A stretch of DNA of 64,000 bases from Candidatus Cloacimonadales bacterium. Lineage in GTDB: Bacteria > Cloacimonadota > Cloacimonadia > Cloacimonadales > DAONDQ01. Below, piece after piece: positions 1 through 64,000 of this stretch. Numbering within the stretch: position 1 is the stretch's first letter; each line of letters opens with the position of its first letter. The position numbers were made by a program, and so were the translations under genes. The notes below the pieces were generated by a model. It was not told the origin of the DNA and made no database searches. It saw only the letters and a list, made by a program, of their open reading frames with translations. The stretch is taken from assembly GCA_963662275.1 (NCBI GenBank), contig OY759316.1:128001-192000 (forward strand). Direction: 5' to 3'.

Positions 1-2
1 CT

Positions 3-1598
3 AAAAGTATCCCTGAACTTCACTAAAAACATGCGTTTGCACAGAACTGAGAACTGATAAAGTGCATCAGCCTGTAAGGATTGAGGTAATTTATGAGAAC
101 TCTCCACAGGGTGCTTAAACCCGGAATCTATCCAGTCATTACAGTAAGAACTCTTTAAGTAATCTTGTTGTAAGCGTTGAGGATCAGTTTTCTCAAGGGT
201 ATCAAAGATATCCTCCGGTTTGGATACCCCAAAATAACCTATTGCTTCCTGCGTTGGACCGAAGTAAGCAAGTCTGCCTCCATAAGTCAGAACGATCAAA
301 TGAGAAAAGATGGAAAAATTGAGCGCATCAATTTTATGAGTTGTGAGCACGACGATATGCCCATGATCTGCAATATCTTTTAGGAGATGCATTACTTCTC
401 GATCGCTGAGTGGGTCTAATCCGCTTGTAGGTTCATCTAAAAAATAGAGCGACGGCTCGGTAATCAGCTCTTGTGCCATATTTACTCTTTTCCGCTGACC
501 ACCGCTAATTCCTTTTTTTTCAGGAGAACCGATAAGCGTATCTTTGGCATTTGTTAGATTGAGAGATAATAGTATTTGCGTAATTTGCCTGGTTCTTTCC
601 TCTTCAGTTATTTGGTCACCAAGACGAAGTTTACTGGTGAAATTGAGGGATTCTTCAACTGTAATTTCCCGATGGATAATATCATCCTGCGGTACATAAC
701 CTATTTGACCCTGGAAAGCTCCAGGATTGTGATAAAGAGATACTCCATTGATTTGTACAGAACCTTCGGAAGGTTTTAAGTATCCGTTCAGCATCATCAT
801 AAGAGTAGTTTTTCCACAGCCTGAAGGACCAATCAAACCGATAAACTGACCCGGTTCAAAACAAATACTCAGATTATCAACCAGCGTCTTATTGGGAACT
901 TTAAAGCTTAAGTTTTGAGCGACCAGTCGTAAACCTGCACTCCAATCAGGCATCTCCTTACTGAATATTTTAACTAAATCAAGCGGTACACCGCCAATCA
1001 TAATTTTATCATGTTCAGAAATAAGGGCTTTCCCTGTCTTCTGCCCATTGATATAAGTGCCATTAGCGCTATTTAAATCTTCTATCTGCCAGGCAGTTCC
1101 TATCTTTGTCAGCTTGGCATGATAGCGAGATACACGAATATTCTTGATAGTAATGTCATTATCATGCTCTCGTCCAATGCTGATGATATTTTTACCCAGA
1201 ATATTGCTATTTATTGGAATAGAAGGAGGACTAGGAATTTCTGAACCTTCACTGTTTTTGTATGTCTGCAAGACTTGGTGCAAATCTAAGACAAGCCCAC
1301 TCGCTAATGTAATTGTATCATTTGCAGTAACGATCTTCTCAGATATTCTCTGGTTGTTAATAAAAACACCATTCGTTGAATTCAAATCCTTGAGAAGATA
1401 ACTTCCATCAGGAGTAACTATCAGTACACAATGATGCCCGGAAATTCTATTATCCTGGATTAAATAATCGTTGTCAACCGCTCTTCCTATATGAATTGTT
1501 ATTGATTCTGTTGACTGCTTTGCGTCAATCTTCGCTCCACAAAAGGGACAGAATTTAGAATCATTATCAATTGTTTTTGAGCAGTTGGGACACTGCAT
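3..1598 (-). CDS. Zinc-ribbon + 2xFHA + ABC ATPase protein (Rv1747-like architecture), 3' end outside window
   Basis: Not in the ORF track because it runs off the window. Manual translation from ATG 1598 gives MQCPNCSKTIDNDSKFCPFCG (Zn ribbon), IGRAVDND..SGHH..STNG (FHA), a second FHA (IGREHDND..SRYH..SANG), Walker A GPSGCGKTT, signature ISGGQRKR and LDEPTSGLD. Confidence 0.88.
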   Translation of the reverse strand, partial: MQCPNCSKTIDNDSKFCPFCGAKIDAKQSTESITIHIGRAVDNDYLIQDNRISGHHCVLIVTPDGSYLLKDLNSTNGVFINNQRISEKIVTANDTITLASGLVLDLHQVLQTYKNSEGSEIPSPPSIPINSNILGKNIISIGREHDNDITIKNIRVSRYHAKLTKIGTAWQIEDLNSANGTYINGQKTGKALISEHDKIMIGGVPLDLVKIFSKEMPDWSAGLRLVAQNLSFKVPNKTLVDNLSICFEPGQFIGLIGPSGCGKTTLMMMLNGYLKPSEGSVQINGVSLYHNPGAFQGQIGYVPQDDIIHREITVEESLNFTSKLRLGDQITEEERTRQITQILLSLNLTNAKDTLIGSPEKKGISGGQRKRVNMAQELITEPSLYFLDEPTSGLDPLSDREVMHLLKDIADHGHIVVLTTHKIDALNFSIFSHLIVLTYGGRLAYFGPTQEAIGYFGVSKPEDIFDTLEKTDPQRLQQDYLKSSYCNDWIDSGFKHPVESSHKLPQSLQADALYQFSVLCKRMFLVKFRDTF

Positions 1599-2094
1599 AT
1601 TTTTTCCTAATAGTTTGCTTTTGTTCAATACCAAAGGCTTTTACAGTTATACTGCCTTCTATAACAACACCACTGAAGGCAATGTTAATGATATCTGTGG
1701 GTTTAAAATCCGGTTCAATTGTTATGTTCAAGGGAATTTCTTCAGTTGAAAATGCTCTTAACATGAATGCATTCCTACTCATAAGAAGAGCTATGATCGA
1801 GTTGTCAGAAGATTTTACATTCAAGATAAAAGGTTCAATATTTAAGGGAATGAAGGTTGGATTCTGAATTTTTAATATTGCTAAACCCTCCTGCCCTTTG
1901 AGGATATCAAGAATGCCTATGTTCTCAACACTGGCTTGAATATTCTGCAGTTTGTGGATACTATATCCGATAAGCACTATCAGAAAGGATAGCAACAAAG
2001 CACAGCACAGAACAAGCCATTGATTACGAGAAAACTGTAGCTTTTGTTTGATGTCTGCTTTATTTGTTACTACGGTTTGATCATAATTTTTCAA
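1567..2094 (-). CDS. Single-TM membrane protein, possibly LEA-2/WHy-like
   Basis: ORF 1567..2142. Likely start is TTG 2094 after an AAGGA RBS. One hydrophobic helix, then a beta-rich region with LKIQNPT. Confidence 0.55.
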   Translation of the reverse strand: MKNYDQTVVTNKADIKQKLQFSRNQWLVLCCALLLSFLIVLIGYSIHKLQNIQASVENIGILDILKGQEGLAILKIQNPTFIPLNIEPFILNVKSSDNSIIALLMSRNAFMLRAFSTEEIPLNITIEPDFKPTDIINIAFSGVVIEGSITVKAFGIEQKQTIRKKYAVSQLLKNN

Positions 2095-2848
2095 GACGTT
2101 TCCTTCTCTCTTGAGCAGTAGGATGCGTTGAAATAAAATCATTTACAGCTTTCATATTACTGTCTTTAAATTTTACTTCCTTCTTCTCCAGTATTTCAAA
2201 GAAAGACAAGGCACCGGCTTTATTGTAGCCTGCTTTTTGCATAAGTTTAAAACCATATTCATCTGCTTGGCGTTCAATTTCTTTTGAAAATGGATATGTA
2301 TATGTCGTATACGCAATCTGAACCACATTTCCCAAGGTGGGATTAATTTTAGAAGCCTGGTAGGAATGCTGGATACGATGAATGCAATGCTTCAATTCAT
2401 TGTGAGCAATTTCATGAGCGATGACAAATGCCAGTTCATCTTCGTTGTTTATACCATTCAGCAATTCTGTATTGATGAACATCTTCCCACCCGCAATAGC
2501 ATACGCGTTGAAAACATTACTCTGAATAATGGTGACATCATATTTCAAGGCAGTACGCGTACAAAATGGTGTTAATTTATGCATTACTTGATTAACATCG
2601 AATTTCTGAGATTTACTAATTTTAGCATTACTTAGAATTTTAGCTTTTAATTCTGTTCCGATCTTATTTTCATCTGAATCGCTGACACTGTCCATATCAA
2701 GCAGTGCATTATCAATAGTTTGGGCAGCACTTATCCCGGCATTGAAAAGATCATCAATAACTTCACTGCCAAGATGGATAGGGACTAAGAATAGAATTAC
2801 TGCAAGATATTGAATAAGTCGTTTGGATTGCCGGAGTTGAAAATACAC
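2081..2848 (-). CDS. M48-family zinc metallopeptidase
   Basis: NAYA..GG, ELAFVIAHEIAH (HExxH), ERQADEYG and STHP motifs. Start uncertain. Confidence 0.9.
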   Translation of the reverse strand: MYFQLRQSKRLIQYLAVILFLVPIHLGSEVIDDLFNAGISAAQTIDNALLDMDSVSDSDENKIGTELKAKILSNAKISKSQKFDVNQVMHKLTPFCTRTALKYDVTIIQSNVFNAYAIAGGKMFINTELLNGINNEDELAFVIAHEIAHNELKHCIHRIQHSYQASKINPTLGNVVQIAYTTYTYPFSKEIERQADEYGFKLMQKAGYNKAGALSFFEILEKKEVKFKDSNMKAVNDFISTHPTAQERRKRLEKL

Positions 2849-3156
2849 GACCAGCCTCCTTTTGGGTCTTTCTTAAAGATCAATTTACCAGGGATATTAG
2901 TACTTGGTAAAAGCATTAGGGGCTTGTTCAGGTCAAAAGAAAAATCAACTACATACTCAGTCCTGGTATCATTAGAATATCCCTCAGAGACGATGGTTAT
3001 TTTTTTTACATTATATGAAGCACCGAGGAATTGAGTCACATTTTGCTTTAAACTGTCAAACTGCTCTTTCTTTAGTTTGCTGAACTTCATACTGCATGAA
3101 GTTGCAACCAGGCAGACTATGAATAACAAAACAAGAATACGAATTTTATATCTCAT
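2797..3156 (-). CDS. Putative lipoprotein
   Basis: Basic N-terminus, hydrophobic core and ATSC lipobox-like site. Overlaps neighbours in the operon. Confidence 0.6.
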   Translation of the reverse strand: MRYKIRILVLLFIVCLVATSCSMKFSKLKKEQFDSLKQNVTQFLGASYNVKKITIVSEGYSNDTRTEYVVDFSFDLNKPLMLLPSTNIPGKLIFKKDPKGGWSCIFNSGNPNDLFNILQ

Positions 3157-4106
3157 TGTTTCCCCTTTGAAATTGCCTTTGTAGTATCAGTGGATATCAT
3201 TTTCTTTCCTATTGTGGTTGTATCTACAATAACATGTTTTCCTGAGTTCAGTTTAAATACTGGATATAAGGCATAAATTGTGGCAAACAAAACGATACTG
3301 ACAGAAAATAGAATAATGAATGACCAGGGTACTTTTCTATGAGTTTCCGTATTTACACTAATGGGTGCACCAATGTTTGATTTTACGATCTGAATCGTCA
3401 CATTATCATCACTTCCCTGCTGATTGGCAATATCTACGAAAGCGATGCATGCATCCTGCGGTTCTTTCTCCAGGATTTTGCTCATTTCCGGAAGAGTAAA
3501 ATAATGATACAAACCATCAGAGCATAACATGAAAACATCAGATTTGCATAATGAATAAGGTCCACTGATATCAGGAATGAAATTATCAGTACCTGCTGCT
3601 TTTGTGATGATATTCCTCTGGGGATGATCAATTGCCTGTTCTTCTGTCAGAATACCTCTATCCACCATATTCTGCACTAGCGAATGATCCTTGGTGAGTT
3701 GTCTTAAGAGTCCACCTCTTTTCAGATACAGCCTGCTATCACCTAGATTGGCAAACCAGTACTGCGTTCCAATGATCAACAGCAAGACCACCGTAGTGCC
3801 CATGCCTTCTGTATCAGGATTGGCTTTAGCATACTCAATAATGCTATCCTGAATATGCAGGAAGGCTTGTTCAATTTCAACTCGAGGGTCATATTGGCTG
3901 ACTAAACTCTTGAAATGCTCATAGACAGATTCTACAGCAAGCCTGGAGGCAATCGCTCCACCGGTATATCCGCCCATCCCATCGCATACGATGATGAGAT
4001 GTCCAAAGCTCTCATCATACCTGCCATAGTAATCCTGGTTCTCAGTTCTGACTTTTCCAACGTCTGAGAGATTCCCGAATTCGAAATCCGGCTTCTTCAT
4101 CTCCAT
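3153..4106 (-). CDS. PP2C-type Ser/Thr phosphatase (Stp1/PrpC-like) with C-terminal TM
   Basis: RTENQD, VCDGMGG, GMGTT, GDSR, LTKDHS, CSDGL and SDDNVT motifs. Confidence 0.95.
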   Translation of the reverse strand: MEMKKPDFEFGNLSDVGKVRTENQDYYGRYDESFGHLIIVCDGMGGYTGGAIASRLAVESVYEHFKSLVSQYDPRVEIEQAFLHIQDSIIEYAKANPDTEGMGTTVVLLLIIGTQYWFANLGDSRLYLKRGGLLRQLTKDHSLVQNMVDRGILTEEQAIDHPQRNIITKAAGTDNFIPDISGPYSLCKSDVFMLCSDGLYHYFTLPEMSKILEKEPQDACIAFVDIANQQGSDDNVTIQIVKSNIGAPISVNTETHRKVPWSFIILFSVSIVLFATIYALYPVFKLNSGKHVIVDTTTIGKKMISTDTTKAISKGKQ

Positions 4107-4114
4107 AATTTCTC

Positions 4115-5674
4115 CTACACCAGGTTAAAATTACCTTCCACCGAACCAAGCTTGAATGTGCAGTTACTTTCCAGTCTAAAAAGCTGAACCTTATTGCCAT
4201 TGATGAAAATACCATTTGTAGAGCCTACATCTTCAATAAGGAAAAAACCATCTTCATAATATATTTTAGCATGGTGTGAGGAGACGGTATTATCCGTTAG
4301 AATAATCCTGTTATCATCTGCTCTGCCAATCGTTGAACCCGTTTTATCGATCGAATACACTTTCCCCATGTCAGTACCAAAAATGATTTCCATACGGAGA
4401 ATGCCGTTTGCAGATTGGGTACTTTGACCGGCACCCATAATCATTGTGCGTTCTCTATCTGCTTTAATTGCTTCAGGTTTTCGTTGTTCGACTATTTCCG
4501 TCTGTGAAGTGGCTTGTTGAATCTTGCTTTCGCTTAATTCTTTTTCTAAAGCTTCCCTTTTTTGTCGTTCTGCATCAATTTCCTTCTGCTTCTGCTCTTC
4601 TAAAAGCCTGATTTCATTATCCCGTTTTTGCTTATTCTTTCTCGCCCGTTTTCTCAGGAACAAGACAACTCCGGTAATAATGACCAAAGCTCCCAGTATG
4701 ATAAGCAATATGACAGGATTTACTTTCTGCTTTTTTGCCAGCGGTGTAACAGGAAGATAGGCTGGTCTGCCGGCTGGGGCAACGAACTTTGCTGCCAGTT
4801 CTTTTGTACCCAAGGTTGTTTTCACGACTATCCCGAGATTATGCTCTGCACCGTCTCCGGCTACACCAACGACGATGTAACTCAATAAATTGATATTCAT
4901 GATCTGGCGGTACAGTCTATTGTAATGCTCAACTAAATCATCTGAAGTGGGAGCATAATAATAGCTTCCTCCCGTGCTTTCCGCCATACGTTCCAGCGAT
5001 TGCAGATAAACTTCCTCCACTTTACTGTAGCCTATGGTAAAGATGGGGATGCCATTATTCTTCGCAATTTGGATAATATCATTTTCGGAATAGGCTTTGG
5101 TGGGATTTTCATCTTTACCATCACCCATCAAAATCAGAATTTTACCAGTCCTGTCTTCGACATTCACCAGTTGCTCAATCGCTTTATCTGCCCCATAATA
5201 GAGGGAAGTAAAATTACCTTTGGGAGTGATGTTATTGATCGTATTCTTTAAAAGAGTTCTTTCATTGGTAAAATCAGCAAGTAATTGATAATCGTCTGCA
5301 TATACACTGATCGCGACTTTATCCACGGAACGGATTTTGTTTATAAAGGGAATGATGGCATTTTTGATTGATTGAATGGGTTCACCACGCATAGAACCGG
5401 AAGCATCCAGGCAAAGCATGATATGCAAGCCCTGCCCTGTTTTCTCGTATGTCGTGGTTCGGAGCGAATCAATCATCTTGCTATCTACGATAACCCTAAA
5501 ATTCTTCTCAGTAAGATCTTTCACCGGTTCATCAGAACTATCCAATACCTGGACAGAACTGATATTCAGAGGGTAGTTTTGAGTATCAGTCTTGATGTAG
5601 CGTGCGGTTATAGGGGTTGCTGATAAGCTTATGATGAAGCTAATGGTGATTAATATGAAGAAGATTCGTTTCAT
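4115..5674 (-). CDS. Secreted VWA domain + TM + cytoplasmic coiled coil + FHA protein
   Basis: MIDAS DASGS..T..DG, a TM helix, and FHA GR..SSHH..STNG. Signal-peptide start MKRIFF at 5674 with an AAGGAGG RBS; the ORF extends in frame to 5785. Confidence 0.88.
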   Translation of the reverse strand: MKRIFFILITISFIISLSATPITARYIKTDTQNYPLNISSVQVLDSSDEPVKDLTEKNFRVIVDSKMIDSLRTTTYEKTGQGLHIMLCLDASGSMRGEPIQSIKNAIIPFINKIRSVDKVAISVYADDYQLLADFTNERTLLKNTINNITPKGNFTSLYYGADKAIEQLVNVEDRTGKILILMGDGKDENPTKAYSENDIIQIAKNNGIPIFTIGYSKVEEVYLQSLERMAESTGGSYYYAPTSDDLVEHYNRLYRQIMNINLLSYIVVGVAGDGAEHNLGIVVKTTLGTKELAAKFVAPAGRPAYLPVTPLAKKQKVNPVILLIILGALVIITGVVLFLRKRARKNKQKRDNEIRLLEEQKQKEIDAERQKREALEKELSESKIQQATSQTEIVEQRKPEAIKADRERTMIMGAGQSTQSANGILRMEIIFGTDMGKVYSIDKTGSTIGRADDNRIILTDNTVSSHHAKIYYEDGFFLIEDVGSTNGIFINGNKVQLFRLESNCTFKLGSVEGNFNLV

Positions 5675-5799
5675 TCCATCCTCCTTAAGTTGTAAAGCAA
5701 GACGCCGTTCTTGCTGTCTGCTCTGGTATGTAAAGCAAGACGCCGTTCTTGCTGTCTGCTCTGGTATGAAGAAGATTTGTTTCATTCCAGACTCCTTAA
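5654..5799. repeat. 35-bp direct repeats (5654-5688, 5765-5799) enclosing two tandem 38-bp REP-like units (5691-5766)
   Basis: tatgaagaagatt(c/t)gtttcattcca(tc/ga)ctccttaa occurs twice, and tgtaaagcaagacgccgttcttgctgtctgctctggta occurs twice. Confidence 0.9.
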
Positions 5800-6440
5800 A
5801 TCGTTTTCAGTTGCAGATTTATGGTTCCGATCCTGATAATTGAATTGTTATTTAGCTCAGTCTTATCTTCAATGAATTTACCATCAACATATGTCCCATT
5901 TGTGGAGAGCATATCCTGGATAATGAATTTATTCTCCCGATATAGAAGCACTGCATGTTCTTCGGAAATGCCCGGCTGCTGAATGACAATATCACAGCTT
6001 GGGCTACTGCCTATCCGATGCCTGCCTACATATAGCTTATAGTCAATACCGGCAGGATTGATATCAAATGTGACCAGCCAGCCTACTAACTTCCTGATAC
6101 CAGGTTGTTGAACTGAGCCTGAGTCTTTATCGGTTGAGTTATTCCCATAAATCATGGTTTTATCTGACCTGGCGGTTCCGCTATTTGGATTTGTTGGGCT
6201 GAGTTTGGGAGCACCGAGATCAACGACCGTCTTATCCCTGTTATTAACGGCATTATCAACTTGTGTTTTTGCCCCGCTGATCGTCATTCCCGCACTCGGA
6301 CAGAAAGGGCAATCCGATAAGGCAGCATCATAATTATGCCCATTTCTGCATGTCTTGTAGTCCTGCTTTATCGGAGTGCCGCAACTCTTGCAATAAGTTG
6401 CGCTTCCTGAGTTTTCCAATCCGCATTTAGAGCATTTCAT
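5796..6440 (-). CDS. Zinc-ribbon + FHA domain protein
   Basis: CSKC..CKSC and CRNGH..CPFC, Thr-rich 'DKTV/DKTM' repeats, and a C-terminal FHA (SEEH..STNGT). Confidence 0.88.
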   Translation of the reverse strand: MKCSKCGLENSGSATYCKSCGTPIKQDYKTCRNGHNYDAALSDCPFCPSAGMTISGAKTQVDNAVNNRDKTVVDLGAPKLSPTNPNSGTARSDKTMIYGNNSTDKDSGSVQQPGIRKLVGWLVTFDINPAGIDYKLYVGRHRIGSSPSCDIVIQQPGISEEHAVLLYRENKFIIQDMLSTNGTYVDGKFIEDKTELNNNSIIRIGTINLQLKTI

Positions 6441-6550
6441 ATGTATCTCCTTATTGAAAGTATTCTATATTGAAAACTGGGATGCTAAATTTAGAACAAT
6501 GGCAAGTTACGCAAAACCATAAAAAACAAGCAAGATAATTATAAATATAC

Positions 6551-6720
6551 TGTAGCGCCTACTTAAGGAGGTAATCTGGAACGCTATCTTTAGATAGAGC
6601 TATGTGCTCTTTAGAAGGCGTATGCTTTGCTGCTGGTTTGTTTGAATACATGTACTGAAGTCAACGTAGCACCGTCAGGATGACAACGTACCAGATAAAC
6701 CTCCTGAAGTAAGCGCTACA
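6551..6720. repeat. REPIN/MITE-like element, family A, copy 1
   Basis: Inverted ends gtagcgcctacttaaggagg ... cctcctgaagtaagcgctac. Internal sequence is similar to 8508-8720. Confidence 0.8.
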
Positions 6721-6759
6721 TTACTTACTGAAGTAAGCGCTACCAGTATTCTGCATAAA

Positions 6760-8091
6760 TCAAGGTACAATCCTACACAAGCGAAAGCCAATGTTGTAGT
6801 CACTGTAAGTCGCATAGCTATAGAGGTATCGATTGGAAACGGGGCAGCCACTGGCACCGCTACTCCAGCTACCACCGCGTTGCACACGGTAAAACCCGCT
6901 GACAGCACCATGCGGATTCACCTGTGCTCCACTCGGATATGTGCCATAAATGTCCCAGTTCCATTCCCAGATGTTACCGCTCATGTCAAACAGTCCTAAT
7001 TCATTGGCTGTCTTAGTGCCTACGGTGTGGGTAGTACTGCTGGAGTTTGATTCATACCAAGCTATACCGTCAATTGTATTACTTCCACTGTAGGTATAAT
7101 TATGTGTCGAATTACCACCTCGTGCCGCAAATTGCCATTCCGCTTCTGTAGGAAGACGGTAACCATTGGCTGTCCAAGAACAGGATACGTTAGTATGATT
7201 TAGATAATTAGTATTCCAACCGGAAGGCCAGGTAGCGGGATTAACGCCATTTGTGCTGTAGCTATAGCAGGGAGTCAGCCCTTCACTTATACTACGCTTG
7301 TTGCAATACTCGATAGCATTGAACCAGGAGACTTGCTCCACAGGTCTGTTGGTCACACCAGTAAAGTAAGATGGATTTGTTCCCATGACAGCCTGATAGG
7401 CAGACTGCGTCAGCTCATACTTATCCAGATAGAAGGAGGATATGGTTACATTAGATGTACCGTTATTAAATGTACCGCCTTGAACTAAAACAAAGTTCGC
7501 AGGAATTGGTATTATTGTATATAACGCAGTTGCTGTTATACTCGCTTCTATTCCTGTTTTAAAGGCTTTAGCTTTAAGAATTGTTGTTGAGGATATGGTA
7601 ATTGCACCATTATATTGCAATGATGATTCTGTAGGTTCAGAACCATTAGTTGTATAACGAATTTGTGCTCCACTCGTAGCACATGAGATTTCAACCGTTT
7701 GAGCAGATGAGTAAGTACCATCAGCTAAACTAAATGTTGGAGTTGCAACACCTTCAACAGAAATGATTCTGAAGAATTGGTAATGCTGAGATGCTAAGGT
7801 AAACCAGTAAACACTATTTGCATTGTATGTAAAGAGACCTGAAGAAGTAACATCGGTAAAACCTGTAGTGCTTTCATTTGATGCTTCCACAATGTAATTT
7901 GAAGCATTGGGAACAACCGTCCACTTCAACACAGCACTAATATTAATCGATAGATCATTGGGAGGATTGACATCTCTCAGGAAATTCATAGTATTATTGT
8001 TCGATTTGCTTAATCGATCTGGAATAATAATTTTAGAATTTAATCCGGATACTATCAAGACAAGTAATAGAAAGAATACTAACTTTTTCAT
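6760..8091 (-). CDS. Secreted protein: N-terminal FN3-like module, chitobiase/Fn3-associated domain, FGE-sulfatase (SUMF1, C-lectin-fold) domain
   Basis: Signal peptide, IRYTTNGSEPT, then YRLPTEAEWQFAARGG, NELGLFDMSGNIWEW and RGGSW..GFR. Confidence 0.88.
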   Translation of the reverse strand: MKKLVFFLLLVLIVSGLNSKIIIPDRLSKSNNNTMNFLRDVNPPNDLSINISAVLKWTVVPNASNYIVEASNESTTGFTDVTSSGLFTYNANSVYWFTLASQHYQFFRIISVEGVATPTFSLADGTYSSAQTVEISCATSGAQIRYTTNGSEPTESSLQYNGAITISSTTILKAKAFKTGIEASITATALYTIIPIPANFVLVQGGTFNNGTSNVTISSFYLDKYELTQSAYQAVMGTNPSYFTGVTNRPVEQVSWFNAIEYCNKRSISEGLTPCYSYSTNGVNPATWPSGWNTNYLNHTNVSCSWTANGYRLPTEAEWQFAARGGNSTHNYTYSGSNTIDGIAWYESNSSSTTHTVGTKTANELGLFDMSGNIWEWNWDIYGTYPSGAQVNPHGAVSGFYRVQRGGSWSSGASGCPVSNRYLYSYATYSDYNIGFRLCRIVP

Positions 8092-8252
8092 GATTTACTC
8101 CTTTTATTGAATTCATTCTTTAAATGTTACTCTATAGATATTCTTATGTCCATAAAATAGATAATCAGTAATTCCATAATGTAGAGCAGGATGCCGTTCC
8201 TGCTTCACAATAACGTCCTGCGGACTTTCGTAGTATATACTTCCGGATGTTT

Positions 8253-8429
8253 TCACCGACATCTCTCCCGGAAATGAGCGTCATCAGTCAGATGTGGATA
8301 CAGGGTTTTGAGGGCAAGCTTCTTGTCGGTTAAGGCTTCTTCCACCAGATAGACTTCACCCATACCGCCTTTGCCGAGTAAGGATAAAACATGATACTGG
8401 TTAATTTCCTGCCCGATCTGAAATATCAC
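8253..8429 (-). pseudogene. Truncated 5' copy of a Ser/Thr kinase gene
   Basis: GTG start, then FQIGQEINQYHVLSLLGKGGMGEVYL, nearly identical to the N-terminus of 9460..11118 including upstream DNA. Stops after 58 codons. Confidence 0.8.
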
Positions 8430-8507
8430 AGGCTCTCCTTCTGAGATTGTATATTTAAATTTGCAGAGTGTAATATATTTTGTCAATAAGTGATTTGTTT
8501 AATAAAC

Positions 8508-8720
8508 GTAGCGCTTACTTTAGGAGGTAATGTAGAACTTTATTTATACCGTTATCTTTTGTTGATTGACCCCCCTACCCCCCTTCTCAAGGGGGGATAT
8601 TCTCCCCACTTTAGAGGACGTATGCTCTGCTGCGGGCTTCTTTAAAATACATGGACTAAAGTCAATGTAGCACGGTCAGGATGACAGCGTTTCTGATTAA
8701 CCTCCTGAAGTAGGCGCTAC
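8508..8720. repeat. REPIN/MITE-like element, family A, copy 2, with a nested family-C palindrome
   Basis: Ends gtagcgcttactttaggagg ... cctcctgaagtaggcgctac. Contains ccccctacccccttctcaagggggg-type sequence at about 8569-8598. Confidence 0.8.
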
Positions 8721-8725
8721 GTCAG

Positions 8726-9058
8726 TTATTTGTTCAAAATGCAGTATATTTTAGCTTTTAAGTCTGGCAAATCAACTGTTATCGTTTCCCAGATACGGTT
8801 AAAATTTAGTATTAGATATGCATGCGCAGCCATATCACGGATACCGGATATTTGTTTCCAAGGTATGTCTGAATATGTTAATTTTAAGTCGGTGGATATG
8901 TCTTTTACTTTTTCACCTATATTAATAAGCGTCATTACAACTGCCCTTTGCGCTATCTCAGAAGATAAAAAAGCAGCTTCATCCAGATCTGCAATTATGC
9001 TGTTTATGATGTCTATCTCTTTAAGGATAATCTGGAGAAGAATCGTATCTCTATTCAT
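8726..9058 (-). CDS. HEPN (DUF86/HepT-like) RNase toxin
   Basis: IGE..K and IPWKQISGIRDMAAHAY (R-x4-H-x-Y). Overlaps the upstream nucleotidyltransferase. Confidence 0.9.
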   Translation of the reverse strand: MNRDTILLQIILKEIDIINSIIADLDEAAFLSSEIAQRAVVMTLINIGEKVKDISTDLKLTYSDIPWKQISGIRDMAAHAYLILNFNRIWETITVDLPDLKAKIYCILNK

Positions 9059-9356
9059 AAATAGTTACAGCATCTGCCAGAATACTATCTTTTATCATCG
9101 GTTCCAAGCATTGGCTTTCCACCAAATCAACCGATTTCCCCAATTTTTCTTCCAAATATTGCTTGAGACCGATAAACTTGAAGATACCAAATTGCTTCGT
9201 AAGATCGACGATAATATCAATATCGCTATCAGCTGTATCTTCGCCTTTGGCATAAGACCCAAAGACGGCTATTTTGCTTATACCATAATCATCAATATAT
9301 GGTTTCAAAGCCTCATAAATTATTTTGAAGCGCGGGTTTGTTGTTACTAACATCAT
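9051..9356 (-). CDS. Minimal nucleotidyltransferase antitoxin (MntA-like)
   Basis: FGSYAKGE..DSDIDI and VDLV motifs, about 100 aa. Confidence 0.9.
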   Translation of the reverse strand: MMLVTTNPRFKIIYEALKPYIDDYGISKIAVFGSYAKGEDTADSDIDIIVDLTKQFGIFKFIGLKQYLEEKLGKSVDLVESQCLEPMIKDSILADAVTIYE

Positions 9357-9459
9357 GACTATTTCTCCAACTCATCTTTATTTTTGACTCTATTGATACG
9401 TATATTATTGTCAAGCAGTGTTTAATTTTACTAAAAGCTGAGGGTTGCAGAGTTCCAGA

Positions 9460-11118
9460 TTAACCTCCTAAAGTAGGCGCTACATTGCATTCCCCGTCTT
9501 TATTCAGTCCCCAGGCGACAATTGAACCGTCCGATTTCATAGCAAGGTTGTGAAAGTAACCTGCAGCAATGGCAATGAATTGATTACCTACGGGAACTTT
9601 GCATTGACCCTCGCTATTATCTCCCCAGGCAACAAGTGAACCATCCGACTTCAAGGCAAGACAGTGAATGGCTCCTGCTGTTATGGCACTAAAATTATAG
9701 CCAACAGGAACATTGTACTGTCCATCCCTATTATCTCCCCAAACAATCAAGGAACCATCCGACTTCAAAGCAATGCTGAAATATTTTCCTGCTGCAATGG
9801 CAGCGAATTTCATACCCTTCGGGACATTGCATTGACCATGATCATTAGCTCCCCAAGCAATGATAGAACCATTACTCTTCAATGCTAGGCTATGATATTG
9901 TCCGGCTGAGATGGCAATGAAATCATTACATTCCTGTTTATCGCATTGACCATCATCATTACAGCCCCAGGAAATTAATGAACCATCCGTCTTCAAGGCA
10001 AGACTGTGAAATCTTCCTGCTGCTATGGCAGTGAAATGATGACCCGTCTGTATAACAGATTGCCCGGAATAATTTGAACCCCAAGCTTCCATTGAACCAT
10101 CCGACTTCAACGCCAGGCAATGGCTTAATCCGCCAGCAATGGCAGTGAAATTATTACCCACTGGAAAAGTGCATTGACCATGATCGTTCAATCCCCAGGC
10201 TGCTAATATGCCATCAGTTTTCACGACAAGACTAAAACAATTACCGGCAGCTATTTTACCGCAACTATCATTATGGATGGGAGATGATTCAATTGGCAAA
10301 TGTGCAGATAATCTACGAAGTATTTCCTCTCCGGATATACGCAAATTGCTTTCCTTCTGAGTCATTGCCTGGATCAATGATGCAGTTCCATCACTAATCT
10401 GCGGATAGATGCTCCTCGGATCAGGCAGAGGTTCATTGACTATCTTATTCATAATCGTTAATTCGCTATCAGTATCTGCATTATAAGGAAGCTGTGTAGT
10501 CAGCATTTCGAATAGAGTTACCCCAAGAGAATAGATATCTGTTTTTGCATCAACATTATTGGCATCATTGACCTGTTCCGGACTCATATAACACATAGTC
10601 CCAATCCGGACACCTGTTTGTGTAATACCCCTTTCTCCCAACATAAGGGCTATGCCAAAGTCCAGGATCTTTACATTGTCCCAAGCATCTAAAATGATAT
10701 TGGATGGTTTAATGTCCCTGTGTATGATCTTTTTGTCATGAGCATAATCCAAAGCGTTCATGATTTGCCTGAATATATAGAGCGCTCGCTGTTCCGGGAT
10801 AGCCCCGGTTTGACTGATTAAATCCTTGATAGTGATTCCGGCAGCATATTCCAGCACCATATTATAGACACCATCTTCTATGAAGAAATTGTGCAAAGTT
10901 ACGATATTGGGATGGCTTAGTTTTGCCTGGATACGTGCTTCATTGATAAACCTCTCAGCAAACTGGGTATCTGTGGTTAAGGATGGATTTAGTCTTTTAA
11001 TGGCTACCTGTCTGCCTAAAAGTGTTTCCTCAGCCAGATAAACCTCACCCATACCACCTTTACCGAGTAAGGATAAAATATGATACTGATTGATATTCTG
11101 CCCAATCTGAAATGTCAC
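9460..11118 (-). CDS. Hanks-type Ser/Thr kinase fused to RCC1/BLIP-II-like repeats
   Basis: GKGGMGEV, VAIK, HRDIKPSN, DFG and YMSPEQ. About 7 repeats of AIAAGxxHSLALKSDGSxxAWGxNxxGQ. Confidence 0.93.
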   Translation of the reverse strand: MTFQIGQNINQYHILSLLGKGGMGEVYLAEETLLGRQVAIKRLNPSLTTDTQFAERFINEARIQAKLSHPNIVTLHNFFIEDGVYNMVLEYAAGITIKDLISQTGAIPEQRALYIFRQIMNALDYAHDKKIIHRDIKPSNIILDAWDNVKILDFGIALMLGERGITQTGVRIGTMCYMSPEQVNDANNVDAKTDIYSLGVTLFEMLTTQLPYNADTDSELTIMNKIVNEPLPDPRSIYPQISDGTASLIQAMTQKESNLRISGEEILRRLSAHLPIESSPIHNDSCGKIAAGNCFSLVVKTDGILAAWGLNDHGQCTFPVGNNFTAIAGGLSHCLALKSDGSMEAWGSNYSGQSVIQTGHHFTAIAAGRFHSLALKTDGSLISWGCNDDGQCDKQECNDFIAISAGQYHSLALKSNGSIIAWGANDHGQCNVPKGMKFAAIAAGKYFSIALKSDGSLIVWGDNRDGQYNVPVGYNFSAITAGAIHCLALKSDGSLVAWGDNSEGQCKVPVGNQFIAIAAGYFHNLAMKSDGSIVAWGLNKDGECNVAPTLGG

Positions 11119-11322
11119 AGGCTCTCCTTCTGAGATCGTTTGTTAAATATGCATATGATAATACATTTTGTCAATAGGTGATTTGTCCTCTATGAATCCA
11201 CTTAATTAATACCAAGTTCAATCCAAGCTCTTAGACTTGGAATCTTGCAGGATTGTATTTGGTAAGTAATAGGATTGCAGTTGGTATAATATATGCGGCT
11301 TGAAAAAGGATTCTTATGAAGT

Positions 11323-11397
11323 GTAGAGACGACCTACAAGGGCGTCTCATGCAAACAGTCAAATAGTAGAAAGACGCCCAAGTTGGGCGTCTCTACG
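11323..11397. repeat. GTAG-type REP pair
   Basis: gtagagacgacctacaagggcgtctc ... agacgcccaagttgggcgtctctac. Confidence 0.6.
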
Positions 11398-11545
11398 AAG
11401 TAATTCGACTACGTTCAATGACCGGAATACAGCGCTCCAAGGACTCTTTACAAGAGCAGTTTGTGAAGTGTAAAATAATTCTCTTGCCCATTTCCTGTGT
11501 TTTCTCTTTTTACAAATTAGGATAATAATAAATAGAAAGGATAAA

Positions 11546-13993
11546 ATGATGAAGTCTATTTTTCTTTTATTTCTATTGATGACCTGTATTTCATTGTTTG
11601 CCACAACCATCATGACACAGAGTGAAAAGCAACAGTGCTATGAAATGCTGGAAACGCAAGCATTTGATTCCACTTCCGTCGATTTCTTGAAAGACTGGTC
11701 AACAGATACGGATATGAAACTCCCCGTTGTCCTCGATATCCTGCAGCATCCTTTTCATTATCCGAATCTTGTTCAGGAATTAGATGATACAATACAAACC
11801 GATCAATTTCAAAACCTTCTTCCATTGTTCCAGCATTTTCTTAATGCTGATAATAGCAATATCATGAATTACTTCAATTCTTATCATGTTTTTTTTCGTG
11901 ATGTGGTAAAAGAACCTAAGGACATTTTCGAATATGTAAAAATGGTCTATTCTGATGCAGAAGATAATTGGAAACTTGCCTGGAAGACACTTTCAAGTGC
12001 TGAAAAAGAGAAATTAATCTATTTATCCATTTCTCTCTGGCAGGAAAATGAAGATTCTTTGAAATATCAGGCTTATACAAAAAAGAATCACATCAAGACT
12101 TCTCAAGAAATGGATATGGAGAAGATTAAGCCTTTGTTGAAGAAAGTGAATATGTCTGCTTTAATAAATGCTGCTATCCAGATGCAGGCAGGATTCGATG
12201 TCCTACATCAGGATCTGAAAGACAAAAACTTCCATTTTGGCAAAGAAATGATAGAGCAGAGTAAATGGGGCGATCTGATTATTGGTAGTTCAAAAGATGA
12301 CTCTTATCGCAAGTCTGTTGCTTTTTTACTGGAACCGAATGGTAATGATCATTATTTTCAAAGCATTAATACTGATTTTGAGCATCCTTTTTACTGGATT
12401 ATTGATATGAATGGAGACGATGAATACTATAATCCGGACATCAACGGTATTTTCAGGGTATTCGCTGGGATTGGGATTCATGCTGATGATGAAGGTGATG
12501 ACATTTATAGAGGTGATGATGGTATGATGTCAGCATTTTACGGGTATCAGTGCAGTATTGATGAAAAAGGAAATGATCTTTATCGTGGTGGTTCTTACAG
12601 TCTTGCTGCTGCAACATTCGGTATTTCCATTGTAGAGGATAAAGCGGGTAATGATAACTATTCCTGCACTTCCAATGGCGAAGGATTTGGAGGAACAATG
12701 GGTATTGGTATGATTGCCGATTATGAAGGTCATGATATGTATTATGCTGGTGGGAACTATCTTCATGCTCCGCTGGCTCCACTCGACCAAAGAACGCTCT
12801 CACAGGGATTTGGATTTGGGGTAAGACCTGACTTCGGTGGAGGAATCGGAATACTTTATGATGGAAAAGGCAATGACAGCTATCGTGGTGGCGTATATGC
12901 CCAGGGGGTTGCCTATTGGTATGCTCTCGGGATACTAATCGATAAAGAAGGCAACGATACGTATGATGCTGTCTATTACCCGCAGGGAAGCGGAATACAC
13001 CTGGCAGGAGGCTTCCTCTTCGATGGTTCAGGAGAAGATCATTACTATTCAAAGCATGGACCTGGGCAGGGCGCTGCCCATGATTTCGGTGTTGGTTTCT
13101 TCATTGATCGTGCCGGGAATGATGAATACTCAGTGGAAGGCGGATACGGACTGGCACTGACAAACTCCGTTGCTGTCTTTCTTGATGTCAGTGGTGATGA
13201 CAGATATGAAAGGAATAATGAATCTAACTATGGGTTTGCCAATGAAGCTCGTGACAGCGGTGGCTTAGGAATGTTTCTCGATACAGGCGGTAAGGATTAT
13301 TATGCGAATACTTTCTGTCAGAATGATTCTACATGGCAGAGAGGGACATATGGATTTGGCAGGGATATTGACCTGGTGAAACCCGAAAAGACTGTGATAC
13401 AGGAAATGGCTGAAACGGCAGCAGCAGTCGATAGTACTGCATCTATTTCTGATCTGTTCAAGATTGCCTGTGAATGGGAAGTCGGCAGTGCTCAAAAAAG
13501 AGTGCAATATGCCAGGGAATTATTACTTAAAAGACCTGTCGAAACTGCAGAATATATCTACAAGAATGCAATGACTTCCAAGGATGGGCTAGTATACAGA
13601 GCCATTCAGACTTTCGCTGAAAAGTCTCCTGAATTGAAAAAGTACTTTCCTCAAGGATTGGAGAATTCGGATAGCCTTGTCATCAAAACAACGATTTCAT
13701 TAATTGGTGATCTTAAGGATTCCACTTATGTTCCACAACTTGCTGTTTTTTTACAGAATAAAAAATACGTAACTGCTGTTCTTTCTACTCTCGGTGACTT
13801 GGCAACTGATCAGAGTATTGATTTATTAGTAACTTACATGCATTCCACTATAGAAAAGGAGAGAATTACCGTTGCCAGGGGATTCAAATCCATCAACAAA
13901 CCAAGAGCAAAAGAATTACTGCATGACATGGCAAATGACCCCTCTTTTCTGATCCAGGCAATGGTTCGATTACAGGAAAAGAAAAAGCCTTGA
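11546..13993 (+). CDS. Secreted protein with multiple DxxGxDxY repeats and a C-terminal HEAT-like helical region
   Basis: Signal peptide, more than 10 D-x-x-G-N/D-D-x-Y repeats with Gly-rich linkers, and a helical C-terminus. Confidence 0.75.
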   Translation: MMKSIFLLFLLMTCISLFATTIMTQSEKQQCYEMLETQAFDSTSVDFLKDWSTDTDMKLPVVLDILQHPFHYPNLVQELDDTIQTDQFQNLLPLFQHFLNADNSNIMNYFNSYHVFFRDVVKEPKDIFEYVKMVYSDAEDNWKLAWKTLSSAEKEKLIYLSISLWQENEDSLKYQAYTKKNHIKTSQEMDMEKIKPLLKKVNMSALINAAIQMQAGFDVLHQDLKDKNFHFGKEMIEQSKWGDLIIGSSKDDSYRKSVAFLLEPNGNDHYFQSINTDFEHPFYWIIDMNGDDEYYNPDINGIFRVFAGIGIHADDEGDDIYRGDDGMMSAFYGYQCSIDEKGNDLYRGGSYSLAAATFGISIVEDKAGNDNYSCTSNGEGFGGTMGIGMIADYEGHDMYYAGGNYLHAPLAPLDQRTLSQGFGFGVRPDFGGGIGILYDGKGNDSYRGGVYAQGVAYWYALGILIDKEGNDTYDAVYYPQGSGIHLAGGFLFDGSGEDHYYSKHGPGQGAAHDFGVGFFIDRAGNDEYSVEGGYGLALTNSVAVFLDVSGDDRYERNNESNYGFANEARDSGGLGMFLDTGGKDYYANTFCQNDSTWQRGTYGFGRDIDLVKPEKTVIQEMAETAAAVDSTASISDLFKIACEWEVGSAQKRVQYARELLLKRPVETAEYIYKNAMTSKDGLVYRAIQTFAEKSPELKKYFPQGLENSDSLVIKTTISLIGDLKDSTYVPQLAVFLQNKKYVTAVLSTLGDLATDQSIDLLVTYMHSTIEKERITVARGFKSINKPRAKELLHDMANDPSFLIQAMVRLQEKKKP

Positions 13994-14042
13994 TAGTTTG
14001 TCAGTTCTCTATAATCTGACTATACTATGAACAGGCAGGTTT

Positions 14043-15323
14043 ATGCGATTAAATAAGATTGAAACAAGAACATTCATTCTCTTGATGATCTCCACGTTCT
14101 TCAATGGGTTCATCATGAGTTTGGGAAACATCCAGGATATTATCTCCAAAAAGACCTTCCATGCCCTGGATTGGCAACTAACTCTGTTAGCTATGGTATG
14201 GCCTGTATCGAATTTTATCTCCATCTGGTGGGGACAGATTTTAGAACATTCCAAACATAAAGCACGCTATTTCCTTCTCGTTGCTGTGTTGGGAAGACTG
14301 GTTCTGATCACTGGATTGTGGATTGTTAATATGAATGAGTTCTTAATTCTATTAACCTTCATGTTTTCCTTCAGCTCTTTACTGATACCTGCTACCAATG
14401 CCATTTACCAGGAAAATATCGGTTCCAATAATCGTGGACGTGTGTTTGGCTTTACGGTCAGTCTTTCTACATTAATTTCTATGATTCTTACTTATGTGGC
14501 AGGTAGAATCCTTGATATAAACGAAAATTCATTCCATGTGATCTTGGTTTCGGCAGGTATTGCAGGATTTTTAAGTGCTTTAACTCTCTCTTTTATCAAA
14601 TTTGATAAGAATTATCAGAAACCGAATTTGGAAAGAATGTCTCATCGTGATTTTGCTTTTACTCCCATCAAACGGATGATGGAAATATTGAAAACAAATA
14701 AAGAATTCGCTAAATTCGAAAGGAATTTCTCTGCCTATGGTATGGGTTTCATCATTATGCAGCCTGTACTACCGATTTACATGGTACAGACTCTGCAATT
14801 GAATTATACTTCTAATTTCCTGGCAAAAGGGATATTATCTCAGATGGGGGTGCTGCTTCTTTCTCCGATATTGGGTAAATTGCATGATAAATTTCATCCT
14901 CACAAATTCACAGCTTTGTCTTTTGGCTCTTTAGCATTATTTCCAGCACTGTTTTTGTTATCAGGTATGATGCCTACTCGCTTTGGGGCTATCCTGCTTG
15001 TGAATATCGCCTTCGTCTTCTTCGGAGTTGCCATGACCGGTGTGAACCTATCCTGGAATATGGGTACGATCTATTTTGCCGGTAAAGGGGAATCTCCCAT
15101 GTACCAGAGTGTGCATGTGACTCTCACCGGTATACGAGGTGTGGTAGCTCCCTTGTTGGGTCTTATCCTGTTAAGGCTTTTCGGAATTTTCAGTGTCTTT
15201 ATTTTTGCATTCTGTGCCCTTCTTTTTGCTTCCTGGCTTAGCTATCGTGATTATAAGAATGTTAAAGTTAGTTCTAAAATTACGGAGAATGAGGAAAGCT
15301 ATAATATTGAGAATCCGGCATAG
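14043..15323 (+). CDS. MFS transporter
   Basis: About 12 hydrophobic segments, RGRVFG and GKLHDKF loop motifs. Confidence 0.85.
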   Translation: MRLNKIETRTFILLMISTFFNGFIMSLGNIQDIISKKTFHALDWQLTLLAMVWPVSNFISIWWGQILEHSKHKARYFLLVAVLGRLVLITGLWIVNMNEFLILLTFMFSFSSLLIPATNAIYQENIGSNNRGRVFGFTVSLSTLISMILTYVAGRILDINENSFHVILVSAGIAGFLSALTLSFIKFDKNYQKPNLERMSHRDFAFTPIKRMMEILKTNKEFAKFERNFSAYGMGFIIMQPVLPIYMVQTLQLNYTSNFLAKGILSQMGVLLLSPILGKLHDKFHPHKFTALSFGSLALFPALFLLSGMMPTRFGAILLVNIAFVFFGVAMTGVNLSWNMGTIYFAGKGESPMYQSVHVTLTGIRGVVAPLLGLILLRLFGIFSVFIFAFCALLFASWLSYRDYKNVKVSSKITENEESYNIENPA

Positions 15324-15665
15324 GAATAACTAAAAAATTAAAAATTGAGAGGGGAACGCCTCACCCTGTGAGGTGGCAAAACGCACCCCGTGTGTTTGTC
15401 TCCTTGAGTGATAGGAAAACTAAGGTTTTGGAGTTTATAAGCGATATGAAGTTCACAATCAGCTTTTCAAACTCACCGATACTATGCTTCGACTACGCTC
15501 AGCAACCACCACCTCTCTTTATCCAAAGAGAGGAATGGATAACCCGCATCCTGTCTGATTTCCCTCCCTTTGGGTAAAGGGAGAGATTAAGGGTGAGTTT
15601 GATTCTGCAACTGTGAACGTTACATGAAAGCTAAACACTGGGGAAGTAACAGGAGAATAATTATC

Positions 15666-16376
15666 ATGAATGCTGTCGAATCATTAACATCCGATCTGCA
15701 CCAATATTCCAGACCGGAACGCATTGAAGCTTGTGCTCATTTCTTCAAAGCATTTCCAGGAGGTTATGGCGGAGAAGACACTTTTCTTGGCATTTCCGTA
15801 CCAGACCAGAGAAAAGTAGCTAAAGCCTATTATAAACAAATCACTCTTGATGAACTTGCTGAATTGCTCTGCCAGCCAATTCATGAGTATAGGCTGACAG
15901 CACTGATGACTTTAGTTTATCAGTTTCAGAAATCAAAGACTGAAGCAGAACGTACAGCGATAGCTGATTTCTATCTCAAGCATCTCGATTGGGTGAACAA
16001 CTGGGATTTGGTCGATGCCAGCGCTCCTTATATTCTTGGACCATACTTTCTGGATAAAAATACTCAAGTTCTTGATGATCTCGTTTCCACCAATGATCTT
16101 TGGAAGCAGAGAGTTGCCGTTCTTGCCACTTTCGCTTTTATTCGTGTCGGCAAGTATGAATTGACTTTACGTTTTGCAGAAAAACTACTCACTCATAAGC
16201 ATGATCTCATTCACAAAGCTGTGGGTTGGATGCTGAGAGAAATAGGCAATCGGAACTCCCAGGTGGAACATAATTTTTTAGAACTGCATTCACAACAAAT
16301 GCCCCGTACTATGCTGCGTTATTCCATTGAGAAGTTCCCTGAAGAGACAAGACAGTATTTTATGAGAAGAAGGTAA
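15666..16376 (+). CDS. DNA alkylation repair protein (AlkD-like glycosylase)
   Basis: NNWDLVD, HDLIHKAVGWMLRE and MPRTMLRYSIEK motifs. Start taken at ATG 15666 after AGGAGA. Confidence 0.88.
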   Translation: MNAVESLTSDLHQYSRPERIEACAHFFKAFPGGYGGEDTFLGISVPDQRKVAKAYYKQITLDELAELLCQPIHEYRLTALMTLVYQFQKSKTEAERTAIADFYLKHLDWVNNWDLVDASAPYILGPYFLDKNTQVLDDLVSTNDLWKQRVAVLATFAFIRVGKYELTLRFAEKLLTHKHDLIHKAVGWMLREIGNRNSQVEHNFLELHSQQMPRTMLRYSIEKFPEETRQYFMRRR

Positions 16377-16403
16377 CAGCTGACAGATAACAGGTTCAGA
16401 TGA

Positions 16404-16493
16404 AGACCCCCCTACCCCCCTTCTCAAGGGGGGATTTCTTTGTTCCAGCCTCAAGTAGACTATCCCCCCTTGAGAAGGGGGGTAGGGGGGTCT
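16404..16493. repeat. Inverted pair of family-C palindromic repeats
   Basis: An approximately 32-bp arm (agacccccctacccccc..ctcaagggggga) and its reverse complement about 26 bp downstream. Confidence 0.85.
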
Positions 16494-16509
16494 ATTTTAC
16501 TCTATTACT

Positions 16510-16845
16510 CCTTTTTATCAGTATCCATAACTGCTTCCAAATAGTTCTCTGGATTAACCGAACCACTTCAATTCCGGAATAAGCCTTACAGAAAGGAATT
16601 GGTGTTTTGACTTTTTATTGGGATTCCATTTCACTTCAAAAGCATTCATGACAGCGTTATGTATTTCGATAAGGTCGATTTCCTGTTATGAAGTAGTACG
16701 CCAGAAGTAATGTTCAAATGTAGCACGTTTATTCAGCATGTATTTGCGTCTTTCAGTAATAACGTAGTTTTCCCATAAAGCACCTGAATCGTTACGAAGA
16801 TCAAAGTATTCCTGATACCGTTGTCCCAAGAAAAGTAGTAATTTG
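16510..16845 (-). pseudogene. Degraded C-terminal fragment of an AAA+ ATPase (DUF4143-type)
   Basis: Translation across frameshifts and a stop: WDNGIRN / DLRNDSGALWENYVITERRK..YFWRTTS*QEIDLIE..AFEVKW. Confidence 0.65.
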
Positions 16846-16975
16846 GGGTGTGCGCTCCCTATATTAGAATTATCTGTTCTGATTCATCCGAACCTGTGAC
16901 CTGTTACTTGTAAGCTGTCACCTTTTGCCAGCTCTCCCACTTCGTACTTCGCACCTCGTACTTCGAACTTTCAAA

Positions 16976-19900
16976 TCACTGTGCTATCCTGCATACACGG
17001 AAGCCATTGAAATAGCCACTTCCAGTGGGGTAATTCCAGTTTCGCCACGTAACTGCACAGTTGGAAGCAGAACCGACGATACTGCCACCACGTTTCATAC
17101 GGTAGGAACCACTTGCGGATCCATGGGGATTATTCTGTGCTCCACTCGGGTAGGAGGAGGCATAGATATCCCAAACCCACTCTTCGACATTCCCACTCAT
17201 ATCATATAGCCCAAGCTCATTTGCAGTCTTTGTACCAACTATATGAGTATAACTTACAAATGAATAATACCAAGCCACAGCATTACAATCATTGCTTCCG
17301 CTATAAGTGTAATTATGTGTCTGGTTGCCACCTCTTGCCGCATACATCCATTCCATTTCAGTTAGAAGTCGATATCCATTTCCTGTCCAATTACATGAGA
17401 CATTGATATGATTCGCATTGTTTGTATTCCATCCTACAGGCCAGTTCGTAGGATTTGTTCCATACGAGGCGTAGCTATATGAAGGCGTCAAACCTTCGTT
17501 TAGGCTTCTTCTATTACAATACTCTATGGCATTGAACCAGGTAACATACTCTACAGGAAGATTATTCATATCAGAATGGCTTGAAGGATTCGTCCCCATA
17601 GTTGCAAGATATGCATACTGTGTGATTTCATATTTATCAACGTAAAATGATGATATTGTCACATTTGATGTCCCGTTATTAAAAGTACCACCTTCCACAC
17701 GAACAAAGCTTGTATAAAAGGTATATACGGCTGTTGCCGTCTGAGAGTTTGCCCAGTTTGTTTGATAAGCTTTGGCTTTGAGAATAGTTGTCGAAGTGAT
17801 GCTGATCGAATTCTGATAAAGAGCAGAGCTTTCTGTAGGCTCACTGCCATTGATTGTATAATGAATTTGTGCGCCTTCGGTAGCGCATAAGATACTTACC
17901 GTTTGATTGGAGGAATAAACTCCACTTGTGAGAGTAAATGTAGGTGTACTTACTGTTAAGTTGATTATGTAATCAGCCTTGGTAATAGCAGATATGGTCC
18001 AGCCGGTCTTATAAGCAACTGCTTTTATTGTTTGACTGACACTTACAGTAAATGGACTGCTATATATTGTACCTGAAGTTGGAGAGGGCAGTGAACCATC
18101 AGTTGTATAGCGAATAGTTGCACCGGGAGTGTTTGAGCTAATAGTAACTGTCTGCGGGGATAGATATGTACCGGATGACGGAGAAATGACAGGATTATCA
18201 ACTGTATATTGATCATACCTGCAAACACGGAAACCGATTGTTGAAGAACCTACACAAGCTTCTCCTGCTCCGTTAAGGCAAGTAATAAGACAGTTCTCAG
18301 GCGGACTCCCCCAACTGCCACCCCGACATGAGTGATAATATCCTGGATCTGACTGCATTGGATCCCCCAAAATTATATCCCAACACCATTCAGCGACATT
18401 GCCAGACATATCAAATAAACCAAATTCATTGGGTGATTTTGTACCAATAGCATGCGTGTCATTGTTCTCAAATCCCCAATTTTCTAAATACCAAGCCACA
18501 GTATTTATATCGTTGCTTCCACTATATGTATAATTATGCGTTTGATTGCCACCCATTGCTGCAAATTCCCATTCTGAGGAGGTGGGAAGATGATAGCCTT
18601 CTGTCATATTGCAAAAGATAGAACTTGAATTATTAGAATAAACTATGTTCATTCCATTAAAATGATAATAACTGCCGTTCCATCCTACAGGCCAGTTTGC
18701 AGGATTAGTTCCATAATCCGTGCCATCGTTATATCTATAATAAGGTGTTAGACCTTCATTCATGCTTCGTCGATTACAATATTCTATTGCATTAAACCAG
18801 GATACTGTTTCAACAGGACCATTTGTTACACTTGGAAACGAAGATGGATTCATTCCCATCACTGCTTGATAACCAGCTTGTGTCATCTCATATTTATCAA
18901 GATAAAAGGATGATACTGTGACATCTGATGTTCCATTGTTATAAGTACCTCCTGCAATAAATGCGAAATTTGCCTGATTTGGAAGAATAATCGCGTAATA
19001 GGCTGTTACTGTTTCAGAAGGTGTCCAACCAGCTTTAAAAGCTTTTGCTTGAAGAATCGTCGTTTGTGTAATACTGATTGGAACTGAATACAGAGCAGAT
19101 GACGATATTGGATCACTGCCATCTGTCGTGTAGCGTATTTGAGCACCATCGACGCTGCACAGAATGCCAACAGTCTGTGAAGTAGTATATGCTCCGGAAG
19201 TAAGAGTAAATGTTGGAGAAGTAACAGTTAGATTTATCATGTAATCAATTGCAGAGATTGAGGATGGATTAAGCCCAGATTTGTAGGCAATAGCTTTGAT
19301 AGTTTGACTGTGATCCACTGTTATTGGTGAAATGTAAACTGTACCCATTGTTGTGGAAGGTGTTGATCCGTCAGTTGTGTAACGAATGGTTGCCCCAGGA
19401 GTGTTTGATGTAATTGTAACAGTTTGTGGTAAAAGATAGCTTCCCGATGGTGGAGAAAAGATTGGTGCCAGTACACAAAGTTGTTCGTTCCTACAAACAC
19501 GGAAACCGACATCATAATTACTATAAGTTGCGTCATATCCCCTGGCTGAAACGGTTCCGTAGGTAGAAATTAAACCCCAGCAGCCACCTCGCACTGCACG
19601 ATATTCACCGATCTCGGGTCCATGAGGATTAATTTGTGGACCGCTTGGATAATCGCCACAAAAATCCCATGTCCATTCCCACACATTACCTGTCATGTCA
19701 TTAATACCAAGCTCATTCGTAGCTTTAGTTCCAACAGGATGAGAAGTATTACCTGAGTTGTTATAATACCAAGCTACTACATTGGCATCATTGCTTCCAC
19801 TGTAAGTGTAATTATGAGTCAGGTTTCCACCTCTTGCTGCAAACTCCCACTCTGCTTCAGTAGGAAGCCGATAGCCATTTGCCGTCCAGTCGCAGGAGAT

Positions 19901-20458
19901 GTTGTTATAATAATTATTATCATAATGAAATATAGAGTTCCAATCTATAAACCAAATATTTATGTTATTGCCATAGTCAATGCCGTTCGAAATATAACTG
20001 TAACATGGTGTTAAACCATCCTGCATACTTCTCCGATTACAGTATTCAATTGCATCAATCCAATACATATAATAAATAGGATAATTATCACCAGTACCAC
20101 ATCCCGTACGAGGTTCTCGACCAACAACAGTGCGGTAATTAGCTTGGGTAACTTCATATTTCTCAAGGTAAAAAGATGATACTGTCACAGTAGATCTACC
20201 AATGTTGAAAGTACCACCTTCTACAAAGATAGAGTTATCGGGAACTGAATTACTCACTGGCCTAACTCTGTAAAAATGAAAAGAATTCTGTATAGATTTA
20301 GTCCAAGTGGTTGTTCCTCTTGCTGTGGCAAAGCTGCCTGTGGATGAGATATCCGTAAAATCAGTATCAATCTTATTAGAGCCTTCCACAATATAGCTTG
20401 AAGCGTTAGAGACTGCAGACCAAGATAAGGTAATCACTCCACCAGTGATATGAATTGT
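16976..20458 (-). pseudogene. 3' part of a 1216-aa secreted protein with 3 FGE-sulfatase and 4 chitobiase/Fn3-associated domains, interrupted by IS21
   Basis: ORF 16976..20437 lacks a signal peptide. It joins in frame with 23141..23312 once the IS and one TTGT copy are removed. Confidence 0.85.
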
Positions 20459-20625
20459 TGAATAATATTATGAATTTGAGCCATGAGTATTCCCAAGTTG
20501 AGCCAGTGCTCCACTATAATTGAGCCAGGGAATATTCTACTTTGAGCCACCTTGCATAAATCAGAGTGTGATTAACCATGTGGCAATGCGCTGAAGAGCG
20601 CAAATAACACAATGGAGGTCACAAA

Positions 20626-22170
20626 ATGACCAATTATCGAGAAATCTTGCGTTTACAGGCGCAAGGAATTAGTGAAAGGAATATTGCTCAAAGCCTGCCG
20701 TGCTCCCGCAATACCGTATCCAAGGTGCTGAGGGCAGCAGCCCAACAAGCTGTTTTCTGGCCAATTTCTGATACAATTAGTGACAGGGAATTGGGGAAGA
20801 TGCTATTTCCCATTGTAAATATCGAAGGGTGTCGCAAGATGCCGGATTTTGAGCATATACACAAGGAGTTAGGTAAAAGCGGTGTAACCTTGTCGTTATT
20901 ATGGCACGAGTATTCAGAGCTATGCCGGCAGAATCAGACGATACCCTATCAATACAGTCGATTCTGCGAGCTTTACACGGAATATGCTCATCAAACCAAG
21001 GCAACCATGCGCATTCATCACAAGCCGGGTGAGAAGCTTGAGGTTGATTGGGCAGGTCAATCTGCGTATTTGACAAACAATCTTACCGGGGCACAGCTTA
21101 AAGTTCCAGTCTTTGTCGCTGTTTTGCCCTATAGTGGCTATGCTTATGTTGAAGCACTTCCCAATATGAGTCTGAGTAACTGGATTCAGGCTCATGTAAA
21201 CTGCTTTCAATATATGAACGGCGTGGCAAAAATACTGGTTCCTGACAACCTCAAGACAGGTGTGGAGCGGGTATCCGGTGGAAGCAGTGTAATCAACAGG
21301 ACATATAATGAGCTGGCTAATTACTACAATACAGTGGTCATCCCTGCCAGGGTCAGGCATCCCAAGGATAAGGCAAGTGCTGAAGGGACAGTAGGTATTA
21401 TCTCGACCTGGATTCTGGCTGCTCTTCGCAACAGGAGTTTCTTCTCGCTTAGAGAACTCAATAAGGCAATCAGGGAAAAGTTGGCTGAATTTAACAGTAA
21501 GCCTTTCCAGGTCAAAGATGGCTCCCGTGAAAGCGTATTTTGGCAAGAAGAACGAGAGCAGCTGCTTCCCTTGCCGGAGGAGGCTTATGAACTGGCTACA
21601 TGGGCTACAGCAACGGTTGGTTACAACTATCACATTATGGTTGATAAGAAGTACTATTCAGTGCCTTATGAATATATCCACCACAAAGTAGATATTCGCC
21701 TAACCGCCAGGGTGGTGGAGGTCTTTTACAATTCAGTCAGAATAGCCTCCCCCAGGGGCTTGGAGGGAAACTCTGAGCGATATCAGACCAATGCCGAACA
21801 TATGCCCAAGGATCATCAGGAATACCGGAAATGGGATGCAGATAGTTTTGTTGACTGGGCTTGTACTCTTGGAACAAGCACTGAGTTGGTAATCAAGTCA
21901 ATCCTGGGATCATGCAGGGTTGAACAGCAAGGTTATCGCACCTGCATGGCTGTGCTAAGCGCTTCAAAAAAGTACGGCTGTCAAAATTTGGAAAATGCCT
22001 GTCAGAGAGCATTAAGCTACACACCAAATCCGAGTTACAGAATCATCAAGACTATTCTAAACTCAAATGAACAGAAGAGAAGCACCGATAATGATGCTGA
22101 AGCGGTGCAAAGCTCAGAGTATGCCATCAGCCGGGAATCAGGTTACTACGGGAGAAACGAAAATGACTAA
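20626..22170 (+). CDS. istA: IS21 transposase IstA
   Basis: N-terminal HTH, PGEKLEVDWAG, VPDNLK, P..PKDKASAE and YSVP motifs. Confidence 0.93.
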   Translation: MTNYREILRLQAQGISERNIAQSLPCSRNTVSKVLRAAAQQAVFWPISDTISDRELGKMLFPIVNIEGCRKMPDFEHIHKELGKSGVTLSLLWHEYSELCRQNQTIPYQYSRFCELYTEYAHQTKATMRIHHKPGEKLEVDWAGQSAYLTNNLTGAQLKVPVFVAVLPYSGYAYVEALPNMSLSNWIQAHVNCFQYMNGVAKILVPDNLKTGVERVSGGSSVINRTYNELANYYNTVVIPARVRHPKDKASAEGTVGIISTWILAALRNRSFFSLRELNKAIREKLAEFNSKPFQVKDGSRESVFWQEEREQLLPLPEEAYELATWATATVGYNYHIMVDKKYYSVPYEYIHHKVDIRLTARVVEVFYNSVRIASPRGLEGNSERYQTNAEHMPKDHQEYRKWDADSFVDWACTLGTSTELVIKSILGSCRVEQQGYRTCMAVLSASKKYGCQNLENACQRALSYTPNPSYRIIKTILNSNEQKRSTDNDAEAVQSSEYAISRESGYYGRNEND

Positions 22171-22918
22171 TAATACTACTATCATTAAACTTCGAGAGAT
22201 GCTGTTAAATGGCATGGCAGATGCCTACCGAAATCAGGTTAACGATAAATCACTGGAAAACTACAGCTTTGATGAGCGCTTTGGCATGCTGGTTGATATA
22301 GAATGGGATAAGCGCAAGAATAATAGGCTTAAACGTCTGATTCACGGTGCCGGCTTCAAGTTCAGTAACGCGAGCATAGCAGATATTGACTACCATGAAG
22401 ACAGGAAACTTGATCGTAGTGCAATCGTTGAATTGGCATCATGTTCATTTATTGGAGAGAATGAGAATATCATCATCACGGGAGCATCAGGAAGCGGTAA
22501 AACATGGCTGGCTTGTGCATTTGGCATAGCTGCCTGCAAGAAGTACTTCACTGTAAAATACGTCCGCCTGCCTGAACTGTTGGATGACCTCGCTGTTAGC
22601 CGTTGTGAAGGCGGGCATCAAAGAGTCATAGACAGATATGTAAATGCGAAACTGCTGATACTTGATGAATGGCTGTTAACCAGGATAAACGAACAGGAGG
22701 CTAAAGATCTCTTTGAAATAGTCGAGATGAGGTATTCCAAAGCATCTACGGTCTTGTGCTCTCAGTTCAAAACCGGAGGATGGCACGAGAAGATTGGACA
22801 ACCCACTCTCGCTGATGCCATCCTTGACCGGCTTGTTCATAACTCTCACCATATATTTATCGATGGGAAGATGTCAATGAGAGAACGCAAGGGAATAATA
22901 CAAATCAATAAGAAATAG
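22163..22918 (+). CDS. istB: IS21 ATPase IstB
   Basis: GASGSGKT, LLILDEW and ADAILDRLVH motifs. Start ATG 22163 overlaps the end of istA. Confidence 0.93.
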   Translation: MTNNTTIIKLREMLLNGMADAYRNQVNDKSLENYSFDERFGMLVDIEWDKRKNNRLKRLIHGAGFKFSNASIADIDYHEDRKLDRSAIVELASCSFIGENENIIITGASGSGKTWLACAFGIAACKKYFTVKYVRLPELLDDLAVSRCEGGHQRVIDRYVNAKLLILDEWLLTRINEQEAKDLFEIVEMRYSKASTVLCSQFKTGGWHEKIGQPTLADAILDRLVHNSHHIFIDGKMSMRERKGIIQINKK

Positions 22919-23140
22919 CCGGTTCCCTCTTAGATGCATCGTTCCGGCTGCTGCTTCGCTCGGACTACGTCCTCACTCCGCAGCAGCCGGAACTTCATCC
23001 TCCCTAATAAAGTTGATAATATGTAATAAGGCAATAAGATACGTCGTGTGGCTCAAAAAGATAATATAGTATGGCTCAATTATAGTGGAGCACTGGCTCA
23101 ACTTAATCGGACAAGGTGGCTTTTCTGAGCGGAATATGCA

Positions 23141-23312
23141 TTGTCACATCATTGGGTGGAGTCAAAGCATCTCGTTCAGTTTCTTTAAACTGTCCTAATT
23201 GTGGGGCAGATGGCTTCACAATATTTGAGGAATGGTGATTTGAGACTCTCCCTGTCGCAAAGCAAAAAAAACTGCTAAAAAAGAAAACCAAAATGCAAAG
23301 AATGTTTTTCAT
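23141..23312 (-). pseudogene. 5' part (signal peptide) of the IS21-interrupted FGE protein
   Basis: MKNILCILVFFF...ALTPPNDVT continues as IHITGGVITLSW on the other side of the IS. Confidence 0.85.
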
Positions 23313-23470
23313 AAAAACCTCTCATTTATGAGTTTATGTTTTAATTGTATCCGTAAGTCATATAGGAGAAGATATCTGAATATAATTCAACAATAATGGC
23401 TGTTATTATTTTGCGTCAAGCATTAATTTTACAAAAAATGAGCTTCTATGACCCTTTACATCCCTTAAGA

Positions 23471-23555
23471 GCATTACGGTACCAATACGGTAGCAATACG
23501 GTATCATTACGGTAAAAAACCGTATTTATACCGTATTGGTATAGTAATGGTACTC
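23471..23555. repeat. 11-bp period direct repeats (a[at]tacggta..) followed by inverted copies
   Basis: gcattacggtaccaatacggtagcaatacggtatcattacggtaaaaaaccgtatttataccgtattggt. Confidence 0.75.
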
Positions 23556-23801
23556 TATTATAAGAAAGAGGTGAGTAGATGAAATACTCGGTTTTCATAT
23601 AAAGTTCGCACGCCTTTCTTGTTCGAACTTCCAGGTTGAGTATGATTTTCTAGAAAAGCATTCCAAGAAAATGCCCCGAACCATGTTGCACTATGCTATC
23701 GAGAAGTGTCCTTAGGAGATGAGACTGTATTTTATGAGAAGATTTCCCTCCCTTTTGCAAAGGGAGGGGTTAGGAGAGTTAGTTCTTTTCTTAATCAACT
23801 T

Positions 23802-23926
23802 TTAAAACATCGCTGTTACTTTGTAGAAACGTCGATTATATGTACCAGCATCTCCTATTGCTCCGGTAATTCCAAACAATCCATTTACAACTAAGATAAT
23901 AAGCTAAGTAATATAGCTATTTTCAT
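23802..23926 (-). pseudogene. Relic of a secreted-protein gene (signal peptide joined to C-terminal motif)
   Basis: MKIAILLSLL / frameshift / VVNGLFGITGAIGDAGTYNRRFYKVTAMF*. Confidence 0.4.
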
Positions 23927-24221
23927 ATCATACTTCCAAGATTTGCACTACGCTGCAGGTTTGAATATAGATTTCTTATGATTCAAATATTTAATATACT
24001 TGAATATTATGACAGATTACTTTTTCAAGAAGCTCTTGAGATTAATTAAAATGTTGCAAATAATGTAAAGTAAGATTCATAAAATTACAAACTAAGTCTC
24101 CCTTAGGCTTATCAATAAGCAGTTTAAGCAATTCTTTCACTTCGCACTTCGTAAAATTCTCTTGCCCAAAACAATCTAATTTATGAAACTTCCCCTAAGA
24201 GATTTTACTTGCGGAGGTACC

Positions 24222-25832
24222 ATGCCCCGTTATTTAGATAAGAACACAGCCCAAGCTCTGCAGACAGATGTTCTGCTGGAATTGATCCAGCCTTTTTCTG
24301 AACCAGGAAGGAAACTCAAAATGCATGAAAAAGCTTATCTTTCAGGTGAAGAAAGCAAGCTGGCTCTGGAATTTCAGATGATTCATCTGTTAATGAATTT
24401 TAAAATGCAGCAATCTAGTGATTTTATAGTTCTTCAAGATCTTCTCCAGCATTTGGAAGACATTCATAAAACGATTCAGCATTGCGAATCCCACACACTT
24501 GCCCTTCATGAGATATTTGAAATTAAGCATTTCTTATATTTTCAATTACGAATCAATGAAATTCTCCATTTCAATCATCTGACAGATTGTGCAATTTGCT
24601 CTGATTTTATAGAATTGTTTGAATATCTTGACCAGGATAAGCAGAACCAGCCGCATTTTTATCTATCAGATGCGTATTCGGTAGAATTGTCAGAAGTTCG
24701 GAATGAGTTGAATGAGCTGATTAACACAGAGAAGCGATGGTATCAGACAACTCGTGGAAAAGCTGCAAAGTCACTTGGGATGGAAATGGTGGGACTGGAT
24801 GTTGTAATTGATAGAAACAATACTTTTCAGATGGAGAAAGTTGAAAAATCTCCGTATTTCCAGGAAGGGAAAAGCAATTACAGCAATCGTGTCTTCCATT
24901 TAAAGGAAACCCCAAGCTTACACAAAATTCGGACAAAGATAGAAGTTCTAAAGCATAAACTAGAAACTATTGAATTGAATGTCCGCATCCAAATCTCCGG
25001 GAAGATCGCATTGCATTTCAGAGAGCTGGAAAATACTTTTCATGCACTTGCGCAGTTAGATTTGCGTATGGCAAAGGCATCTTTTGGTATTAAGCAATAC
25101 TGTTGCATTCCCAAAATCAACAAACAGATGAAAATTAAACTTCATAAATTGGTAAATCTACCGCTTCGGATGAAACTCCGTGAAATTGGTCATCCCTATG
25201 AAGTGACTGATATTGAACTAACTCATAAGCTAAATATCGTCATCGGGGCTAATATGGCAGGGAAAACTTCTGCTCTGAAATCCCTGGGTCAAGCTGCCTT
25301 TCTAGCAGCCAGGGCAATTCCTGTTCCTGCTAAATCTGCAAGTTTACCATTATTTGATTTTCTCTTTTTCTCCGGTGAAGATAGCCAACGCAAGCAGCCT
25401 GACCTCAGCAGCTTTGCCCAGGATGTTGTTGCGATGCAGGATGCATTAGAAATGCCTGGATTCGGACTATTTCTTATTGATGAATTTGCTCGTGGCACTA
25501 ATCCCTTCGAAGGAGAAGCTCTCTGCTCTTCTCTTCTCTCCAAGATGATTAGTAAAAATGCTCTTACTTTTTCTGCAACGCATTTCCAGGCACCTGCATT
25601 CATCTCAGAAGCAGCACATTTTCTCATGCCAGGTCTGACTGAATCTGATTTTCTTGAAATTAGTCAGTTGCCTGTTAAAGAACGAATTGCAGAACTTCAT
25701 AACAGGATGAAATATAAATTGATAGCCGTTACCAAAGGACAGGAACCACCTCGTGCGGCGTTACGCATAGCTGAAATATTGGGTCTGGATTTGAAGATTA
25801 TTCTATCTGCACGAGATATCTTATCTACCTGA
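24222..25832 (+). CDS. MutS-family ATPase-domain protein (MutS2-like, no mismatch-binding domain evident)
   Basis: GANMAGKT, LSSF, IDEFARGTNP, SATHF and A..IAEILGL motifs. Start ATG 24222 after GGAGG. Confidence 0.8.
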   Translation: MPRYLDKNTAQALQTDVLLELIQPFSEPGRKLKMHEKAYLSGEESKLALEFQMIHLLMNFKMQQSSDFIVLQDLLQHLEDIHKTIQHCESHTLALHEIFEIKHFLYFQLRINEILHFNHLTDCAICSDFIELFEYLDQDKQNQPHFYLSDAYSVELSEVRNELNELINTEKRWYQTTRGKAAKSLGMEMVGLDVVIDRNNTFQMEKVEKSPYFQEGKSNYSNRVFHLKETPSLHKIRTKIEVLKHKLETIELNVRIQISGKIALHFRELENTFHALAQLDLRMAKASFGIKQYCCIPKINKQMKIKLHKLVNLPLRMKLREIGHPYEVTDIELTHKLNIVIGANMAGKTSALKSLGQAAFLAARAIPVPAKSASLPLFDFLFFSGEDSQRKQPDLSSFAQDVVAMQDALEMPGFGLFLIDEFARGTNPFEGEALCSSLLSKMISKNALTFSATHFQAPAFISEAAHFLMPGLTESDFLEISQLPVKERIAELHNRMKYKLIAVTKGQEPPRAALRIAEILGLDLKIILSARDILST

Positions 25833-26109
25833 TGTAGCAACAACTTTAGTTATTGCTACCTTCTGTTCTGCCCTTCTTGCCTTATATCCTTCTCAAAGTC
25901 ACCGGATTGAAATCCAGTGTTTATAGCTTTCAGACTTAATGACTTCAGTATGTACTTTACTAATGAGATTAATTACTATACATTACAAATAGAAGAAAAA
26001 GTATATTTTCATTCATCTTATATAAAAAAAATTGACACATTATTAAGCATTATATTCTTATCAGGATGTATTATCCAATAACGATATCCAATCTTCACGG
26101 AGGTATAGT

Positions 26110-29085
26110 ATGAACAAAATTCTATTACTTTGTACTCTTATGCTGATGAGTATGGCTCTGTATGCCTTTACACCTATCATTGATGGCATCAAGGATGCCG
26201 AATGGGGTGAAATTCCCACACATAGCTCCACCACTGTAAAGCAACCCCTTGAATTCAACCTGGATGGCGGATGTTATGTCACGGATGACCCTGATTATGT
26301 CTATATCGCTATTCCCATAGATAATGACCCTTGGGAAGATGGCAAATCTGTTCATTTACATGTCGCAATTGATTTAAGAAATACTCCTGACGGCGGTACG
26401 TATGATGCCTGGGGCAGCAGCATTAGCTATGGTCAGCCATTCAAACCGGAATTTGATGTCATCACCCAATGGAGCACAGCAGATGAAAACTTGGGATACT
26501 CCGCTTTTCAACAATGGATTGGTGGAACGTGGAATGCTGAATCCAACCCCCCCACAGGCATACACCTTAGAGGAGAGGGGTGTCAGTGTGTCGAAATCGC
26601 AATACACCGTAGCCTTTTAGATAATATTGAATATACTGAAGTTATCAATATCTCTGTTTGGGAGCGTCCTGCCTGGGATAAGCCAGGTGCATCCATTTGC
26701 CTGCCTGCTGATCCATCCTTTCCTTCTGATTGGGGCAATGATGGCGGAGTATTTACCACCCAGTTTCCATACACTTTAGCCACCCTTCACACAGTTATCG
26801 TCGCACCCCAGGTGGCAAGTATCATGCAACTCACGAGTTCTTCCTTCAATCTTACTTTCAGCGAACCTATGAACCAAGAAGCTGCCAGTGTTATCTCAAA
26901 TTATAACTACGGCGGTGGGATGATCATTTCATCGATAACTCCTATTAGTCCAACGACATTTAATTTCCAAACCATATCTAATCTTTCAGGCGGAACAACA
27001 TACAGCGTAATAGCCAAGCCGGAAATCGTCAGTGCGGAAGGAACTCCCATCGATCCGGTTCATAACAGCGCTTCTTTTACAGCCGTGAGCAATTCTTCTG
27101 TTACTTTCTACGTTAGTTTGACTGCTCTCATTGAAAGTGGAGGCTTCGATCCTGAATTAGATCAGATAGCTGTACGCGGTGATTTTAATGGCTGGGGAAT
27201 CACAAACGCGGATGGAATTCCCCATCATGTGTTGCCTAGCACTTTCTTTGATGTATATGGAATTACCGTTTCTGTTCCTTATGGAATAGGTCAGACATTT
27301 GAATATAAGTACTGGAACAATCACAACAGCGGTGATAACTGGGAAAACCTTCCAACTAACAGAAGTTTTACAATTGCCGGTGAAACGAATGTCATCCCGG
27401 TGGTATATTGGAACAATGTTGATCCAACTACTCTGATAACTCATCCTATCGCTGTGACTTTTAAAGTTGATATGTTGATGCAGACAGTGTCTTCAGGTGT
27501 CTATCTTGCTGGCGGCTTCAATTCCTGGAATGGAACTGCCACGCAAATGACTCTTGATAGCGGTACTATCTATAAAACAACGGTGACCTTTCCTGCCTAT
27601 TCAACCAAAGCGCAGGAATATAAATTCCTCAATGGTGAAGCCTGGGAGTATACTAGCAACAGGGCAATTGTCCTGGATAATGAACAGACTGCCATGGAAC
27701 TTCCTATTACATATTTCAACAATATTATCCCTCCGGAAATGAAAACAATCACATTCTTACCGAAGTCTCTTTCAACATTCACGAATTTCAATAACAATGA
27801 TGTACTTCCGCCCGGATCAGATATTAATATTGAAACCAGGGAGACCCCTGCTGATTCATGCTGCGAAGAAGATGATGACTTAGTGAGAGTGTGTTACATG
27901 GAGCTCTGGCCTGATGAAGGTGATTATGATTTGAATGATCTGGTTGTTAGATATCGTTTAAAATTGGGCAGTACTTACTGGGGATGCACGCTTCAGAATG
28001 GTATCAATGTCCATGATGGAGAAACAGTTGAATTCTATTTTACATTGACTGACTCTCTCGGAAGAGTTTCCATAGATAATAATGGGGGCGCAAATTATCA
28101 TGTTTCAATTGGTGGTGGTGGACTGCCGAGTTTCACATTCTTACCGATGTCTCTTTCAACATTCACGAATTTTAATAACCATGATGTACTTCCTCCCGGA
28201 TCGAATCTTAAATTAGAAACATTGGAAACCCCCGGTGGTTCATTTGTTTCAGCCAAGGTTTATTACAGATTTGAAGATACTTGGCCAGCAACTGGTGATT
28301 ATGATATGAATGATCAAAATGTTGCATATCATAAGAATATGGCTAGCGCTTACTGGCAATGTACGCTTGTTAATGGTGTCAATGTTCATGATGGAGAAAC
28401 TGTGGGATTTTATGTAACCGCTACTGATTCTCTCGGAAGAGTTTTCATGGATAATAATGGGGGCGTAAATTATCATGTTACAATTGGCGCGGGAGACTTG
28501 CCGGTATTTTCATTCTTACCGATGTCTGCTTCAACATTCACGAATTTTAATAATAATGATGTGCTTCCACCAGGTTCAGACCTTAAATTGGAAACAGTCG
28601 AGATCCCCAGTGGTTCATTTGTTTCAGTCAAAGTGTATTACAGGGAGGATTTATGGCCTAAGAAAGGTGATTATGATATGAACGATGTGCTTGTTAGATA
28701 TAGTATAGATGGTAGAACTTACTGGAATTGCACACTTCATAATGGTATCGATGTTCAGGACGGAGATACCTTGGAATTCTATGTAACTGCTACCGATTCT
28801 CTCGGAAGAGGTTACACAGATAGTAATGGGGGCGCAAATTATCATGTTATAATTGGTGAAGGAAACCTGCCAGCCCCAGGCAATGTGCAGATACATTTTT
28901 ACGGCGATAATATCCATCTTACCTGGAATGAAGTTTCAGGAGCAACATCCTACCGTGTTTACTACTTCGATGATCCGAGTCATCCCAATACCCTGACCTC
29001 TACCGATGCTATCATACCGGATATTACACTGGTTGGACATGCCTTGCTTGGGAAACGATTCTACCGGGTTACAGCATTGAAATAA
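26110..29085 (+). CDS. Large secreted multidomain protein (Ig-like, two CBM20-like domains, three ~127-aa repeats, C-terminal FN3-like module)
   Basis: Signal peptide, LTFSEPM (Big-like), RGDFNGW/GGFNSW..EYK..WE..NR (starch-binding-like), three internal repeats ending DNNGGxNYH, and C-terminal RFYRVTALK. Confidence 0.75.
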   Translation: MNKILLLCTLMLMSMALYAFTPIIDGIKDAEWGEIPTHSSTTVKQPLEFNLDGGCYVTDDPDYVYIAIPIDNDPWEDGKSVHLHVAIDLRNTPDGGTYDAWGSSISYGQPFKPEFDVITQWSTADENLGYSAFQQWIGGTWNAESNPPTGIHLRGEGCQCVEIAIHRSLLDNIEYTEVINISVWERPAWDKPGASICLPADPSFPSDWGNDGGVFTTQFPYTLATLHTVIVAPQVASIMQLTSSSFNLTFSEPMNQEAASVISNYNYGGGMIISSITPISPTTFNFQTISNLSGGTTYSVIAKPEIVSAEGTPIDPVHNSASFTAVSNSSVTFYVSLTALIESGGFDPELDQIAVRGDFNGWGITNADGIPHHVLPSTFFDVYGITVSVPYGIGQTFEYKYWNNHNSGDNWENLPTNRSFTIAGETNVIPVVYWNNVDPTTLITHPIAVTFKVDMLMQTVSSGVYLAGGFNSWNGTATQMTLDSGTIYKTTVTFPAYSTKAQEYKFLNGEAWEYTSNRAIVLDNEQTAMELPITYFNNIIPPEMKTITFLPKSLSTFTNFNNNDVLPPGSDINIETRETPADSCCEEDDDLVRVCYMELWPDEGDYDLNDLVVRYRLKLGSTYWGCTLQNGINVHDGETVEFYFTLTDSLGRVSIDNNGGANYHVSIGGGGLPSFTFLPMSLSTFTNFNNHDVLPPGSNLKLETLETPGGSFVSAKVYYRFEDTWPATGDYDMNDQNVAYHKNMASAYWQCTLVNGVNVHDGETVGFYVTATDSLGRVFMDNNGGVNYHVTIGAGDLPVFSFLPMSASTFTNFNNNDVLPPGSDLKLETVEIPSGSFVSVKVYYREDLWPKKGDYDMNDVLVRYSIDGRTYWNCTLHNGIDVQDGDTLEFYVTATDSLGRGYTDSNGGANYHVIIGEGNLPAPGNVQIHFYGDNIHLTWNEVSGATSYRVYYFDDPSHPNTLTSTDAIIPDITLVGHALLGKRFYRVTALK

Positions 29086-29421
29086 GGTATACTCTTGTAG
29101 TCTCAGGAAAGTCCCGTAGGGATGACAGATATTAACGCTCGGGTTTTAACCCGGCGATTTGACAATAGTAATCTGTCGTTCAGATGGGAATCAGAATCAA
29201 ACTTTCCCGGCTAATACTTCGACTACGCTCAGTAACCATACCCTCCCTTGCTTTATTCAAGGGAGGGAAATATGATAGGATACTGTTCATAGACCATTCT
29301 TCCCTTCATCTGAAGGGAGGGGTAGGCTTCTTATTTTCCCTCAGCGAATTTCAATTGACAAGAAAAATAAATTTATAGTTTTTGAATGGACGCTGAGAAT
29401 AACCAGTAAATGGAGACGAAG

Positions 29422-30033
29422 ATGGCTGATAAACTTCAAGAATTAACAGAACGAATCTACCAGGAAGGGGTTACAAAAGCAAAGCAGGAAGCTGATCGCA
29501 TTCTAGCTGAGACAAATGCCAAAGCTGCTGAATTGATTAAAAAAGCAGAAAATGATGCCCAACAAATTCGCAAAGAAGCCCAGGCATTGGCAGAAGAAAC
29601 CCGCAAAAATGTAAACTCCGAACTCCAATTAGCTGCCAAACAGGCAACCAGTGCACTCAAGCAGCAAATCTCCGAACTCATCATTGCCAAAGTGATCGAA
29701 CCATCTGCAGGAAAGATATGGGAAGACCCAAGTTTCCTGAAGAAAATGGTGGAAGCTGCCATTCAGAATTGGCATCAGGGTAATGAACTGGGAGAAGTAT
29801 CCGTAACATTCCCGAAGAACCTGGAAAAGGAAATGGACGAGTTTTTCCAAAAATCCAGTTCTGCAATTATTAGTAAAGGTCTGAAAATTAATTACAGTGA
29901 GAATTTACAATCCGGTTTCTCGATAGGACCAGCAGATGGAAGTTACAAGATCAATTTCTCGGAAGAGGACTTTGCCAGTTTCTTCAAACATTACCTGCGT
30001 CCTAGAGCAATCAAAATACTCTACGGTGAATAA
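29422..30033 (+). CDS. V/A-type ATP synthase subunit E
   Basis: KLQELTERIYQEGV, a coiled coil, GFSIGPADGSYK and YLRP. First gene of the operon. Confidence 0.88.
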   Translation: MADKLQELTERIYQEGVTKAKQEADRILAETNAKAAELIKKAENDAQQIRKEAQALAEETRKNVNSELQLAAKQATSALKQQISELIIAKVIEPSAGKIWEDPSFLKKMVEAAIQNWHQGNELGEVSVTFPKNLEKEMDEFFQKSSSAIISKGLKINYSENLQSGFSIGPADGSYKINFSEEDFASFFKHYLRPRAIKILYGE

Positions 30034-30038
30034 TATCC

Positions 30039-30881
30039 ATGGCTAGGGAATATTACTATTTCGTAGCCGGATTACCCTCCATTACGATGGAGGATGCTAA
30101 AGCCGCTCGGGATTTGGATGCGTTCCGTCTCGAGATGAAGAATCAGCTTCATGAAGATGATTTTGATTTAGTTAAATTGCTTTTTCTGGCAGATGATCGG
30201 GATAATCTTCTGAATCTTGTCCTTCATTTGGAAAAACCCTGGCTACCACATGGAAATTATCCTCCTTTCATTCTCACGGATGAATCAACATATCCGCAAA
30301 ATCTTCCTGAATTTATGCGAAAATTCATCAAAGCTTTCCGTGATGAAGAACCAATATTTTCCGGTATCTCGTGGGAAAATCAATTAACAACACTTTTCTA
30401 TGAGTATTTGTCAGAAAATTCCAACAGCTTTATCCAGGAATGGTTTGAATTCGAAAAAAACCTGAACAACCTGCTGACTGCATTGTTCTGCCGTAAGAAT
30501 GGCATTCCCCATGAGAGGGAGATTGTTGGTTTTGATGCAGTCAGTGAAATTATTAGACACAGTAATGCTACAGATTTCGGTGTCTCAAAGATGTTTCCTT
30601 ACCTCGATAAATTATTCCAAATCTATGACAATCCGGATATTCTCGAAAGAGAGAAACTGGTGGATCAGATGAAATGGAAATGGATTGATGACAGGAATTT
30701 CTTTCATTATTTTGATATAGATTTGATTCTCGGTTACACGGCTAAGGTTAGAATTGCCGAACGCTGGCAAAAGATGCAGCCTGAACTGGGAAAAGATACA
30801 TTTCAGCACATATTGGATGAATTGGAAGATAGCTTCCAGTTCGGTGATGATTTTACATTAGCGAAAAAGGATAGAATATGA
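30039..30881 (+). CDS. DUF2764 protein (V-ATPase subunit C-like)
   Basis: YYYFVAGLP N-terminus and position between subunits E and A. Confidence 0.8.
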   Translation: MAREYYYFVAGLPSITMEDAKAARDLDAFRLEMKNQLHEDDFDLVKLLFLADDRDNLLNLVLHLEKPWLPHGNYPPFILTDESTYPQNLPEFMRKFIKAFRDEEPIFSGISWENQLTTLFYEYLSENSNSFIQEWFEFEKNLNNLLTALFCRKNGIPHEREIVGFDAVSEIIRHSNATDFGVSKMFPYLDKLFQIYDNPDILEREKLVDQMKWKWIDDRNFFHYFDIDLILGYTAKVRIAERWQKMQPELGKDTFQHILDELEDSFQFGDDFTLAKKDRI

Positions 30882-32635
30882 TGACAACAGGTAGCATCAA
30901 AGGGGTTATCGCCAATCTGGTGCTTGTCGAGGTCAACGGCGCAGTTTCACAAAATGAAATATGCCACATTGATCTGGATGGCACTCCACTGATGGCAGAA
31001 GTCATCAAGATTTTGGGCAAAATCGCTTATGTCCAGGTGTTTGAAAGCACTCGTGGATTAAAAGTCGGACACAAGGTAGAGTTCTCAGGTCACATGCTCG
31101 AAGTGACACTTGGTCCGGGAATGCTGTCCAAAAGCTATGATGGTTTACAAAACGATTTGAACAAAATGGAAGGAATCTTCCTGAAACGTGGGGAAAGAAC
31201 CCAAGCCTTGGATGAAGATAAGCTCTGGGATTTCAAACCTATCGCAAAAGCTGGTGATATTGTTGAAGCCGGTTTTTATCTGGGACAGGTACAGGAAAAT
31301 TGGATTCACCACAAGATCATGGTTCCACTTGGCTTTCAAGGGAAATACACGGTCAATGATGTTGCCGAACCAGGTGAATACAACGTGAATGATGTCATCG
31401 CAACTATCGTTGATGACAAGGGAAACAAGATCAAAGTTACCATGGTTCAGAAATGGGCAGTGAAGATACCTATTAAAGCTTATCGAGAAAAACCGCGTCC
31501 CTTTAAACTGATGGAAACAGGTGTCCGGATCATCGATAGTTTGAACCCCATCGCTGAAGGCGGTACGGGATTTATTCCCGGTCCATTCGGATGTGGTAAA
31601 ACAGTGTTGCAGCATCAATTATCAAAACATGCGGAAGCTGATTTGATCATTGTAGCCGCCTGTGGTGAACGAGCCAATGAAGTGGTGGAAATCTTTGTTG
31701 AATTCCCCGAACTGGATGACCCACGTACAGGTCGTAAATTGATGGAAAGAACCATCATCATCTGTAATACTTCCAACATGCCGGTTGCTGCTCGTGAAGC
31801 TTCTGTGTACACAGCAATGACCATTGCTGAATACTATCGTTCCATGGGCTTGAAAGTTCTCCTATTGGCAGACTCCACTTCCCGTTGGGCACAGGCACTT
31901 CGTGAAATGTCCAACCGTATGGAAGAATTACCCGGACCGGATGCATTTCCCATGGACTTACCTGCCATCATTTCCAATTTCTATTCACGTGCAGGATTCA
32001 CTTACCTCAATAATGGAGAGACTGGTTCCATTACTTTCGTCGGAACCGTTTCACCCGCTGGTGGTAATTTGAAAGAACCTGTGACTGAATCAACGAAAAA
32101 GGCTGCCCGTTGTTTTTACGCTCTCTCACAAGAGCGTGCAAACAGTAAGCGCTATCCGGCTGTTGATCCAATAGAAAGTTATTCCAAATATCTTGAATAT
32201 CCTGAATTACAGGAATATATGAATACCCATATCGATCCGCATTGGGTGGAAGATGTGACTTATGCGAAGGATGTACTCCTGCGTGGTCGGGAAACCTTTG
32301 AACAAATCAATATCCTTGGTGATGATGGTGTGCCGTTGAATTATCACGAGAGATTGTGGAAATCAGAATTGATCGATGCTATCATTCTCCAACAGAATGG
32401 ATTTGATAAGATAGACCAATCCACACCAATGGAAAGACAGAAATATATGATGAATATGATCTTGGATATCTGTCGCCAGGAATTCAAATTTGAAACATTT
32501 GAAGAAGTGATGCCATATTTTAAGAAAATCATCAACCTCTGTAAACAAATGAACTACGCCAAATTCCAGTCAGATAATTTTAACAAATTCGAGAATGAAG
32601 TCAACGAATTGGTCATGGAAAAGGGGGTAGTATAA
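30878..32635 (+). CDS. ntpA: V/A-type ATP synthase subunit A
   Basis: GPFGCGKT, CGERANE, NTSNMPVAAREAS and DSTSRWA motifs. Confidence 0.97.
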   Translation: MMTTGSIKGVIANLVLVEVNGAVSQNEICHIDLDGTPLMAEVIKILGKIAYVQVFESTRGLKVGHKVEFSGHMLEVTLGPGMLSKSYDGLQNDLNKMEGIFLKRGERTQALDEDKLWDFKPIAKAGDIVEAGFYLGQVQENWIHHKIMVPLGFQGKYTVNDVAEPGEYNVNDVIATIVDDKGNKIKVTMVQKWAVKIPIKAYREKPRPFKLMETGVRIIDSLNPIAEGGTGFIPGPFGCGKTVLQHQLSKHAEADLIIVAACGERANEVVEIFVEFPELDDPRTGRKLMERTIIICNTSNMPVAAREASVYTAMTIAEYYRSMGLKVLLLADSTSRWAQALREMSNRMEELPGPDAFPMDLPAIISNFYSRAGFTYLNNGETGSITFVGTVSPAGGNLKEPVTESTKKAARCFYALSQERANSKRYPAVDPIESYSKYLEYPELQEYMNTHIDPHWVEDVTYAKDVLLRGRETFEQINILGDDGVPLNYHERLWKSELIDAIILQQNGFDKIDQSTPMERQKYMMNMILDICRQEFKFETFEEVMPYFKKIINLCKQMNYAKFQSDNFNKFENEVNELVMEKGVV

Positions 32636-33963
32636 TGGAAACCAGAGCATTTCAACGTATTTATACACAACTGAATCAGATTACCAAAGCTACTTGTACT
32701 GTCCAAGCTACAGGAATCGGCAATGAGGAAATGGCAATCGTTGATGGTCGTCTTTCCCAGGTTGTAAAGATCATGAATGACATGGTCACATTGCAGATAT
32801 TCTCAGGAACGGAAGGTATCAGCACCGCTGCAGAAGTCGTGTTTTTAGGCAAACCACCGATGTTGAAAGTCAGTGAACTGTTAGCCGGACGCTTTTTCAA
32901 TGCCTATGGAGAGCCTATCGATGATGGTCCTCCCATTGAAGGTGAGGAAGTTGAAATAGGCGGTCCCTCCGTTAATCCCGTACGTCGTGAACAGCCATCT
33001 GAGTTGATTGCTACGGGTATCGCTGGTATTGATCTGAATAACACTCTTGTGACTGGACAAAAGATACCATTCTTTGCAGACCCGGACCAGCCCTTTAACC
33101 AGGTTATGGCAATGGTTGGTTTACGTGCAAAAGCAGATAAAATCATCCTTGGTGGAATGGGTATGTCACATGATGACTATCTTTTCTTTAAAAATACCTT
33201 CGAAAATGCAGGAGCTCTTGATCGAATCATTTCCTTTGTGAATACAACAGAAGATCCACCGGTGGAAAGATTGCTGGTCCCGAATATGGCATTAGCTGCT
33301 GCTGAGTACTTTGCTGTTGAAAAGAATGAGAAAGTTCTCGTTCTTTTAACAGATATGACTCTTTTCTGCGATGCGCTCAGTATTGTGTCCAATCGTATGG
33401 ATCAGATTCCTTCTAAAGACAGTATGCCTGGATCACTCTATTCCGATTTGGCACGTATCTATGAAAAAGCAGTGCAGTTCCCGGCAGGCGGGTCAATTAC
33501 CATTGTAGCTGTCACAACACTCTCAAGCGGTGATATCACTCATGCTATTCCGGATAATACGGGATATATCACGGAAGGACAGCTTTTCCTGCTGCGTGAT
33601 ACTGATATCGGAAAAGTAATCGTGGATCCCTTCAACAGCTTATCTCGTTTGAAGCAGTTGGTTATTGGTAAGAAGACACGTGCTGATCATCCCGAGGTTA
33701 TGAATGCTGCTGTGCGTTTATATTCTGATGCAGCAAATTCAAAGACCAAGCTGGAGAATGGTTTTGATCTAACAGATTATGATGCACGTCTCCTGGATTA
33801 TGCAAAAGAGTATGCCGATAAGTTACTGGCTATTGATGTGAATATAGAAATTGACGCTATGCTTGATACTTCCTGGAAATTGTTTGCCAAGTATTTTACC
33901 CAGGCAGAAGTCAATATCAAGCAGGAATTTGTCGAACTTTACTGGCCTAAGTCAAATAGCTAA
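32635..33963 (+). CDS. ntpB: V/A-type ATP synthase subunit B
   Basis: GQKIPFF, LTDMT, PDNTGYITEGQ and SLSRLK motifs. Confidence 0.97.
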   Translation: METRAFQRIYTQLNQITKATCTVQATGIGNEEMAIVDGRLSQVVKIMNDMVTLQIFSGTEGISTAAEVVFLGKPPMLKVSELLAGRFFNAYGEPIDDGPPIEGEEVEIGGPSVNPVRREQPSELIATGIAGIDLNNTLVTGQKIPFFADPDQPFNQVMAMVGLRAKADKIILGGMGMSHDDYLFFKNTFENAGALDRIISFVNTTEDPPVERLLVPNMALAAAEYFAVEKNEKVLVLLTDMTLFCDALSIVSNRMDQIPSKDSMPGSLYSDLARIYEKAVQFPAGGSITIVAVTTLSSGDITHAIPDNTGYITEGQLFLLRDTDIGKVIVDPFNSLSRLKQLVIGKKTRADHPEVMNAAVRLYSDAANSKTKLENGFDLTDYDARLLDYAKEYADKLLAIDVNIEIDAMLDTSWKLFAKYFTQAEVNIKQEFVELYWPKSNS

Positions 33964-33974
33964 GGGAATTAACT

Positions 33975-34571
33975 ATGGCTGTACGCTTTCAATATAACAA
34001 AACTTCTTTAAACCTTCTGAACAGGCAATTGAAGGTCAGATTGCGAGCACTTCCCACACTAAAGAATAAGGAATCTGCTCTCCGAATGGAAGTGAAGCGT
34101 GCCCGTGATATGGCTACCGAATTTGATGCCAAAGTAAAACAGCAGACGGCAGCCCTTGATAAGTTCATGCGCTTGTGGACAGAATTCGATGCGAACCTGG
34201 TGACTATCAAGCATGTGGAAATGCAAACGAAGAAGATCGCAGGAGTAAAGATTCCCATTATGGGTGAGATCGTTTTTGATTATGCTGAATTCAGCGTATT
34301 TAACAGACCTAAATGGTACTTGGATGGAATATCGATCATAGAAAAGCTGGCAGCGATCACGATCGAAAAGCAATTTTACCTGAGAAAGATGAGAATCCTG
34401 GATGCAGTTCGCAAGAAAACGACCCAGAAAGTCAATCTCTATGAAAAAGTTCAAATCCCTGAATATAATGATTCTATACGTAAGATAAAACGCTTTCTTG
34501 AAGATGAGGAAAACCTGTCTAAATCAGGACAAAAAATCATGAAAAAAAGAAGCAGCGAGGTGGCAGTATGA
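33975..34571 (+). CDS. ntpD: V/A-type ATP synthase subunit D
   Basis: LPTLKNKE and KTTQKVNLYEKVQIP motifs. Confidence 0.93.
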   Translation: MAVRFQYNKTSLNLLNRQLKVRLRALPTLKNKESALRMEVKRARDMATEFDAKVKQQTAALDKFMRLWTEFDANLVTIKHVEMQTKKIAGVKIPIMGEIVFDYAEFSVFNRPKWYLDGISIIEKLAAITIEKQFYLRKMRILDAVRKKTTQKVNLYEKVQIPEYNDSIRKIKRFLEDEENLSKSGQKIMKKRSSEVAV

Positions 34572-36358
34572 TCATTCCCATGAAGAAATACACCTTCCTC
34601 ATCTATCATCATGATTACATCGAATTCCTGAGAAACCTACAGGAAATTGGCGTTCTGCACATCATTCGCACCATCGATAAGAACGATCCTGCCTTAAAAG
34701 AGAGCAAGGATAAGATAGATGCTTTGACGCAGATGATCAACTTCCTGAAGAAGAGAAACCAGGTTGCCCAGGATGTTCCACTTACAAGGACTCCTGATGA
34801 AATCATTACTCAACTTAACTCTCGAATCAGGAGTAAGGAAGTCCTCTCCCATCAACTTCAGACTGTTCAGAAAACAATCAGTCTCCTGGATCCCTGGGGT
34901 AATTTCTCTCGTGAACAGTTAAAAGACCTTGAATCCAAGAATATCTATATCGATTTCTTTACATGTTCCAAGAATAAGTTCCAGGAATCCTGGAAGGAAA
35001 AATACTCAATCGAGATCATTGCTTCGATTGCTCAAACCGATTATTTTGCGGTTATTCATGGTGCTGAAGATATAGTGGAAATCGATGCGGACTCAGTGAA
35101 GTTACCAGAGATAACCCTAGCAGAAGCTCGTGAATTGCTGAAGAGAATTCAATTCGACTTAGAGAAAATTGATGCTGATTTTAATGAAAGTGCTGCAAAA
35201 GAGCTTCCTCATCTCAACCAGTATCGGATAGAACTACTCAGCAAGTTTGAGTTTGAAGATGCAAGCTTGAATTCTCTCAAGGATGCTGATGATCAACTGA
35301 TAATTCTACGCGGTTGGGTTTCTAAACCCTTGGAAAAGAATCTTGTCGCTTTTCTTGAAGATAAGAGTGTCTATTATTTCGCTGAAGAACCCATGGACGG
35401 CGATAATGTACCTGTGCAGTTAAAGAACAACTGGTTTGCCAAACTGTTTGAACCAATCGGCAAACTTTATTCCCTGCCAGCTTATGGTGAATTAGACCTG
35501 ACAGCATCCTTTGCCCCATTCTTCATGCTGTTCTTTGGTTTCTGTACAGCGGATATGGGATATGGTATTGTCATTTTGGCAGCAGGAACACTTCTAAAGC
35601 TAAAAGTCAAGGATCCCAAGGTAAGACCATTACTTTCTCTCATGCAAGTGTTAGGTTTATCGACAACTGTTATGGGATTTGTGATGGGTTCTCTTCTTGC
35701 CTTCGATATGACCAAATTTAAGACAATAGGTGATTGGATTCCGATCAGGGACAAAGGGCAGATATTTAATTTTGCTCTATTACTTGGTGTGATACAGATA
35801 CTTTTTGGTGTGATCAGAAACTTCCTGAATCGAGTTAAGTACAATGGCTTTAAAGCCGGACTATCTATGATTGGAACCTTTCTCTTCATGATTGGCGTTA
35901 CGGTATTGGGTGCACCGATGTTGGGGGCAGTTCCTCCTGAAGCGTTGAAAGCAAATATGAAATATGTCATATATGCAGGCTTATTCCTGATATTCTTCTT
36001 CAATGCACCTGGGAAAAGTATCTTCGTCAACCTCGGATTGGGAATATGGGAAATGTATAATATTATCACCGGTTTCTTTGGTGACCTGTTATCCTATATC
36101 CGATTATTTGCCTTAGGTGTATCTGGCGGTATCTTGGGATTTGTCATCAATTCTATGGCTCATCAGTTTGGTGCTATTCCCATTATTGGTCCAGTTATTT
36201 TCATTGTCATGATGCTTGTTGGTCATGCTGTCAATATTGCGTTAGGTTCCTTGGGTGGATTTGTTCATCCGATGCGTCTTACGTTTGTCGAATTTTATAA
36301 GAATTCCGGATTCTCCGGTGGTGGAAAAGCATATAAACCATTCGGTAGTAAAGAATAA
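34568..36358 (+). CDS. ntpI: V/A-type ATP synthase subunit I
   Basis: FFGFCTADMGYG, LSYIRLFALG and HPMRLTFVEF motifs. Confidence 0.95.
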   Translation: MIIPMKKYTFLIYHHDYIEFLRNLQEIGVLHIIRTIDKNDPALKESKDKIDALTQMINFLKKRNQVAQDVPLTRTPDEIITQLNSRIRSKEVLSHQLQTVQKTISLLDPWGNFSREQLKDLESKNIYIDFFTCSKNKFQESWKEKYSIEIIASIAQTDYFAVIHGAEDIVEIDADSVKLPEITLAEARELLKRIQFDLEKIDADFNESAAKELPHLNQYRIELLSKFEFEDASLNSLKDADDQLIILRGWVSKPLEKNLVAFLEDKSVYYFAEEPMDGDNVPVQLKNNWFAKLFEPIGKLYSLPAYGELDLTASFAPFFMLFFGFCTADMGYGIVILAAGTLLKLKVKDPKVRPLLSLMQVLGLSTTVMGFVMGSLLAFDMTKFKTIGDWIPIRDKGQIFNFALLLGVIQILFGVIRNFLNRVKYNGFKAGLSMIGTFLFMIGVTVLGAPMLGAVPPEALKANMKYVIYAGLFLIFFFNAPGKSIFVNLGLGIWEMYNIITGFFGDLLSYIRLFALGVSGGILGFVINSMAHQFGAIPIIGPVIFIVMMLVGHAVNIALGSLGGFVHPMRLTFVEFYKNSGFSGGGKAYKPFGSKE

Positions 36359-36386
36359 ATAAAAAAAGGTAAAATAGGAGGTCTCC

Positions 36387-36878
36387 ATGATCGATTCTCT
36401 CGCAACTGCAGCAGCACATGTGGCACCAATAACACCTGAACTTTTCATTGCATGGGCAGGCATGATATTTATGGTTGCCTTATCAGGATTAGGAAGCGCA
36501 ACCGGTACAGTTATGGGCGGTAGCGCTACGATTGGGGCTATCAAAAAAAATGATGATATCTTCGGGAATTGCATGCTGTTATCCGCTCTCCCAGGTACAC
36601 AGGGCTTGTACGGTTTCGGTGCATTCTTCATTCTCAAGGCGAAAATCATGGTCGGAATGCCACTGATCAGCGCTTGCGCAATTTTTGCAGCAGGTGCTAT
36701 CGTGGGATTAGTATGTTATTTTTCAGCAATTCAACAGGCTAAGATCGTTTCTTGTGGTATCGATAGTCTTGGACAAGGTAACGATGTATTCGGTAAAACT
36801 CTAATCCTGGCTGTTTATCCTGAATTGTATGCGATCATTTCCTTCGCAACGGCATTCCTGATCAGTACAATGATCTAG
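36387..36878 (+). CDS. ntpK: V/A-type ATP synthase subunit K (4-TM proteolipid)
   Basis: LPGTQGLYG, SAIQQA and YPELYAI motifs. Confidence 0.93.
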   Translation: MIDSLATAAAHVAPITPELFIAWAGMIFMVALSGLGSATGTVMGGSATIGAIKKNDDIFGNCMLLSALPGTQGLYGFGAFFILKAKIMVGMPLISACAIFAAGAIVGLVCYFSAIQQAKIVSCGIDSLGQGNDVFGKTLILAVYPELYAIISFATAFLISTMI

Positions 36879-36900
36879 TCATTTAATTATTAAAAAAATG

Positions 36901-36930
36901 AAAAGAGCCGTCGAAAGACGGCTCTTTTTT
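36901..36930 (+). terminator. Rho-independent terminator of the ATPase operon
   Basis: aaaagagccgtc-gaaa-gacggctctttttt. Confidence 0.9.
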
Positions 36931-37073
36931 GTAGCACCTACTTCAGGAGGTAATATCCGTGGAGTAGGATGCCGATCCTACTGTCTGTATTGTAAAGTAA
37001 GACGCCGTTCTTGCTGTCTTCTATGCAGTCCGAAGGATGCAATTCTGCTAGCCCAGGAAGTTCTTCCTGGGAT
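36931..37073. repeat. Cluster of REP-like units (family A half-copy, two family-B copies, further palindromes)
   Basis: gtagcacctacttcaggagg; gtggagtaggatgccgatcctactgtctg; gtaaagtaagacgccgttcttgctgtc; cccaggaagttcttcctggg. Confidence 0.75.
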
Positions 37074-37079
37074 AATACA

Positions 37080-37721
37080 TCATTTCTTTATTATAACCTC
37101 CATTTCCTTATGCTCTTCCATTTCATTATAGTCTTTATGCAGATGAATGATGGAAGTTAAATAACTCACTAGATGCTGATCTTTGGCTTTTATCTTTTTC
37201 ATGACATACTGCAACGCTTTCTTCACTGAATAGAACATTTGGATTTCATCCACCCGAAAAACTCTTACTCTTTTCTTTTGCGAGTATATGCTTTTCAGGT
37301 ATTTTTGAAGCTTTTCCAGTTCTTCTGCCCTTTCCTCCAGTGCGCCATAATCATGATAGCTTTCCAGTTCATATATCTGATTTTGAATAATCAGTATTTG
37401 TTTTGCTACATCCTTAATTGTAATGCTATCCGCTTTAGGAATTGGCGAATACCAGCTATTTTCATGGAAGCCATATTTCAGCATTAACATATCATGAGAG
37501 TCTTCAAATTTGATATCCGGTTCTTTACATTTCCCTTGTGAGATCAAATTAGAATAAAGGATTTTTTGCTTTTGATTAGTTAGTAATTGAGAGAGATAAT
37601 ACATTCCGATGTTATCAGCTATTGTGAATGACAATCCATTACTGGAAGTTATTTGCCATTCTTTTCCGTTCAATACCCATTGGTATCTTTCCATCTTCAC
37701 CCTCCTTATTAGGGAATCCAT
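37080..37721 (-). CDS. Hypothetical protein
   Basis: 213-aa ORF. A probable start is the internal ATG (MERYQ) after AAGGAGG. No family recognised. Confidence 0.6.
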   Translation of the reverse strand: MDSLIRRVKMERYQWVLNGKEWQITSSNGLSFTIADNIGMYYLSQLLTNQKQKILYSNLISQGKCKEPDIKFEDSHDMLMLKYGFHENSWYSPIPKADSITIKDVAKQILIIQNQIYELESYHDYGALEERAEELEKLQKYLKSIYSQKKRVRVFRVDEIQMFYSVKKALQYVMKKIKAKDQHLVSYLTSIIHLHKDYNEMEEHKEMEVIIKK

Positions 37722-37861
37722 AACTGATTAATTTCATGGCTGTTCCATGAATGCTATGCATAAAGGGGTAAAGATAAAAACTATCATTAATACTAATAAT
37801 GAATGCTATAAACCATAATTATTCAATGGTTATTATGATGTCAAATAATAAATCAATGCAG

Positions 37862-37978
37862 CGTAGGGGTTTTGCGGAAGTAAACCCATCTTCATTTCAT
37901 CGTAGGGGTTTGCGGTAGTACGCCCTTCCTGTATGTATTTTCACTCCATTCAAGGGTTTACTTCCGCAAACCCCTACG
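37862..37978. repeat. GTAG-type REPIN (three units)
   Basis: cgtaggggttttgcggaagtaaaccc ... gggtttacttccgcaaacccctacg. Confidence 0.75.
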
Positions 37979-38067
37979 ATTTCTCTTAACCTGAAACCTG
38001 TCACCTGTATGCTAAATACCAGGGTGATCCGCTGACCACCATGGCTTTTACGATTGCATTGCAGCTT

Positions 38068-38130
38068 TGTAGAGTAAGACGCCGATCTTACTGTCTGCGT
38101 TGTAGAGTATGACGCCGTTCTTACTATCTT
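38068..38130. repeat. Two tandem family-B REP-like units
   Basis: tgtagagtaagacgccgatcttactgtctg / tgtagagtatgacgccgttcttactatct. Confidence 0.75.
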
Positions 38131-38172
38131 CCCCTACAAGCTACCAGCTACAAGCTATAAGCTTCCGCGAGC

Positions 38173-38631
38173 CTACGCAATCAGGTTTGTGAGCGTTTGA
38201 TAGCCATCCACACGTGGCAGATACCCGGCATCGACAGCATCTTTCACTGATTTACAGGCGATGTTCTTGTCGATAATATCTTCCGCTGTGACCACTGCGA
38301 GATCGTTTTCTGTGGGGTTGACCTTGTGCCAAGCCCAGAGCATCTTGATGAAGAGTGCCTTGGAACTGGGTGGCAACTGCTTGTTTTTCTTGATCTTGGC
38401 TTTGAACTTTCTGCTGTAGGTCTTCAGGTCAGCAATGTAGGTTGCCTGGGCAGAATTGTACACGGCAGCCAGGTTCAAACAGATCGTTTTCATGAGCTGT
38501 GTGTTAGCTGTGGGAGTTGGCTCTAAGAAAGTATGTGCCAGGCACATCTGTTCGCCATTGTACATTCCGTACACCAGACCGTCCAACTTTCCCGAGTAGC
38601 CTTTGTGACTGTGGTTGAATTTGGGTTTCAT
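38173..38631 (-). CDS. Hypothetical 152-aa basic protein, paralogue of 59184..59642
   Basis: Shared pattern MKxxF.H..K...G...L.Y ... YxxDLxxY ... LP.S..ALF..MLW ... DLA.vT.E.I ... SV......G.L ... L. Confidence 0.75.
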   Translation of the reverse strand: MKPKFNHSHKGYSGKLDGLVYGMYNGEQMCLAHTFLEPTPTANTQLMKTICLNLAAVYNSAQATYIADLKTYSRKFKAKIKKNKQLPPSSKALFIKMLWAWHKVNPTENDLAVVTAEDIIDKNIACKSVKDAVDAGYLPRVDGYQTLTNLIA

Positions 38632-39039
38632 TTTCTTTTCCTCTTTTCATTTATTTCTGGGGTCTTGTCTCTTCTCTGACTCTCTGCTCCGCTAATTTTT
38701 AACTTTTAATTTTTAATTCTTAATTAGCGTTGTTTTGAACCCGTTCAAAAACAGAGCCCTCATATATATAGGAGGGAGCATTATGATTTATTTCACAAAG
38801 TGAAAATAATTTGCTTTCGAACTTCGAATATCGGACTTCGAACTTCTAAATGAGCTAGTTCTGGTCTGCCCTCTCCTACAAGCTTCTGCCAGGGAGGGCA
38901 TTTGCCTCAGTGTTTTCCTATGCCGTTAAGTGTAAGTAAAGAGCAAAATAAAAGATATCTAAACATCATAATGAAAAGCAATAAATAGAGTTAGGGATGT
39001 TCCCATTTTAAATTAACCTATAGTTACCAAAAAATTACA

Positions 39040-39067
39040 TTGACACCAAAGGACAGAATATTATCTT
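39040..39067 (+). promoter_or_regulatory. Putative sigma70 promoter for the higBA/R-M region
   Basis: TTGACA-16 bp-TATCTT upstream of 39196. Confidence 0.4.
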
Positions 39068-39195
39068 ATCACCATGTTGAATATCTTAATATACCACTTT
39101 GATTATCTACATCCGGATCAGGTTAAGTTGATCGGCATAGGAGAGATCCCCTATGTTTATAGGGCTTTCAACTTACTCATAATAAAAGGTAATGT

Positions 39196-39507
39196 ATGAC
39201 AATCAGTGGTCAAGGTATTTTAACAGCTTTTAAGGATATCTTTCCTGATGCAAAGGACGCAGTTAAGTCATTAACTCTTGAAATCAAGAAAGCTGCCTGG
39301 GAGACACCAAATGAACTGAAAGCTCAATATGGTTCCGCCAGTTTCCTTGGACAGGGATGTGTTGTTTTTAACGTCTGTGGCAACAAATACCGCATTGTAG
39401 CCAAAGTTGATTATCTTAGCCAGATACTCAGAATACGTTGGGCTGGCTCACACAAAGAATATGATAAATTAGATATAAGAGGTACAAAATGTTTAAGCTC
39501 AAAATAA
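39196..39507 (+). CDS. higB: HigB-type mRNA interferase toxin
   Basis: W.TPNELK..YGSAS, VVFNVCGNKYRIV and WAGSHKEYDK motifs. Confidence 0.88.
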   Translation: MTISGQGILTAFKDIFPDAKDAVKSLTLEIKKAAWETPNELKAQYGSASFLGQGCVVFNVCGNKYRIVAKVDYLSQILRIRWAGSHKEYDKLDIRGTKCLSSK

Positions 39508-40700
39508 TCAAGACCGAAAATGATTATCAGGAAGCCATGTCATGCCTTGATGAGCTTTTAGACAAAGATGTTCTTTCACATGATGAAAGAAACATGATGG
39601 AGCTGATTGCTCATTTAGTCGGTGAGTATGAGAAAATAAAATATCCAATTGCTTTACCATCTCCCATTGCTGCGATCAAATTTCGTATGGAACAATCAAA
39701 TATCAAACAAAAAGATCTGATCCCCTTTATCGGCAGTCGAGGGAAAGTATCAGATATTCTGAATGGCAAACGTCAATTATCTTTATCTATGATCAAGGCG
39801 CTTCATACGAATCTGAATATTCCCTTGGAAGCTCTGATGAATAGCGATAAGATAAGCAATTCCGAACAGGACGATGATATCGAATGGAACAAATTCCCTA
39901 TCAAAGCGATGTGCGATCAAGGAAAGAGTGATTACTTTCCTAATGTCAAAGCAACCTGTCAGCAAATCAAAGAGCATGCATCAGAATACTTAAGTCAAAT
40001 GATCATACCCATTAAAGAAATGGCTTTTGGGAACGGATTCTTACGCCAAAATATCAGGATGGGCGGTCGCTCCGATAAATATGCTTTAGCTGCTTGGATT
40101 GCCGCATGTTACAATAAAGCCAACCAGGAAGTTTTACCTTCATTTCAAGCAGAAAAGCTTGAGCTAATCATCAACCAACTTCGCGCACTGAGTATCCTGG
40201 ATGACGGTCCAAAACAAGCAGTGAAATTCTTAGGGAAAGTCGGCATTCACGTTGTCCTTCTGAAGCATCTGCCCAAAACACATCTCGACGGCGCGGCTTT
40301 CATTGCGGATGATAAAAACCCGGTTATAGCCCTCACTCTTCGTTATGACCGTATCGATTATTTCTGGTTTACTCTCTTCCACGAATTGGGTCATATTAAA
40401 TACCATTTATTCGAAGAGGATAAGCAGAACTTCTTCGTGGATGACCTTTCCCTGAAGTCTGTTGAATCGTACGAAGAACAAGCGGATACGTTTGCCTCCG
40501 AATCGTTGGTAACAGATGCTGAATTGGAAGCCAGTGGATTGATAGATGATTACTCTACAGAAAAAGTCATCGAGTTTGCAGAGCAGAGATTCATCAATAA
40601 GGCTATCGTTGCTGGTAGATTACGTCATAAACTGGACAACTACTATATCCTTTCAAACCTGATCGGAAATGGATGTGTAAGGAAAATGCTAATGGAATAA
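39489..40700 (+). CDS. higA: HigA-type HTH antitoxin fused to an ImmA/IrrE metallopeptidase domain
   Basis: IKTENDY, PIAAIKFRMEQ, VSDILNGKR, DGAA, RYDRIDYFWFTLFHELGH and EEQAD motifs. Confidence 0.88.
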   Translation: MFKLKIIKTENDYQEAMSCLDELLDKDVLSHDERNMMELIAHLVGEYEKIKYPIALPSPIAAIKFRMEQSNIKQKDLIPFIGSRGKVSDILNGKRQLSLSMIKALHTNLNIPLEALMNSDKISNSEQDDDIEWNKFPIKAMCDQGKSDYFPNVKATCQQIKEHASEYLSQMIIPIKEMAFGNGFLRQNIRMGGRSDKYALAAWIAACYNKANQEVLPSFQAEKLELIINQLRALSILDDGPKQAVKFLGKVGIHVVLLKHLPKTHLDGAAFIADDKNPVIALTLRYDRIDYFWFTLFHELGHIKYHLFEEDKQNFFVDDLSLKSVESYEEQADTFASESLVTDAELEASGLIDDYSTEKVIEFAEQRFINKAIVAGRLRHKLDNYYILSNLIGNGCVRKMLME

Positions 40701-40857
40701 AAAAGACCGCTCACAAGCGGGGCTTGTAAACGGCCATAAGACTTATTATGTCCTGTCTAGTTAACGGCACAATAAGTCTGAAAGGGTTTTTCGTCAAGAT
40801 TTTCCCGAATTGGTCTTTACAACCTCCTGAAAGCGGAATAATAAAATGGAGGTTAAA

Positions 40858-40983
40858 ATGAGTAAAAAAACTCACGCACCGGTTAAATCCAGTCGTAGTG
40901 CTATTACTGGTCGTTATGTTAGTCCAAGCTACGCTAACAAACACCCGAATACCACTGTTACTGAAACCAACAAGAAAAAGTAA
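40858..40983 (+). CDS. Unannotated 41-aa basic small protein
   Basis: GGAGG RBS, then MSKKTHAPVKSSRSAITGRYVSPSYANKHPNTTVTETNKKK*, followed by the hairpin gcaaggggc..gccccttgc. Confidence 0.7.
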   Translation: MSKKTHAPVKSSRSAITGRYVSPSYANKHPNTTVTETNKKK

Positions 40984-41076
40984 TGCCCACAAAGCAAGGG
41001 GCTTCTGCCCCTTGCACGCACTTTAAGAAGAATTTGTTGTTTCCCTAACAAACTAAACGATTTACAAGGAGTAAAC

Positions 41077-41340
41077 ATGAGTCAGATCGAAGGTGCAGTT
41101 GTGAAAGAGCAAGGCATTACTTTCGCAATTGTCATAGTTAAACAATATGTCTTAAATTCTACGAGTGAATGTCAGAAAGCATTATTGTCATTCCAATCAT
41201 ATTTCCCTGGAATGCCAATTATTTTAATGGCACAAGATTCAAGTGGAACCCCTACATACTATGGACGTAAGGATATTGCTGCTTTTTTAGCTAATATCCC
41301 TATGTCGAGTATACCTTGGAAAAGATATACGTTCAATTAA
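41077..41340 (+). CDS. Small hypothetical protein (87 aa)
   Basis: AAGGAG RBS, compact ORF (GAVVKEQGITFAIV..YYGRKDI..FL), followed by a hairpin. Confidence 0.75.
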   Translation: MSQIEGAVVKEQGITFAIVIVKQYVLNSTSECQKALLSFQSYFPGMPIILMAQDSSGTPTYYGRKDIAAFLANIPMSSIPWKRYTFN

Positions 41341-41390
41341 AACGACGTGGAGGGTAGTTCCCCTGCCCTCCAACTTATTATGGTGGTAAT

Positions 41391-43754
41391 ATGCTTTATC
41401 GAGATGAGAAACTGACACGACGTGACCTAATTGATCCGACCATTATGAACCGTTTCTGGACTGCTGATCTGATCAAGATTGAGAAGACACCAGGCGGTGT
41501 GGATATCATTGACGGAAAACCTGTCAAACGTAGTGGACGTTGTGATTATCTGCTTTGTATCCCGATAAGAGACGGAAAACCGCCATTACCCATTGCAATC
41601 CTTGAAGCGAAAAAGGAATCCGATTATGCAGGTATGGGACTGGTCCAGGCAAAGAAATACTGCCAGCAATTCCATGTGCCTTTTGCGTTTTCCACAAACG
41701 GTCATCAATTTGTAGAATATGCAGAAGATACAGATCTCATTTCACATGAAAAGTCTTTAAAGGAAATCCCGACTCCCCATGAACTGCGTCTTCGTTATGA
41801 AGCACTGAAGCAAATCAAACTCGATTCTACTTTGGCAGATGCCTTATCGTCATCTTACAAAGGCGGAGAAGGTGTCAGAAGATATTACCAGGATGCTGCC
41901 ATACGTGCAGTTTTGGAGAAGATAGCTCAAGGTGAAAAACGCTGTTTATTATCTTTAGCAACCGGTACCGGCAAAACTGTGATTGCCAAACTTCTTTTGT
42001 ATAAGATCGCTTCTGCAGATCAATTGACCAGGGCTTTGTTTTTATGTGATCGGGATGAATTACGAACCAACGGTATTGGTCACATGACCGATATGTTTGG
42101 CGATGATGCTCAAATCGTTTCAACAGAAAATCCCCATCCAAATGCCAGAGTTCTTGTTGCCACCTATCAAACCCTGAATATCTCCGATGAAGATTCCGAA
42201 CCTCGCTTTTGGAGAGAGAATTTCCCTCCGAATTACTTCAGCCATATCATCATTGATGAATGTCACCGTAGTGCCTGGAGTCGCTGGAGCATTGTCCTTA
42301 CAGATAATCCTGATGCGATTCAAATTGGTTTGACAGCCACTCCCAGGATCATCACAGGTGGAAAAGCGGATTCAGAAGACCGACTCGAAGATGAAGAGAT
42401 CACAGCGAATAACGTTAAGTATTTCGGTGAACCTGTTTATGAATATTCCATCTCTCAAGGACAAAAAGACGGATACCTGGCAGCTTGTGAAGTGATTAGA
42501 CCCAGTGTTGACCTGGATAGTAAAAGCATTGTTCGTGAAGATATTGAAGCTAGAACAGCCGTTGATCTCTATACAGGAAAGCAAGTCAATCCTTCTGATA
42601 TTGATGAAGTCTATTCCAAGGAAAGATTTGATGTGGACTTATTGCTTGATGACCGCATGAACGCCATGTCGCAGGATTTGTTTCAAATGCTGTTGGATAC
42701 CGGTGGACCTTACCAGAAAACGATTATCTTCTGTGCCGGTGAATATCATGCTGATCAAATCGCCACAAGATTACAGAATCTCTATATTCAATGGTGTAAA
42801 CAGTATGCAAGGGCTCCGCGTAAGTTCTATGCTTTCAAATGCACATCTGCAAATACAGGCGAAAAAGCCAAAGACCTCATTCCTGAACTGCGTGGCTCCA
42901 TCATGTCGCATTATATAGCAACCACAGTCGATTTACTGTCAACTGGCGTGGATATTCCCAACCTGCAGAATGTAGTATTTTTCCAATACATCAAATCACC
43001 TATCTGCTTCTACCAGATGGTTGGCAGGGGGACACGAACAGGCAATCCCATCGGTTCAAAAATGATGTTCAGAGTATATGATTACACAAATGCCACCCGT
43101 CTTTTTGGAGAAGCATTTGAAAGTAAGGCATCACCGAGTAAGCCCGATGAAAATGACGATATAGAACCAATGATCCAAAAGAAACACATCAAAATTCTGG
43201 AGAATGAGTTTGAAATAACGATCCAAAACGAAGGCAGATCAATTCTATGCAATATCAATGGAATTGATACTCTCGTACCTTATGAGGAATATAAAAAACA
43301 ATTGGGAAATAAACTGCTTGAAGAAGTTACAAGTGTGGAAGAATTACGCAGTCATTGGGTCGTATATAAGAAAAGGCGTTCCCTCATAGACCAGTTACCG
43401 GGTGGAGAAGGAGCAATTCGTCTGATCAGGGAACTGGAAAGTGAACAGGATTGTGACCTATACGACGTATTAGCTGAAGTAGGTTTTCAATATGAACCCA
43501 AATCAAGGGCTGAACGTGCTTCGGGTTTTTCTTTCAGGAACAAAGACTGGCTCAGCAACTATCCTGAAAAAACACAAAAGGTACTGGAATCAGTTGTGAA
43601 GCAATTTGAATACGGTGGAATCGATGAACTGGAAAGCGATTCACTGTTTGATGTCCCGGAAATTAAAGATAACGGCGGATTCTCCGCCTTGCTCAGATTA
43701 CCGATTCAACCCGATGAACTAATAAATGAAACTAAATTAAGGTTGTTAAGATGA
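41391..43754 (+). CDS. hsdR: Type I restriction enzyme R subunit (EcoAI/EcoEI-like)
   Basis: D..LEAK nuclease motif, ATGTGKT, DECH, LTATP, TGVDIP and QMVGRGTR. Confidence 0.92.
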   Translation: MLYRDEKLTRRDLIDPTIMNRFWTADLIKIEKTPGGVDIIDGKPVKRSGRCDYLLCIPIRDGKPPLPIAILEAKKESDYAGMGLVQAKKYCQQFHVPFAFSTNGHQFVEYAEDTDLISHEKSLKEIPTPHELRLRYEALKQIKLDSTLADALSSSYKGGEGVRRYYQDAAIRAVLEKIAQGEKRCLLSLATGTGKTVIAKLLLYKIASADQLTRALFLCDRDELRTNGIGHMTDMFGDDAQIVSTENPHPNARVLVATYQTLNISDEDSEPRFWRENFPPNYFSHIIIDECHRSAWSRWSIVLTDNPDAIQIGLTATPRIITGGKADSEDRLEDEEITANNVKYFGEPVYEYSISQGQKDGYLAACEVIRPSVDLDSKSIVREDIEARTAVDLYTGKQVNPSDIDEVYSKERFDVDLLLDDRMNAMSQDLFQMLLDTGGPYQKTIIFCAGEYHADQIATRLQNLYIQWCKQYARAPRKFYAFKCTSANTGEKAKDLIPELRGSIMSHYIATTVDLLSTGVDIPNLQNVVFFQYIKSPICFYQMVGRGTRTGNPIGSKMMFRVYDYTNATRLFGEAFESKASPSKPDENDDIEPMIQKKHIKILENEFEITIQNEGRSILCNINGIDTLVPYEEYKKQLGNKLLEEVTSVEELRSHWVVYKKRRSLIDQLPGGEGAIRLIRELESEQDCDLYDVLAEVGFQYEPKSRAERASGFSFRNKDWLSNYPEKTQKVLESVVKQFEYGGIDELESDSLFDVPEIKDNGGFSALLRLPIQPDELINETKLRLLR

Positions 43755-44983
43755 ATGTTATGATAAAAAATATGAGTTGTAAGATTAGAAAACTTAGTGA
43801 ATTGGCAACCGTTCTAAACGGGGCAACCCCGGATACAAACACTCCTGAATATTGGAATGGCAATATATTATGGCTGACACCAAAAGACATTGGCAGGCTT
43901 AGTTCAAAGTTCATCAGCGATTCTGAACGGAAAATAACAGAACTTGGACTGCAAAGCTGTTCTTCTACAATAATTCCTGAATACTCTGTATTATTAACAA
44001 GTAGAGCACCTGTAGGGAATATAGCCGTTAATACTGTCCCTGTATGTACGAATCAAGGTTTTAAGAGTATTATCCCTAAAGAAGGTATTTATTGGGATTA
44101 TCTTTACCATTATTTATGCTTTCTTCGCCCAACATTAGATAGTCTGAGCCACGGTAATACTTTTATGGAGATTATGAAGGAAAAAGTCGATTCCTTAGAT
44201 ATCCTTATACCGGATAAATACGAAGATCAAGTAGCAATTGCCAATCAGCTTGATGACAAGCTCCAAAAAGTTGAGAAATTACATAAAGCAATATTGATGC
44301 AGGAAGAAGCTTTCCAAAATCTATACTCAGCTTATTTTAGGGATGTATGGCCTTGGAATCCTCTTGATCCTCAACCTGATGGATTAAAATGGAAAAAATC
44401 TTCATTAAAGAAATTGTGCATAGATATAAAAGGTGGCGGTACACCTGATAGGTCAAATCCAGATTACTGGAATGGAGACATTCCTTGGATTTCAAGTGCA
44501 GATATAATCAATTTATACACTGTTCAACCAAGAAGATATATCACACAGAAAGCAATAAAAGAATCTGCAACAAATATAGTTCCTAAAGGCAGTATAATCA
44601 TAGTAACCAGAGTCGGAGTGGGAAAACTATGTGTAGCTCCTTTTGATTTATGCTTCAGCCAAGATTCACATGGATTGATTCTTGATACTAATCAAATAAA
44701 TCCAAATTATCTTCTATTGTATCTTTTATCCATCATGAAATCTGTGATATTTTCATCCCAAGGATCAACCGTTAAAGGTATAACACGCGATGTGTTAGAA
44801 ACAATACCAATCATAATACCAATTGATCATATAGAACAAATCACAATTGCTGAAAAACTATATAGTATATTCGGACATCTTGACCAAATCAATCAAGATT
44901 TGGGAAAACAGAAAAATGCAATATTCTCATTAAATACGACAATACTCAATGAGACTTTCTCAAAAGTAAAGGAATCATTATGA
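43751..44983 (+). CDS. hsdS: Type I R-M specificity subunit (two TRDs)
   Basis: GATP..YWNG and GGTP..YWNGDIPW, plus conserved P..EQ..IA repeats. Confidence 0.9.
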   Translation: MNVMIKNMSCKIRKLSELATVLNGATPDTNTPEYWNGNILWLTPKDIGRLSSKFISDSERKITELGLQSCSSTIIPEYSVLLTSRAPVGNIAVNTVPVCTNQGFKSIIPKEGIYWDYLYHYLCFLRPTLDSLSHGNTFMEIMKEKVDSLDILIPDKYEDQVAIANQLDDKLQKVEKLHKAILMQEEAFQNLYSAYFRDVWPWNPLDPQPDGLKWKKSSLKKLCIDIKGGGTPDRSNPDYWNGDIPWISSADIINLYTVQPRRYITQKAIKESATNIVPKGSIIIVTRVGVGKLCVAPFDLCFSQDSHGLILDTNQINPNYLLLYLLSIMKSVIFSSQGSTVKGITRDVLETIPIIIPIDHIEQITIAEKLYSIFGHLDQINQDLGKQKNAIFSLNTTILNETFSKVKESL

Positions 44984-46575
44984 ACTCAACTAAAGCTCAA
45001 AAGAATGGCAAATCTGTAAATACGCAAGCCAATATGGACAAAACGATTAAATCAATCTGCGATATATTACGCCGCGATAAAGCCAAAGGTGCCCGTCTCT
45101 ATATACCTGAATTAACCTGGATGCTTTTCCTATGTTATCTGGACATCATTGAGATAGAACAGAAACAAAGAGCGCAGGCATTGGGGAAAGACTATTCTCC
45201 GATATTGGAATCACCGTACCGCTGGCAGGATTGGGCTGCGCCATTCGACCGCAAGAAAGACCCTGATGAACTGATTAGGAACCAGGAACAGGGATGGAAA
45301 CGCTGTGAACTCAGCAACAAACGGATGGGTTCCTTCCTCAAGTTTGTGAATGAAGAGCTGTTTCCCCATTTGATGAATCTCGAAAGCAATTTCAATGTGA
45401 CACATAAGCAGCGGATCATCTCTGAAATCTTTAAGACTAAACAAAATACGATCCTCGATTCCGAAAACAACTTGCAGGACGTTTTGGATAAAGTGCATGA
45501 TCTCGCCAATTCAAAGATCGACGACACACACTTGTTTCCTATTTCACAGGCATTTGAAGGCATACTGCCCAGCCTGGGTGAAAAGAAGAATGATGGTGGA
45601 CAGTTTTTCACTCCCCGCGAAGTGATTCGTGTGATCGTGGATATCGTCAAACCAAAACTCGGTTGTACCATCTACGATCCCTGCTGTGGAACAGGCGGTT
45701 TTTTAATTGAAGCCTACAAATATCTCCTGAAACAAAATCCTTCCTCTACCCAACTCGAACAACTCAAAACAGAAGCCTTCTGGGGTAGAGAAGATGCAGG
45801 GGAAGTAATACCTATCCTGTTAGCCAATCTTCTGCTGCATGATATCGATTTGCCCCATATCTGGCATGGTAATACCCTGACCGGTAAAACAACCTATGGT
45901 GAGTTATTTGCAGGTGCTCCCAATCAGTTTGATTATATTTTAACAAATCCGCCTTTTGGCAGCAAAGAGAGCCTTTCAGCCCAGTCCAGGTTTGCCTTTA
46001 AAAGCGGAAAAGCCCAGATTCTCTTTTTACAGCATATTATCGATAGCTTGGCTGATAACGGAGTCTGCGGTATGGTAATCGATGAAGGTGTTTTATTCCA
46101 TACAAAAACCAAAGCGTACGAACAGACCAAACGCAAACTACTGAACGAATGCAATCTGTTTTGTATTATAAGCTTGCCGGGCGGTGTATTTGTTAATGCC
46201 GGTGCCGGTGTTAAAACCAATCTGTTCTTCTTCCAGAAAGGCAAACCAACCAGGAAAGTCTGGTATTATGATATGACCCTCGACGATGAATTCAAAACAC
46301 GAAAAGTCAACAAAGGCACACCTTTTCTCTCTTCCCATTTCAATGATTGCCTCAGACGCTTAGCCCTACCGGAAGATCACCAGGAACGCATCAGTGAACG
46401 AAGCTGGTTCCTGACGATAGCAGAAATTGAAGCCAGAAACTATGACCTGAAAGCTGTGAATAATAATGCTCCTGACTTCTCTGATAAACGTACATCAAAG
46501 GAATTGATTGAAGTGATTCAGAAGGCTCAGGAAGAGATAGGGGAATTGCTTGAACAACTAACAAAGGAGAAGTAA
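44980..46575 (+). CDS. hsdM: Type I R-M N6-adenine methyltransferase
   Basis: GQFFTPR, DPCCGTGGF and NPPF motifs. Confidence 0.93.
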   Translation: MNSTKAQKNGKSVNTQANMDKTIKSICDILRRDKAKGARLYIPELTWMLFLCYLDIIEIEQKQRAQALGKDYSPILESPYRWQDWAAPFDRKKDPDELIRNQEQGWKRCELSNKRMGSFLKFVNEELFPHLMNLESNFNVTHKQRIISEIFKTKQNTILDSENNLQDVLDKVHDLANSKIDDTHLFPISQAFEGILPSLGEKKNDGGQFFTPREVIRVIVDIVKPKLGCTIYDPCCGTGGFLIEAYKYLLKQNPSSTQLEQLKTEAFWGREDAGEVIPILLANLLLHDIDLPHIWHGNTLTGKTTYGELFAGAPNQFDYILTNPPFGSKESLSAQSRFAFKSGKAQILFLQHIIDSLADNGVCGMVIDEGVLFHTKTKAYEQTKRKLLNECNLFCIISLPGGVFVNAGAGVKTNLFFFQKGKPTRKVWYYDMTLDDEFKTRKVNKGTPFLSSHFNDCLRRLALPEDHQERISERSWFLTIAEIEARNYDLKAVNNNAPDFSDKRTSKELIEVIQKAQEEIGELLEQLTKEK

Positions 46576-47456
46576 TGTTAATATCTGGAGGAGCTTCCAA
46601 AGACTTCACATATTATGTTGATCATAATCCAGGGGAAATCCCACATCAACGAGATTTTTGTGAATATATTAAACTACATAGGCCGAATAAAAGAATTTCA
46701 GGACCTGACATCAATCCCATGACTGTTAGGTTATTCTCCGCATATGCAGAAATGGAATTGATAGAATCGGAATACGCAAAGTTCAATTGCTTTTCAGAAG
46801 TTGAGTTTAAATATAAATCAGCTAATATTACCAAAGGAAGTCAACCTCTATCAACGGCTACGGGATCTGCAGTCGTTATTCCAGAAGTCCAAATTAACGA
46901 AGAAATAGAACTTTCTAATTGGAACTATATTAGCTCTTCTCCAAACATCTTTGTTTATCAAAATGACTCATGTAAATTGGTACTTTTCTACATACATAGG
47001 TCATTTTATAATTTTCTATATCATTGTTCATCCGTGTTAGATAGGGTAAAGCGTGAAACAGATACTTTCTATTCGATCATCTTATCCCAAAGAGCGATTA
47101 ATAGAAATATCAGGCATATTTATTTCTTGGATTTATTTGAAAACAAGTGGAAGTATTCCTTTCCAAATTCTGCAGGAGATTCACTAATAACCTCTCTTCA
47201 AACATTGCTCCCATCTAATTGTTATCTAAGAAATTTTAGAGAGTATAGAAATACAATTACCCATGATGGATTCATTAAGCTTCAAGAAGATATGGTGATT
47301 AATAAAATCTACATACAAGATGGTCCCAAAGTACCGACTTTCATTAATCAGATAGATTTGCTATCTTATTTGAATTCTACCTTTTCAGAAATTAAAAATT
47401 TCGTAGATAAATTCTACGAATTAATGCTTCAAGATGCAATCAACGGCAAAATCTAA
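46575..47456 (+). CDS. Putative HEPN-domain protein (Cthe_2314-like)
   Basis: YRNTITH (R-x4-H) after a helical region FLY..SSVLD. Translationally coupled to hsdM (TAATG). Confidence 0.6.
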   Translation: MLISGGASKDFTYYVDHNPGEIPHQRDFCEYIKLHRPNKRISGPDINPMTVRLFSAYAEMELIESEYAKFNCFSEVEFKYKSANITKGSQPLSTATGSAVVIPEVQINEEIELSNWNYISSSPNIFVYQNDSCKLVLFYIHRSFYNFLYHCSSVLDRVKRETDTFYSIILSQRAINRNIRHIYFLDLFENKWKYSFPNSAGDSLITSLQTLLPSNCYLRNFREYRNTITHDGFIKLQEDMVINKIYIQDGPKVPTFINQIDLLSYLNSTFSEIKNFVDKFYELMLQDAINGKI

Positions 47457-47477
47457 ATCATCCAAAAAGGAGGACTA

Positions 47478-48281
47478 ATGGGAATAAGTATTGAAAAATA
47501 TAAACAAGATATTGAGGCTTTAATACAAAGAGGTAATTCGCTAGGGATTGCGATAAAAACTGAATGTGATCATAGTCAATTAGCAAATATCGGCAAGACA
47601 CCTGAAGAAATAGAGAAAATCAGAAAATCAATCCCTAATTTTCGAGTAGAATATCAAGCGTGGTATTCAGAAGCTAAAATTCTAATTAGAAATCTATTAC
47701 CTGATAGATTAGATGACTTTGTGAGATATTATGAAAAACCTAAATCAAGAAAGATAATTGATTTCGAAAGCTATAGAATTGAAGACTATCTACAGGGGGT
47801 TGTTGTCACAAATAGTTTCGACGGAGAAGTAATTGTCGGACATTCAGCTGCAATACCATTGTTCTATCAACAAATAGCCATAGTAAAAGCTCTAAGTAAA
47901 CGCTTTCAAAGTTCATTATTTGATATTAAACTTCATCTGCAAGCAGAAATGTTTGATGATGAACTAGATGCTGCTGAGTATTTGTTAATGAATAAATTTA
48001 CTAGAGCTGCCGGAGCAATCGCTGGTGTAATTCTTGAAAGGCATCTCAAACAGATATGTTTAAACTATCAAGTTACATTTGGGAATAAGAAAAACTTAGT
48101 TATTAGCGACTTGAATGATGCCTTAAAGAAAGCTAATATCCTTGAAACATCTGATTGGAGAAGAATTCAGCTTTTAGGCGATATTAGAAATAATTGTGAT
48201 CATGATAAGAAAACTGAGCCAAAAGAAGCAGAAGTTCAAGAATTGATTGATGGAGTAAAAAAGATCATTAAAACTTACTAG
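47478..48281 (+). CDS. Putative HEPN-domain protein
   Basis: AAGAIAGVILERHL and IRNNCDH (R-x4-H). Strong RBS. Confidence 0.7.
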   Translation: MGISIEKYKQDIEALIQRGNSLGIAIKTECDHSQLANIGKTPEEIEKIRKSIPNFRVEYQAWYSEAKILIRNLLPDRLDDFVRYYEKPKSRKIIDFESYRIEDYLQGVVVTNSFDGEVIVGHSAAIPLFYQQIAIVKALSKRFQSSLFDIKLHLQAEMFDDELDAAEYLLMNKFTRAAGAIAGVILERHLKQICLNYQVTFGNKKNLVISDLNDALKKANILETSDWRRIQLLGDIRNNCDHDKKTEPKEAEVQELIDGVKKIIKTY

Positions 48282-48302
48282 TGTATTTTGAGTTCTGATA
48301 GA

Positions 48303-48336
48303 AAAGAGGGCGTGCTTCCGCACGCCCCTACTTTGT
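48303..48336 (+). terminator. Probable terminator after the defence operon
   Basis: gggcgtgc-ttcc-gcacgccc hairpin followed by a T-rich run. Confidence 0.6.
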
Positions 48337-48634
48337 TTACATAACATTCGTTAACATACCCGCTTCAGGAATAACCAATAGCAATCCGACTAGCATAGCA
48401 TCCACTACTGTTATCACAGGATATTCTTGTTTCAGAATATCATCTTTGGTTATGGTTGATAGATCAACTTCAGGTATCTGTCTCTTCAGAGCAAACATCA
48501 TTCTAAGATAGTTGCATAGCAATTAGCAGGTATTTTGTCTGCTAAATCAGTATAATTCTTCATGAGTGCTATGCTTAATATAGAATTTAATGCCCATACA
48601 AAACCAACCATTCAAACAAATTCTTACTAAAGTA

Positions 48635-49336
48635 CTATAAGAACAGATTTTTTAATAAGAGTTTATCTGCTTGCAACGTTTGAGAAAGACCAGTAAAAAC
48701 TACTTTACCAATCTTCATTACATAAGATCTATCGCTAATTTTCAACACATCTGAAACTTTCTGTTCAACAATTAAAATGCTTACCTGTTGGTTTTGATTT
48801 ATTTCGACGATTTTGTTAAATACAGTGCTAACCTTATCGGGTGCTAATCCGAGAGATGGTTCATCTAGCAATAACAGCTTTGGAAGTGTAATAAGGGCTC
48901 TAGCCAAAGCCAACATTTGTTGTTCACCTCCAGAAAGGGTACCAGCATATTGCTTTAATCGATCTTTTACTTCAGGGAACGTAATTAACACATTTTCAAT
49001 ATTTTGTTTTAATAATTTATTAGAAAGATGAATACCACCTAGTTCAAGATTTTCCATGACTTTTAAATCGTTGAATACTCGATTTCCTTGGGGAACATAT
49101 GTTATTCCCATTTTAACATTCTGAGCTGGAGACAAACCATTTATAGTCGAAGAATCGTAAATTATATCACCATTCCATATAGGAATTATTCCGCATATTG
49201 TTTTCAATACAGTTGATTTGCCAGCACCATTGGGTCCGATGAGTGCTATAATTTCGCTTTCTTTAACTTCCATTGATATATTATAAAGAACTTGTTTCAA
49301 ACCATAGCCTGTTTCGAGATTTTTGATTTCCAACAT
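48635..49336 (-). CDS. livF: Branched-chain amino acid-type ABC ATPase (LivF-like)
   Basis: GPNGAGKST, LSGGEQQM, LDEPSLGLAP and VEQ motifs. Confidence 0.9.
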   Translation of the reverse strand: MLEIKNLETGYGLKQVLYNISMEVKESEIIALIGPNGAGKSTVLKTICGIIPIWNGDIIYDSSTINGLSPAQNVKMGITYVPQGNRVFNDLKVMENLELGGIHLSNKLLKQNIENVLITFPEVKDRLKQYAGTLSGGEQQMLALARALITLPKLLLLDEPSLGLAPDKVSTVFNKIVEINQNQQVSILIVEQKVSDVLKISDRSYVMKIGKVVFTGLSQTLQADKLLLKNLFL

Positions 49337-49344
49337 TATGAACC

Positions 49345-50100
49345 TCAGTGCAGATAAGTCTCAATAACCTTTGGATCATTTCTAACGAAATCTGGTTTCC
49401 CTTCACTAACGATCGTTCCACTATCCATGAATATTACACGGTCACAAATCTTCATAACAGCATCTAAATTGTGCTCTATTAGTATCACAGTCTTGCCTAG
49501 AGAAGGTAAACTCTTTATAATTGTGAGCATGGATTCGATAGTTTCAGGAGCTATTCCAGCAACGGGTTCATCAAGCAAAAGGACTTCAGATTTTGCAGCT
49601 AGACAACAAGCGATAGTTAGTAGTTTTTGCTGTCCATAAGATAATTTTTCAGCTGGATCATTTACCTTATTCCAGATACCCATTTCTTTCAATAACACCA
49701 TTGCTTCAATTTTGTTAGCAGTTTCTTGTTTTAAACAGTATTTCCAGTTAAAGAGAGTTCTATGCAGTTTTTCCCCCGGCTGGTTCTGAAATGCTAAGAG
49801 AACGTTATCCAAAACGCTTATTTGTTTAATAAGACGAAGATTCTGGAATGTCCTACTGATTCCAAGTCTTGTAATCCGAAAAGGGACAGCATTTGTAATA
49901 TCTTTGCTTTTAAAGATCACTTTCCCGTTATCGGGTATTACGAATCCACTTATTATATTAAAGAGAGTAGTTTTTCCTGCTCCATTGGGTCCTATTATTC
50001 CTAAAATCTCTCCTTTTTGTAAAGAGCAGGAGAAACCAGAAAGGGCACAAATTCCATTGTAACTTTTGTCCAGTAGCTGAATGTCAAGGATCCCGACCAT
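49345..50100 (-). CDS. livG: Branched-chain amino acid-type ABC ATPase (LivG-like)
   Basis: GPNGAGKTT, RTFQ, LSYGQQK, DEPVAG, IEH and DPKVIETYL motifs. Confidence 0.9.
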   Translation of the reverse strand: MVGILDIQLLDKSYNGICALSGFSCSLQKGEILGIIGPNGAGKTTLFNIISGFVIPDNGKVIFKSKDITNAVPFRITRLGISRTFQNLRLIKQISVLDNVLLAFQNQPGEKLHRTLFNWKYCLKQETANKIEAMVLLKEMGIWNKVNDPAEKLSYGQQKLLTIACCLAAKSEVLLLDEPVAGIAPETIESMLTIIKSLPSLGKTVILIEHNLDAVMKICDRVIFMDSGTIVSEGKPDFVRNDPKVIETYLH

Positions 50101-50101
50101 T

Positions 50102-50983
50102 TTAGAGTTTTCCTTTCAAAAATGAATATTCGCCGATGAGACCTCTAGGTCTCCATAACATAAATGCAACAAGCAAACCCCCGTAGATAATTTGTCTAAA
50201 ATTAGCAGCTATGGAACTTGGAAGTCCAATGAAACGCAAAATCTCAGGTAGAATCACAAGAAGAACTGAACCAATAACTGGTCCCCACATGCTACCTGAG
50301 CCTCCAATTATTACAATAGAAATCATGAAGATAGATTCCATTACAGTGAAACTGGTTGGATCTATAAAACTAATGTAATAGGCAAATAAAACTCCAGCAA
50401 TTGCAGCTAAGGCAGAGCCGATTGTGAAGACTAAAATTTTATATGAAGCTACATTTTTTCCTGTTGCTTGGGATAAAACTTCATCTTCACGGATCGCTTT
50501 CAACACACGCCCAAATGGTGAAATGATAATTCGTTTAATGAACAAGAAAGTAAAAGCACCAAAAAAAGAAACAAGTAGAAGAAAGCCAAATGTCGTGGAA
50601 AACTGTATCCCGAAAATTGATGGAATTGGAATACCCGGTAAGCCAATAGGACCACCTGTAAAGGAAATCAAATTGTTTAATATATTGAAAGAAATTACCT
50701 GCAATGCGAAAGTAGCAATTACAAAATAGTCATCTTTAATTCTGAGAGTCGGAATACCAATCAATGTACTAGAAACAATGCTAGTTACAATAGCAAAACT
50801 GAGCGTTAAAATGAAAGGACTATGGAGTTTTATTGATAACAGTGCAGCGGCATAGGCACCGATACCATAAAAAGTTGCATGAGCTATAGAAAGCAAACCT
50901 GTGTAGCCCATGATTAGGTTTAGTGATATTGTAAGAATAGAATAAATACCAATTAAAATAAAGATATGTATCAAATACTCCAT
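50102..50983 (-). CDS. livM: Branched-chain amino acid-type ABC permease (LivM-like)
   Basis: SLNLIMGYTGLLS.AH, GR.LKAIREDE and IGGSGS motifs. Start MEYL at 50983. Confidence 0.9.
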   Translation of the reverse strand: MEYLIHIFILIGIYSILTISLNLIMGYTGLLSIAHATFYGIGAYAAALLSIKLHSPFILTLSFAIVTSIVSSTLIGIPTLRIKDDYFVIATFALQVISFNILNNLISFTGGPIGLPGIPIPSIFGIQFSTTFGFLLLVSFFGAFTFLFIKRIIISPFGRVLKAIREDEVLSQATGKNVASYKILVFTIGSALAAIAGVLFAYYISFIDPTSFTVMESIFMISIVIIGGSGSMWGPVIGSVLLVILPEILRFIGLPSSIAANFRQIIYGGLLVAFMLWRPRGLIGEYSFLKGKL

Positions 50984-50993
50984 TCTATATCCC

Positions 50994-51875
50994 CTACACC
51001 TCGGTTTTGAGAAATTGTTTTCGAAAAATACCTTTTGGACGTATAGCAAGAAAACTTAACAGCAAAATAAAAGCAGTTACTTCCCCCCACTGTGCTCCGA
51101 ATTGCCAACCAGCTATCTGCTGTAGAGTTGCTAAAATGAATGAGATTAAAGCAATTGAACAAGTTTTCCCATTTCCATTTATCACAACAACAACGATACC
51201 TAGCAATAGCATAGGTAGACCCATCGTCGGTGTCATTCCAACATCGTAAGCTTGAAGAATTCCAGTTGTACTCGCAATAAAAGAACCTAAGCAGAAGCAA
51301 ATTCCAGTAACTTTGTCTATTTCAATCCCACTTATCTTTGCTAACTCTTGATTGTTAGTTATTGCCCGCATAATTAAGCCAATTTTGGTTTTATCGATAA
51401 ATAAAGTCTTTGAAAGTAGAATGATTATCGCAAAACCGATTAGAATCAATTGGATGGGTGTAATCAAAGCTCCAAATAAATTGAGCGCTGGGGTAATTGA
51501 AGCGTTGCTAATTATTTTTGTATCGTCCCCGAATAGCAAAGATATCACATTCTGAATAACTGTATAGAGACCAAGGGAAGAAAGTAAAAGGACTAAAGAG
51601 GACGCATCTCGATGTCTCATTGGCCGATATACTGCCCAATCTAATAACCAACCTAATCCTGTTCCTGCTATTAACGCAAGAGGAAAAGCAGCATAGATTG
51701 AGAGGTGAATGACCTGAGAAAAAGCAAAAAAACTGTAGGCTCCAAATGTGATGATTACAGCATGAGTAAAATGAAAGAATCTAACTGCTGAGAATATTAT
51801 AGAGAAACTGCTACTTATAAGAAAGATTATGGAAGCAGAAATTAGAATATTTACAATGAATTGTTCCAATACCAA
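50994..51875 (-). CDS. livH: Branched-chain amino acid-type ABC permease (LivH-like)
   Basis: FHFTH, G..MRA...N..LA..SGI and RPKGIF motifs. Confidence 0.88.
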   Translation of the reverse strand: MVLEQFIVNILISASIIFLISSSFSIIFSAVRFFHFTHAVIITFGAYSFFAFSQVIHLSIYAAFPLALIAGTGLGWLLDWAVYRPMRHRDASSLVLLLSSLGLYTVIQNVISLLFGDDTKIISNASITPALNLFGALITPIQLILIGFAIIILLSKTLFIDKTKIGLIMRAITNNQELAKISGIEIDKVTGICFCLGSFIASTTGILQAYDVGMTPTMGLPMLLLGIVVVVINGNGKTCSIALISFILATLQQIAGWQFGAQWGEVTAFILLLSFLAIRPKGIFRKQFLKTEV

Positions 51876-51878
51876 TCC

Positions 51879-53351
51879 TTAACGTCCGATATTTTCACAT
51901 TCGGCGCTTGTATCTTGTTGTACAAAATCTAACCACTCTACTTTATCTAAAATCAATCCTAATTGTAGAAGATAGGTTGCAAACTCCTGGTAACTCTCTA
52001 AATAATCAGGATATTTCTGAATCATCTTTCGAACTTCATATGAATAATTTACTGACCCATAGAAGGACTGATAAAGAAATTCTTTAATTTTGTTATACTC
52101 CGAAATTGAAATTCTTGAATTGTAAACAACAGGCATACTGACTGTATCAAAATCTTCCCAATTATTAGTTACCAGTAAGTTTTGATATGACACCCAGTCA
52201 TCAGTTCCAGGGAAAGGGGTAAAATAACTAATTTTGATTTCATTAGTATTTAATTTCTCAAGAAAAGTGGTCATAGTTTCTAAGAGATATTCAGGTGTTT
52301 CCCATGGAAATCCGATAATAAGGAAAACTTTTGTGATTATTCCCAGATCATTACACTTGCTGAATAGGCAATTCAGTTCGTCAAGACTGGCACTATCATT
52401 GTGTTTTAGTGTCTTACGCATTTTTATGTCAGCTGTTTCAACGCCAAAACCTATTTTACTACACCCCGCGGAAGCCATATCTTCAAGTAGAGTCATATCC
52501 AATGATGTTTTAGCCATGCAGAACCATCTTGCTTGTTCAGGAATTCCAGATTTCTGTAACTGTTCACATAGTTCATAAGTCCATTTTTTATCTTCTCCAA
52601 ATGCTTGATCTATGAATACTAACGAGTTGCAACCGGAATCAATAATAACTTTTTTAATCTCATTCACAGCAGAATAAGGTGTTCGAGTAATTAGTTGTGA
52701 ACCCCATACTAAATGAGAAGCACAAAATGAACAGTTGTTGTTACATCCTCGCGATAAGAGAAAAGACGCTGCCCCCGTCTGAATTGACGGTGATGGAAAC
52801 ATTAGTCCACGAAGTCTGCAGTTCTGTATATCCTTGACGCATCTCAATGGAGATGGTTGATTATCTAACAATTGGATTCTTTCCGCTCGAAGAACTTTTG
52901 ATTTTCTTGCAATTACAGATCTTGTTTCTTTGTTAGAAAGCTCATACATTATACTCAGAATAGCTTCCTCCCCTTCTCCAACAACAACATAATCGAACAA
53001 CTCAGTACCTGAATCTGCTGGTAGCGCGCTTACATGATAGCCTCCAACAATTAAAATAGACATTGGACTAATTCTACGAACTTGAGAAGCTAACGAGATA
53101 GCTTTGGGCCACTCAGATGTAGTTGCTGAAAAAAGAAGTATTCTTGGAGTATATTGTACTAAAAGCAATGCTTCCTCAGCTGTTACGGTTTTTAAAGAAA
53201 AATTCACCTTTTGTAAAACTGCTGCTATTATGTTATGAGTTAAAGTAGTTGGGTAATCATTAAGTAAATTTGGCATAATTGACTCAAGGTCAATCCAAAG
53301 CAAATCTTTCATTTCTAACTGCATTAAATTACTTGGTTTTATCTTGTCCAT
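51879..53351 (-). CDS. B12-binding radical SAM enzyme (class B methyltransferase-like)
   Basis: VGGYHVS and VVVGEGE (cobalamin-binding domain), SRGCNNNCSFC, GVET, IIGFPWET and TPFPGT. Confidence 0.9.
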   Translation of the reverse strand: MDKIKPSNLMQLEMKDLLWIDLESIMPNLLNDYPTTLTHNIIAAVLQKVNFSLKTVTAEEALLLVQYTPRILLFSATTSEWPKAISLASQVRRISPMSILIVGGYHVSALPADSGTELFDYVVVGEGEEAILSIMYELSNKETRSVIARKSKVLRAERIQLLDNQPSPLRCVKDIQNCRLRGLMFPSPSIQTGAASFLLSRGCNNNCSFCASHLVWGSQLITRTPYSAVNEIKKVIIDSGCNSLVFIDQAFGEDKKWTYELCEQLQKSGIPEQARWFCMAKTSLDMTLLEDMASAGCSKIGFGVETADIKMRKTLKHNDSASLDELNCLFSKCNDLGIITKVFLIIGFPWETPEYLLETMTTFLEKLNTNEIKISYFTPFPGTDDWVSYQNLLVTNNWEDFDTVSMPVVYNSRISISEYNKIKEFLYQSFYGSVNYSYEVRKMIQKYPDYLESYQEFATYLLQLGLILDKVEWLDFVQQDTSAECENIGR

Positions 53352-53444
53352 AATAGTGCATATTTCTGAAAATTTAGTTCATGAATACACCATAGAGAAA
53401 TACAAGAGTTTGAATGGGAATGAACTTTTCTTTCTCTCACTTGA

Positions 53445-54608
53445 TCACTCTATTGCATCAAATAAAAGTTGACTATCTGAATCCTTAGTAATTGTCACTC
53501 CACAAAATTCTATTGGTTTAGAATCAGATTGATTTTCAATTCTCTCCAAAAGGCTGGCAAGTTCCTCAGCAGACATGGTTTTGGTCTTCATGAAGCAATT
53601 ATCGAACAGTTTCAAGTATTTATGTTCTGGTTCGAGAATCAGAGTACATAATTTTTCTTCTCCATTAACTCTTACATCTGTAGAAGCTTCTGTGGGATCA
53701 TTCCATTTAATAACCGCTTTCTGGTCAAACATCTGATAATCAACGTTAGCTAAGCCACAAGAACAATATGCTTTGCACAGTGTTTTTTCATATGCAAATC
53801 TAGTAGATATACTATAATCACTCATTTTCATCGAAAACCTTAGAAAACATTTTAACGCCTGACGGTTATTAATACTGAAAAAATCGTTAAGTTTATTTTC
53901 TGCTATTATCACGAAACGCTTTTTCACTTCTGTAACATTAGCACTTAAAAATGCCTTGGCGTGAGGTGGAAAATCGTTAAAATCAAGTTGATCAGTAAGT
54001 GCACGTTTACGTTTTTCCGGAGATTCTTCAAATACATTCTCAAACCACTCTTTCGGAGTATATGGGCATGTCATATATATGGACTTATGTGTGAATGGTA
54101 ACAACTCATTAATTATCTCTGAATACTCTGTAGCACTGGTTACTATTTGAATTTTTGTGGGAGATAGAAAATCTTTGCTTAATTTATGCGAAATAAATAA
54201 AGGAACAATCCACTTAGTTTTTGTCGGGATATTTTCTGATAAACGAAGGAGACTCTCAAAATTACCTTCATCTGTATGGAATGCTACGTATGGAGATAGA
54301 CGATCAAGAGAGTTCATAATATGTGAAAAATATTTCTCTTTAAACTGTATGTCTATATCATTAATTAATTCCTTTGTTTGTTTTCTATCAATTATTCTTA
54401 TTAATCCTAGAATATTATCTGAAATAAGTGCACAGAGACTTATGATGATAAAGTTCCAAGTTCCTATTCCTAAGCATTTAGGAACTGTCTGATGAGCAAT
54501 AATAAGTCCAATGATTATTCCAACACCATATTTAGATATCCGATATAGAGTATTCCAAGTGTGAGTACTAGATTGGTTGTTTTTCTGTTTTCGCTTTTTA
54601 TTACTCAT
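53445..54608 (-). CDS. Membrane protein of unknown function (2 N-terminal TM helices + ~300-aa soluble domain)
   Basis: 387-aa ORF beginning 2 nt after the rSAM stop codon, with two hydrophobic segments at about residues 28-72. Confidence 0.75.
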   Translation of the reverse strand: MSNKKRKQKNNQSSTHTWNTLYRISKYGVGIIIGLIIAHQTVPKCLGIGTWNFIIISLCALISDNILGLIRIIDRKQTKELINDIDIQFKEKYFSHIMNSLDRLSPYVAFHTDEGNFESLLRLSENIPTKTKWIVPLFISHKLSKDFLSPTKIQIVTSATEYSEIINELLPFTHKSIYMTCPYTPKEWFENVFEESPEKRKRALTDQLDFNDFPPHAKAFLSANVTEVKKRFVIIAENKLNDFFSINNRQALKCFLRFSMKMSDYSISTRFAYEKTLCKAYCSCGLANVDYQMFDQKAVIKWNDPTEASTDVRVNGEEKLCTLILEPEHKYLKLFDNCFMKTKTMSAEELASLLERIENQSDSKPIEFCGVTITKDSDSQLLFDAIE

Positions 54609-54609
54609 A

Positions 54610-55752
54610 TCACCTCCATTCTTCTATATATTGAGTAACATCAAAATCACTCAGATCAACAAAGATGCATGATGTCTTTTGTCCATTTATGAATCTTTTA
54701 TGCATTGGTCCTCCATCGCAGTATGCCCATTCTGAACACTGAACACAATCACCTGTTTTTCGCCAAGATGCATCTCGGAAAATCTGATACCGGTTTTCCC
54801 AAACTTCATGAATATTGTCTGTGCGAAGATCTCCCTGTATAAAATCTCTTGATATGTTACTACATGATGCAAGTTTACCATCGAATAGAATGCCCAGGTT
54901 ATTCAATCCTGCAATACAGTGAAAAATAAAAGGTCGCACACGTCCTTCAAGTTCTGTACCAAGCCATCCACCACATCCAAGTTCTACCATTGTTGAAGAT
55001 GGATTCGAATAAGTTGAACAAGAATTATCATATTCCTTCTTAAGAAAATCAATCACTCTCAGTAATTGGTTTGGTTTAAGGAGGTGATCAGAATTCTCTT
55101 GCACACGTCCCATAAGATCAATAAACATTACACGAAAAACTCGAGGTTTTATCTCATCCTTGACAAATTTAAAAAACGATTCAAGTTCATTGATATTGCC
55201 TGAATGAGCAACGAACGAAACAGTTACAACATAGCCCGCTGCGACTGTAAGTTGTGCAGCATTAACTGCTTTTACCCATGTCCCTGGTATTCCCCTGAGG
55301 GTGTCATGAGATGATTCGAATCCATCAATACTGATGCCTAATCCAGTAACTCCGAGGTTTTTTAATTCTTTGAGGATAAATGGGTTTTCCGAAATAAAAA
55401 CTCCATTCGTCTGGATATCTATATTTCTATAATAAGGCCAGCGATTGATAGTTTGCAGGATTGTAAGTAGGTCGTTTCGAACAAAAGGCTCTCCGCCAGT
55501 GATATTTATATGCCGAAAATGGTTCATATCGAAATCTTGTGCGATTTCGTTAAAAGCTTCAATAATTTCATATTTCGTTAGTTCAGAAGCAATATCAACT
55601 TCTTCAGAAGGAGAACCACAATGCGAGCACATAAGGTTGCATCTTCGAGTAGCTTCCCAACTAATGATTTGGAGAGGATGCTCCTTCTTAAGGGTTTCTA
55701 TTCGAGATTTCCAATTTTCAAAGAGTGGTTTTAAAACCTCATAATCTGTCAT
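54610..55752 (-). CDS. Radical SAM/SPASM-domain enzyme
   Basis: CNLMCSHC, TGGEP, TNG and SIDG..SHD..RG. SPASM region C-x12-G-x4-C ... CVQCSEWAYC. Confidence 0.92.
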   Translation of the reverse strand: MTDYEVLKPLFENWKSRIETLKKEHPLQIISWEATRRCNLMCSHCGSPSEEVDIASELTKYEIIEAFNEIAQDFDMNHFRHINITGGEPFVRNDLLTILQTINRWPYYRNIDIQTNGVFISENPFILKELKNLGVTGLGISIDGFESSHDTLRGIPGTWVKAVNAAQLTVAAGYVVTVSFVAHSGNINELESFFKFVKDEIKPRVFRVMFIDLMGRVQENSDHLLKPNQLLRVIDFLKKEYDNSCSTYSNPSSTMVELGCGGWLGTELEGRVRPFIFHCIAGLNNLGILFDGKLASCSNISRDFIQGDLRTDNIHEVWENRYQIFRDASWRKTGDCVQCSEWAYCDGGPMHKRFINGQKTSCIFVDLSDFDVTQYIEEWR

Positions 55753-55928
55753 TATGCAAAAACTTGATCGAAATAATCGTTATTCTCATCATCAGGATGG
55801 CTTCCATACATGTTGTTGACGTATTCTACTGGATTCGACCACTTGAGCATTCTTCTTTTAAATTCGAGTACAGAATCTTTATTTTTTACGGCGGGTGCAT
55901 TGTTGTCCATCTGTGTAGTGTTTGACAT
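55752..55928 (-). CDS. Unannotated 58-aa peptide, putative radical-SAM substrate (RiPP precursor)
   Basis: AAGGAG RBS, then MSNTTQMDNNAPAVKNKDSVLEFKRRMLKWSNPVEYVNNMYGSHPDDENNDYFDQVFA*. The stop overlaps the rSAM start (TAATG) and the ORF fills the livK-rSAM gap. Confidence 0.78.
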   Translation of the reverse strand: MSNTTQMDNNAPAVKNKDSVLEFKRRMLKWSNPVEYVNNMYGSHPDDENNDYFDQVFA

Positions 55929-55940
55929 AAGATAATCTCC

Positions 55941-57062
55941 TTATTTTAAGTTAACAGGTTGACCATTAATAATAGTCTTTTTTGCAAATGATTCTGAAAA
56001 AAGATCTCCGTTTGGACGAAAAGCGATTTCGCCAGAAACGCCCTGAAAAGTAACTCCTAAAAGTGCAGAGCGAATCTTTTCAGTGTTGATTGAATTTGCA
56101 GTTTTCACAGCTTTGAAAATCGCCATAGAGGCATCGTAAGCATAGGCTCCAAGTACATCTGGTTCTTCACCATATTTGGTTTTGTATTTCTTAGCGAATT
56201 CGATGAAGCTTGCAGTTTTACTATCAGATGGCGCAGTATAAAAAACACCTTCCGCAGCTTTTCCAGCTATTGTGATAAACTCGGGGGAACCCCAGTTATC
56301 ACCCCCGAAAAGGGGTAAGTTAAGTCCAAGTTCTTTCATCTGTCTAACAAAGACTCCTCCTTCTTTAGGATAAGTTGGAGAGACAATGGCATCGATGTTT
56401 TTCATTCTTTTAAGTTTAGTTATAATTGTACGAAAATCTGTTGAATTTTCTTCCACTCCTTCAGCATGTACTACCTGACCTCCTAATGCTTCAAACTTGC
56501 TTTGAAATCCTTCAGAAAGTGGTTTACCCCAAGCGTTATTTGAAAATACAATCGCAACTCTCTTTTTCCCAATTCCGTATACCCATTTTGAGAGTACTTC
56601 AGCTTGTTGATCATCAGCGGGACAAGTTCGGAAGAAATACTCCCCACCTTGAGTAGATAACTCAGTAGATGATGCTATTGGAGAAATTAATATAACCTTG
56701 AATCTGCTTGCTAAAGGTGCTATAGCTAGACATACGCCACTACCTGCAGAGCCAAATACAACCGGAATTTTATCAATAGAAGCAAATTTTGTCATAATAC
56801 TGACAGCTTCTTTCTTATCATTACGGTCATCCTGAAAATCAACAACAACCTGTTTCCCAAGAAGACCTCCTTTTGCATTCTGGTCTTCCACAGCCATTTC
56901 AATTCCTCGTTTTGCTTTTTGACCATATGATGCTACTTCGCCAGTTAAAGGGAAGGTTGCACCGAAAGTGATCGTGTTTGTTGTTTTATGCCAGGGATGA
57001 AAAATAATTAGTCCAGCAACAATGACTAGCACTAAAATGATAGGCCAAATTGAATTTCTCAT
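55941..57062 (-). CDS. Periplasmic binding protein, LivK/LivJ (HAAT) type
   Basis: N-terminal anchor, PLTG..ASYG, GGLLG, FFRTCP.D..Q and AYAYDA motifs. Confidence 0.9.
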   Translation of the reverse strand: MRNSIWPIILVLVIVAGLIIFHPWHKTTNTITFGATFPLTGEVASYGQKAKRGIEMAVEDQNAKGGLLGKQVVVDFQDDRNDKKEAVSIMTKFASIDKIPVVFGSAGSGVCLAIAPLASRFKVILISPIASSTELSTQGGEYFFRTCPADDQQAEVLSKWVYGIGKKRVAIVFSNNAWGKPLSEGFQSKFEALGGQVVHAEGVEENSTDFRTIITKLKRMKNIDAIVSPTYPKEGGVFVRQMKELGLNLPLFGGDNWGSPEFITIAGKAAEGVFYTAPSDSKTASFIEFAKKYKTKYGEEPDVLGAYAYDASMAIFKAVKTANSINTEKIRSALLGVTFQGVSGEIAFRPNGDLFSESFAKKTIINGQPVNLK

Positions 57063-57239
57063 TAGAGTTCTCCTTTTTGAACATCAATGCAAAACATAAT
57101 TTCATTCTTATCACATCGATTTTTCATGTCAATTAGTTTTTATTATTGCTTGCATCCCCAAGTTATTTTTTAAAGGAAATACCGATTCGCGTCCTTTTGT
57201 GGGGCAATTGTAATTGGCAGAAAAGAGCATCAAACTCTC

Positions 57240-59137
57240 CTGGAGGTGTCCCGTAACTAGCATTAATCTATTTGCTTATTTTGTAAAATATATGATTGTT
57301 TTTAGATGTACACTAAATTACTCAATAGTTTCCGAAAAGCGATGCAAAGACAAGGAAAATGGAGTAATATTTACCTAATTCATGTTTGAATTCTGGTAGG
57401 AAGAGTCTTCATTAGGCTTTTCCTTCAGTATTTTGTAAGTGTAGAAACATTTTCCCTATATTATGTCCTAAAAAGAGGAGGTATAACTGTTCCTTGCATT
57501 TTCTCAATGAACGGACAGTAAATCTCTCAAACTTCCTGTTCCACTTCATGAAAGCAAATACAGCCTCCGGTTCGATGCCTCTTTGCTTTCTCAGCTTGTC
57601 GCCTTTTTCAGAAAGCAGATTATTGACGGTCTGACGTTTTAGGGGAGCTATATGAGGATCGTAGGTCAGCAATTTATGAGTTTTATCCTTGTAGGGAATA
57701 CACTTTTTATTGTGAGGACATTCTATGCAGTCATTACATATATAGGTTTTCACGATTCGTTTCGGACCGTTCTTCTCTGTCTCTTCTTCCTTGATTTTGA
57801 CCAGTCTCCGATTAAATTGACAGCCCCACTCATCATGCTCCTCATCATAGCTAAAGCCTGTCAGAAGAGAGTCCCGATAATCTCTCTTATAATCCTGGGT
57901 CTTGAGATAGCTTGTTATCTCTTTTTCAGCAGCATAATTCAAATTCAGCGCAGTGCCATAGGCAGCATCTCCAACAACGTCGGTAGGATATTGTCCCAAT
58001 TCATCATGCATTTGCTCCATGAGATTGGGAAATTCAACGGTTTCTTTAGGGATATTGAATAAGTGAATGCCTGTGACAAATTGCTCTGAAGTTCCGATAC
58101 TGGCAACATAACCCGGTGCCAGCTGTCCATTTTTCAATCGCATAAATGTGGCATCATTATCAGTCTTGGATGTGCTGCTGCGTCCTTCTCCAATTATCTC
58201 AAGCTGTTGCTCATATTTCTCCAGCTTAGTTATATCATTGCTCTTTGATTTGGAGATTTCGCGCAAAAGAGATTTGATTTTCTTGATAGCCCGAGTATCT
58301 GACGGATGATTTTTCTGTAGTCGGGACATTGCTTCTTTCAGCTTGTTTTCTGCTGAGACCAGTCTATCTCTGATCTGTTCAGATGCGACTGTAGCAGTTT
58401 TCTCTGATTCAACCGCATGCAATTGCTCACCAAGCTCAAGAAGATCAGCGGTTCCATATTGCTGTTGCTCTTCCTGATTATATTCCTCGATCTTTTTAAA
58501 CAATCCCTCAACTCGTGTCTTGACCAGTTCCTGATAACGAAGCGCATTGCTTTTCCAGATGTAGGAATTCTTGCCGGCATTTGCGTGAATCGTCGTCCCG
58601 TCAACAAAACAGGTGTCGAGATCAAGATATCCTAATGATGATGCTTTCAGTACTACCTGATAAAATACATCAATAAGAATATCAGAACACTTAGTCCAGG
58701 CAAAGGTGTTGATCGTTCTGAAATCAGGTTCCTGTTCTCCTGCCAGCCAGATAAAATTGATGTTCTCCCGAACAGCCTTAGCTATCTTCCGACAGGTATA
58801 AATACCATTGATATAGGCGTATACAATGATCTTCAACATCATCTTGGGATGATAAGCAGGTGTACCTTCATCAGAGTATCTTGAGTATAGCTCAGTTAAG
58901 TCCAGTTGCTCAATGATATCGTTAACATAACGAACCATATGTTTGGGGGGTATTTTTTCGCTTATATTAAGCCCGAAAAGAGTACCCTGATCCGGGTTGT
59001 GTTCTCTGAAATTCATAGTGTCTCTCTATACTTAGTTTTTAAAGGCAATAATACACCATAGAACAATATGTCAAGATATATAACTAATTATTTAATAGTT
59101 GCTATTTTTCTATCATTTAGTTTCGGGACATCTCCAG
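57240..59137 (-). mobile_element. IS1182-family insertion sequence
   Basis: Transposase bounded by ~20-bp inverted repeats ctggaggtgtcccgtaacta / tagtttcgggacatctccag. Exact ends are approximate. Confidence 0.85.
57412..59016 (-). CDS. IS1182-family DDE transposase
   Basis: G.PAYHPKMMLK, PDFRTI, VDGT.I.ANA, TDNDATFMR, GDAAY and R..EPEAVF motifs. Confidence 0.92.
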   Translation of the reverse strand: MNFREHNPDQGTLFGLNISEKIPPKHMVRYVNDIIEQLDLTELYSRYSDEGTPAYHPKMMLKIIVYAYINGIYTCRKIAKAVRENINFIWLAGEQEPDFRTINTFAWTKCSDILIDVFYQVVLKASSLGYLDLDTCFVDGTTIHANAGKNSYIWKSNALRYQELVKTRVEGLFKKIEEYNQEEQQQYGTADLLELGEQLHAVESEKTATVASEQIRDRLVSAENKLKEAMSRLQKNHPSDTRAIKKIKSLLREISKSKSNDITKLEKYEQQLEIIGEGRSSTSKTDNDATFMRLKNGQLAPGYVASIGTSEQFVTGIHLFNIPKETVEFPNLMEQMHDELGQYPTDVVGDAAYGTALNLNYAAEKEITSYLKTQDYKRDYRDSLLTGFSYDEEHDEWGCQFNRRLVKIKEEETEKNGPKRIVKTYICNDCIECPHNKKCIPYKDKTHKLLTYDPHIAPLKRQTVNNLLSEKGDKLRKQRGIEPEAVFAFMKWNRKFERFTVRSLRKCKEQLYLLFLGHNIGKMFLHLQNTEGKA

Positions 59138-59183
59138 TTTCTTTAACCAAAGGGAGGATTGCCAATCGGGAAGGGGGGTATTT

Positions 59184-59642
59184 TCACATCACATGATCCA
59201 GCATACTTGCTTCCTCAATTTCCACCAGCAATCCGTTTTGCATACTCTCTACAACTGATCTCATCGGATATTCATTCTGCACTATCTCTTCCCTGGTGAT
59301 AGTCGCCAGATCGATCTCAGGGTGCAGTTTCTTCAGTTTCCACAGCATACCGGTGAACAGGGCGGAGCCGGAAGCTGGTAGTTTATCGTTATTTTCTGGC
59401 AACGTGGAAAACAGCTTTGCATAGCAGGATAAATCCAACTTATACTCCGCTGAGAGTGTTTTGTACATCTTATGCAGATGTTTGGTGATTGTGCCAAAGA
59501 TGTGATGATGGGCTTTTATGGTCGGTTCGGGTAAGGTCTTGGCAATGACGACTTCCCCGTTTTTATAACTGCTGTAGTATAGTTCTTCCTTGCGGTTTGT
59601 TCCGCGGAAGGATTTTACTGCGTGTTTGAATGTAGTTTTCAT
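59184..59642 (-). CDS. Hypothetical 152-aa basic protein, paralogue of 38173..38631
   Basis: Same length and motif pattern as 38173..38631, with an AAGGAG RBS. Confidence 0.75.
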   Translation of the reverse strand: MKTTFKHAVKSFRGTNRKEELYYSSYKNGEVVIAKTLPEPTIKAHHHIFGTITKHLHKMYKTLSAEYKLDLSCYAKLFSTLPENNDKLPASGSALFTGMLWKLKKLHPEIDLATITREEIVQNEYPMRSVVESMQNGLLVEIEEASMLDHVM

Positions 59643-59658
59643 TTTAGTCTCCTTTTTT

Positions 59659-59829
59659 TAACCACGAAACACACTAAAAACACGAAAAGCAGAGCAGAGA
59701 AGATTAATTCTAAACTTGTAATCTTGTTTTAACGAAAGTCTAATGTATCTAAATATAATCTGATTTTCAATACTCAACAAAATACATAAAAATCTCTTCT
59801 TTCGTGTATTTCGTGTGTTTCGTGGTTTA
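59659..59829. repeat. MITE-like element with ~30-bp imperfect terminal inverted repeats
   Basis: aaccacgaaacacactaaaaacacgaaaag ... ctttcgtgtatttcgtgtgtttcgtggttt. Confidence 0.75.
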
Positions 59830-59842
59830 ATTCTATCTTCTC

Positions 59843-59930
59843 TTCGAACTTCGAACTTCGTACTTCGCACTTTCTATTTGAGCTGGGTTTCATCTAGGCA
59901 TCATCTAGGGATCATCTAGGGATCATCTAG
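59843..59930. repeat. Heptamer (cttcg[atc]a) tandem run followed by 11-bp catctagggat repeats
   Basis: cttcgaacttcgaacttcgtacttcgcac; catctaggcat catctagggat catctagggat catctag. Heptamer runs also occur near 16940, 24140 and 38816. Confidence 0.75.
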
Positions 59931-60193
59931 ACTTTTTTAGATTTTCCTCAGGTTTTCCTTAGTTTTTGTTTCTTTTCTGTTTTCTTCATATTCCATTAGA
60001 GCTATAATTGGCTTTCACATATGACGTCTCCTCGATACAATTGGATAAATCCAATCACTCGGAGAACTCTTCTTTCTGTTCTGAACCTGTCGGCTGTTGC
60101 CTGTAAACTGTCAGCTTCTGCAAATTTGTTGTTGGGTTTGAAACCCAATAACTCTGGAAACCCCGAGGTTTCAAACCATCGGGGAAAACATGA

Positions 60194-62060
60194 TACAATC
60201 ATATGATACAAGGTCGGAACGCTGTTTTCAAACGGCTATGCATTAATAAAAGGCACAAAATATAGCTTACTATAGGAAGGTTAGAAAATTAAGGTAGAAA
60301 AACCTCCCTCGTTGATATACATAGATCAAATCAACAAAGGAGGTAACAATGATTACCACATCAAAATCTAACCCAAAGAGGTTTTTTGTCAACTCAGAAA
60401 TGATGCTTGTTGGCATTGATATCAGCAAGCACAAACACAGTGTGTATTTTTGTGATTTTACAGGTGAACGGAAGCGTAAGCCATTTTTTATTACAAACAA
60501 TCATGATGGTTTTCAGTATCTGCTAAAAGAAGCAGAACAGCAAAAGCGTTTGTGGAATCTGAACGAGATTGTATTTGGAATGGAACCAACAGGTTCATAT
60601 GTAAAGCCACTCCAGTACTTCTTGGAAGAACGCTGCTATCAAATCCAAAGCATCAACCCATTACACACTAAAAGATGGAAGGATATTGAAGATAATCATC
60701 CATCCAAGAATGATTTGAAAGACAGTATTATCATTACCTCTCTGTTAAGAATGGGCAAGAGCATCCATCATCGGAGACCTGAAGGTGTTTTCGCGGAGTT
60801 GAACAACTATGCAGCTTATTATCACCAGTTAATCACAGATATTCGCAGGCAGAGGAACTATCTGGAAGCCTCTTATGCCTGTTACTTTCCTGAATTGAGT
60901 AACTTTTTCAAATTTAACAGTACGGGAGTAATGTATATCATGGAGTGTTTTCCTCTTCCTCAGGATATCGTAAATGCAGGATATGAGAATTTTCTGAAGA
61001 TTATGAAAACAAAAAGCAAAGGGTGCATAGCTACAGAGAAGCTTCACAGTTTATATCAGGTATCTCTAACAAGTATTGGCATGAGTCAGGGAGCGGATAG
61101 TGCGAGAGTGGTCATAAATGCGATCTATGAGGATATCAGCTATAAACAATACCATCTCAAACAAATCAAAACAGCAATCATGACATGTGTAGATAAAATC
61201 AGTTATGGATCGTTATTGGTGACAATACCTGGTTTGAGTAAAGTATCAGTGGGGTTAATTCTGGCGGAGACTGGAGATATCAATCAATATGGTCGATATC
61301 AGGATTTAGTCAAACTTGCCGGATTGAGTTTAAAACACAATCAATCAGGAGAATACCATGGGCAATATCATATCTCTAAGGTAGGAAGAGTAAGGTTGCG
61401 AAGGATCTTGTATATGCTTACTCTGGAAATGATTATAAACAATCAATTAATCAATCAGATATATAATTATCAAGTAAAAAAGCGAGGTAATAACAAGGTC
61501 AAAACTATCGTTTCTTTGAGCAGTAAATTACTGGGAATCATGTACTCAATGGTTAAATATGAAAGGTCGTTTGATCCTGAACAGCGAAAGCTATATGCAG
61601 GTTATTTAACTGAAAATAATCAGTGAGCCAAGAAAAAAAAGTAGTCAAAAAATAATGGAGGTGTTTAGATTGGTTCACTCGCCGGATGATGTAGTCATTA
61701 GGCACTAAGGCTTGTTTACAAGACCTTCTACCATAGCTCATTATAGCACACCGGCGGGTATTATCTCAGATAGGATAAAGTAAGAATAGGATACCATCAG
61801 AAGGTAATCCAGTATATCAGCAAGATCGGGATGTAGAACCAAGAGAGCTTTGATAAGTAATATTCGATTTAATCATAGAATTCAGATCGAAAATCAGCGT
61901 CTCTGGAACCCTGCAATGACGCTTCGGTACCCTACGCGTCATTGCAGGGTTCCAGAAAGCCAAGTACTATGAATATATTATAATATATAACTATCTAACT
62001 ATATCAGCCTAATAAATTAAGCATTGCAACGCACATGCTGAAATCACGTATCATATAAAT
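60194..62060 (+). mobile_element. IS110-family element, IS1111-like organisation (ends approximate)
   Basis: IS110 transposase, a short sub-terminal inverted pair atatgatac (60201-09) / gtatcatat (62048-56), and a ~430-bp 3' non-coding segment. Confidence 0.65.
60349..61626 (+). CDS. IS110-family DEDD recombinase/transposase
   Basis: VGIDISK, MEPTG, KNDLKDS, TIPG, AGL....NQSG and ISKVG motifs. Confidence 0.92.
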   Translation: MITTSKSNPKRFFVNSEMMLVGIDISKHKHSVYFCDFTGERKRKPFFITNNHDGFQYLLKEAEQQKRLWNLNEIVFGMEPTGSYVKPLQYFLEERCYQIQSINPLHTKRWKDIEDNHPSKNDLKDSIIITSLLRMGKSIHHRRPEGVFAELNNYAAYYHQLITDIRRQRNYLEASYACYFPELSNFFKFNSTGVMYIMECFPLPQDIVNAGYENFLKIMKTKSKGCIATEKLHSLYQVSLTSIGMSQGADSARVVINAIYEDISYKQYHLKQIKTAIMTCVDKISYGSLLVTIPGLSKVSVGLILAETGDINQYGRYQDLVKLAGLSLKHNQSGEYHGQYHISKVGRVRLRRILYMLTLEMIINNQLINQIYNYQVKKRGNNKVKTIVSLSSKLLGIMYSMVKYERSFDPEQRKLYAGYLTENNQ

Positions 62061-62345
62061 AGGGGTTTAAACCCCCAAACGGCTGAAGCAGTTGTTCCAA
62101 CGACTGAAGTAGTTGCTACTCACTTCAAAATTATTCCTTGCCAAAGAAAAGAATCTGAGCATTGAGTTATTTGAAAAGCATAGTAAGGGAAATGCTTGTT
62201 CCTGAAGGTTGTGGCAAGAACTCTTGAGGGGCTGGATATGTGAGGGCAGGTGGAGAAGAAGGTGAAAGAATAAGTAATAGTGTACTAACAAATAGTAACA
62301 TACAAGATAAGATAATAGATATTAACCAAACAAAGGAGAACTCAG

Positions 62346-64000
62346 ATGAAGTACTTTCTATTTTTAATTGTTCTACTTATTGCCTCAGTTTCAAGTGTGT
62401 TTGCAGAAGAATGGATTAACTATGGTAATCAAAATTTGATACTTTGCTCTTCACAGGAAGGTGACAATTTATGGGTAGGGGCTTGGGGAGGTCTGGTAAA
62501 GCTCAATATCGTAACCGGACAGAAAATCTATTACAATACAACAAACTCGGGACTTGTCGATAACAATGTACAATGCATTTTGATAGATAGCCAGGGGAAC
62601 AAATGGCTTGGTACAGATCGTGGACTTTGCCGTTTTGATGGAACGAACTGGATAACATGGAATGAAGATAATTCTGAAATACCGAATAATTATATTACAG
62701 GTATTGCAACTGATGCATATGCTAATATATGGATAACAACAGAGGGGGGATTGGGCAGGCTGAATAATGGTACTTGGACGAATTGGAATGAAACGAATTC
62801 TGCTCTGCCTACAAATCATCTATCGTGTATTGCCATTGACAATAGTGGTACAAAATGGATTGGATCAAGTGAAGGTGTTATTACTTTTTCAGGAAATACC
62901 TGGAACCAGCTTACGATGGATGATCATGTATCAGCAATTTCAATTGATAACCAGGGGAATAAGTGGTTTGGTTTCGGTAACTCCGGTCTTGGAAAACTCA
63001 GCGGTACGACGTGGACTTATTATAATCCTTCAAATTCTGATATTCCGGACGTCACTATAGAATGTATGGCAACAGATGCAGCAGGAAATGTATGGTTATG
63101 TACCGAAGAAGGTGAAGCAACTATTCGTGGAGGGTTAACAAAATTTGACGGAACGAATTGGACGACTTGGAACACGGCAAATTCAAATATTCCTTTTGAT
63201 ATAATCACATCAATTACAATCATGAATGGAACAGGTGTATGGACAGGAATGTTGTTTAGCGGGATGGTCAGATTTGACGGAACTAACTGGGTCTCATATT
63301 CGTTATCCAATGCAGGCTATTTCTTTCCAGCCGTTAATTGTATCGAAATTGACAGTTCACATAGAAAATGGATCGGAACGGAAGGAGGTTTATCTTTATT
63401 TGCTGGTAACAATTGGAGTTCATGGAGTCCTTTTAATACTCAAGAACAAGTTTTGAATGATGTAGCTCATATAGCAGCAGATAATGATAATGTTGTGTGG
63501 GTGGATTGTGATAACGGTGAAACAAGGGATATCTATAGCTATAATGGGTCAGTATGGACACTGCACCAACCTTCAGAATATGGATTGCAAGTAATAGATA
63601 TTAGTTGTATTAAAACCGATAACCAGAATAATAAGTGGATAGGAACAGGTCAGAGTTTAGTGAAGTTTAATGGGACAAATCATATCATCTATAATTCAAC
63701 AAATTCCCCGATCACCAGCCAGATCAATGATATTATAAGAGATCTGTACGGTAACTTCTGGGTCGCAACTGCAGAAAATGGACTACTTCAATTTAACGGA
63801 ACTGCCTGGACTGCCTTGAACACTTCAAATTCAAATATTCCATCCAACAGAATTAAACGGATAGCAATCGATAATGCTGGTAATAAATGGTTAGCTACTG
63901 CCAGTGGTCTATGCCGTTATGACGATTTAACCTGCACTATCTGGAACACGCAAAACTCTGGCATCCCCACGAATGATGTCTCGTCAGTTGTAACCGGTCA
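62346..64000 (+). CDS. Secreted beta-propeller protein (two-component-regulator-propeller-type repeats), 3' end outside window
   Basis: AAGGAG RBS, MKYFLFLIVLLIASVSSVFA signal peptide, and repeats such as NSGLVDNNV..I.ID..GNKWLGT..GL.RFDG.NW. Confidence 0.85.
   Translation, partial: MKYFLFLIVLLIASVSSVFAEEWINYGNQNLILCSSQEGDNLWVGAWGGLVKLNIVTGQKIYYNTTNSGLVDNNVQCILIDSQGNKWLGTDRGLCRFDGTNWITWNEDNSEIPNNYITGIATDAYANIWITTEGGLGRLNNGTWTNWNETNSALPTNHLSCIAIDNSGTKWIGSSEGVITFSGNTWNQLTMDDHVSAISIDNQGNKWFGFGNSGLGKLSGTTWTYYNPSNSDIPDVTIECMATDAAGNVWLCTEEGEATIRGGLTKFDGTNWTTWNTANSNIPFDIITSITIMNGTGVWTGMLFSGMVRFDGTNWVSYSLSNAGYFFPAVNCIEIDSSHRKWIGTEGGLSLFAGNNWSSWSPFNTQEQVLNDVAHIAADNDNVVWVDCDNGETRDIYSYNGSVWTLHQPSEYGLQVIDISCIKTDNQNNKWIGTGQSLVKFNGTNHIIYNSTNSPITSQINDIIRDLYGNFWVATAENGLLQFNGTAWTALNTSNSNIPSNRIKRIAIDNAGNKWLATASGLCRYDDLTCTIWNTQNSGIPTNDVSSVVTG

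Follow-up and report, generated by a model that had tools for sequence, protein, structure and literature searches.

A putative radical SAM peptide-maturation cassette built into a Liv-type importer operon of a Candidatus Cloacimonadales bacterium

The window, the whole 64,000-nucleotide stretch of Candidatus Cloacimonadales DNA that was analysed, carries on its minus strand a nine-gene cassette (48635-57062) that we judge, on balance, to be a self-contained, horizontally moving unit in which radical SAM peptide maturation has been built into a dedicated HAAT importer operon. The nine open reading frames are all intact and tightly packed, and run in the order that an earlier note on this DNA had given: a Liv-type substrate-binding protein (SBP), a 58-aa peptide, a radical SAM/SPASM enzyme, a membrane protein, a B12-binding radical SAM enzyme (B12-rSAM), LivH, LivM, LivG and LivF. 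From the ORF coordinates the SBP and peptide genes are 12 nt apart, the stop codon of the peptide shares one base with the start codon of the SPASM enzyme (TAATG), and the gaps that follow are 1 nt to the membrane protein, 93 nt from there to B12-rSAM, 3 nt to livH, 1 nt between livM and livG and 8 nt between livG and livF, with an overlap of livH and livM that depends on the TTG start listed for livM. The largest junction, previously put at about 95 bp, thus measures 93 nt, and the others are indeed tight at 12 nt or less, or overlapping. A sigma-70-like promoter candidate (TTGACA-17-AAGAAT, 57104..57132, minus strand, 10/12 match) lies about 40 nt upstream of the SBP start, although it is weak evidence since the scan, with 32 sites found against 36 expected in shuffled sequence, is no richer than chance. 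A GC-rich hairpin (48307..48328, terminator-like on both strands), whose 9-pair stem contains 7 G-C pairs and leads into a T-rich tail, is found 307 nt past the livF stop. The short junctions, together with the promoter-like site and the terminator-like hairpin, suggest that all of the genes may be read as a single transcript.

The GC content of the cassette is 0.359 compared with 0.3905 for the genome, which places it in the lowest 4.5% of 2186 equal-size windows; the region is therefore AT-rich, as had been claimed, but the shift is modest. The flanks are a defence operon and insertion sequences, again as described, with a type I restriction-modification system, hsdR/S/M (41391-46575), and a HigB-like toxin on one side and a DDE_Tnp_1_6/DUF772 transposase (57412-59016) and an IS110 transposase on the other.

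Genome and metagenome collections yielded 49 related loci in which the layout recurs (L001-L007 and L019-L060), among which L043-47 with L056/57, L037/38 and L053/54 are near-duplicates. In 40 of the 41 loci with at least 200 nt of upstream DNA the SPASM gene is immediately preceded by the peptide gene, the sole exception (L050) being cut by an IS630-like transposase. An SBP gene in turn immediately precedes the peptide gene in 28 of 30 loci, and livH lies downstream in 20 of 25. In the divergent L053/54 and L055 the adjacent SBP gene is missing or the order is different, and in L051 and L058 livG/livF are located upstream. The nested order is found in Planctomycetota, Zixibacteria, a deltaproteobacterial MAG, Bacteroidetes and others. 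Hence the nested order and the short ORF, whose conservation the earlier note had proposed to check, both recur, and its central claim of a peptide-maturation cassette nested within a Liv-type importer operon is supported.

No SPASM orthologue was found in 40 host relatives, including members of the same genus, where the best non-self match is 25% identical, and no second LivM-type permease is present in the host genome; together these observations make the cassette look like a self-contained mobile unit. Synteny with a same-genus genome ends at about 48274 of the window, the SPASM gene varies in GC content between 0.31 and 0.61 from locus to locus, and the pairwise identities of SBP and SPASM enzyme correlate (Mantel r 0.39, with none of 2000 permutations as high). 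No other conserved gene family was detected at the cassette flanks of the related loci. That a RiPP cassette merely landed in a resident liv operon of the host, to which it is functionally unlinked, is highly improbable. The insertion sequences and the defence island at the flanks would fit such an event, and the toxin-antitoxin modules found inside the operon in L007 and L034 imply that it tolerates insertions, but the same nested order in dozens of loci from other phyla is far beyond chance, the SPASM orthologue is missing from the host relatives and the Liv genes are 41-76% identical to those of other cassettes. Chance insertion is contradicted by this recurring order and by the sole LivM of the host.

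The 58-aa peptide (55752..55928, minus strand) matches no family, and an AAGGAGA Shine-Dalgarno sequence is located 7 nt ahead of its ATG. Its orthologues are cytoplasmic and 47-76 aa in length. Residues 1-20, at the N-terminus, are variable, and after them come a helix (F22-W30) and a core, P33-V-E-x-V-N-N-x-Y-G-x-H-P45, which together with Y52 accounts for 11 residues that are invariant among 38 unique sequences. Tyr41-Gly42 is invariant and Met40 nearly so. The 13 core codons differ between pairs of sequences by a mean of 0.54 at codon position 1, 0.60 at position 2 and 6.76 at position 3, and these third-position substitutions, with the invariant residues, argue from sequence that the peptide is translated and under constraint. 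Conservation extends across the entire C-terminal part of 40 residues, beyond any small excisable core, which leaves the small peptide-derived product envisaged earlier unsupported. No signal sequence, leader peptidase or exporter is encoded in the 49 loci, and the reported absence of a peptidase, exporter or PqqD was confirmed in that no conserved gene of these kinds, nor an RRE gene, lies within or next to the cassette in any locus.

The SPASM enzyme (380 aa, 54610..55752, minus strand; Pfam Radical_SAM and SPASM) retains C38, C42 and C45 of the CX3CX2C motif and seven further cysteines (260, 279, 297, 336, 339, 345 and 362) that are invariant in 34 unique orthologues, and which we count in favour of a catalytically competent enzyme. 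It scores below the curated cut-off of every named NCBIfam family: 229 bits against 425 for its best family, TIGR04133, 96.7 against 725 for the splicease family TIGR04103, which has no clear lead over heme-related SPASM families, 72.5 against 381 for PqqE and 84.3 against 265 for MftC. Models of the enzyme with the peptide, computed with our own alignments, reach an ipSAE of 0.89, 0.89 and 0.85 in three runs against 0.02 for the best control, a score that does not distinguish a substrate from a tightly bound subunit and that may partly reflect memory, since solved radical SAM-peptide complexes exist. Of 157 solved complexes 116 attained the ipSAE mark used, as did 2 of 215 mismatched pairs. 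The runs have at least 61% of contacts in common, with a partner pLDDT of at least 59, and the contacts involve peptide residues 16-44 and 53-58 and enzyme residues 3-21, 80-81, 110-112, 136-137, 175-177, 204-205 and 241-285. In the model the peptide helix docks on the N-terminal helix and strand 269-276 of the enzyme, and the invariant P33-H44 segment is positioned within the radical SAM barrel. The 58-aa peptide is probably the substrate of the SPASM enzyme.

It is rather unlikely that the 58-aa product is instead an activating subunit, like the splicease Y protein, of a SPASM enzyme that, with the other enzymes, tailors an imported amino-acid-like solute. The modelled peptide helix does dock at the site of the splicease activator helices, as described in PMC11414181. 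The lack of an RRE or PqqD in the cassette, a conservation that is uniform across 40 residues as for a protein partner, the fusion of membrane-protein relatives to EgtD-like amino-acid N-methyltransferase domains and the dispensability of B12-rSAM whilst the peptide core remains invariant would also be in keeping with such a subunit. However, the invariant P33-H44 is modelled inside the barrel and not just at the surface, and the sister family TIGR04133 has the same Tyr-Gly motif in what are presumed to be its protein substrates. Moreover, to our knowledge, SPASM enzymes that adjoin a translationally coupled short ORF are nearly always peptide maturases.

The B12-binding (class B) radical SAM enzyme (490 aa, 51879..53351, minus strand; Pfam B12-binding and Radical_SAM) is probably a methyltransferase, with HpnJ as its best NCBIfam match (105 bits against a cut-off of 577.6). 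Orthologues (33-48% identity) are found in 12 of the 25 loci with enough downstream DNA and are missing from 13, so the B12-rSAM proposed earlier as a member is present in the window but is not a fixed part of the cassette. Class I SAM methyltransferases act as its substitute or companion elsewhere (L001, L002, L023, L031, L039, L043-47, L050, L055, L056 and L060) and, judged by gene content, methylation is a constant theme of the cassette, provided by B12-rSAM in some loci and by class I enzymes in others. As B12-rSAM is missing from those 13 loci while Val37, Asn38 and Asn39 are invariant, its target may not be the peptide.

The membrane-tethered protein (387 aa, 53445..54608, minus strand), for which no Pfam or NCBIfam family was matched, has two N-terminal hydrophobic helices followed by a cytoplasmic PLD-like domain. 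With its AF2 model (pLDDT 86.6) the top 21 rows of a VIA-align search are all PLD-superfamily chains (Z 10.3 down to 7.1), the best being NucT (6ehi; Z 10.3, rmsd 3.4 over 135 residues, model range 149-347), and Foldseek is concordant (PLD fold, E 1e-5). The HKD motif, HxK(x)4D, is absent, so the protein is probably a binding or tethering module; its conserved residues are T180, P185, W188, H216, R231 and D290. The profile of its family also matches two other ‘middle gene’ families (6/10 and 4/6 members, E <= 1e-3) and has no match to B12-rSAM or methyltransferase-only proteins, and these matches mark the membrane protein as a universal cassette part. Amongst 36 long relatives that were scanned, 22 contain a Methyltransf_33 (EgtD-like) domain and 1 contains class I methyltransferase domains.

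The importer, also encoded on the minus strand, begins with a HAAT/Liv-type SBP (373 aa, 55941..57062; Peripla_BP_6, 198.9 bits) that has an N-terminal hydrophobic anchor or signal with no lipobox Cys. Orthologues are 50-76% identical. The permeases are of the LivH/UrtB type (50994..51875; BPD_transp_2, 93.5 bits) and the LivM/UrtC type (50102..51049; BPD_transp_2, 152.7 bits), and an in-frame ATG at 50983 is the likely true start of livM because it coincides with the point, residue 17-23, at which alignments with orthologues (58-69% identical) begin. The ATPases are of the LivG type (49345..50100; ABC_tran and BCA_ABC_TP_C; LivG model 212 bits against a cut-off of 362) and the LivF/UrtE type (48635..49336; ABC_tran 110.8 bits; UrtE 214 and LivF 198.7 bits, both below cut-off).

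A further reading, possible but unlikely, is that a modified, methylated peptide or fragment is released to serve as a signal, cofactor or scavenger and is re-imported via the SBP and LivHMGF. Methanobactin and other peptide-derived products have re-uptake binding proteins, the operon opens with the SBP gene, whose link to the peptide holds in 28 of the 30 loci, and the importer serves the cassette alone, the host having no other LivM-type permease. Yet none of the 49 loci encodes an exporter, a leader peptidase or a signal sequence, conservation spans the 40 C-terminal residues and not a short excisable core, and the ligands of HAAT binding proteins are amino-acid-sized. The nearest solved chains to the SBP are Leu/Ile/Val-binding homologues (4n0q, E 1.5e-44), and it retains Tyr/Ser/Tyr/Asp positions that we take to be the LivJ anchors for a free alpha-amino acid. 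The amino-acid-sized methylated product, exported and taken up again, that had been suggested is therefore neither supported nor refuted, the release or export step not being encoded.

In the preferred reading, that of a self-contained cassette, the translated peptide would be passed to the SPASM enzyme, as the stop/start overlap suggests, dock through its helix and insert P33-H44 into the barrel, as in the complex model, where the enzyme would act at Tyr41-Gly42. We infer the reaction chemistry from motifs only, and the role of the importer is inferred as well. The likeliest reaction would be a splicease-type excision of tyramine from Met-Tyr-Gly to leave an alpha-keto-beta-amide, with a Tyr cross-link, for example to Glu35, as second choice. 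B12-rSAM, or class I methyltransferases elsewhere, may methylate the peptide, with Val37, Asn38 and Asn39 as candidate sites. The PLD-fold protein, fixed in the membrane with its domain facing the cytoplasm, would probably bind or tether components beside the transporter. The modified peptide would stay in the cell, given that no exporter or leader peptidase is encoded, and the importer would take in an amino-acid-like solute whose use depends on it. The same package in many uncultured bacteria looks like an undescribed pathway, which would tie a modified peptide to nutrient or signal import. In agreement with the earlier note, no described cluster with such a layout was found in a literature search that did not extend to the survey, cited in PMC10533398, of 939 predicted splicease systems.

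The nearest family to the SPASM enzyme, TIGR04133 (225-240 bits for the cassette orthologues, 33-35% identity), occurs in Bacteroidota with TIGR04134, a ‘radical SAM-associated putative lipoprotein’, both being uncharacterised ‘hypothetical equivalog’ models. In TIGR04133 (L009, 589 bits) the presumed substrate is encoded directly upstream, as here, and the TIGR04134 lipoproteins carry E-Y-G-[CM]-P (3/3 loci with upstream DNA) where the peptide has M-Y-G-[CSA]-H-P. In contrast, the enzyme here is accompanied by a cytoplasmic peptide of 47-76 aa that matches no family rather than by a lipoprotein of about 150 aa, and the Liv-type importer operon, PLD-fold protein and methyltransferases are found only in the cassette clade.

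The best functional analogue appears to be tyramine splicease acting at X-Tyr-Gly. According to PMC11414181, PMC11626197 and PMC9811515, spliceases are SPASM enzymes that act natively at Met-Tyr-Gly or Leu-Tyr-Gly, the enzyme is bound by a helix of the leader where no Y protein is present, and models of the binary systems place the Tyr-Gly site in the active centre. Known examples are PlpX/PcpX, which work with a Y protein, and the binary RhaX/RcsX/RasX systems, in which it is a precursor helix that binds the enzyme. Here the invariant Tyr41-Gly42 follows a nearly invariant Met40, and in our model a helix 10 residues upstream docks on the enzyme. Unlike the spliceases, the SPASM enzyme fails TIGR04103/IPR026482 membership, and the cassette lacks a Nif11 or nitrile-hydratase-type leader, an epimerase and an exporter. 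Protease inhibition is the presumed function of the known spliceotides, and we know of none with a tie to an importer.

PQQ (PqqA/PqqE/PqqD) and mycofactocin (MftA/MftB/MftC) likewise combine a SPASM enzyme with a short peptide that has the same core in different phyla, a pattern typical of cofactor precursors rather than antibiotics, and the peptide core here has an invariant Glu and Tyr. However, the PqqD/MftB RRE, PqqB/C/F and MftD/E/F are absent, the Glu-Tyr spacing is E-x5-Y rather than the E-x3-Y of PqqA, and the Tyr is not C-terminal. The fold of membrane-protein residues 149-349 is common to single-domain PLD members (Nuc/NucT, Zucchini) and to non-catalytic relatives (the TrmB sugar-binding domain, FAM83 DUF1669 and MITD1), although the protein differs from the superfamily in lacking HxK(x)4D, in its two-helix N-terminal anchor and in having no sequence-family match. 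Finally, as in LivJ/K-HMGF and UrtABCDE, the importer comprises a single Peripla_BP_6 SBP, a pair of BPD_transp_2 permeases and a pair of ATPases, of which one has the LivG C-terminal motif, but all five proteins score below the equivalog cut-offs and the operon is split by biosynthetic genes between the SBP and permease genes.

The cassette is composed of nine intact open reading frames that all lie on the minus strand of the window, between 48635 and 57062. In Pfam terms these are, in gene order, a Peripla_BP_6 binding protein (55941-57062), a 58-aa reading frame without a family (55752-55928), an enzyme with Radical_SAM and SPASM domains (54610-55752), a 387-aa protein also without a family (53445-54608), an enzyme with B12-binding and Radical_SAM domains (B12-rSAM, 51879-53351), two BPD_transp_2 permeases, livH (50994-51875) and livM (50102-51049), an ABC ATPase with a LivG C-terminal motif (49345-50100) and a further ABC ATPase, livF (48635-49336). 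Leaving livH-livM apart, the junctions measure 12, -1 (a TAATG overlap), 1, 93, 3, 1 and 8 nt; livM as listed overlaps livH from a TTG start, and an ATG at 50983 fits the start of the orthologue alignments. The peptide reading frame is preceded by a strong Shine-Dalgarno sequence. A promoter-like site is found about 40 nt upstream of the first gene, in a scan that was as a whole no better than with shuffled sequence, and a GC-rich hairpin follows 307 nt past the end of the last gene. It is likely that all of the cassette genes are carried on a single transcript.

With a GC content of 0.359 against 0.3905 for the genome, the cassette falls within the lowest 4.5% of equal-sized windows. One flank holds a type I restriction-modification system and a HigB-like toxin, the other IS1182-like and IS110 transposases. 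The reading frames, junctions, base composition and flanks described in the earlier note were all borne out on checking. Between livF and the terminator there is also a 61-aa reading frame (48337-48522, minus strand), a C-terminal fragment of a multi-copy family of the host with at least 10 genome copies at 42-58% aa identity (tblastn), which was not found in the other cassette loci. A 152-aa member of this family (59184-59642, minus strand) sits beside the IS1182-like element, so that copies of the family occur on both sides of the cassette plus insertion sequence. A 31-nt inverted repeat (59657-59687 and 59800-59830, 90% complementary) recurs at 83-97% identity on at least 12 contigs of the same-genus genome and is therefore taken as a dispersed REP- or MITE-like repeat. 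Directly after hsdM on the plus strand are reading frames of 293 and 267 aa (46575-47456 and 47478-48281) with no Pfam or NCBIfam family, the latter of which is retained beside hsdM in the genome of the same genus, with 71% nucleotide identity; the pair may have an accessory function in the restriction-modification or defence locus. Further away, a 549-aa protein with MutS domain V only and a 991-aa protein with a weak DUF6209 match (24183-29085, plus strand) adjoin a Mu-like transposase (20626-22170) and may form another mobile or defence module. The window additionally contains a signalling cluster (2081-11118), in which an M48 peptidase and a PP2C phosphatase are accompanied by VWA-FHA and zinc-ribbon-FHA proteins and by a Ser/Thr kinase with a fused set of RCC1 repeats. 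Large proteins of the FGE-sulfatase/CHB_HEX_C type are encoded at 6760-8091 and 16976-20437, and there is a V/A-type ATPase operon including a DUF2764 subunit (29410-36878, plus strand), which is ordinary but informative on the host lineage.

The arrangement recurs well beyond this genome. Searches with the SPASM protein return seven orthologous loci in species genomes and 42 in metagenomes at 55-74% identity, together with five more distant loci at 31-35%; these counts overstate independence, as the 49 include near-duplicates (L043-L047 with L056 and L057, L037 with L038, L053 with L054). Among the loci from named genomes are Sedimentisphaerales, Thermoguttaceae, Zixibacteria, a deltaproteobacterial SEEP-SRB2 MAG and two Bacteroidetes MAGs. 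The earlier note had proposed a search for the nested gene order and the short reading frame elsewhere, and both prove to be conserved. Of the 41 loci with at least 200 nt of upstream DNA, 40 have a peptide orthologue immediately before the SPASM gene, the sole exception being L050, where an IS630-like transposase now takes the place of the peptide gene and of the enzyme's first 24 codons. The binding-protein gene is directly upstream in 28 of 30 loci with at least 1.5 kb of upstream DNA (exceptions L053 and L055), and livH is downstream in 20 of 25 with at least 3.5 kb of downstream DNA. In the L043-L047/L057 group livH is found 7.6 kb downstream, beyond an insert, and in L051 and L058 livG and livF precede the binding-protein gene. 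The flanks of the related loci share no further conserved gene family, and the unit is consequently taken to run from the binding-protein gene to livF. One divergent locus (L055:6740-9216) combines the peptide and a class I methyltransferase with a tandem pair of SPASM paralogues (43% and 55% identical to the window enzyme) and has no adjacent binding-protein gene. The SPASM-enzyme family is not rare: at E <= 1e-60 the enzyme is matched by 255 protein clusters, which carry only generic names in the sources, and the organism labels that appear among them are all metagenome-assembled genomes.

As a unit the cassette is self-contained and mobile. No orthologue occurs in any of 40 relatives (one from the same genus, 39 from the same order), where the best match is 25% identical (E 9e-14). 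The same-genus genome retains the higBA-like genes, hsdRSM and the following reading frame at 67-75% nucleotide identity, and this synteny stops at about window position 48274, just short of the cassette. The idea that a RiPP cassette was inserted into a resident liv operon is rejected on the lack of an orthologue in all 40 relatives and on the content of the host genome: the cassette LivM is the only LivM-type permease found there, and only one distant Peripla_BP_6 paralogue (24% identity) is present, so the liv genes are not an interrupted resident operon. The SPASM gene differs in GC content between loci, from 0.31 to 0.61, and the pairwise identities of binding protein and SPASM enzyme correlate (r 0.39, a value reached by none of 2000 permutations). 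No long direct repeats were found flanking the cassette, and hence no target-site or composite-transposon signature is seen. The operon interior itself tolerates insertions. Toxin-antitoxin modules lie inside the operon at two loci, with a nucleotidyltransferase and 136-aa pair between livH and livM (L007:13517-14531) and a Phd/YoeB pair between livM and livG (L034:7887-8389), and the IS630-like transposase truncates the SPASM gene at L050:1-380.

The 58-aa peptide has no Pfam or NCBIfam match and no lipobox. Alignment of 38 unique peptides of 47-76 aa reveals a variable N-terminus and a conserved C-terminal part of about 40 residues, in which 11 residues are invariant (P33, V34, E35, V37, N38, N39, Y41, G42, H44, P45 and Y52) and seven are conserved in at least 90% (R26, M27, L28, W30, N32, M40 and F53). 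Among 35 unique nucleotide versions of the 13-codon core, pairs differ on average by 0.54, 0.60 and 6.76 at the first, second and third codon positions, an excess at the third position from which it follows that the reading frame is translated and under strong purifying selection. A chance reading frame is rejected on the invariant residues and the third-position substitutions. The peptide is called as a protein in just 10 clusters among 5.8 billion, and the few calls probably arise because short reading frames are rarely annotated. A Cys thioether of the sactipeptide or ranthipeptide kind is rejected as the conserved reaction, since the only Cys position, residue 43, may be Cys, Ser or Ala. 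Mycofactocin-type decarboxylation of a C-terminal Tyr is likewise rejected, as the invariant Tyr residues are internal. The core does not vary over at least five phyla, a pattern associated with cofactor precursors such as PqqA and MftA more than with antibiotic RiPPs. By analogy, the peptide resembles the precursor of a cofactor, or a peptide with a conserved physiological function, rather than an antibiotic.

The adjacent SPASM enzyme has its catalytic motifs intact. C38, C42 and C45 (CX3CX2C) and C260, C279, C297, C336, C339, C345 and C362 are invariant in 34 unique orthologues, which, together with the short conserved reading frame next to the gene, gives the enzyme the features of a RiPP-type maturase. 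Complex models of peptide and enzyme reach ipSAE values of 0.89, 0.89 and 0.85 against 0.02 for the best control, relative to a mark that 116 of 157 solved complexes and 2 of 215 mismatched pairs attain and that is calibrated only roughly, as the author's own alignments were used. The runs have at least 61% of contacts in common and partner pLDDT values of at least 59. In the model, residues 23-29 of the peptide form a helix that lies on enzyme residues 10-14 and 269-276, and peptide residues 31-44 contact residues 80-81, 110-112, 136-137, 175-177 and 204-205 at the barrel strands. The model supports binding of the peptide by the enzyme, and would look alike for a substrate and a subunit; overall, the peptide is probably the substrate. 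The earlier note saw no peptidase, exporter or PqqD gene, and this stands: no RRE or PqqD-like element, leader peptidase or exporter domain is detected with Pfam or NCBIfam in the cassette genes of the window or the middle genes of the related loci, and there is no conserved flanking family. Such components are common but not obligatory for RiPP-type maturases.

The 387-aa middle protein has two N-terminal hydrophobic helices, no Pfam or NCBIfam match and a structural model with a pLDDT of 86.6. Its residues 149-349 adopt a PLD/Nuc fold, matching NucT (6ehi) with a VIA-align Z of 10.3 and an rmsd of 3.4 over 135 residues; the top 21 VIA-align rows are all PLD-superfamily chains and the Foldseek E value is 1.1e-5. 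The HxK(x)4D motif is not preserved: H216 is kept in 69 of 74 sequences, but position +2 is R, I or K and no Asp occurs at the required spacing. T180, P185, W188, H216, R231 and D290 are conserved. The structural matches include the non-catalytic ligand- or membrane-binding PLD folds of TrmB, FAM83 and MITD1. The protein may well have a tethering role. An ESM Atlas query with the PLD-like domain returned 'hypothetical protein' clusters only, at scores of 0.92 or less. A profile search finds 149 representatives of the wider membrane-protein family among 1.84 billion proteins.

In other cassettes the SPASM gene is followed by a member of one of two further families, the long family (509-659 aa) or the D family (299-455 aa). 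The window-family profile recovers 6 of 10 and 4 of 6 of their members at E <= 1e-3, with no match among B12-rSAM or methyltransferase-only proteins. In profile comparison the long and D families show no relation to each other, and each is weakly related to the window's family. From the profile matches both are predicted to have a PLD fold, and we read the middle protein as a putatively universal, fast-evolving component of the cassette. Separately, a fourth accessory family of 327-630 aa, with 30-34% identity to the L019 member, GGW/GWTSG-type repeats and no Pfam match, occurs in four cassette loci, sometimes between livH and livM (L019:11316-12533, L030:14219-15385, L034:5085-6068, L049:4189-6081).

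Methylation is a second constant of the cassette loci. A B12-rSAM is present in 12 of 25 loci, and class I SAM methyltransferases in at least 10, free-standing or fused to the middle protein and sometimes between livH and livM. In the wider family of the 387-aa protein, a Pfam scan of 36 long members found an EgtD-like Methyltransf_33 domain in 22 and class I methyltransferase domains in one. The B12-rSAM of the window has the hallmarks of class B, with Pfam scores of 38.9 bits for B12-binding and 44.3 bits for Radical_SAM and a Cys-x3-Cys-x2-Cys motif in the translation. It belongs to no characterised subfamily among those tested (HpnJ, BchE, PhpK and RiPP C-methyltransferases), scoring 105.4 bits against a cut-off of 577.6 for its best match, HpnJ, and 50.5 against 281.85 for TIGR03975. 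Peptide methylation would be one outcome, and the chances that the methyltransferases act on the peptide are about even.

The transporter has the make-up of a HAAT system, namely a Peripla_BP_6 binding protein, two BPD_transp_2 permeases and two ABC ATPases. All five proteins score below the Liv/Urt equivalog cut-offs (binding protein 166.6 bits against 477, LivM 178.3 against 366, LivG 212 against 362, UrtE 214 against 285.8). The nearest solved relatives of the binding protein are Leu/Ile/Val-binding homologues (4n0q, E 1.5e-44). Y46, S105/S108, S131-S132, Y231 and D255-x-W257 are invariant or nearly so in 29 unique orthologues, and these would correspond to Tyr18, Ser79, Thr102, Tyr202 and Glu226 of LivJ, which anchor the free alpha-amino acid. 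The ligand is likely to be amino-acid-sized and specific to this system, and the cassette may be functionally linked to an imported amino-acid-like solute.

A lead to the chemistry comes from family placement. The best NCBIfam model for the SPASM enzyme is TIGR04133 (rSAM_w_lipo), at 229.1 bits below a cut-off of 425; the orthologues score 225-240.5 and the outgroup L009 passes with 589.2. The window enzyme thus lies outside TIGR04133, and its partner is the 58-aa peptide, not a TIGR04134 lipoprotein. Both models are 'hypothetical equivalogs' and uncharacterised. In the sister-family loci one to four TIGR04134 lipoproteins stand in tandem before the TIGR04133 gene (L008:3752-4234, L009:4367-6052, L062:8304-8753), four of them in L009. 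In each of the three loci with upstream DNA, every lipoprotein has E-Y-G-[CM]-P-[HY]-A shortly past the lipobox Cys, making E-Y-G-[CM]-P a candidate modification site of this orphan Bacteroidota family. The Tyr-Gly common to lipoproteins and peptide points to the site of action, and Tyr-Gly-directed chemistry would then be expected on the peptide.

Among characterised enzymes, those acting at X-Tyr-Gly are the tyramine spliceases; these radical SAM proteins of the SPASM type excise C8H9NO (135.07 Da) to leave an alpha-keto-beta-amide, act natively at Met-Tyr-Gly and Leu-Tyr-Gly and, in binary systems, do without a Y protein and have an enzyme-binding precursor helix (PMC11414181, PMC11626197, PMC9811515, PMC10533398, PMC11002830). 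A 2022 survey, as cited in two of these papers, predicted 939 splicease systems (PMC11414181, PMC10533398). The peptide offers the same X-Tyr-Gly, with Y41 and G42 invariant and M40 in at least 90% of the 38 unique peptides. The SPASM enzyme may by analogy work like a splicease, yet it falls outside the splicease family TIGR04103/IPR026482, at 96.7 bits against a cut-off of 725 (orthologues 93-119), a score no better than on heme-related SPASM families. Splicease-type chemistry specifically is a tentative assignment, somewhat less probable than some other reaction.

A fuller scheme can be drawn in which the matured peptide is a cytoplasmic reactive cofactor or carrier, for example with a tyramine-splicing alpha-ketoamide at Met-Tyr-Gly, and not a secreted product. 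It would capture the HAAT-imported amino-acid-like solute, which the B12-radical SAM and SAM methyltransferases would tailor on the scaffold while the PLD-fold protein holds it at the membrane; as a whole this scheme is improbable. We know of no RiPP-like system described as a ribosomal scaffold pathway that its own importer supplies. If the maturation genes and the importer are functionally linked, ribosomal peptide modification would be joined to solute uptake, which could mean a peptide-borne cofactor that serves the imported compound, or a salvage or signal loop of a new kind. The shared Tyr-Gly suggests that two orphan families could have their chemistry assigned by a single test, and the place of the window within a complete genome (4.38 Mb, one contig) may make the system accessible to experiment.

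Pairs of a radical SAM/SPASM enzyme and a short peptide have given PQQ, mycofactocin, sactipeptides, darobactin and spliceotides, and to our knowledge new chemistry has so far come from every further conserved pairing. The present pair differs from PqqE and the PQQ pathway (TIGR02109 72.5 bits against 381.35, with PqqB, PqqC and PqqD domains absent from the cassette) and from MftC and mycofactocin (TIGR03962 84.3 bits against 265, with peptides that lack the C-terminal Val-Tyr and have F-A/F-x-K or longer tails at their ends). No relevant paper emerged from the literature searched for the layout, the peptide motif and TIGR04133, the 2022 splicease survey lying outside the comparison. What is unusual, and was found described nowhere, is the combination of an invariant core in at least five phyla, the lack of an exporter, peptidase or RRE recognition element and the embedding of the genes in an amino-acid-type ABC importer operon with a membrane-tethered PLD-fold partner. 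The parts themselves are of known kinds: a radical SAM/SPASM-peptide pair, a class B radical SAM enzyme and a HAAT importer.

Follow-up and report, generated by a model that had tools for sequence, protein, structure and literature searches.

A 58-aa peptide encoded directly ahead of a radical SAM/SPASM enzyme, in the 64,000-nucleotide stretch of DNA analysed here (the window, whose positions are used throughout), is the product of a genuine conserved gene under protein-level selection and is most likely the substrate of that enzyme. The gene set to which the pair belongs is common to bacteria and tiny archaea. A more specific reading, whose chances we put at about even, is that the peptide is a spliceotide-like precursor handled by a new clade of enzymes within the operon of a Liv-type ABC importer. 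Both the splicing reaction and the connection with transport are inferences.

The peptide gene and its operon

The operon is encoded on the minus strand, and the features referred to below are as follows.

55941..57062 (-), LivJ-type periplasmic substrate-binding protein of 373 aa, whose gene opens the operon (family scans)
55937..55942 (-), AAGGAG ribosome-binding site of the peptide gene, 8 nt 5' of its ATG at 55926-55928 (read from the sequence)
55752..55928 (-), gene of the 58-aa peptide, a precursor or small substrate protein (ORF list, homologues, profile, codon pattern)
55842..55862 (-), recognition segment, residues 23-29, FKRRMLK (alignment of 17 sequences and complex prediction)
55794..55835 (-), conserved core, residues 32-45, NPVEYVNNMYGSHP (alignments and complex prediction)
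55803..55811 (-), M40-Y41-G42, the proposed X-Tyr-Gly modification site (alignments)
55770..55775 (-), Y52-F53, conserved C-terminal pair (alignments)
54610..55752 (-), radical SAM/SPASM enzyme, 380 aa (Pfam Radical_SAM and SPASM above cut-offs)
53445..54608 (-), 387-aa protein that matches no known family and has a single hydrophobic segment, at its N-terminus (family scans)
51879..53351 (-), B12-binding radical SAM enzyme, 490 aa (family scans)
48635..51875 (-), LivH-, LivM-, LivG- and LivF-like ABC importer genes, at 50994..51875, 50102..51049, 49345..50100 and 48635..49336 respectively (LivH, LivM and LivG by family scans)
48307..48328 (-), hairpin resembling a terminator, 3' of the final operon gene (sequence)

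The binding-protein gene upstream ends in a TAA (55941-55943) that overlaps the ribosome-binding site of the peptide gene, the two together reading TAAGGAG. One base is common to the peptide's own TAA (55752-55754) and the start codon of the radical SAM gene, ATG (55750-55752), giving TAATG. A first-pass annotation, made from the letters of the window, had picked out this hidden ORF, which is confirmed here with a sequence identical to the one quoted; the strong AAGGAG site and the TAATG coupling are both present in the sequence as it described them, and the features it singled out (FKRRMLK, W30-S-N-P33, Y41, H44, E48 and Y52) are all found in the peptide.

Its small size, and a 66-aa ORF that overlaps it on the other strand (55725..55925), might be expected of a chance ORF without a product. 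However, comparative data lead us to reject this explanation, to which we attach a negligible probability. A homology search identified nine homologous small proteins, and a profile search of 1.84 billion proteins recovered 57 cluster representatives with a cut-off of E<=1e-3, of which 46 also pass E<=1e-10. The position, ribosome-binding-site context and translational coupling of the gene are all conserved; the peptide-enzyme junction reads AAATGA in five of the seven loci examined, with an 8-nt overlap in one and about 35 nt in the other. Substitutions are also biased towards synonymous change. In a 23-codon core, for which blocks picked by regular expression were obtained from 23 of 31 sources, invariant residues are encoded by two to four synonymous codons, implying selection at the protein level. 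Mean pairwise differences in this core amount to 12.49 over the 23 third positions and 7.13 over the 46 first and second positions, and the median dN/dS is 0.11 for the 35 of 253 pairs without saturation.

The peptide family is uncurated and absent from Pfam and NCBIfam. The peptide matches neither collection, and the ESM Atlas gave no usable match. Searches of the literature for YVNNMYG, MYGCHP, MYGSHP and EYGCPH did not find these strings in print, and the single match to NNMYG was an unrelated krill paper. Genome collections yielded 31 loci with the peptide gene, 14 bacterial and 17 archaeal. Members occur in Cloacimonadota, Planctomycetota, Acidobacteriota and genome-reduced DPANN archaea. 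The host genome carries the peptide gene once, and 60 genomes of the host's order, among them one from its genus, lack an orthologue of the SPASM enzyme, their best non-self match to it being 25% identical (E 1.1e-21). On these two grounds the cassette looks horizontally acquired; its flanks were read by eye as a type I restriction-modification system and a transposase.

An importer operon surrounds the peptide and enzyme genes in 12 bacterial loci, including the window. ABC ATPase motifs were read from the translation of the LivF-like gene, whose counterparts in other loci match LivG. The B12-binding radical SAM enzyme is an accessory tailoring enzyme found in some cassettes only, and other loci have a class I methyltransferase. 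The 387-aa protein is a member of a divergent family present in six cassettes, with an invariant C181-x3-P185-x2-W188; the mean pLDDT of the structure prediction for this family is 48.4, which is too low to support a fold comparison, and the ESM Atlas places the protein in unnamed clusters only. Profile comparison of middle proteins of 365-425 aa (A5) with those of 575-633 aa (A6) gave a probability of 0.3, with no relationship seen. No protease or exporter gene is found in the operon. In archaea, the peptide genes adjoin a tandem Lrp/AsnC-type regulator.

Pairing with the SPASM enzyme and predicted binding

The enzyme carries the CxxxCxxC motif (C38/C42/C45) together with eight conserved cysteines in its C-terminal SPASM region. 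An orthologous SPASM enzyme (42-71% identity) is encoded directly 3' of the peptide gene in 26 of the 31 loci, comprising 12 of the 14 bacterial and 14 of the 17 archaeal ones. The peptide ORF occupies the same position in 7/7 loci whose enzyme is at least 58% identical, and is missing from 3/3 loci whose enzyme is only about 33% identical. The earlier proposal of a precursor-like peptide coupled to the radical SAM gene, for which conservation of the ORF in homologous loci had been suggested as a check, is supported by this conserved synteny, by the conserved coupling and by a predicted substrate-like binding mode.

Complex prediction gives an ipSAE of 0.93 for the peptide with the enzyme and 0.01 for the best of three controls; the same mark is attained by 116 of 157 solved complexes and by 2 of 215 mismatched pairs. 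Agreement between runs extends to at least 74% of contacts, with a partner pLDDT of at least 64. Peptide residues 33-48 are all predicted to contact the enzyme, threaded into its barrel, and the contacted enzyme residues include 47, 80-86, 110-114, 136-139, 175-179 and 204-205, which are taken to be barrel-lining strand ends. L28 is placed against enzyme residues 10-14, including the invariant F11 and W14, and M27 against 274-276; R26-M27-L28 is invariant in 17 sequences. The prediction thus defines the bound stretch of the peptide and not the residue that faces SAM.

The small protein could instead be an accessory subunit or regulator, an explanation that we consider improbable. It would then belong either to the Liv-type transporter or to the enzyme, whose substrate in that case would be an imported small molecule. 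Across bacteria and archaea the peptide is conserved to a degree unusual among RiPPs, which would suit such a role, as would the importer-operon setting of the bacterial loci and the fusion of the module to other domains in some family members (P0049, P0053). Five peptide loci have no SPASM gene nearby. One of these five genomes has a distant SPASM match (162 bits); none was found in the other four, which would also suit such a role, although these small genomes (0.6-1.5 Mb) are given without completeness and absence is not implied. In the archaeal locus L034, moreover, binding-protein genes directly follow the peptide gene, with no SPASM gene within 7 kb. However, the predicted pose fills the substrate cavity, and the peptide-enzyme pair is retained in the great majority of archaeal loci, whereas transporter genes occur within the 7-kb flanks in just one of the 17, L034, which has no adjacent enzyme. 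The module is also duplicated in tandem within single peptides, which is typical of modification sites. Two matched stretches are found in 4 of the 57 profile matches: the helix-N-P-V-E-x-V-N-N-[MLI]-Y-G module is present twice in P0017, P0031 and P0043, and P0056 has a degenerate first copy. Such repetition is as expected of a repeated modification site. Y52-F53 is found once in all four, after the last repeat.

Candidate chemistry at the conserved core

The conserved module of the peptide reads [KR]-R-[MI]-[LA]-x3-N-P-V-E-x-V-N-N-[MLI]-Y-G-[CS]-H-P. Among 55 sequences, N38, Y41 and H44 are invariant and spaced three apart, and G42 is at least 90% conserved. Position 40 is Met in 22 of the 23 core blocks and Leu in one, with Ile in repeats of P0017 and P0043. 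Position 43, Ser in the window, is Cys, Ser, Thr or Ala over the family and is its only cysteine position; sactipeptide and ranthipeptide assignments were rejected on this basis.

Of the residues that the first-pass annotation had marked as informative, P33, Y41, H44 and Y52 are each invariant or at least 90% conserved in the 55 sequences. W30 is invariant only among close relatives (17/17) and is replaced by Y, F, H or S in the wider family, and E48 falls in an acidic linker that varies, with no conservation in alignments of 10, 17 or 55 sequences. One of the two candidate cores of that annotation, YGSH, sits on the conserved M-Y-G-[S/C]-H-P site, and the other, ENNDY, with its PqqA-like E-x3-Y, is refuted by the variability of E48. 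A PqqA-like precursor with a Glu48-Tyr52 cross-link made by a PqqE-like enzyme, or a lasso-type WxxP leader, is a very improbable reading. E48-x3-Y52 and W30-x-x-P33 are indeed present in this one sequence, and PqqE is among the distant matches of the enzyme (72.5 bits; PDB 6c8v, E 4.5e-13), but the PqqE cut-off of 381.35 bits is not reached, and both analogies fail, since conservation is lacking at E48 and only partial at W30. The eight operon proteins scanned include no PqqB-, PqqC- or PqqD-like protein, no leader protease (B) or Asn-synthetase-like cyclase (C) of lasso type, and no RRE; a lasso peptide was rejected accordingly. Mycofactocin was rejected because the C-terminus is ...DYFDQVFA and not Gly-Val-Tyr, and the enzyme scores 84.3 bits against the 265-bit cut-off of TIGR03962 (MftC), with no PqqD/MftB-type RRE found. 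The likeness to PqqA/PqqE and MftA/MftC is more general, in that a small, strongly conserved peptide would have a tyrosine modified by a SPASM enzyme, and the degree of conservation is closer to that of these cofactor precursors than to that of an antibiotic, although the conserved Glu-x3-Tyr and C-terminal Gly-Val-Tyr of PqqA and MftA are absent.

The closest parallels are with the spliceases. Published work (PMC11414181, PMC10533398, PMC11626197, PMC9811515, PMC11002830) describes these as radical SAM enzymes of the SPASM type that cut out tyramine at X-Y-G, with MYG and LYG among the natural splice sites. In binary systems, according to PMC11414181, a helix of the precursor binds the enzyme and structure prediction puts XYG in the active site. 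The peptide family may be among the 939 predicted systems mentioned in PMC10533398. As in the spliceotide systems (PlpX/PcpX with a Y protein; binary RhaX/RcsX/RasX), the SPASM enzyme adjoins a substrate gene with X-Tyr-Gly, where X is Met, Leu or Ile, MYG and LYG being proven natural sites. As in the binary systems, there is no separate Y protein or RRE. A short helix is predicted to dock on the enzyme with the site threaded into the barrel, which would parallel the account in PMC11414181. Spliceotide systems act on 'peptides and proteins', and the module is likewise appended to larger proteins in some relatives.

There are also clear differences from these systems. The enzyme falls outside the PlpX equivalog (TIGR04103 / IPR026482), scoring 96.7 bits against a 725-bit cut-off, no better than its scores against NirJ/AhbD-type families, and the precursor lacks a Nif11 or NHLP leader. 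Spliceotide cores are described as diverse, whereas the 14-residue core here is almost invariant over phyla and domains. The genes lie inside a Liv-type importer operon in bacteria or beside the tandem regulator in archaea.

The best curated family for the enzyme is TIGR04133 of Bacteroidota, itself uncharacterised, at 229 bits against a 425-bit cut-off; all other families score about 100 bits, and XyeB/GrrM/FxsB-type families are not among the best 25 of its 68 NCBIfam matches. True TIGR04133 enzymes (585-590 bits) are about 33% identical to the enzyme and adjoin TIGR04134 lipoproteins, which have E-Y-G-x-P just after the lipobox in 10/10 strong matches and C-Y-G-x-P in 2/2 weak ones. This X-Y-G-x-P or Y-G-C motif (12/12) resembles M-Y-G-[C/S]-H-P, but the enzyme here is paired with a soluble peptide of 58 aa that lacks a signal peptide, a lipobox and any TIGR04134 match (0 NCBIfam matches). 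Membership of TIGR04133/TIGR04134 was rejected on the enzyme score and the lack of a TIGR04134 partner. By analogy with the Y-G motif of their partners, TIGR04133 enzymes may themselves be spliceases; TIGR04103 is the second-best match of one true TIGR04133 enzyme and the fourth-best of another. Searches of the literature did not find TIGR04133 or TIGR04134 linked to splicing.

Under the splicing reading, the basic segment K24-R-R-M-L28 would dock on the N-terminal helix of the enzyme (F11, W14) and a SPASM-side loop (269-276), so that the core N-P-V-E-x-V-N-N-M-Y-G-[S/C]-H-P would be threaded through the barrel opening to lie above SAM. A radical reaction at M40-Y41-G42, as in tyramine spliceases, would then remove the tyramine part of Y41 and rejoin the backbone, leaving an alpha-keto-beta-methionine residue (a ketoamide), with an optional methylation by the B12-radical SAM enzyme (in other loci, by a class I methyltransferase), and the product would act with the dedicated Liv-type amino-acid importer of the same operon. 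However, the need for X-Y-G alone leaves the invariant N38 and H44, and the near-invariant core, unexplained. The lack of protease and exporter genes in the operon, the five peptide loci with no SPASM neighbour and the enzyme's place outside the PlpX equivalog also weigh against this reading.

N38 and H44 bear on a possible though rather unlikely alternative, in which the peptide is a substrate but two of its conserved side chains become cross-linked through a carbon-carbon, carbon-oxygen or carbon-nitrogen bond. Y41 could, for instance, be joined to H44 or to N38, or a cyclophane-type aromatic-x-x link could form at W-S-N, Y-V-N or Y-G-S. Cross-linking SPASM enzymes include the streptide, triceptide, darobactin/dynobactin and PqqE types. 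The regular spacing of the three invariant residues fits this chemistry, many SPASM maturases cross-link, WgkB, the KxxxW type, PqqE and MftC are among the weaker matches of the enzyme, and the binding prediction fits any substrate chemistry. However, although the W-S-N, Y-V-N and Y-G-S triplets of a triceptide are present, their third positions vary (43 as above; 46 variable), W30 is replaceable, and Y36 is replaced by F, L, G or P in the family. Moreover, the first module of P0043 has Arg for H44 yet retains N-N-M-Y-G-C, the variability of Cys43 excludes a thioether, and the substrates of the nearest enzyme family have Y-G-x-P alone in common.

Physiological setting and significance

The near-invariance of the core over two domains of life suggests a physiological role and not chemical warfare. 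One speculative extension of the splicing reading, which we think has a small chance of being right, is that the modified N-P-V-E-x-V-N-N-[MLI]-Y-G module is not an antibiotic-type product but a conserved reactive group carried by a protein. This alpha-ketoamide could be likened to a carbonyl cofactor built into the chain, or to a dedicated ligand, and would take part in the uptake or sensing of amino acids. In bacteria it would serve a co-evolving LivJ-like binding protein and importer, and in DPANN archaea it would be under the control of tandem Lrp/AsnC-type regulators.

Small ORFs of this kind are easily missed by gene callers, and a model built from the present alignments would annotate the family. 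If Met-Tyr-Gly is spliced, the enzymes would form a new clade of backbone editors, one that is easy to test and whose substrate is a soluble peptide with a conserved part of about 35 residues, and the spliceotide system would extend to Cloacimonadota, Planctomycetota, Acidobacteriota and genome-reduced DPANN archaea. To our knowledge, this would be the first link of a splicease system to an ABC importer, as opposed to an exporter or protease. If the alpha-ketoamide reading is also true, it would reveal an unrecognised housekeeping use of radical-SAM backbone editing in both domains.

Gene context of the peptide

The peptide gene lies within a minus-strand operon that opens with an amino-acid-type binding protein and closes at a terminator-like hairpin. 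The closest solved structures of the LivJ-type protein are Leu/Ile/Val and broad amino-acid binders.

Features of the operon (window positions)
55941..57062, minus strand: LivJ-type substrate-binding protein, first gene of the operon
55937-55942, minus strand: AAGGAG, 8 nt 5' of the peptide ATG
55752..55928, minus strand: peptide gene, 58 aa (ORF listing)
54610..55752, minus strand: radical SAM/SPASM enzyme (family scans)
53445..54608, minus strand: 387-aa protein with a single hydrophobic N-terminal segment and no family in family scans
51879..53351, minus strand: B12-binding radical SAM enzyme (family scans)
48635..51875, minus strand: LivH-, LivM-, LivG- and LivF-like genes
48307-48328: terminator-like hairpin at the downstream end of the operon

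The TAA of the binding-protein gene (55941-55943) overlaps the AAGGAG site of the peptide gene, and the peptide TAA (55752-55754) has one base in common with the ATG of the SPASM gene (55750-55752). The open reading frame with its ribosome-binding site and TAATG coupling, as proposed in the first-pass annotation, was confirmed from the window sequence, with the same translation as quoted there. A 66-aa ORF (55725-55925, plus strand) is antisense to the peptide gene and longer than it. A longest-ORF filter allowed this antisense frame to displace the true one, and gene callers might likewise pick it over the peptide gene.

The host belongs to Candidatus Cloacimonadota, as its RpoB shares up to 76% identity at full length, and 81% in a partial match, with MAGs labelled Cloacimonadota/Cloacimonadaceae. 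Since no orthologue of the enzyme was found in 60 relatives from the host's order, and since the operon is flanked by restriction-modification-like and transposase-like genes (recognised by eye), the cassette looks horizontally acquired. The former are three overlapping genes beside the terminator (41391-46575, plus strand), type I-like from their translations, and comprise a helicase-type R, an S and an NPPF-containing N6-adenine methylase; the latter lie just upstream, at 57412-59016 (minus strand, 534 aa) and 60349-61626 (plus strand, 425 aa). Beyond these, an open-ended ORF of >551 aa (62346-63998, plus strand) has a signal-like N-terminus and many ~45-residue repeats with W/G/N-rich motifs, beta-propeller-like by eye.

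Distribution of the peptide family and its cassettes

The peptide ORF is genuine. No model in Pfam or NCBIfam matches it, and a word-indexed search returned nine homologous small proteins of 50-68 aa. Among 1.84 billion proteins, a profile built from 17 sequences matched 57 cluster representatives at E<=1e-3 (46 at E<=1e-10). A pattern scan of species-representative genomes gave 31 loci, of which 14 are bacterial (labelled Zixibacteria, Planctomycetota, Acidobacteriota, Armatimonadota, Thermodesulfovibrionia, Bacteroidetes, SEEP-SRB2 deltaproteobacterium, Bacillota and Patescibacteria) and 17 archaeal (labelled Woese-, Pace-, Nano- and Iainarchaeota, with two bins labelled Methanosarcinales). 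A 23-codon core block, recovered by regular expression in 23 of the 31 sources, uses two to four synonymous codons for invariant residues. Pairwise differences in this block average 12.49 at the 23 third positions vs 7.13 at the 46 first and second positions, with a median dN/dS of 0.11 over the 35 unsaturated pairs among 253. Overlap of the peptide stop with the enzyme start is recurrent, as AAATGA in five of seven loci and as longer overlaps in the other two.

A SPASM enzyme orthologue lies directly downstream of the peptide gene in 26 of the 31 loci. The precursor-like nature ascribed to the peptide at first pass therefore stands, on this adjacency and on the substrate-like pose predicted for it. 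In the genomes of the five exceptions (L034, L045, L047, L048 and L055), which are small and given without completeness, the enzyme profile found one distant match and four times none. In one Pacearchaeota locus (L054:7143-9376), two tandem SPASM paralogues, 42% and 56% identical to the window enzyme, follow the peptide gene.

Bacterial cassettes mostly have the window layout, with LivHMGF downstream and, in 12 loci (the window among them, as well as one copy truncated at a contig end), a binding-protein gene directly upstream of the peptide gene. What lies between the SPASM and permease genes varies. Six loci encode a 365-425-aa family here, with an invariant C-x3-P-x2-W, and the 387-aa protein of the window is one of its members; three encode a 575-633-aa family, and the remainder proteins containing a class I methyltransferase domain. 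The B12 radical SAM enzyme is accessory, because it is found in some cassettes only; both it and a methyltransferase are missing from L038 and L040. Archaeal loci have a divergently transcribed ~320-aa regulator with two Lrp/AsnC-type units (15 loci), often a BchE/HpnJ-like B12 radical SAM enzyme, and a ~215-aa methyltransferase; in one (L034), Liv-type binding proteins and permeases follow the peptide gene.

The conserved Tyr-Gly core

In the 17 close sequences the N-terminal ~25 residues vary freely, and R26, M27, L28, W30, P33, V34, E35, V37, N38, N39, M40, Y41, G42, H44, D47, Y52 and F53 are invariant. Across a 55-sequence alignment only N38, Y41 and H44 remain so, with P33, V34, E35, V37, N39, G42, P45, Y52 and F53 conserved in at least 90%; W30 is replaced by Y/F/H/S, Y36 by F/L/G/P, and position 43 is C, S, T or A. 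These data bear on the cores and leader motif first suggested. E48 falls within a variable acidic linker, which refutes a PqqA-like ExxxY core, and family scans of eight operon proteins revealed no PQQ or lasso machinery. The proline of the proposed WxxP motif is retained, its tryptophan among close relatives only, and the alternative core YGSH falls on the conserved site.

Two matched stretches occur in four of the 57 profile matches. The unit [KR]-R-I-[AS]-x3-N-P-V-E-x-V-N-N-[MLI]-Y-G-[CS]-H-P is present twice in tandem in P0017, P0031 and P0043, the first unit of P0043 having R at the H44 position; in P0056 the first unit is degenerate, with Y41 and G42 replaced. Two-unit members have a single Y-F tail, after the last unit. 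The module is also fused to a larger protein in P0049, L047 and L055, with an N-terminal domain giving weak histidine-phosphatase-like matches (E ~6e-4). At the two archaeal loci (L047:6377-8673 and L055:4244-9680) it ends a 250-aa protein, after which come one to three ~493-aa proteins with a PEP-utilizer swivel domain and no SPASM enzyme. In P0053 (193 aa) the module is N-terminal.

Among curated families the window enzyme scores highest against TIGR04133, with 229 bits, which is below the cut-off of 425. The others stay at ~100 bits or lower, among them NirJ/AhbD types, TIGR04103 (96.7), MftC (84.3) and PqqE (72.5). The closest solved structures to the enzyme are SkfB, MoaA, PqqE and anSME (E 6e-15 to 9e-11). 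The peptide gene is absent at all three genome loci whose enzyme is only ~33% identical to that of the window. Two of these (L029 and L030) encode true TIGR04133 enzymes (585-590 bits) adjoining TIGR04134 lipoproteins.

TIGR04134 lipoproteins, in Bacteroidota-type genomes
L029:3785-4231
L030:4244-5929
L063-L074

Among TIGR04134 matches gathered from 41 genomes of one order and one further genome, E-Y-G-[CVTM]-P follows the lipobox Cys by a few residues in all ten strong matches, as does C-Y-G-[TA]-P in both weak ones; one lipoprotein has the X-Y-G-x-P motif twice. Partners of both enzyme clades thus carry a common element, X-Tyr-Gly with a small residue or Cys next to it and then Pro or His. 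This motif evidence suggests that the uncharacterised TIGR04133 enzymes may act on the Tyr-Gly site of TIGR04134 lipoproteins.

Predicted complex and candidate chemistry

The enzyme and the peptide, given as alignments of 7 and 17 sequences respectively, were co-folded with SAM and three 4Fe-4S clusters. The complex scored 0.93, vs 0.01 for the best of three controls. Among solved complexes 116 of 157 reach this level, and among mismatched pairs 2 of 215; these counts apply only roughly because our own alignments were supplied and small molecules included. Contact agreement between runs was at least 74%, and partner pLDDT at least 64. The predicted pose sets residues 23-29 of the peptide against the N-terminal helix of the enzyme, L28 contacting residues 10-14 (including the invariant F11 and W14) and M27 residues 274-276, and every peptide residue from 33 to 48 touches the enzyme. 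The enzyme side includes residues 47, 80-86, 110-114, 136-139, 175-179 and 204-205, which we interpret as barrel-lining strand ends. The modelled pose, which does not single out the residue that faces SAM, is substrate-like, and an accessory, non-substrate role for the peptide, ranked third among the readings, appears quite improbable.

According to passages of PMC11414181, PMC10533398, PMC11626197, PMC9811515, PMC11002830 and PMC10849128, X-Tyr-Gly is the defining site of tyramine spliceases, natural splice sites include MYG and LYG, in binary systems, which lack a Y protein, a helix of the precursor docks on the enzyme, and predicted structures put XYG in the active site. Since X-Tyr-Gly is the splicease site and occurs in the partners of both enzyme clades, splicing at M40-Y41-G42 is favoured, with middling confidence. 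The main rival, a side-chain cross-link, would involve Y41, H44 or N38, the same three residues that are invariant throughout the family alignment; set against the shared X-Tyr-Gly element, it seems rather unlikely.

Papers citing Scott et al., Chem 2022, put the splicease systems predicted there in bacteria and archaea at 939. The motifs of the peptide family were not found in the literature searched, and the supplements of that study may list the family among its predicted systems. The window pair is splicease-like, yet its enzyme belongs to a separate clade. The peptide core hardly varies and is common to bacteria and archaea, and the pair sits inside an amino-acid-type ABC importer operon.
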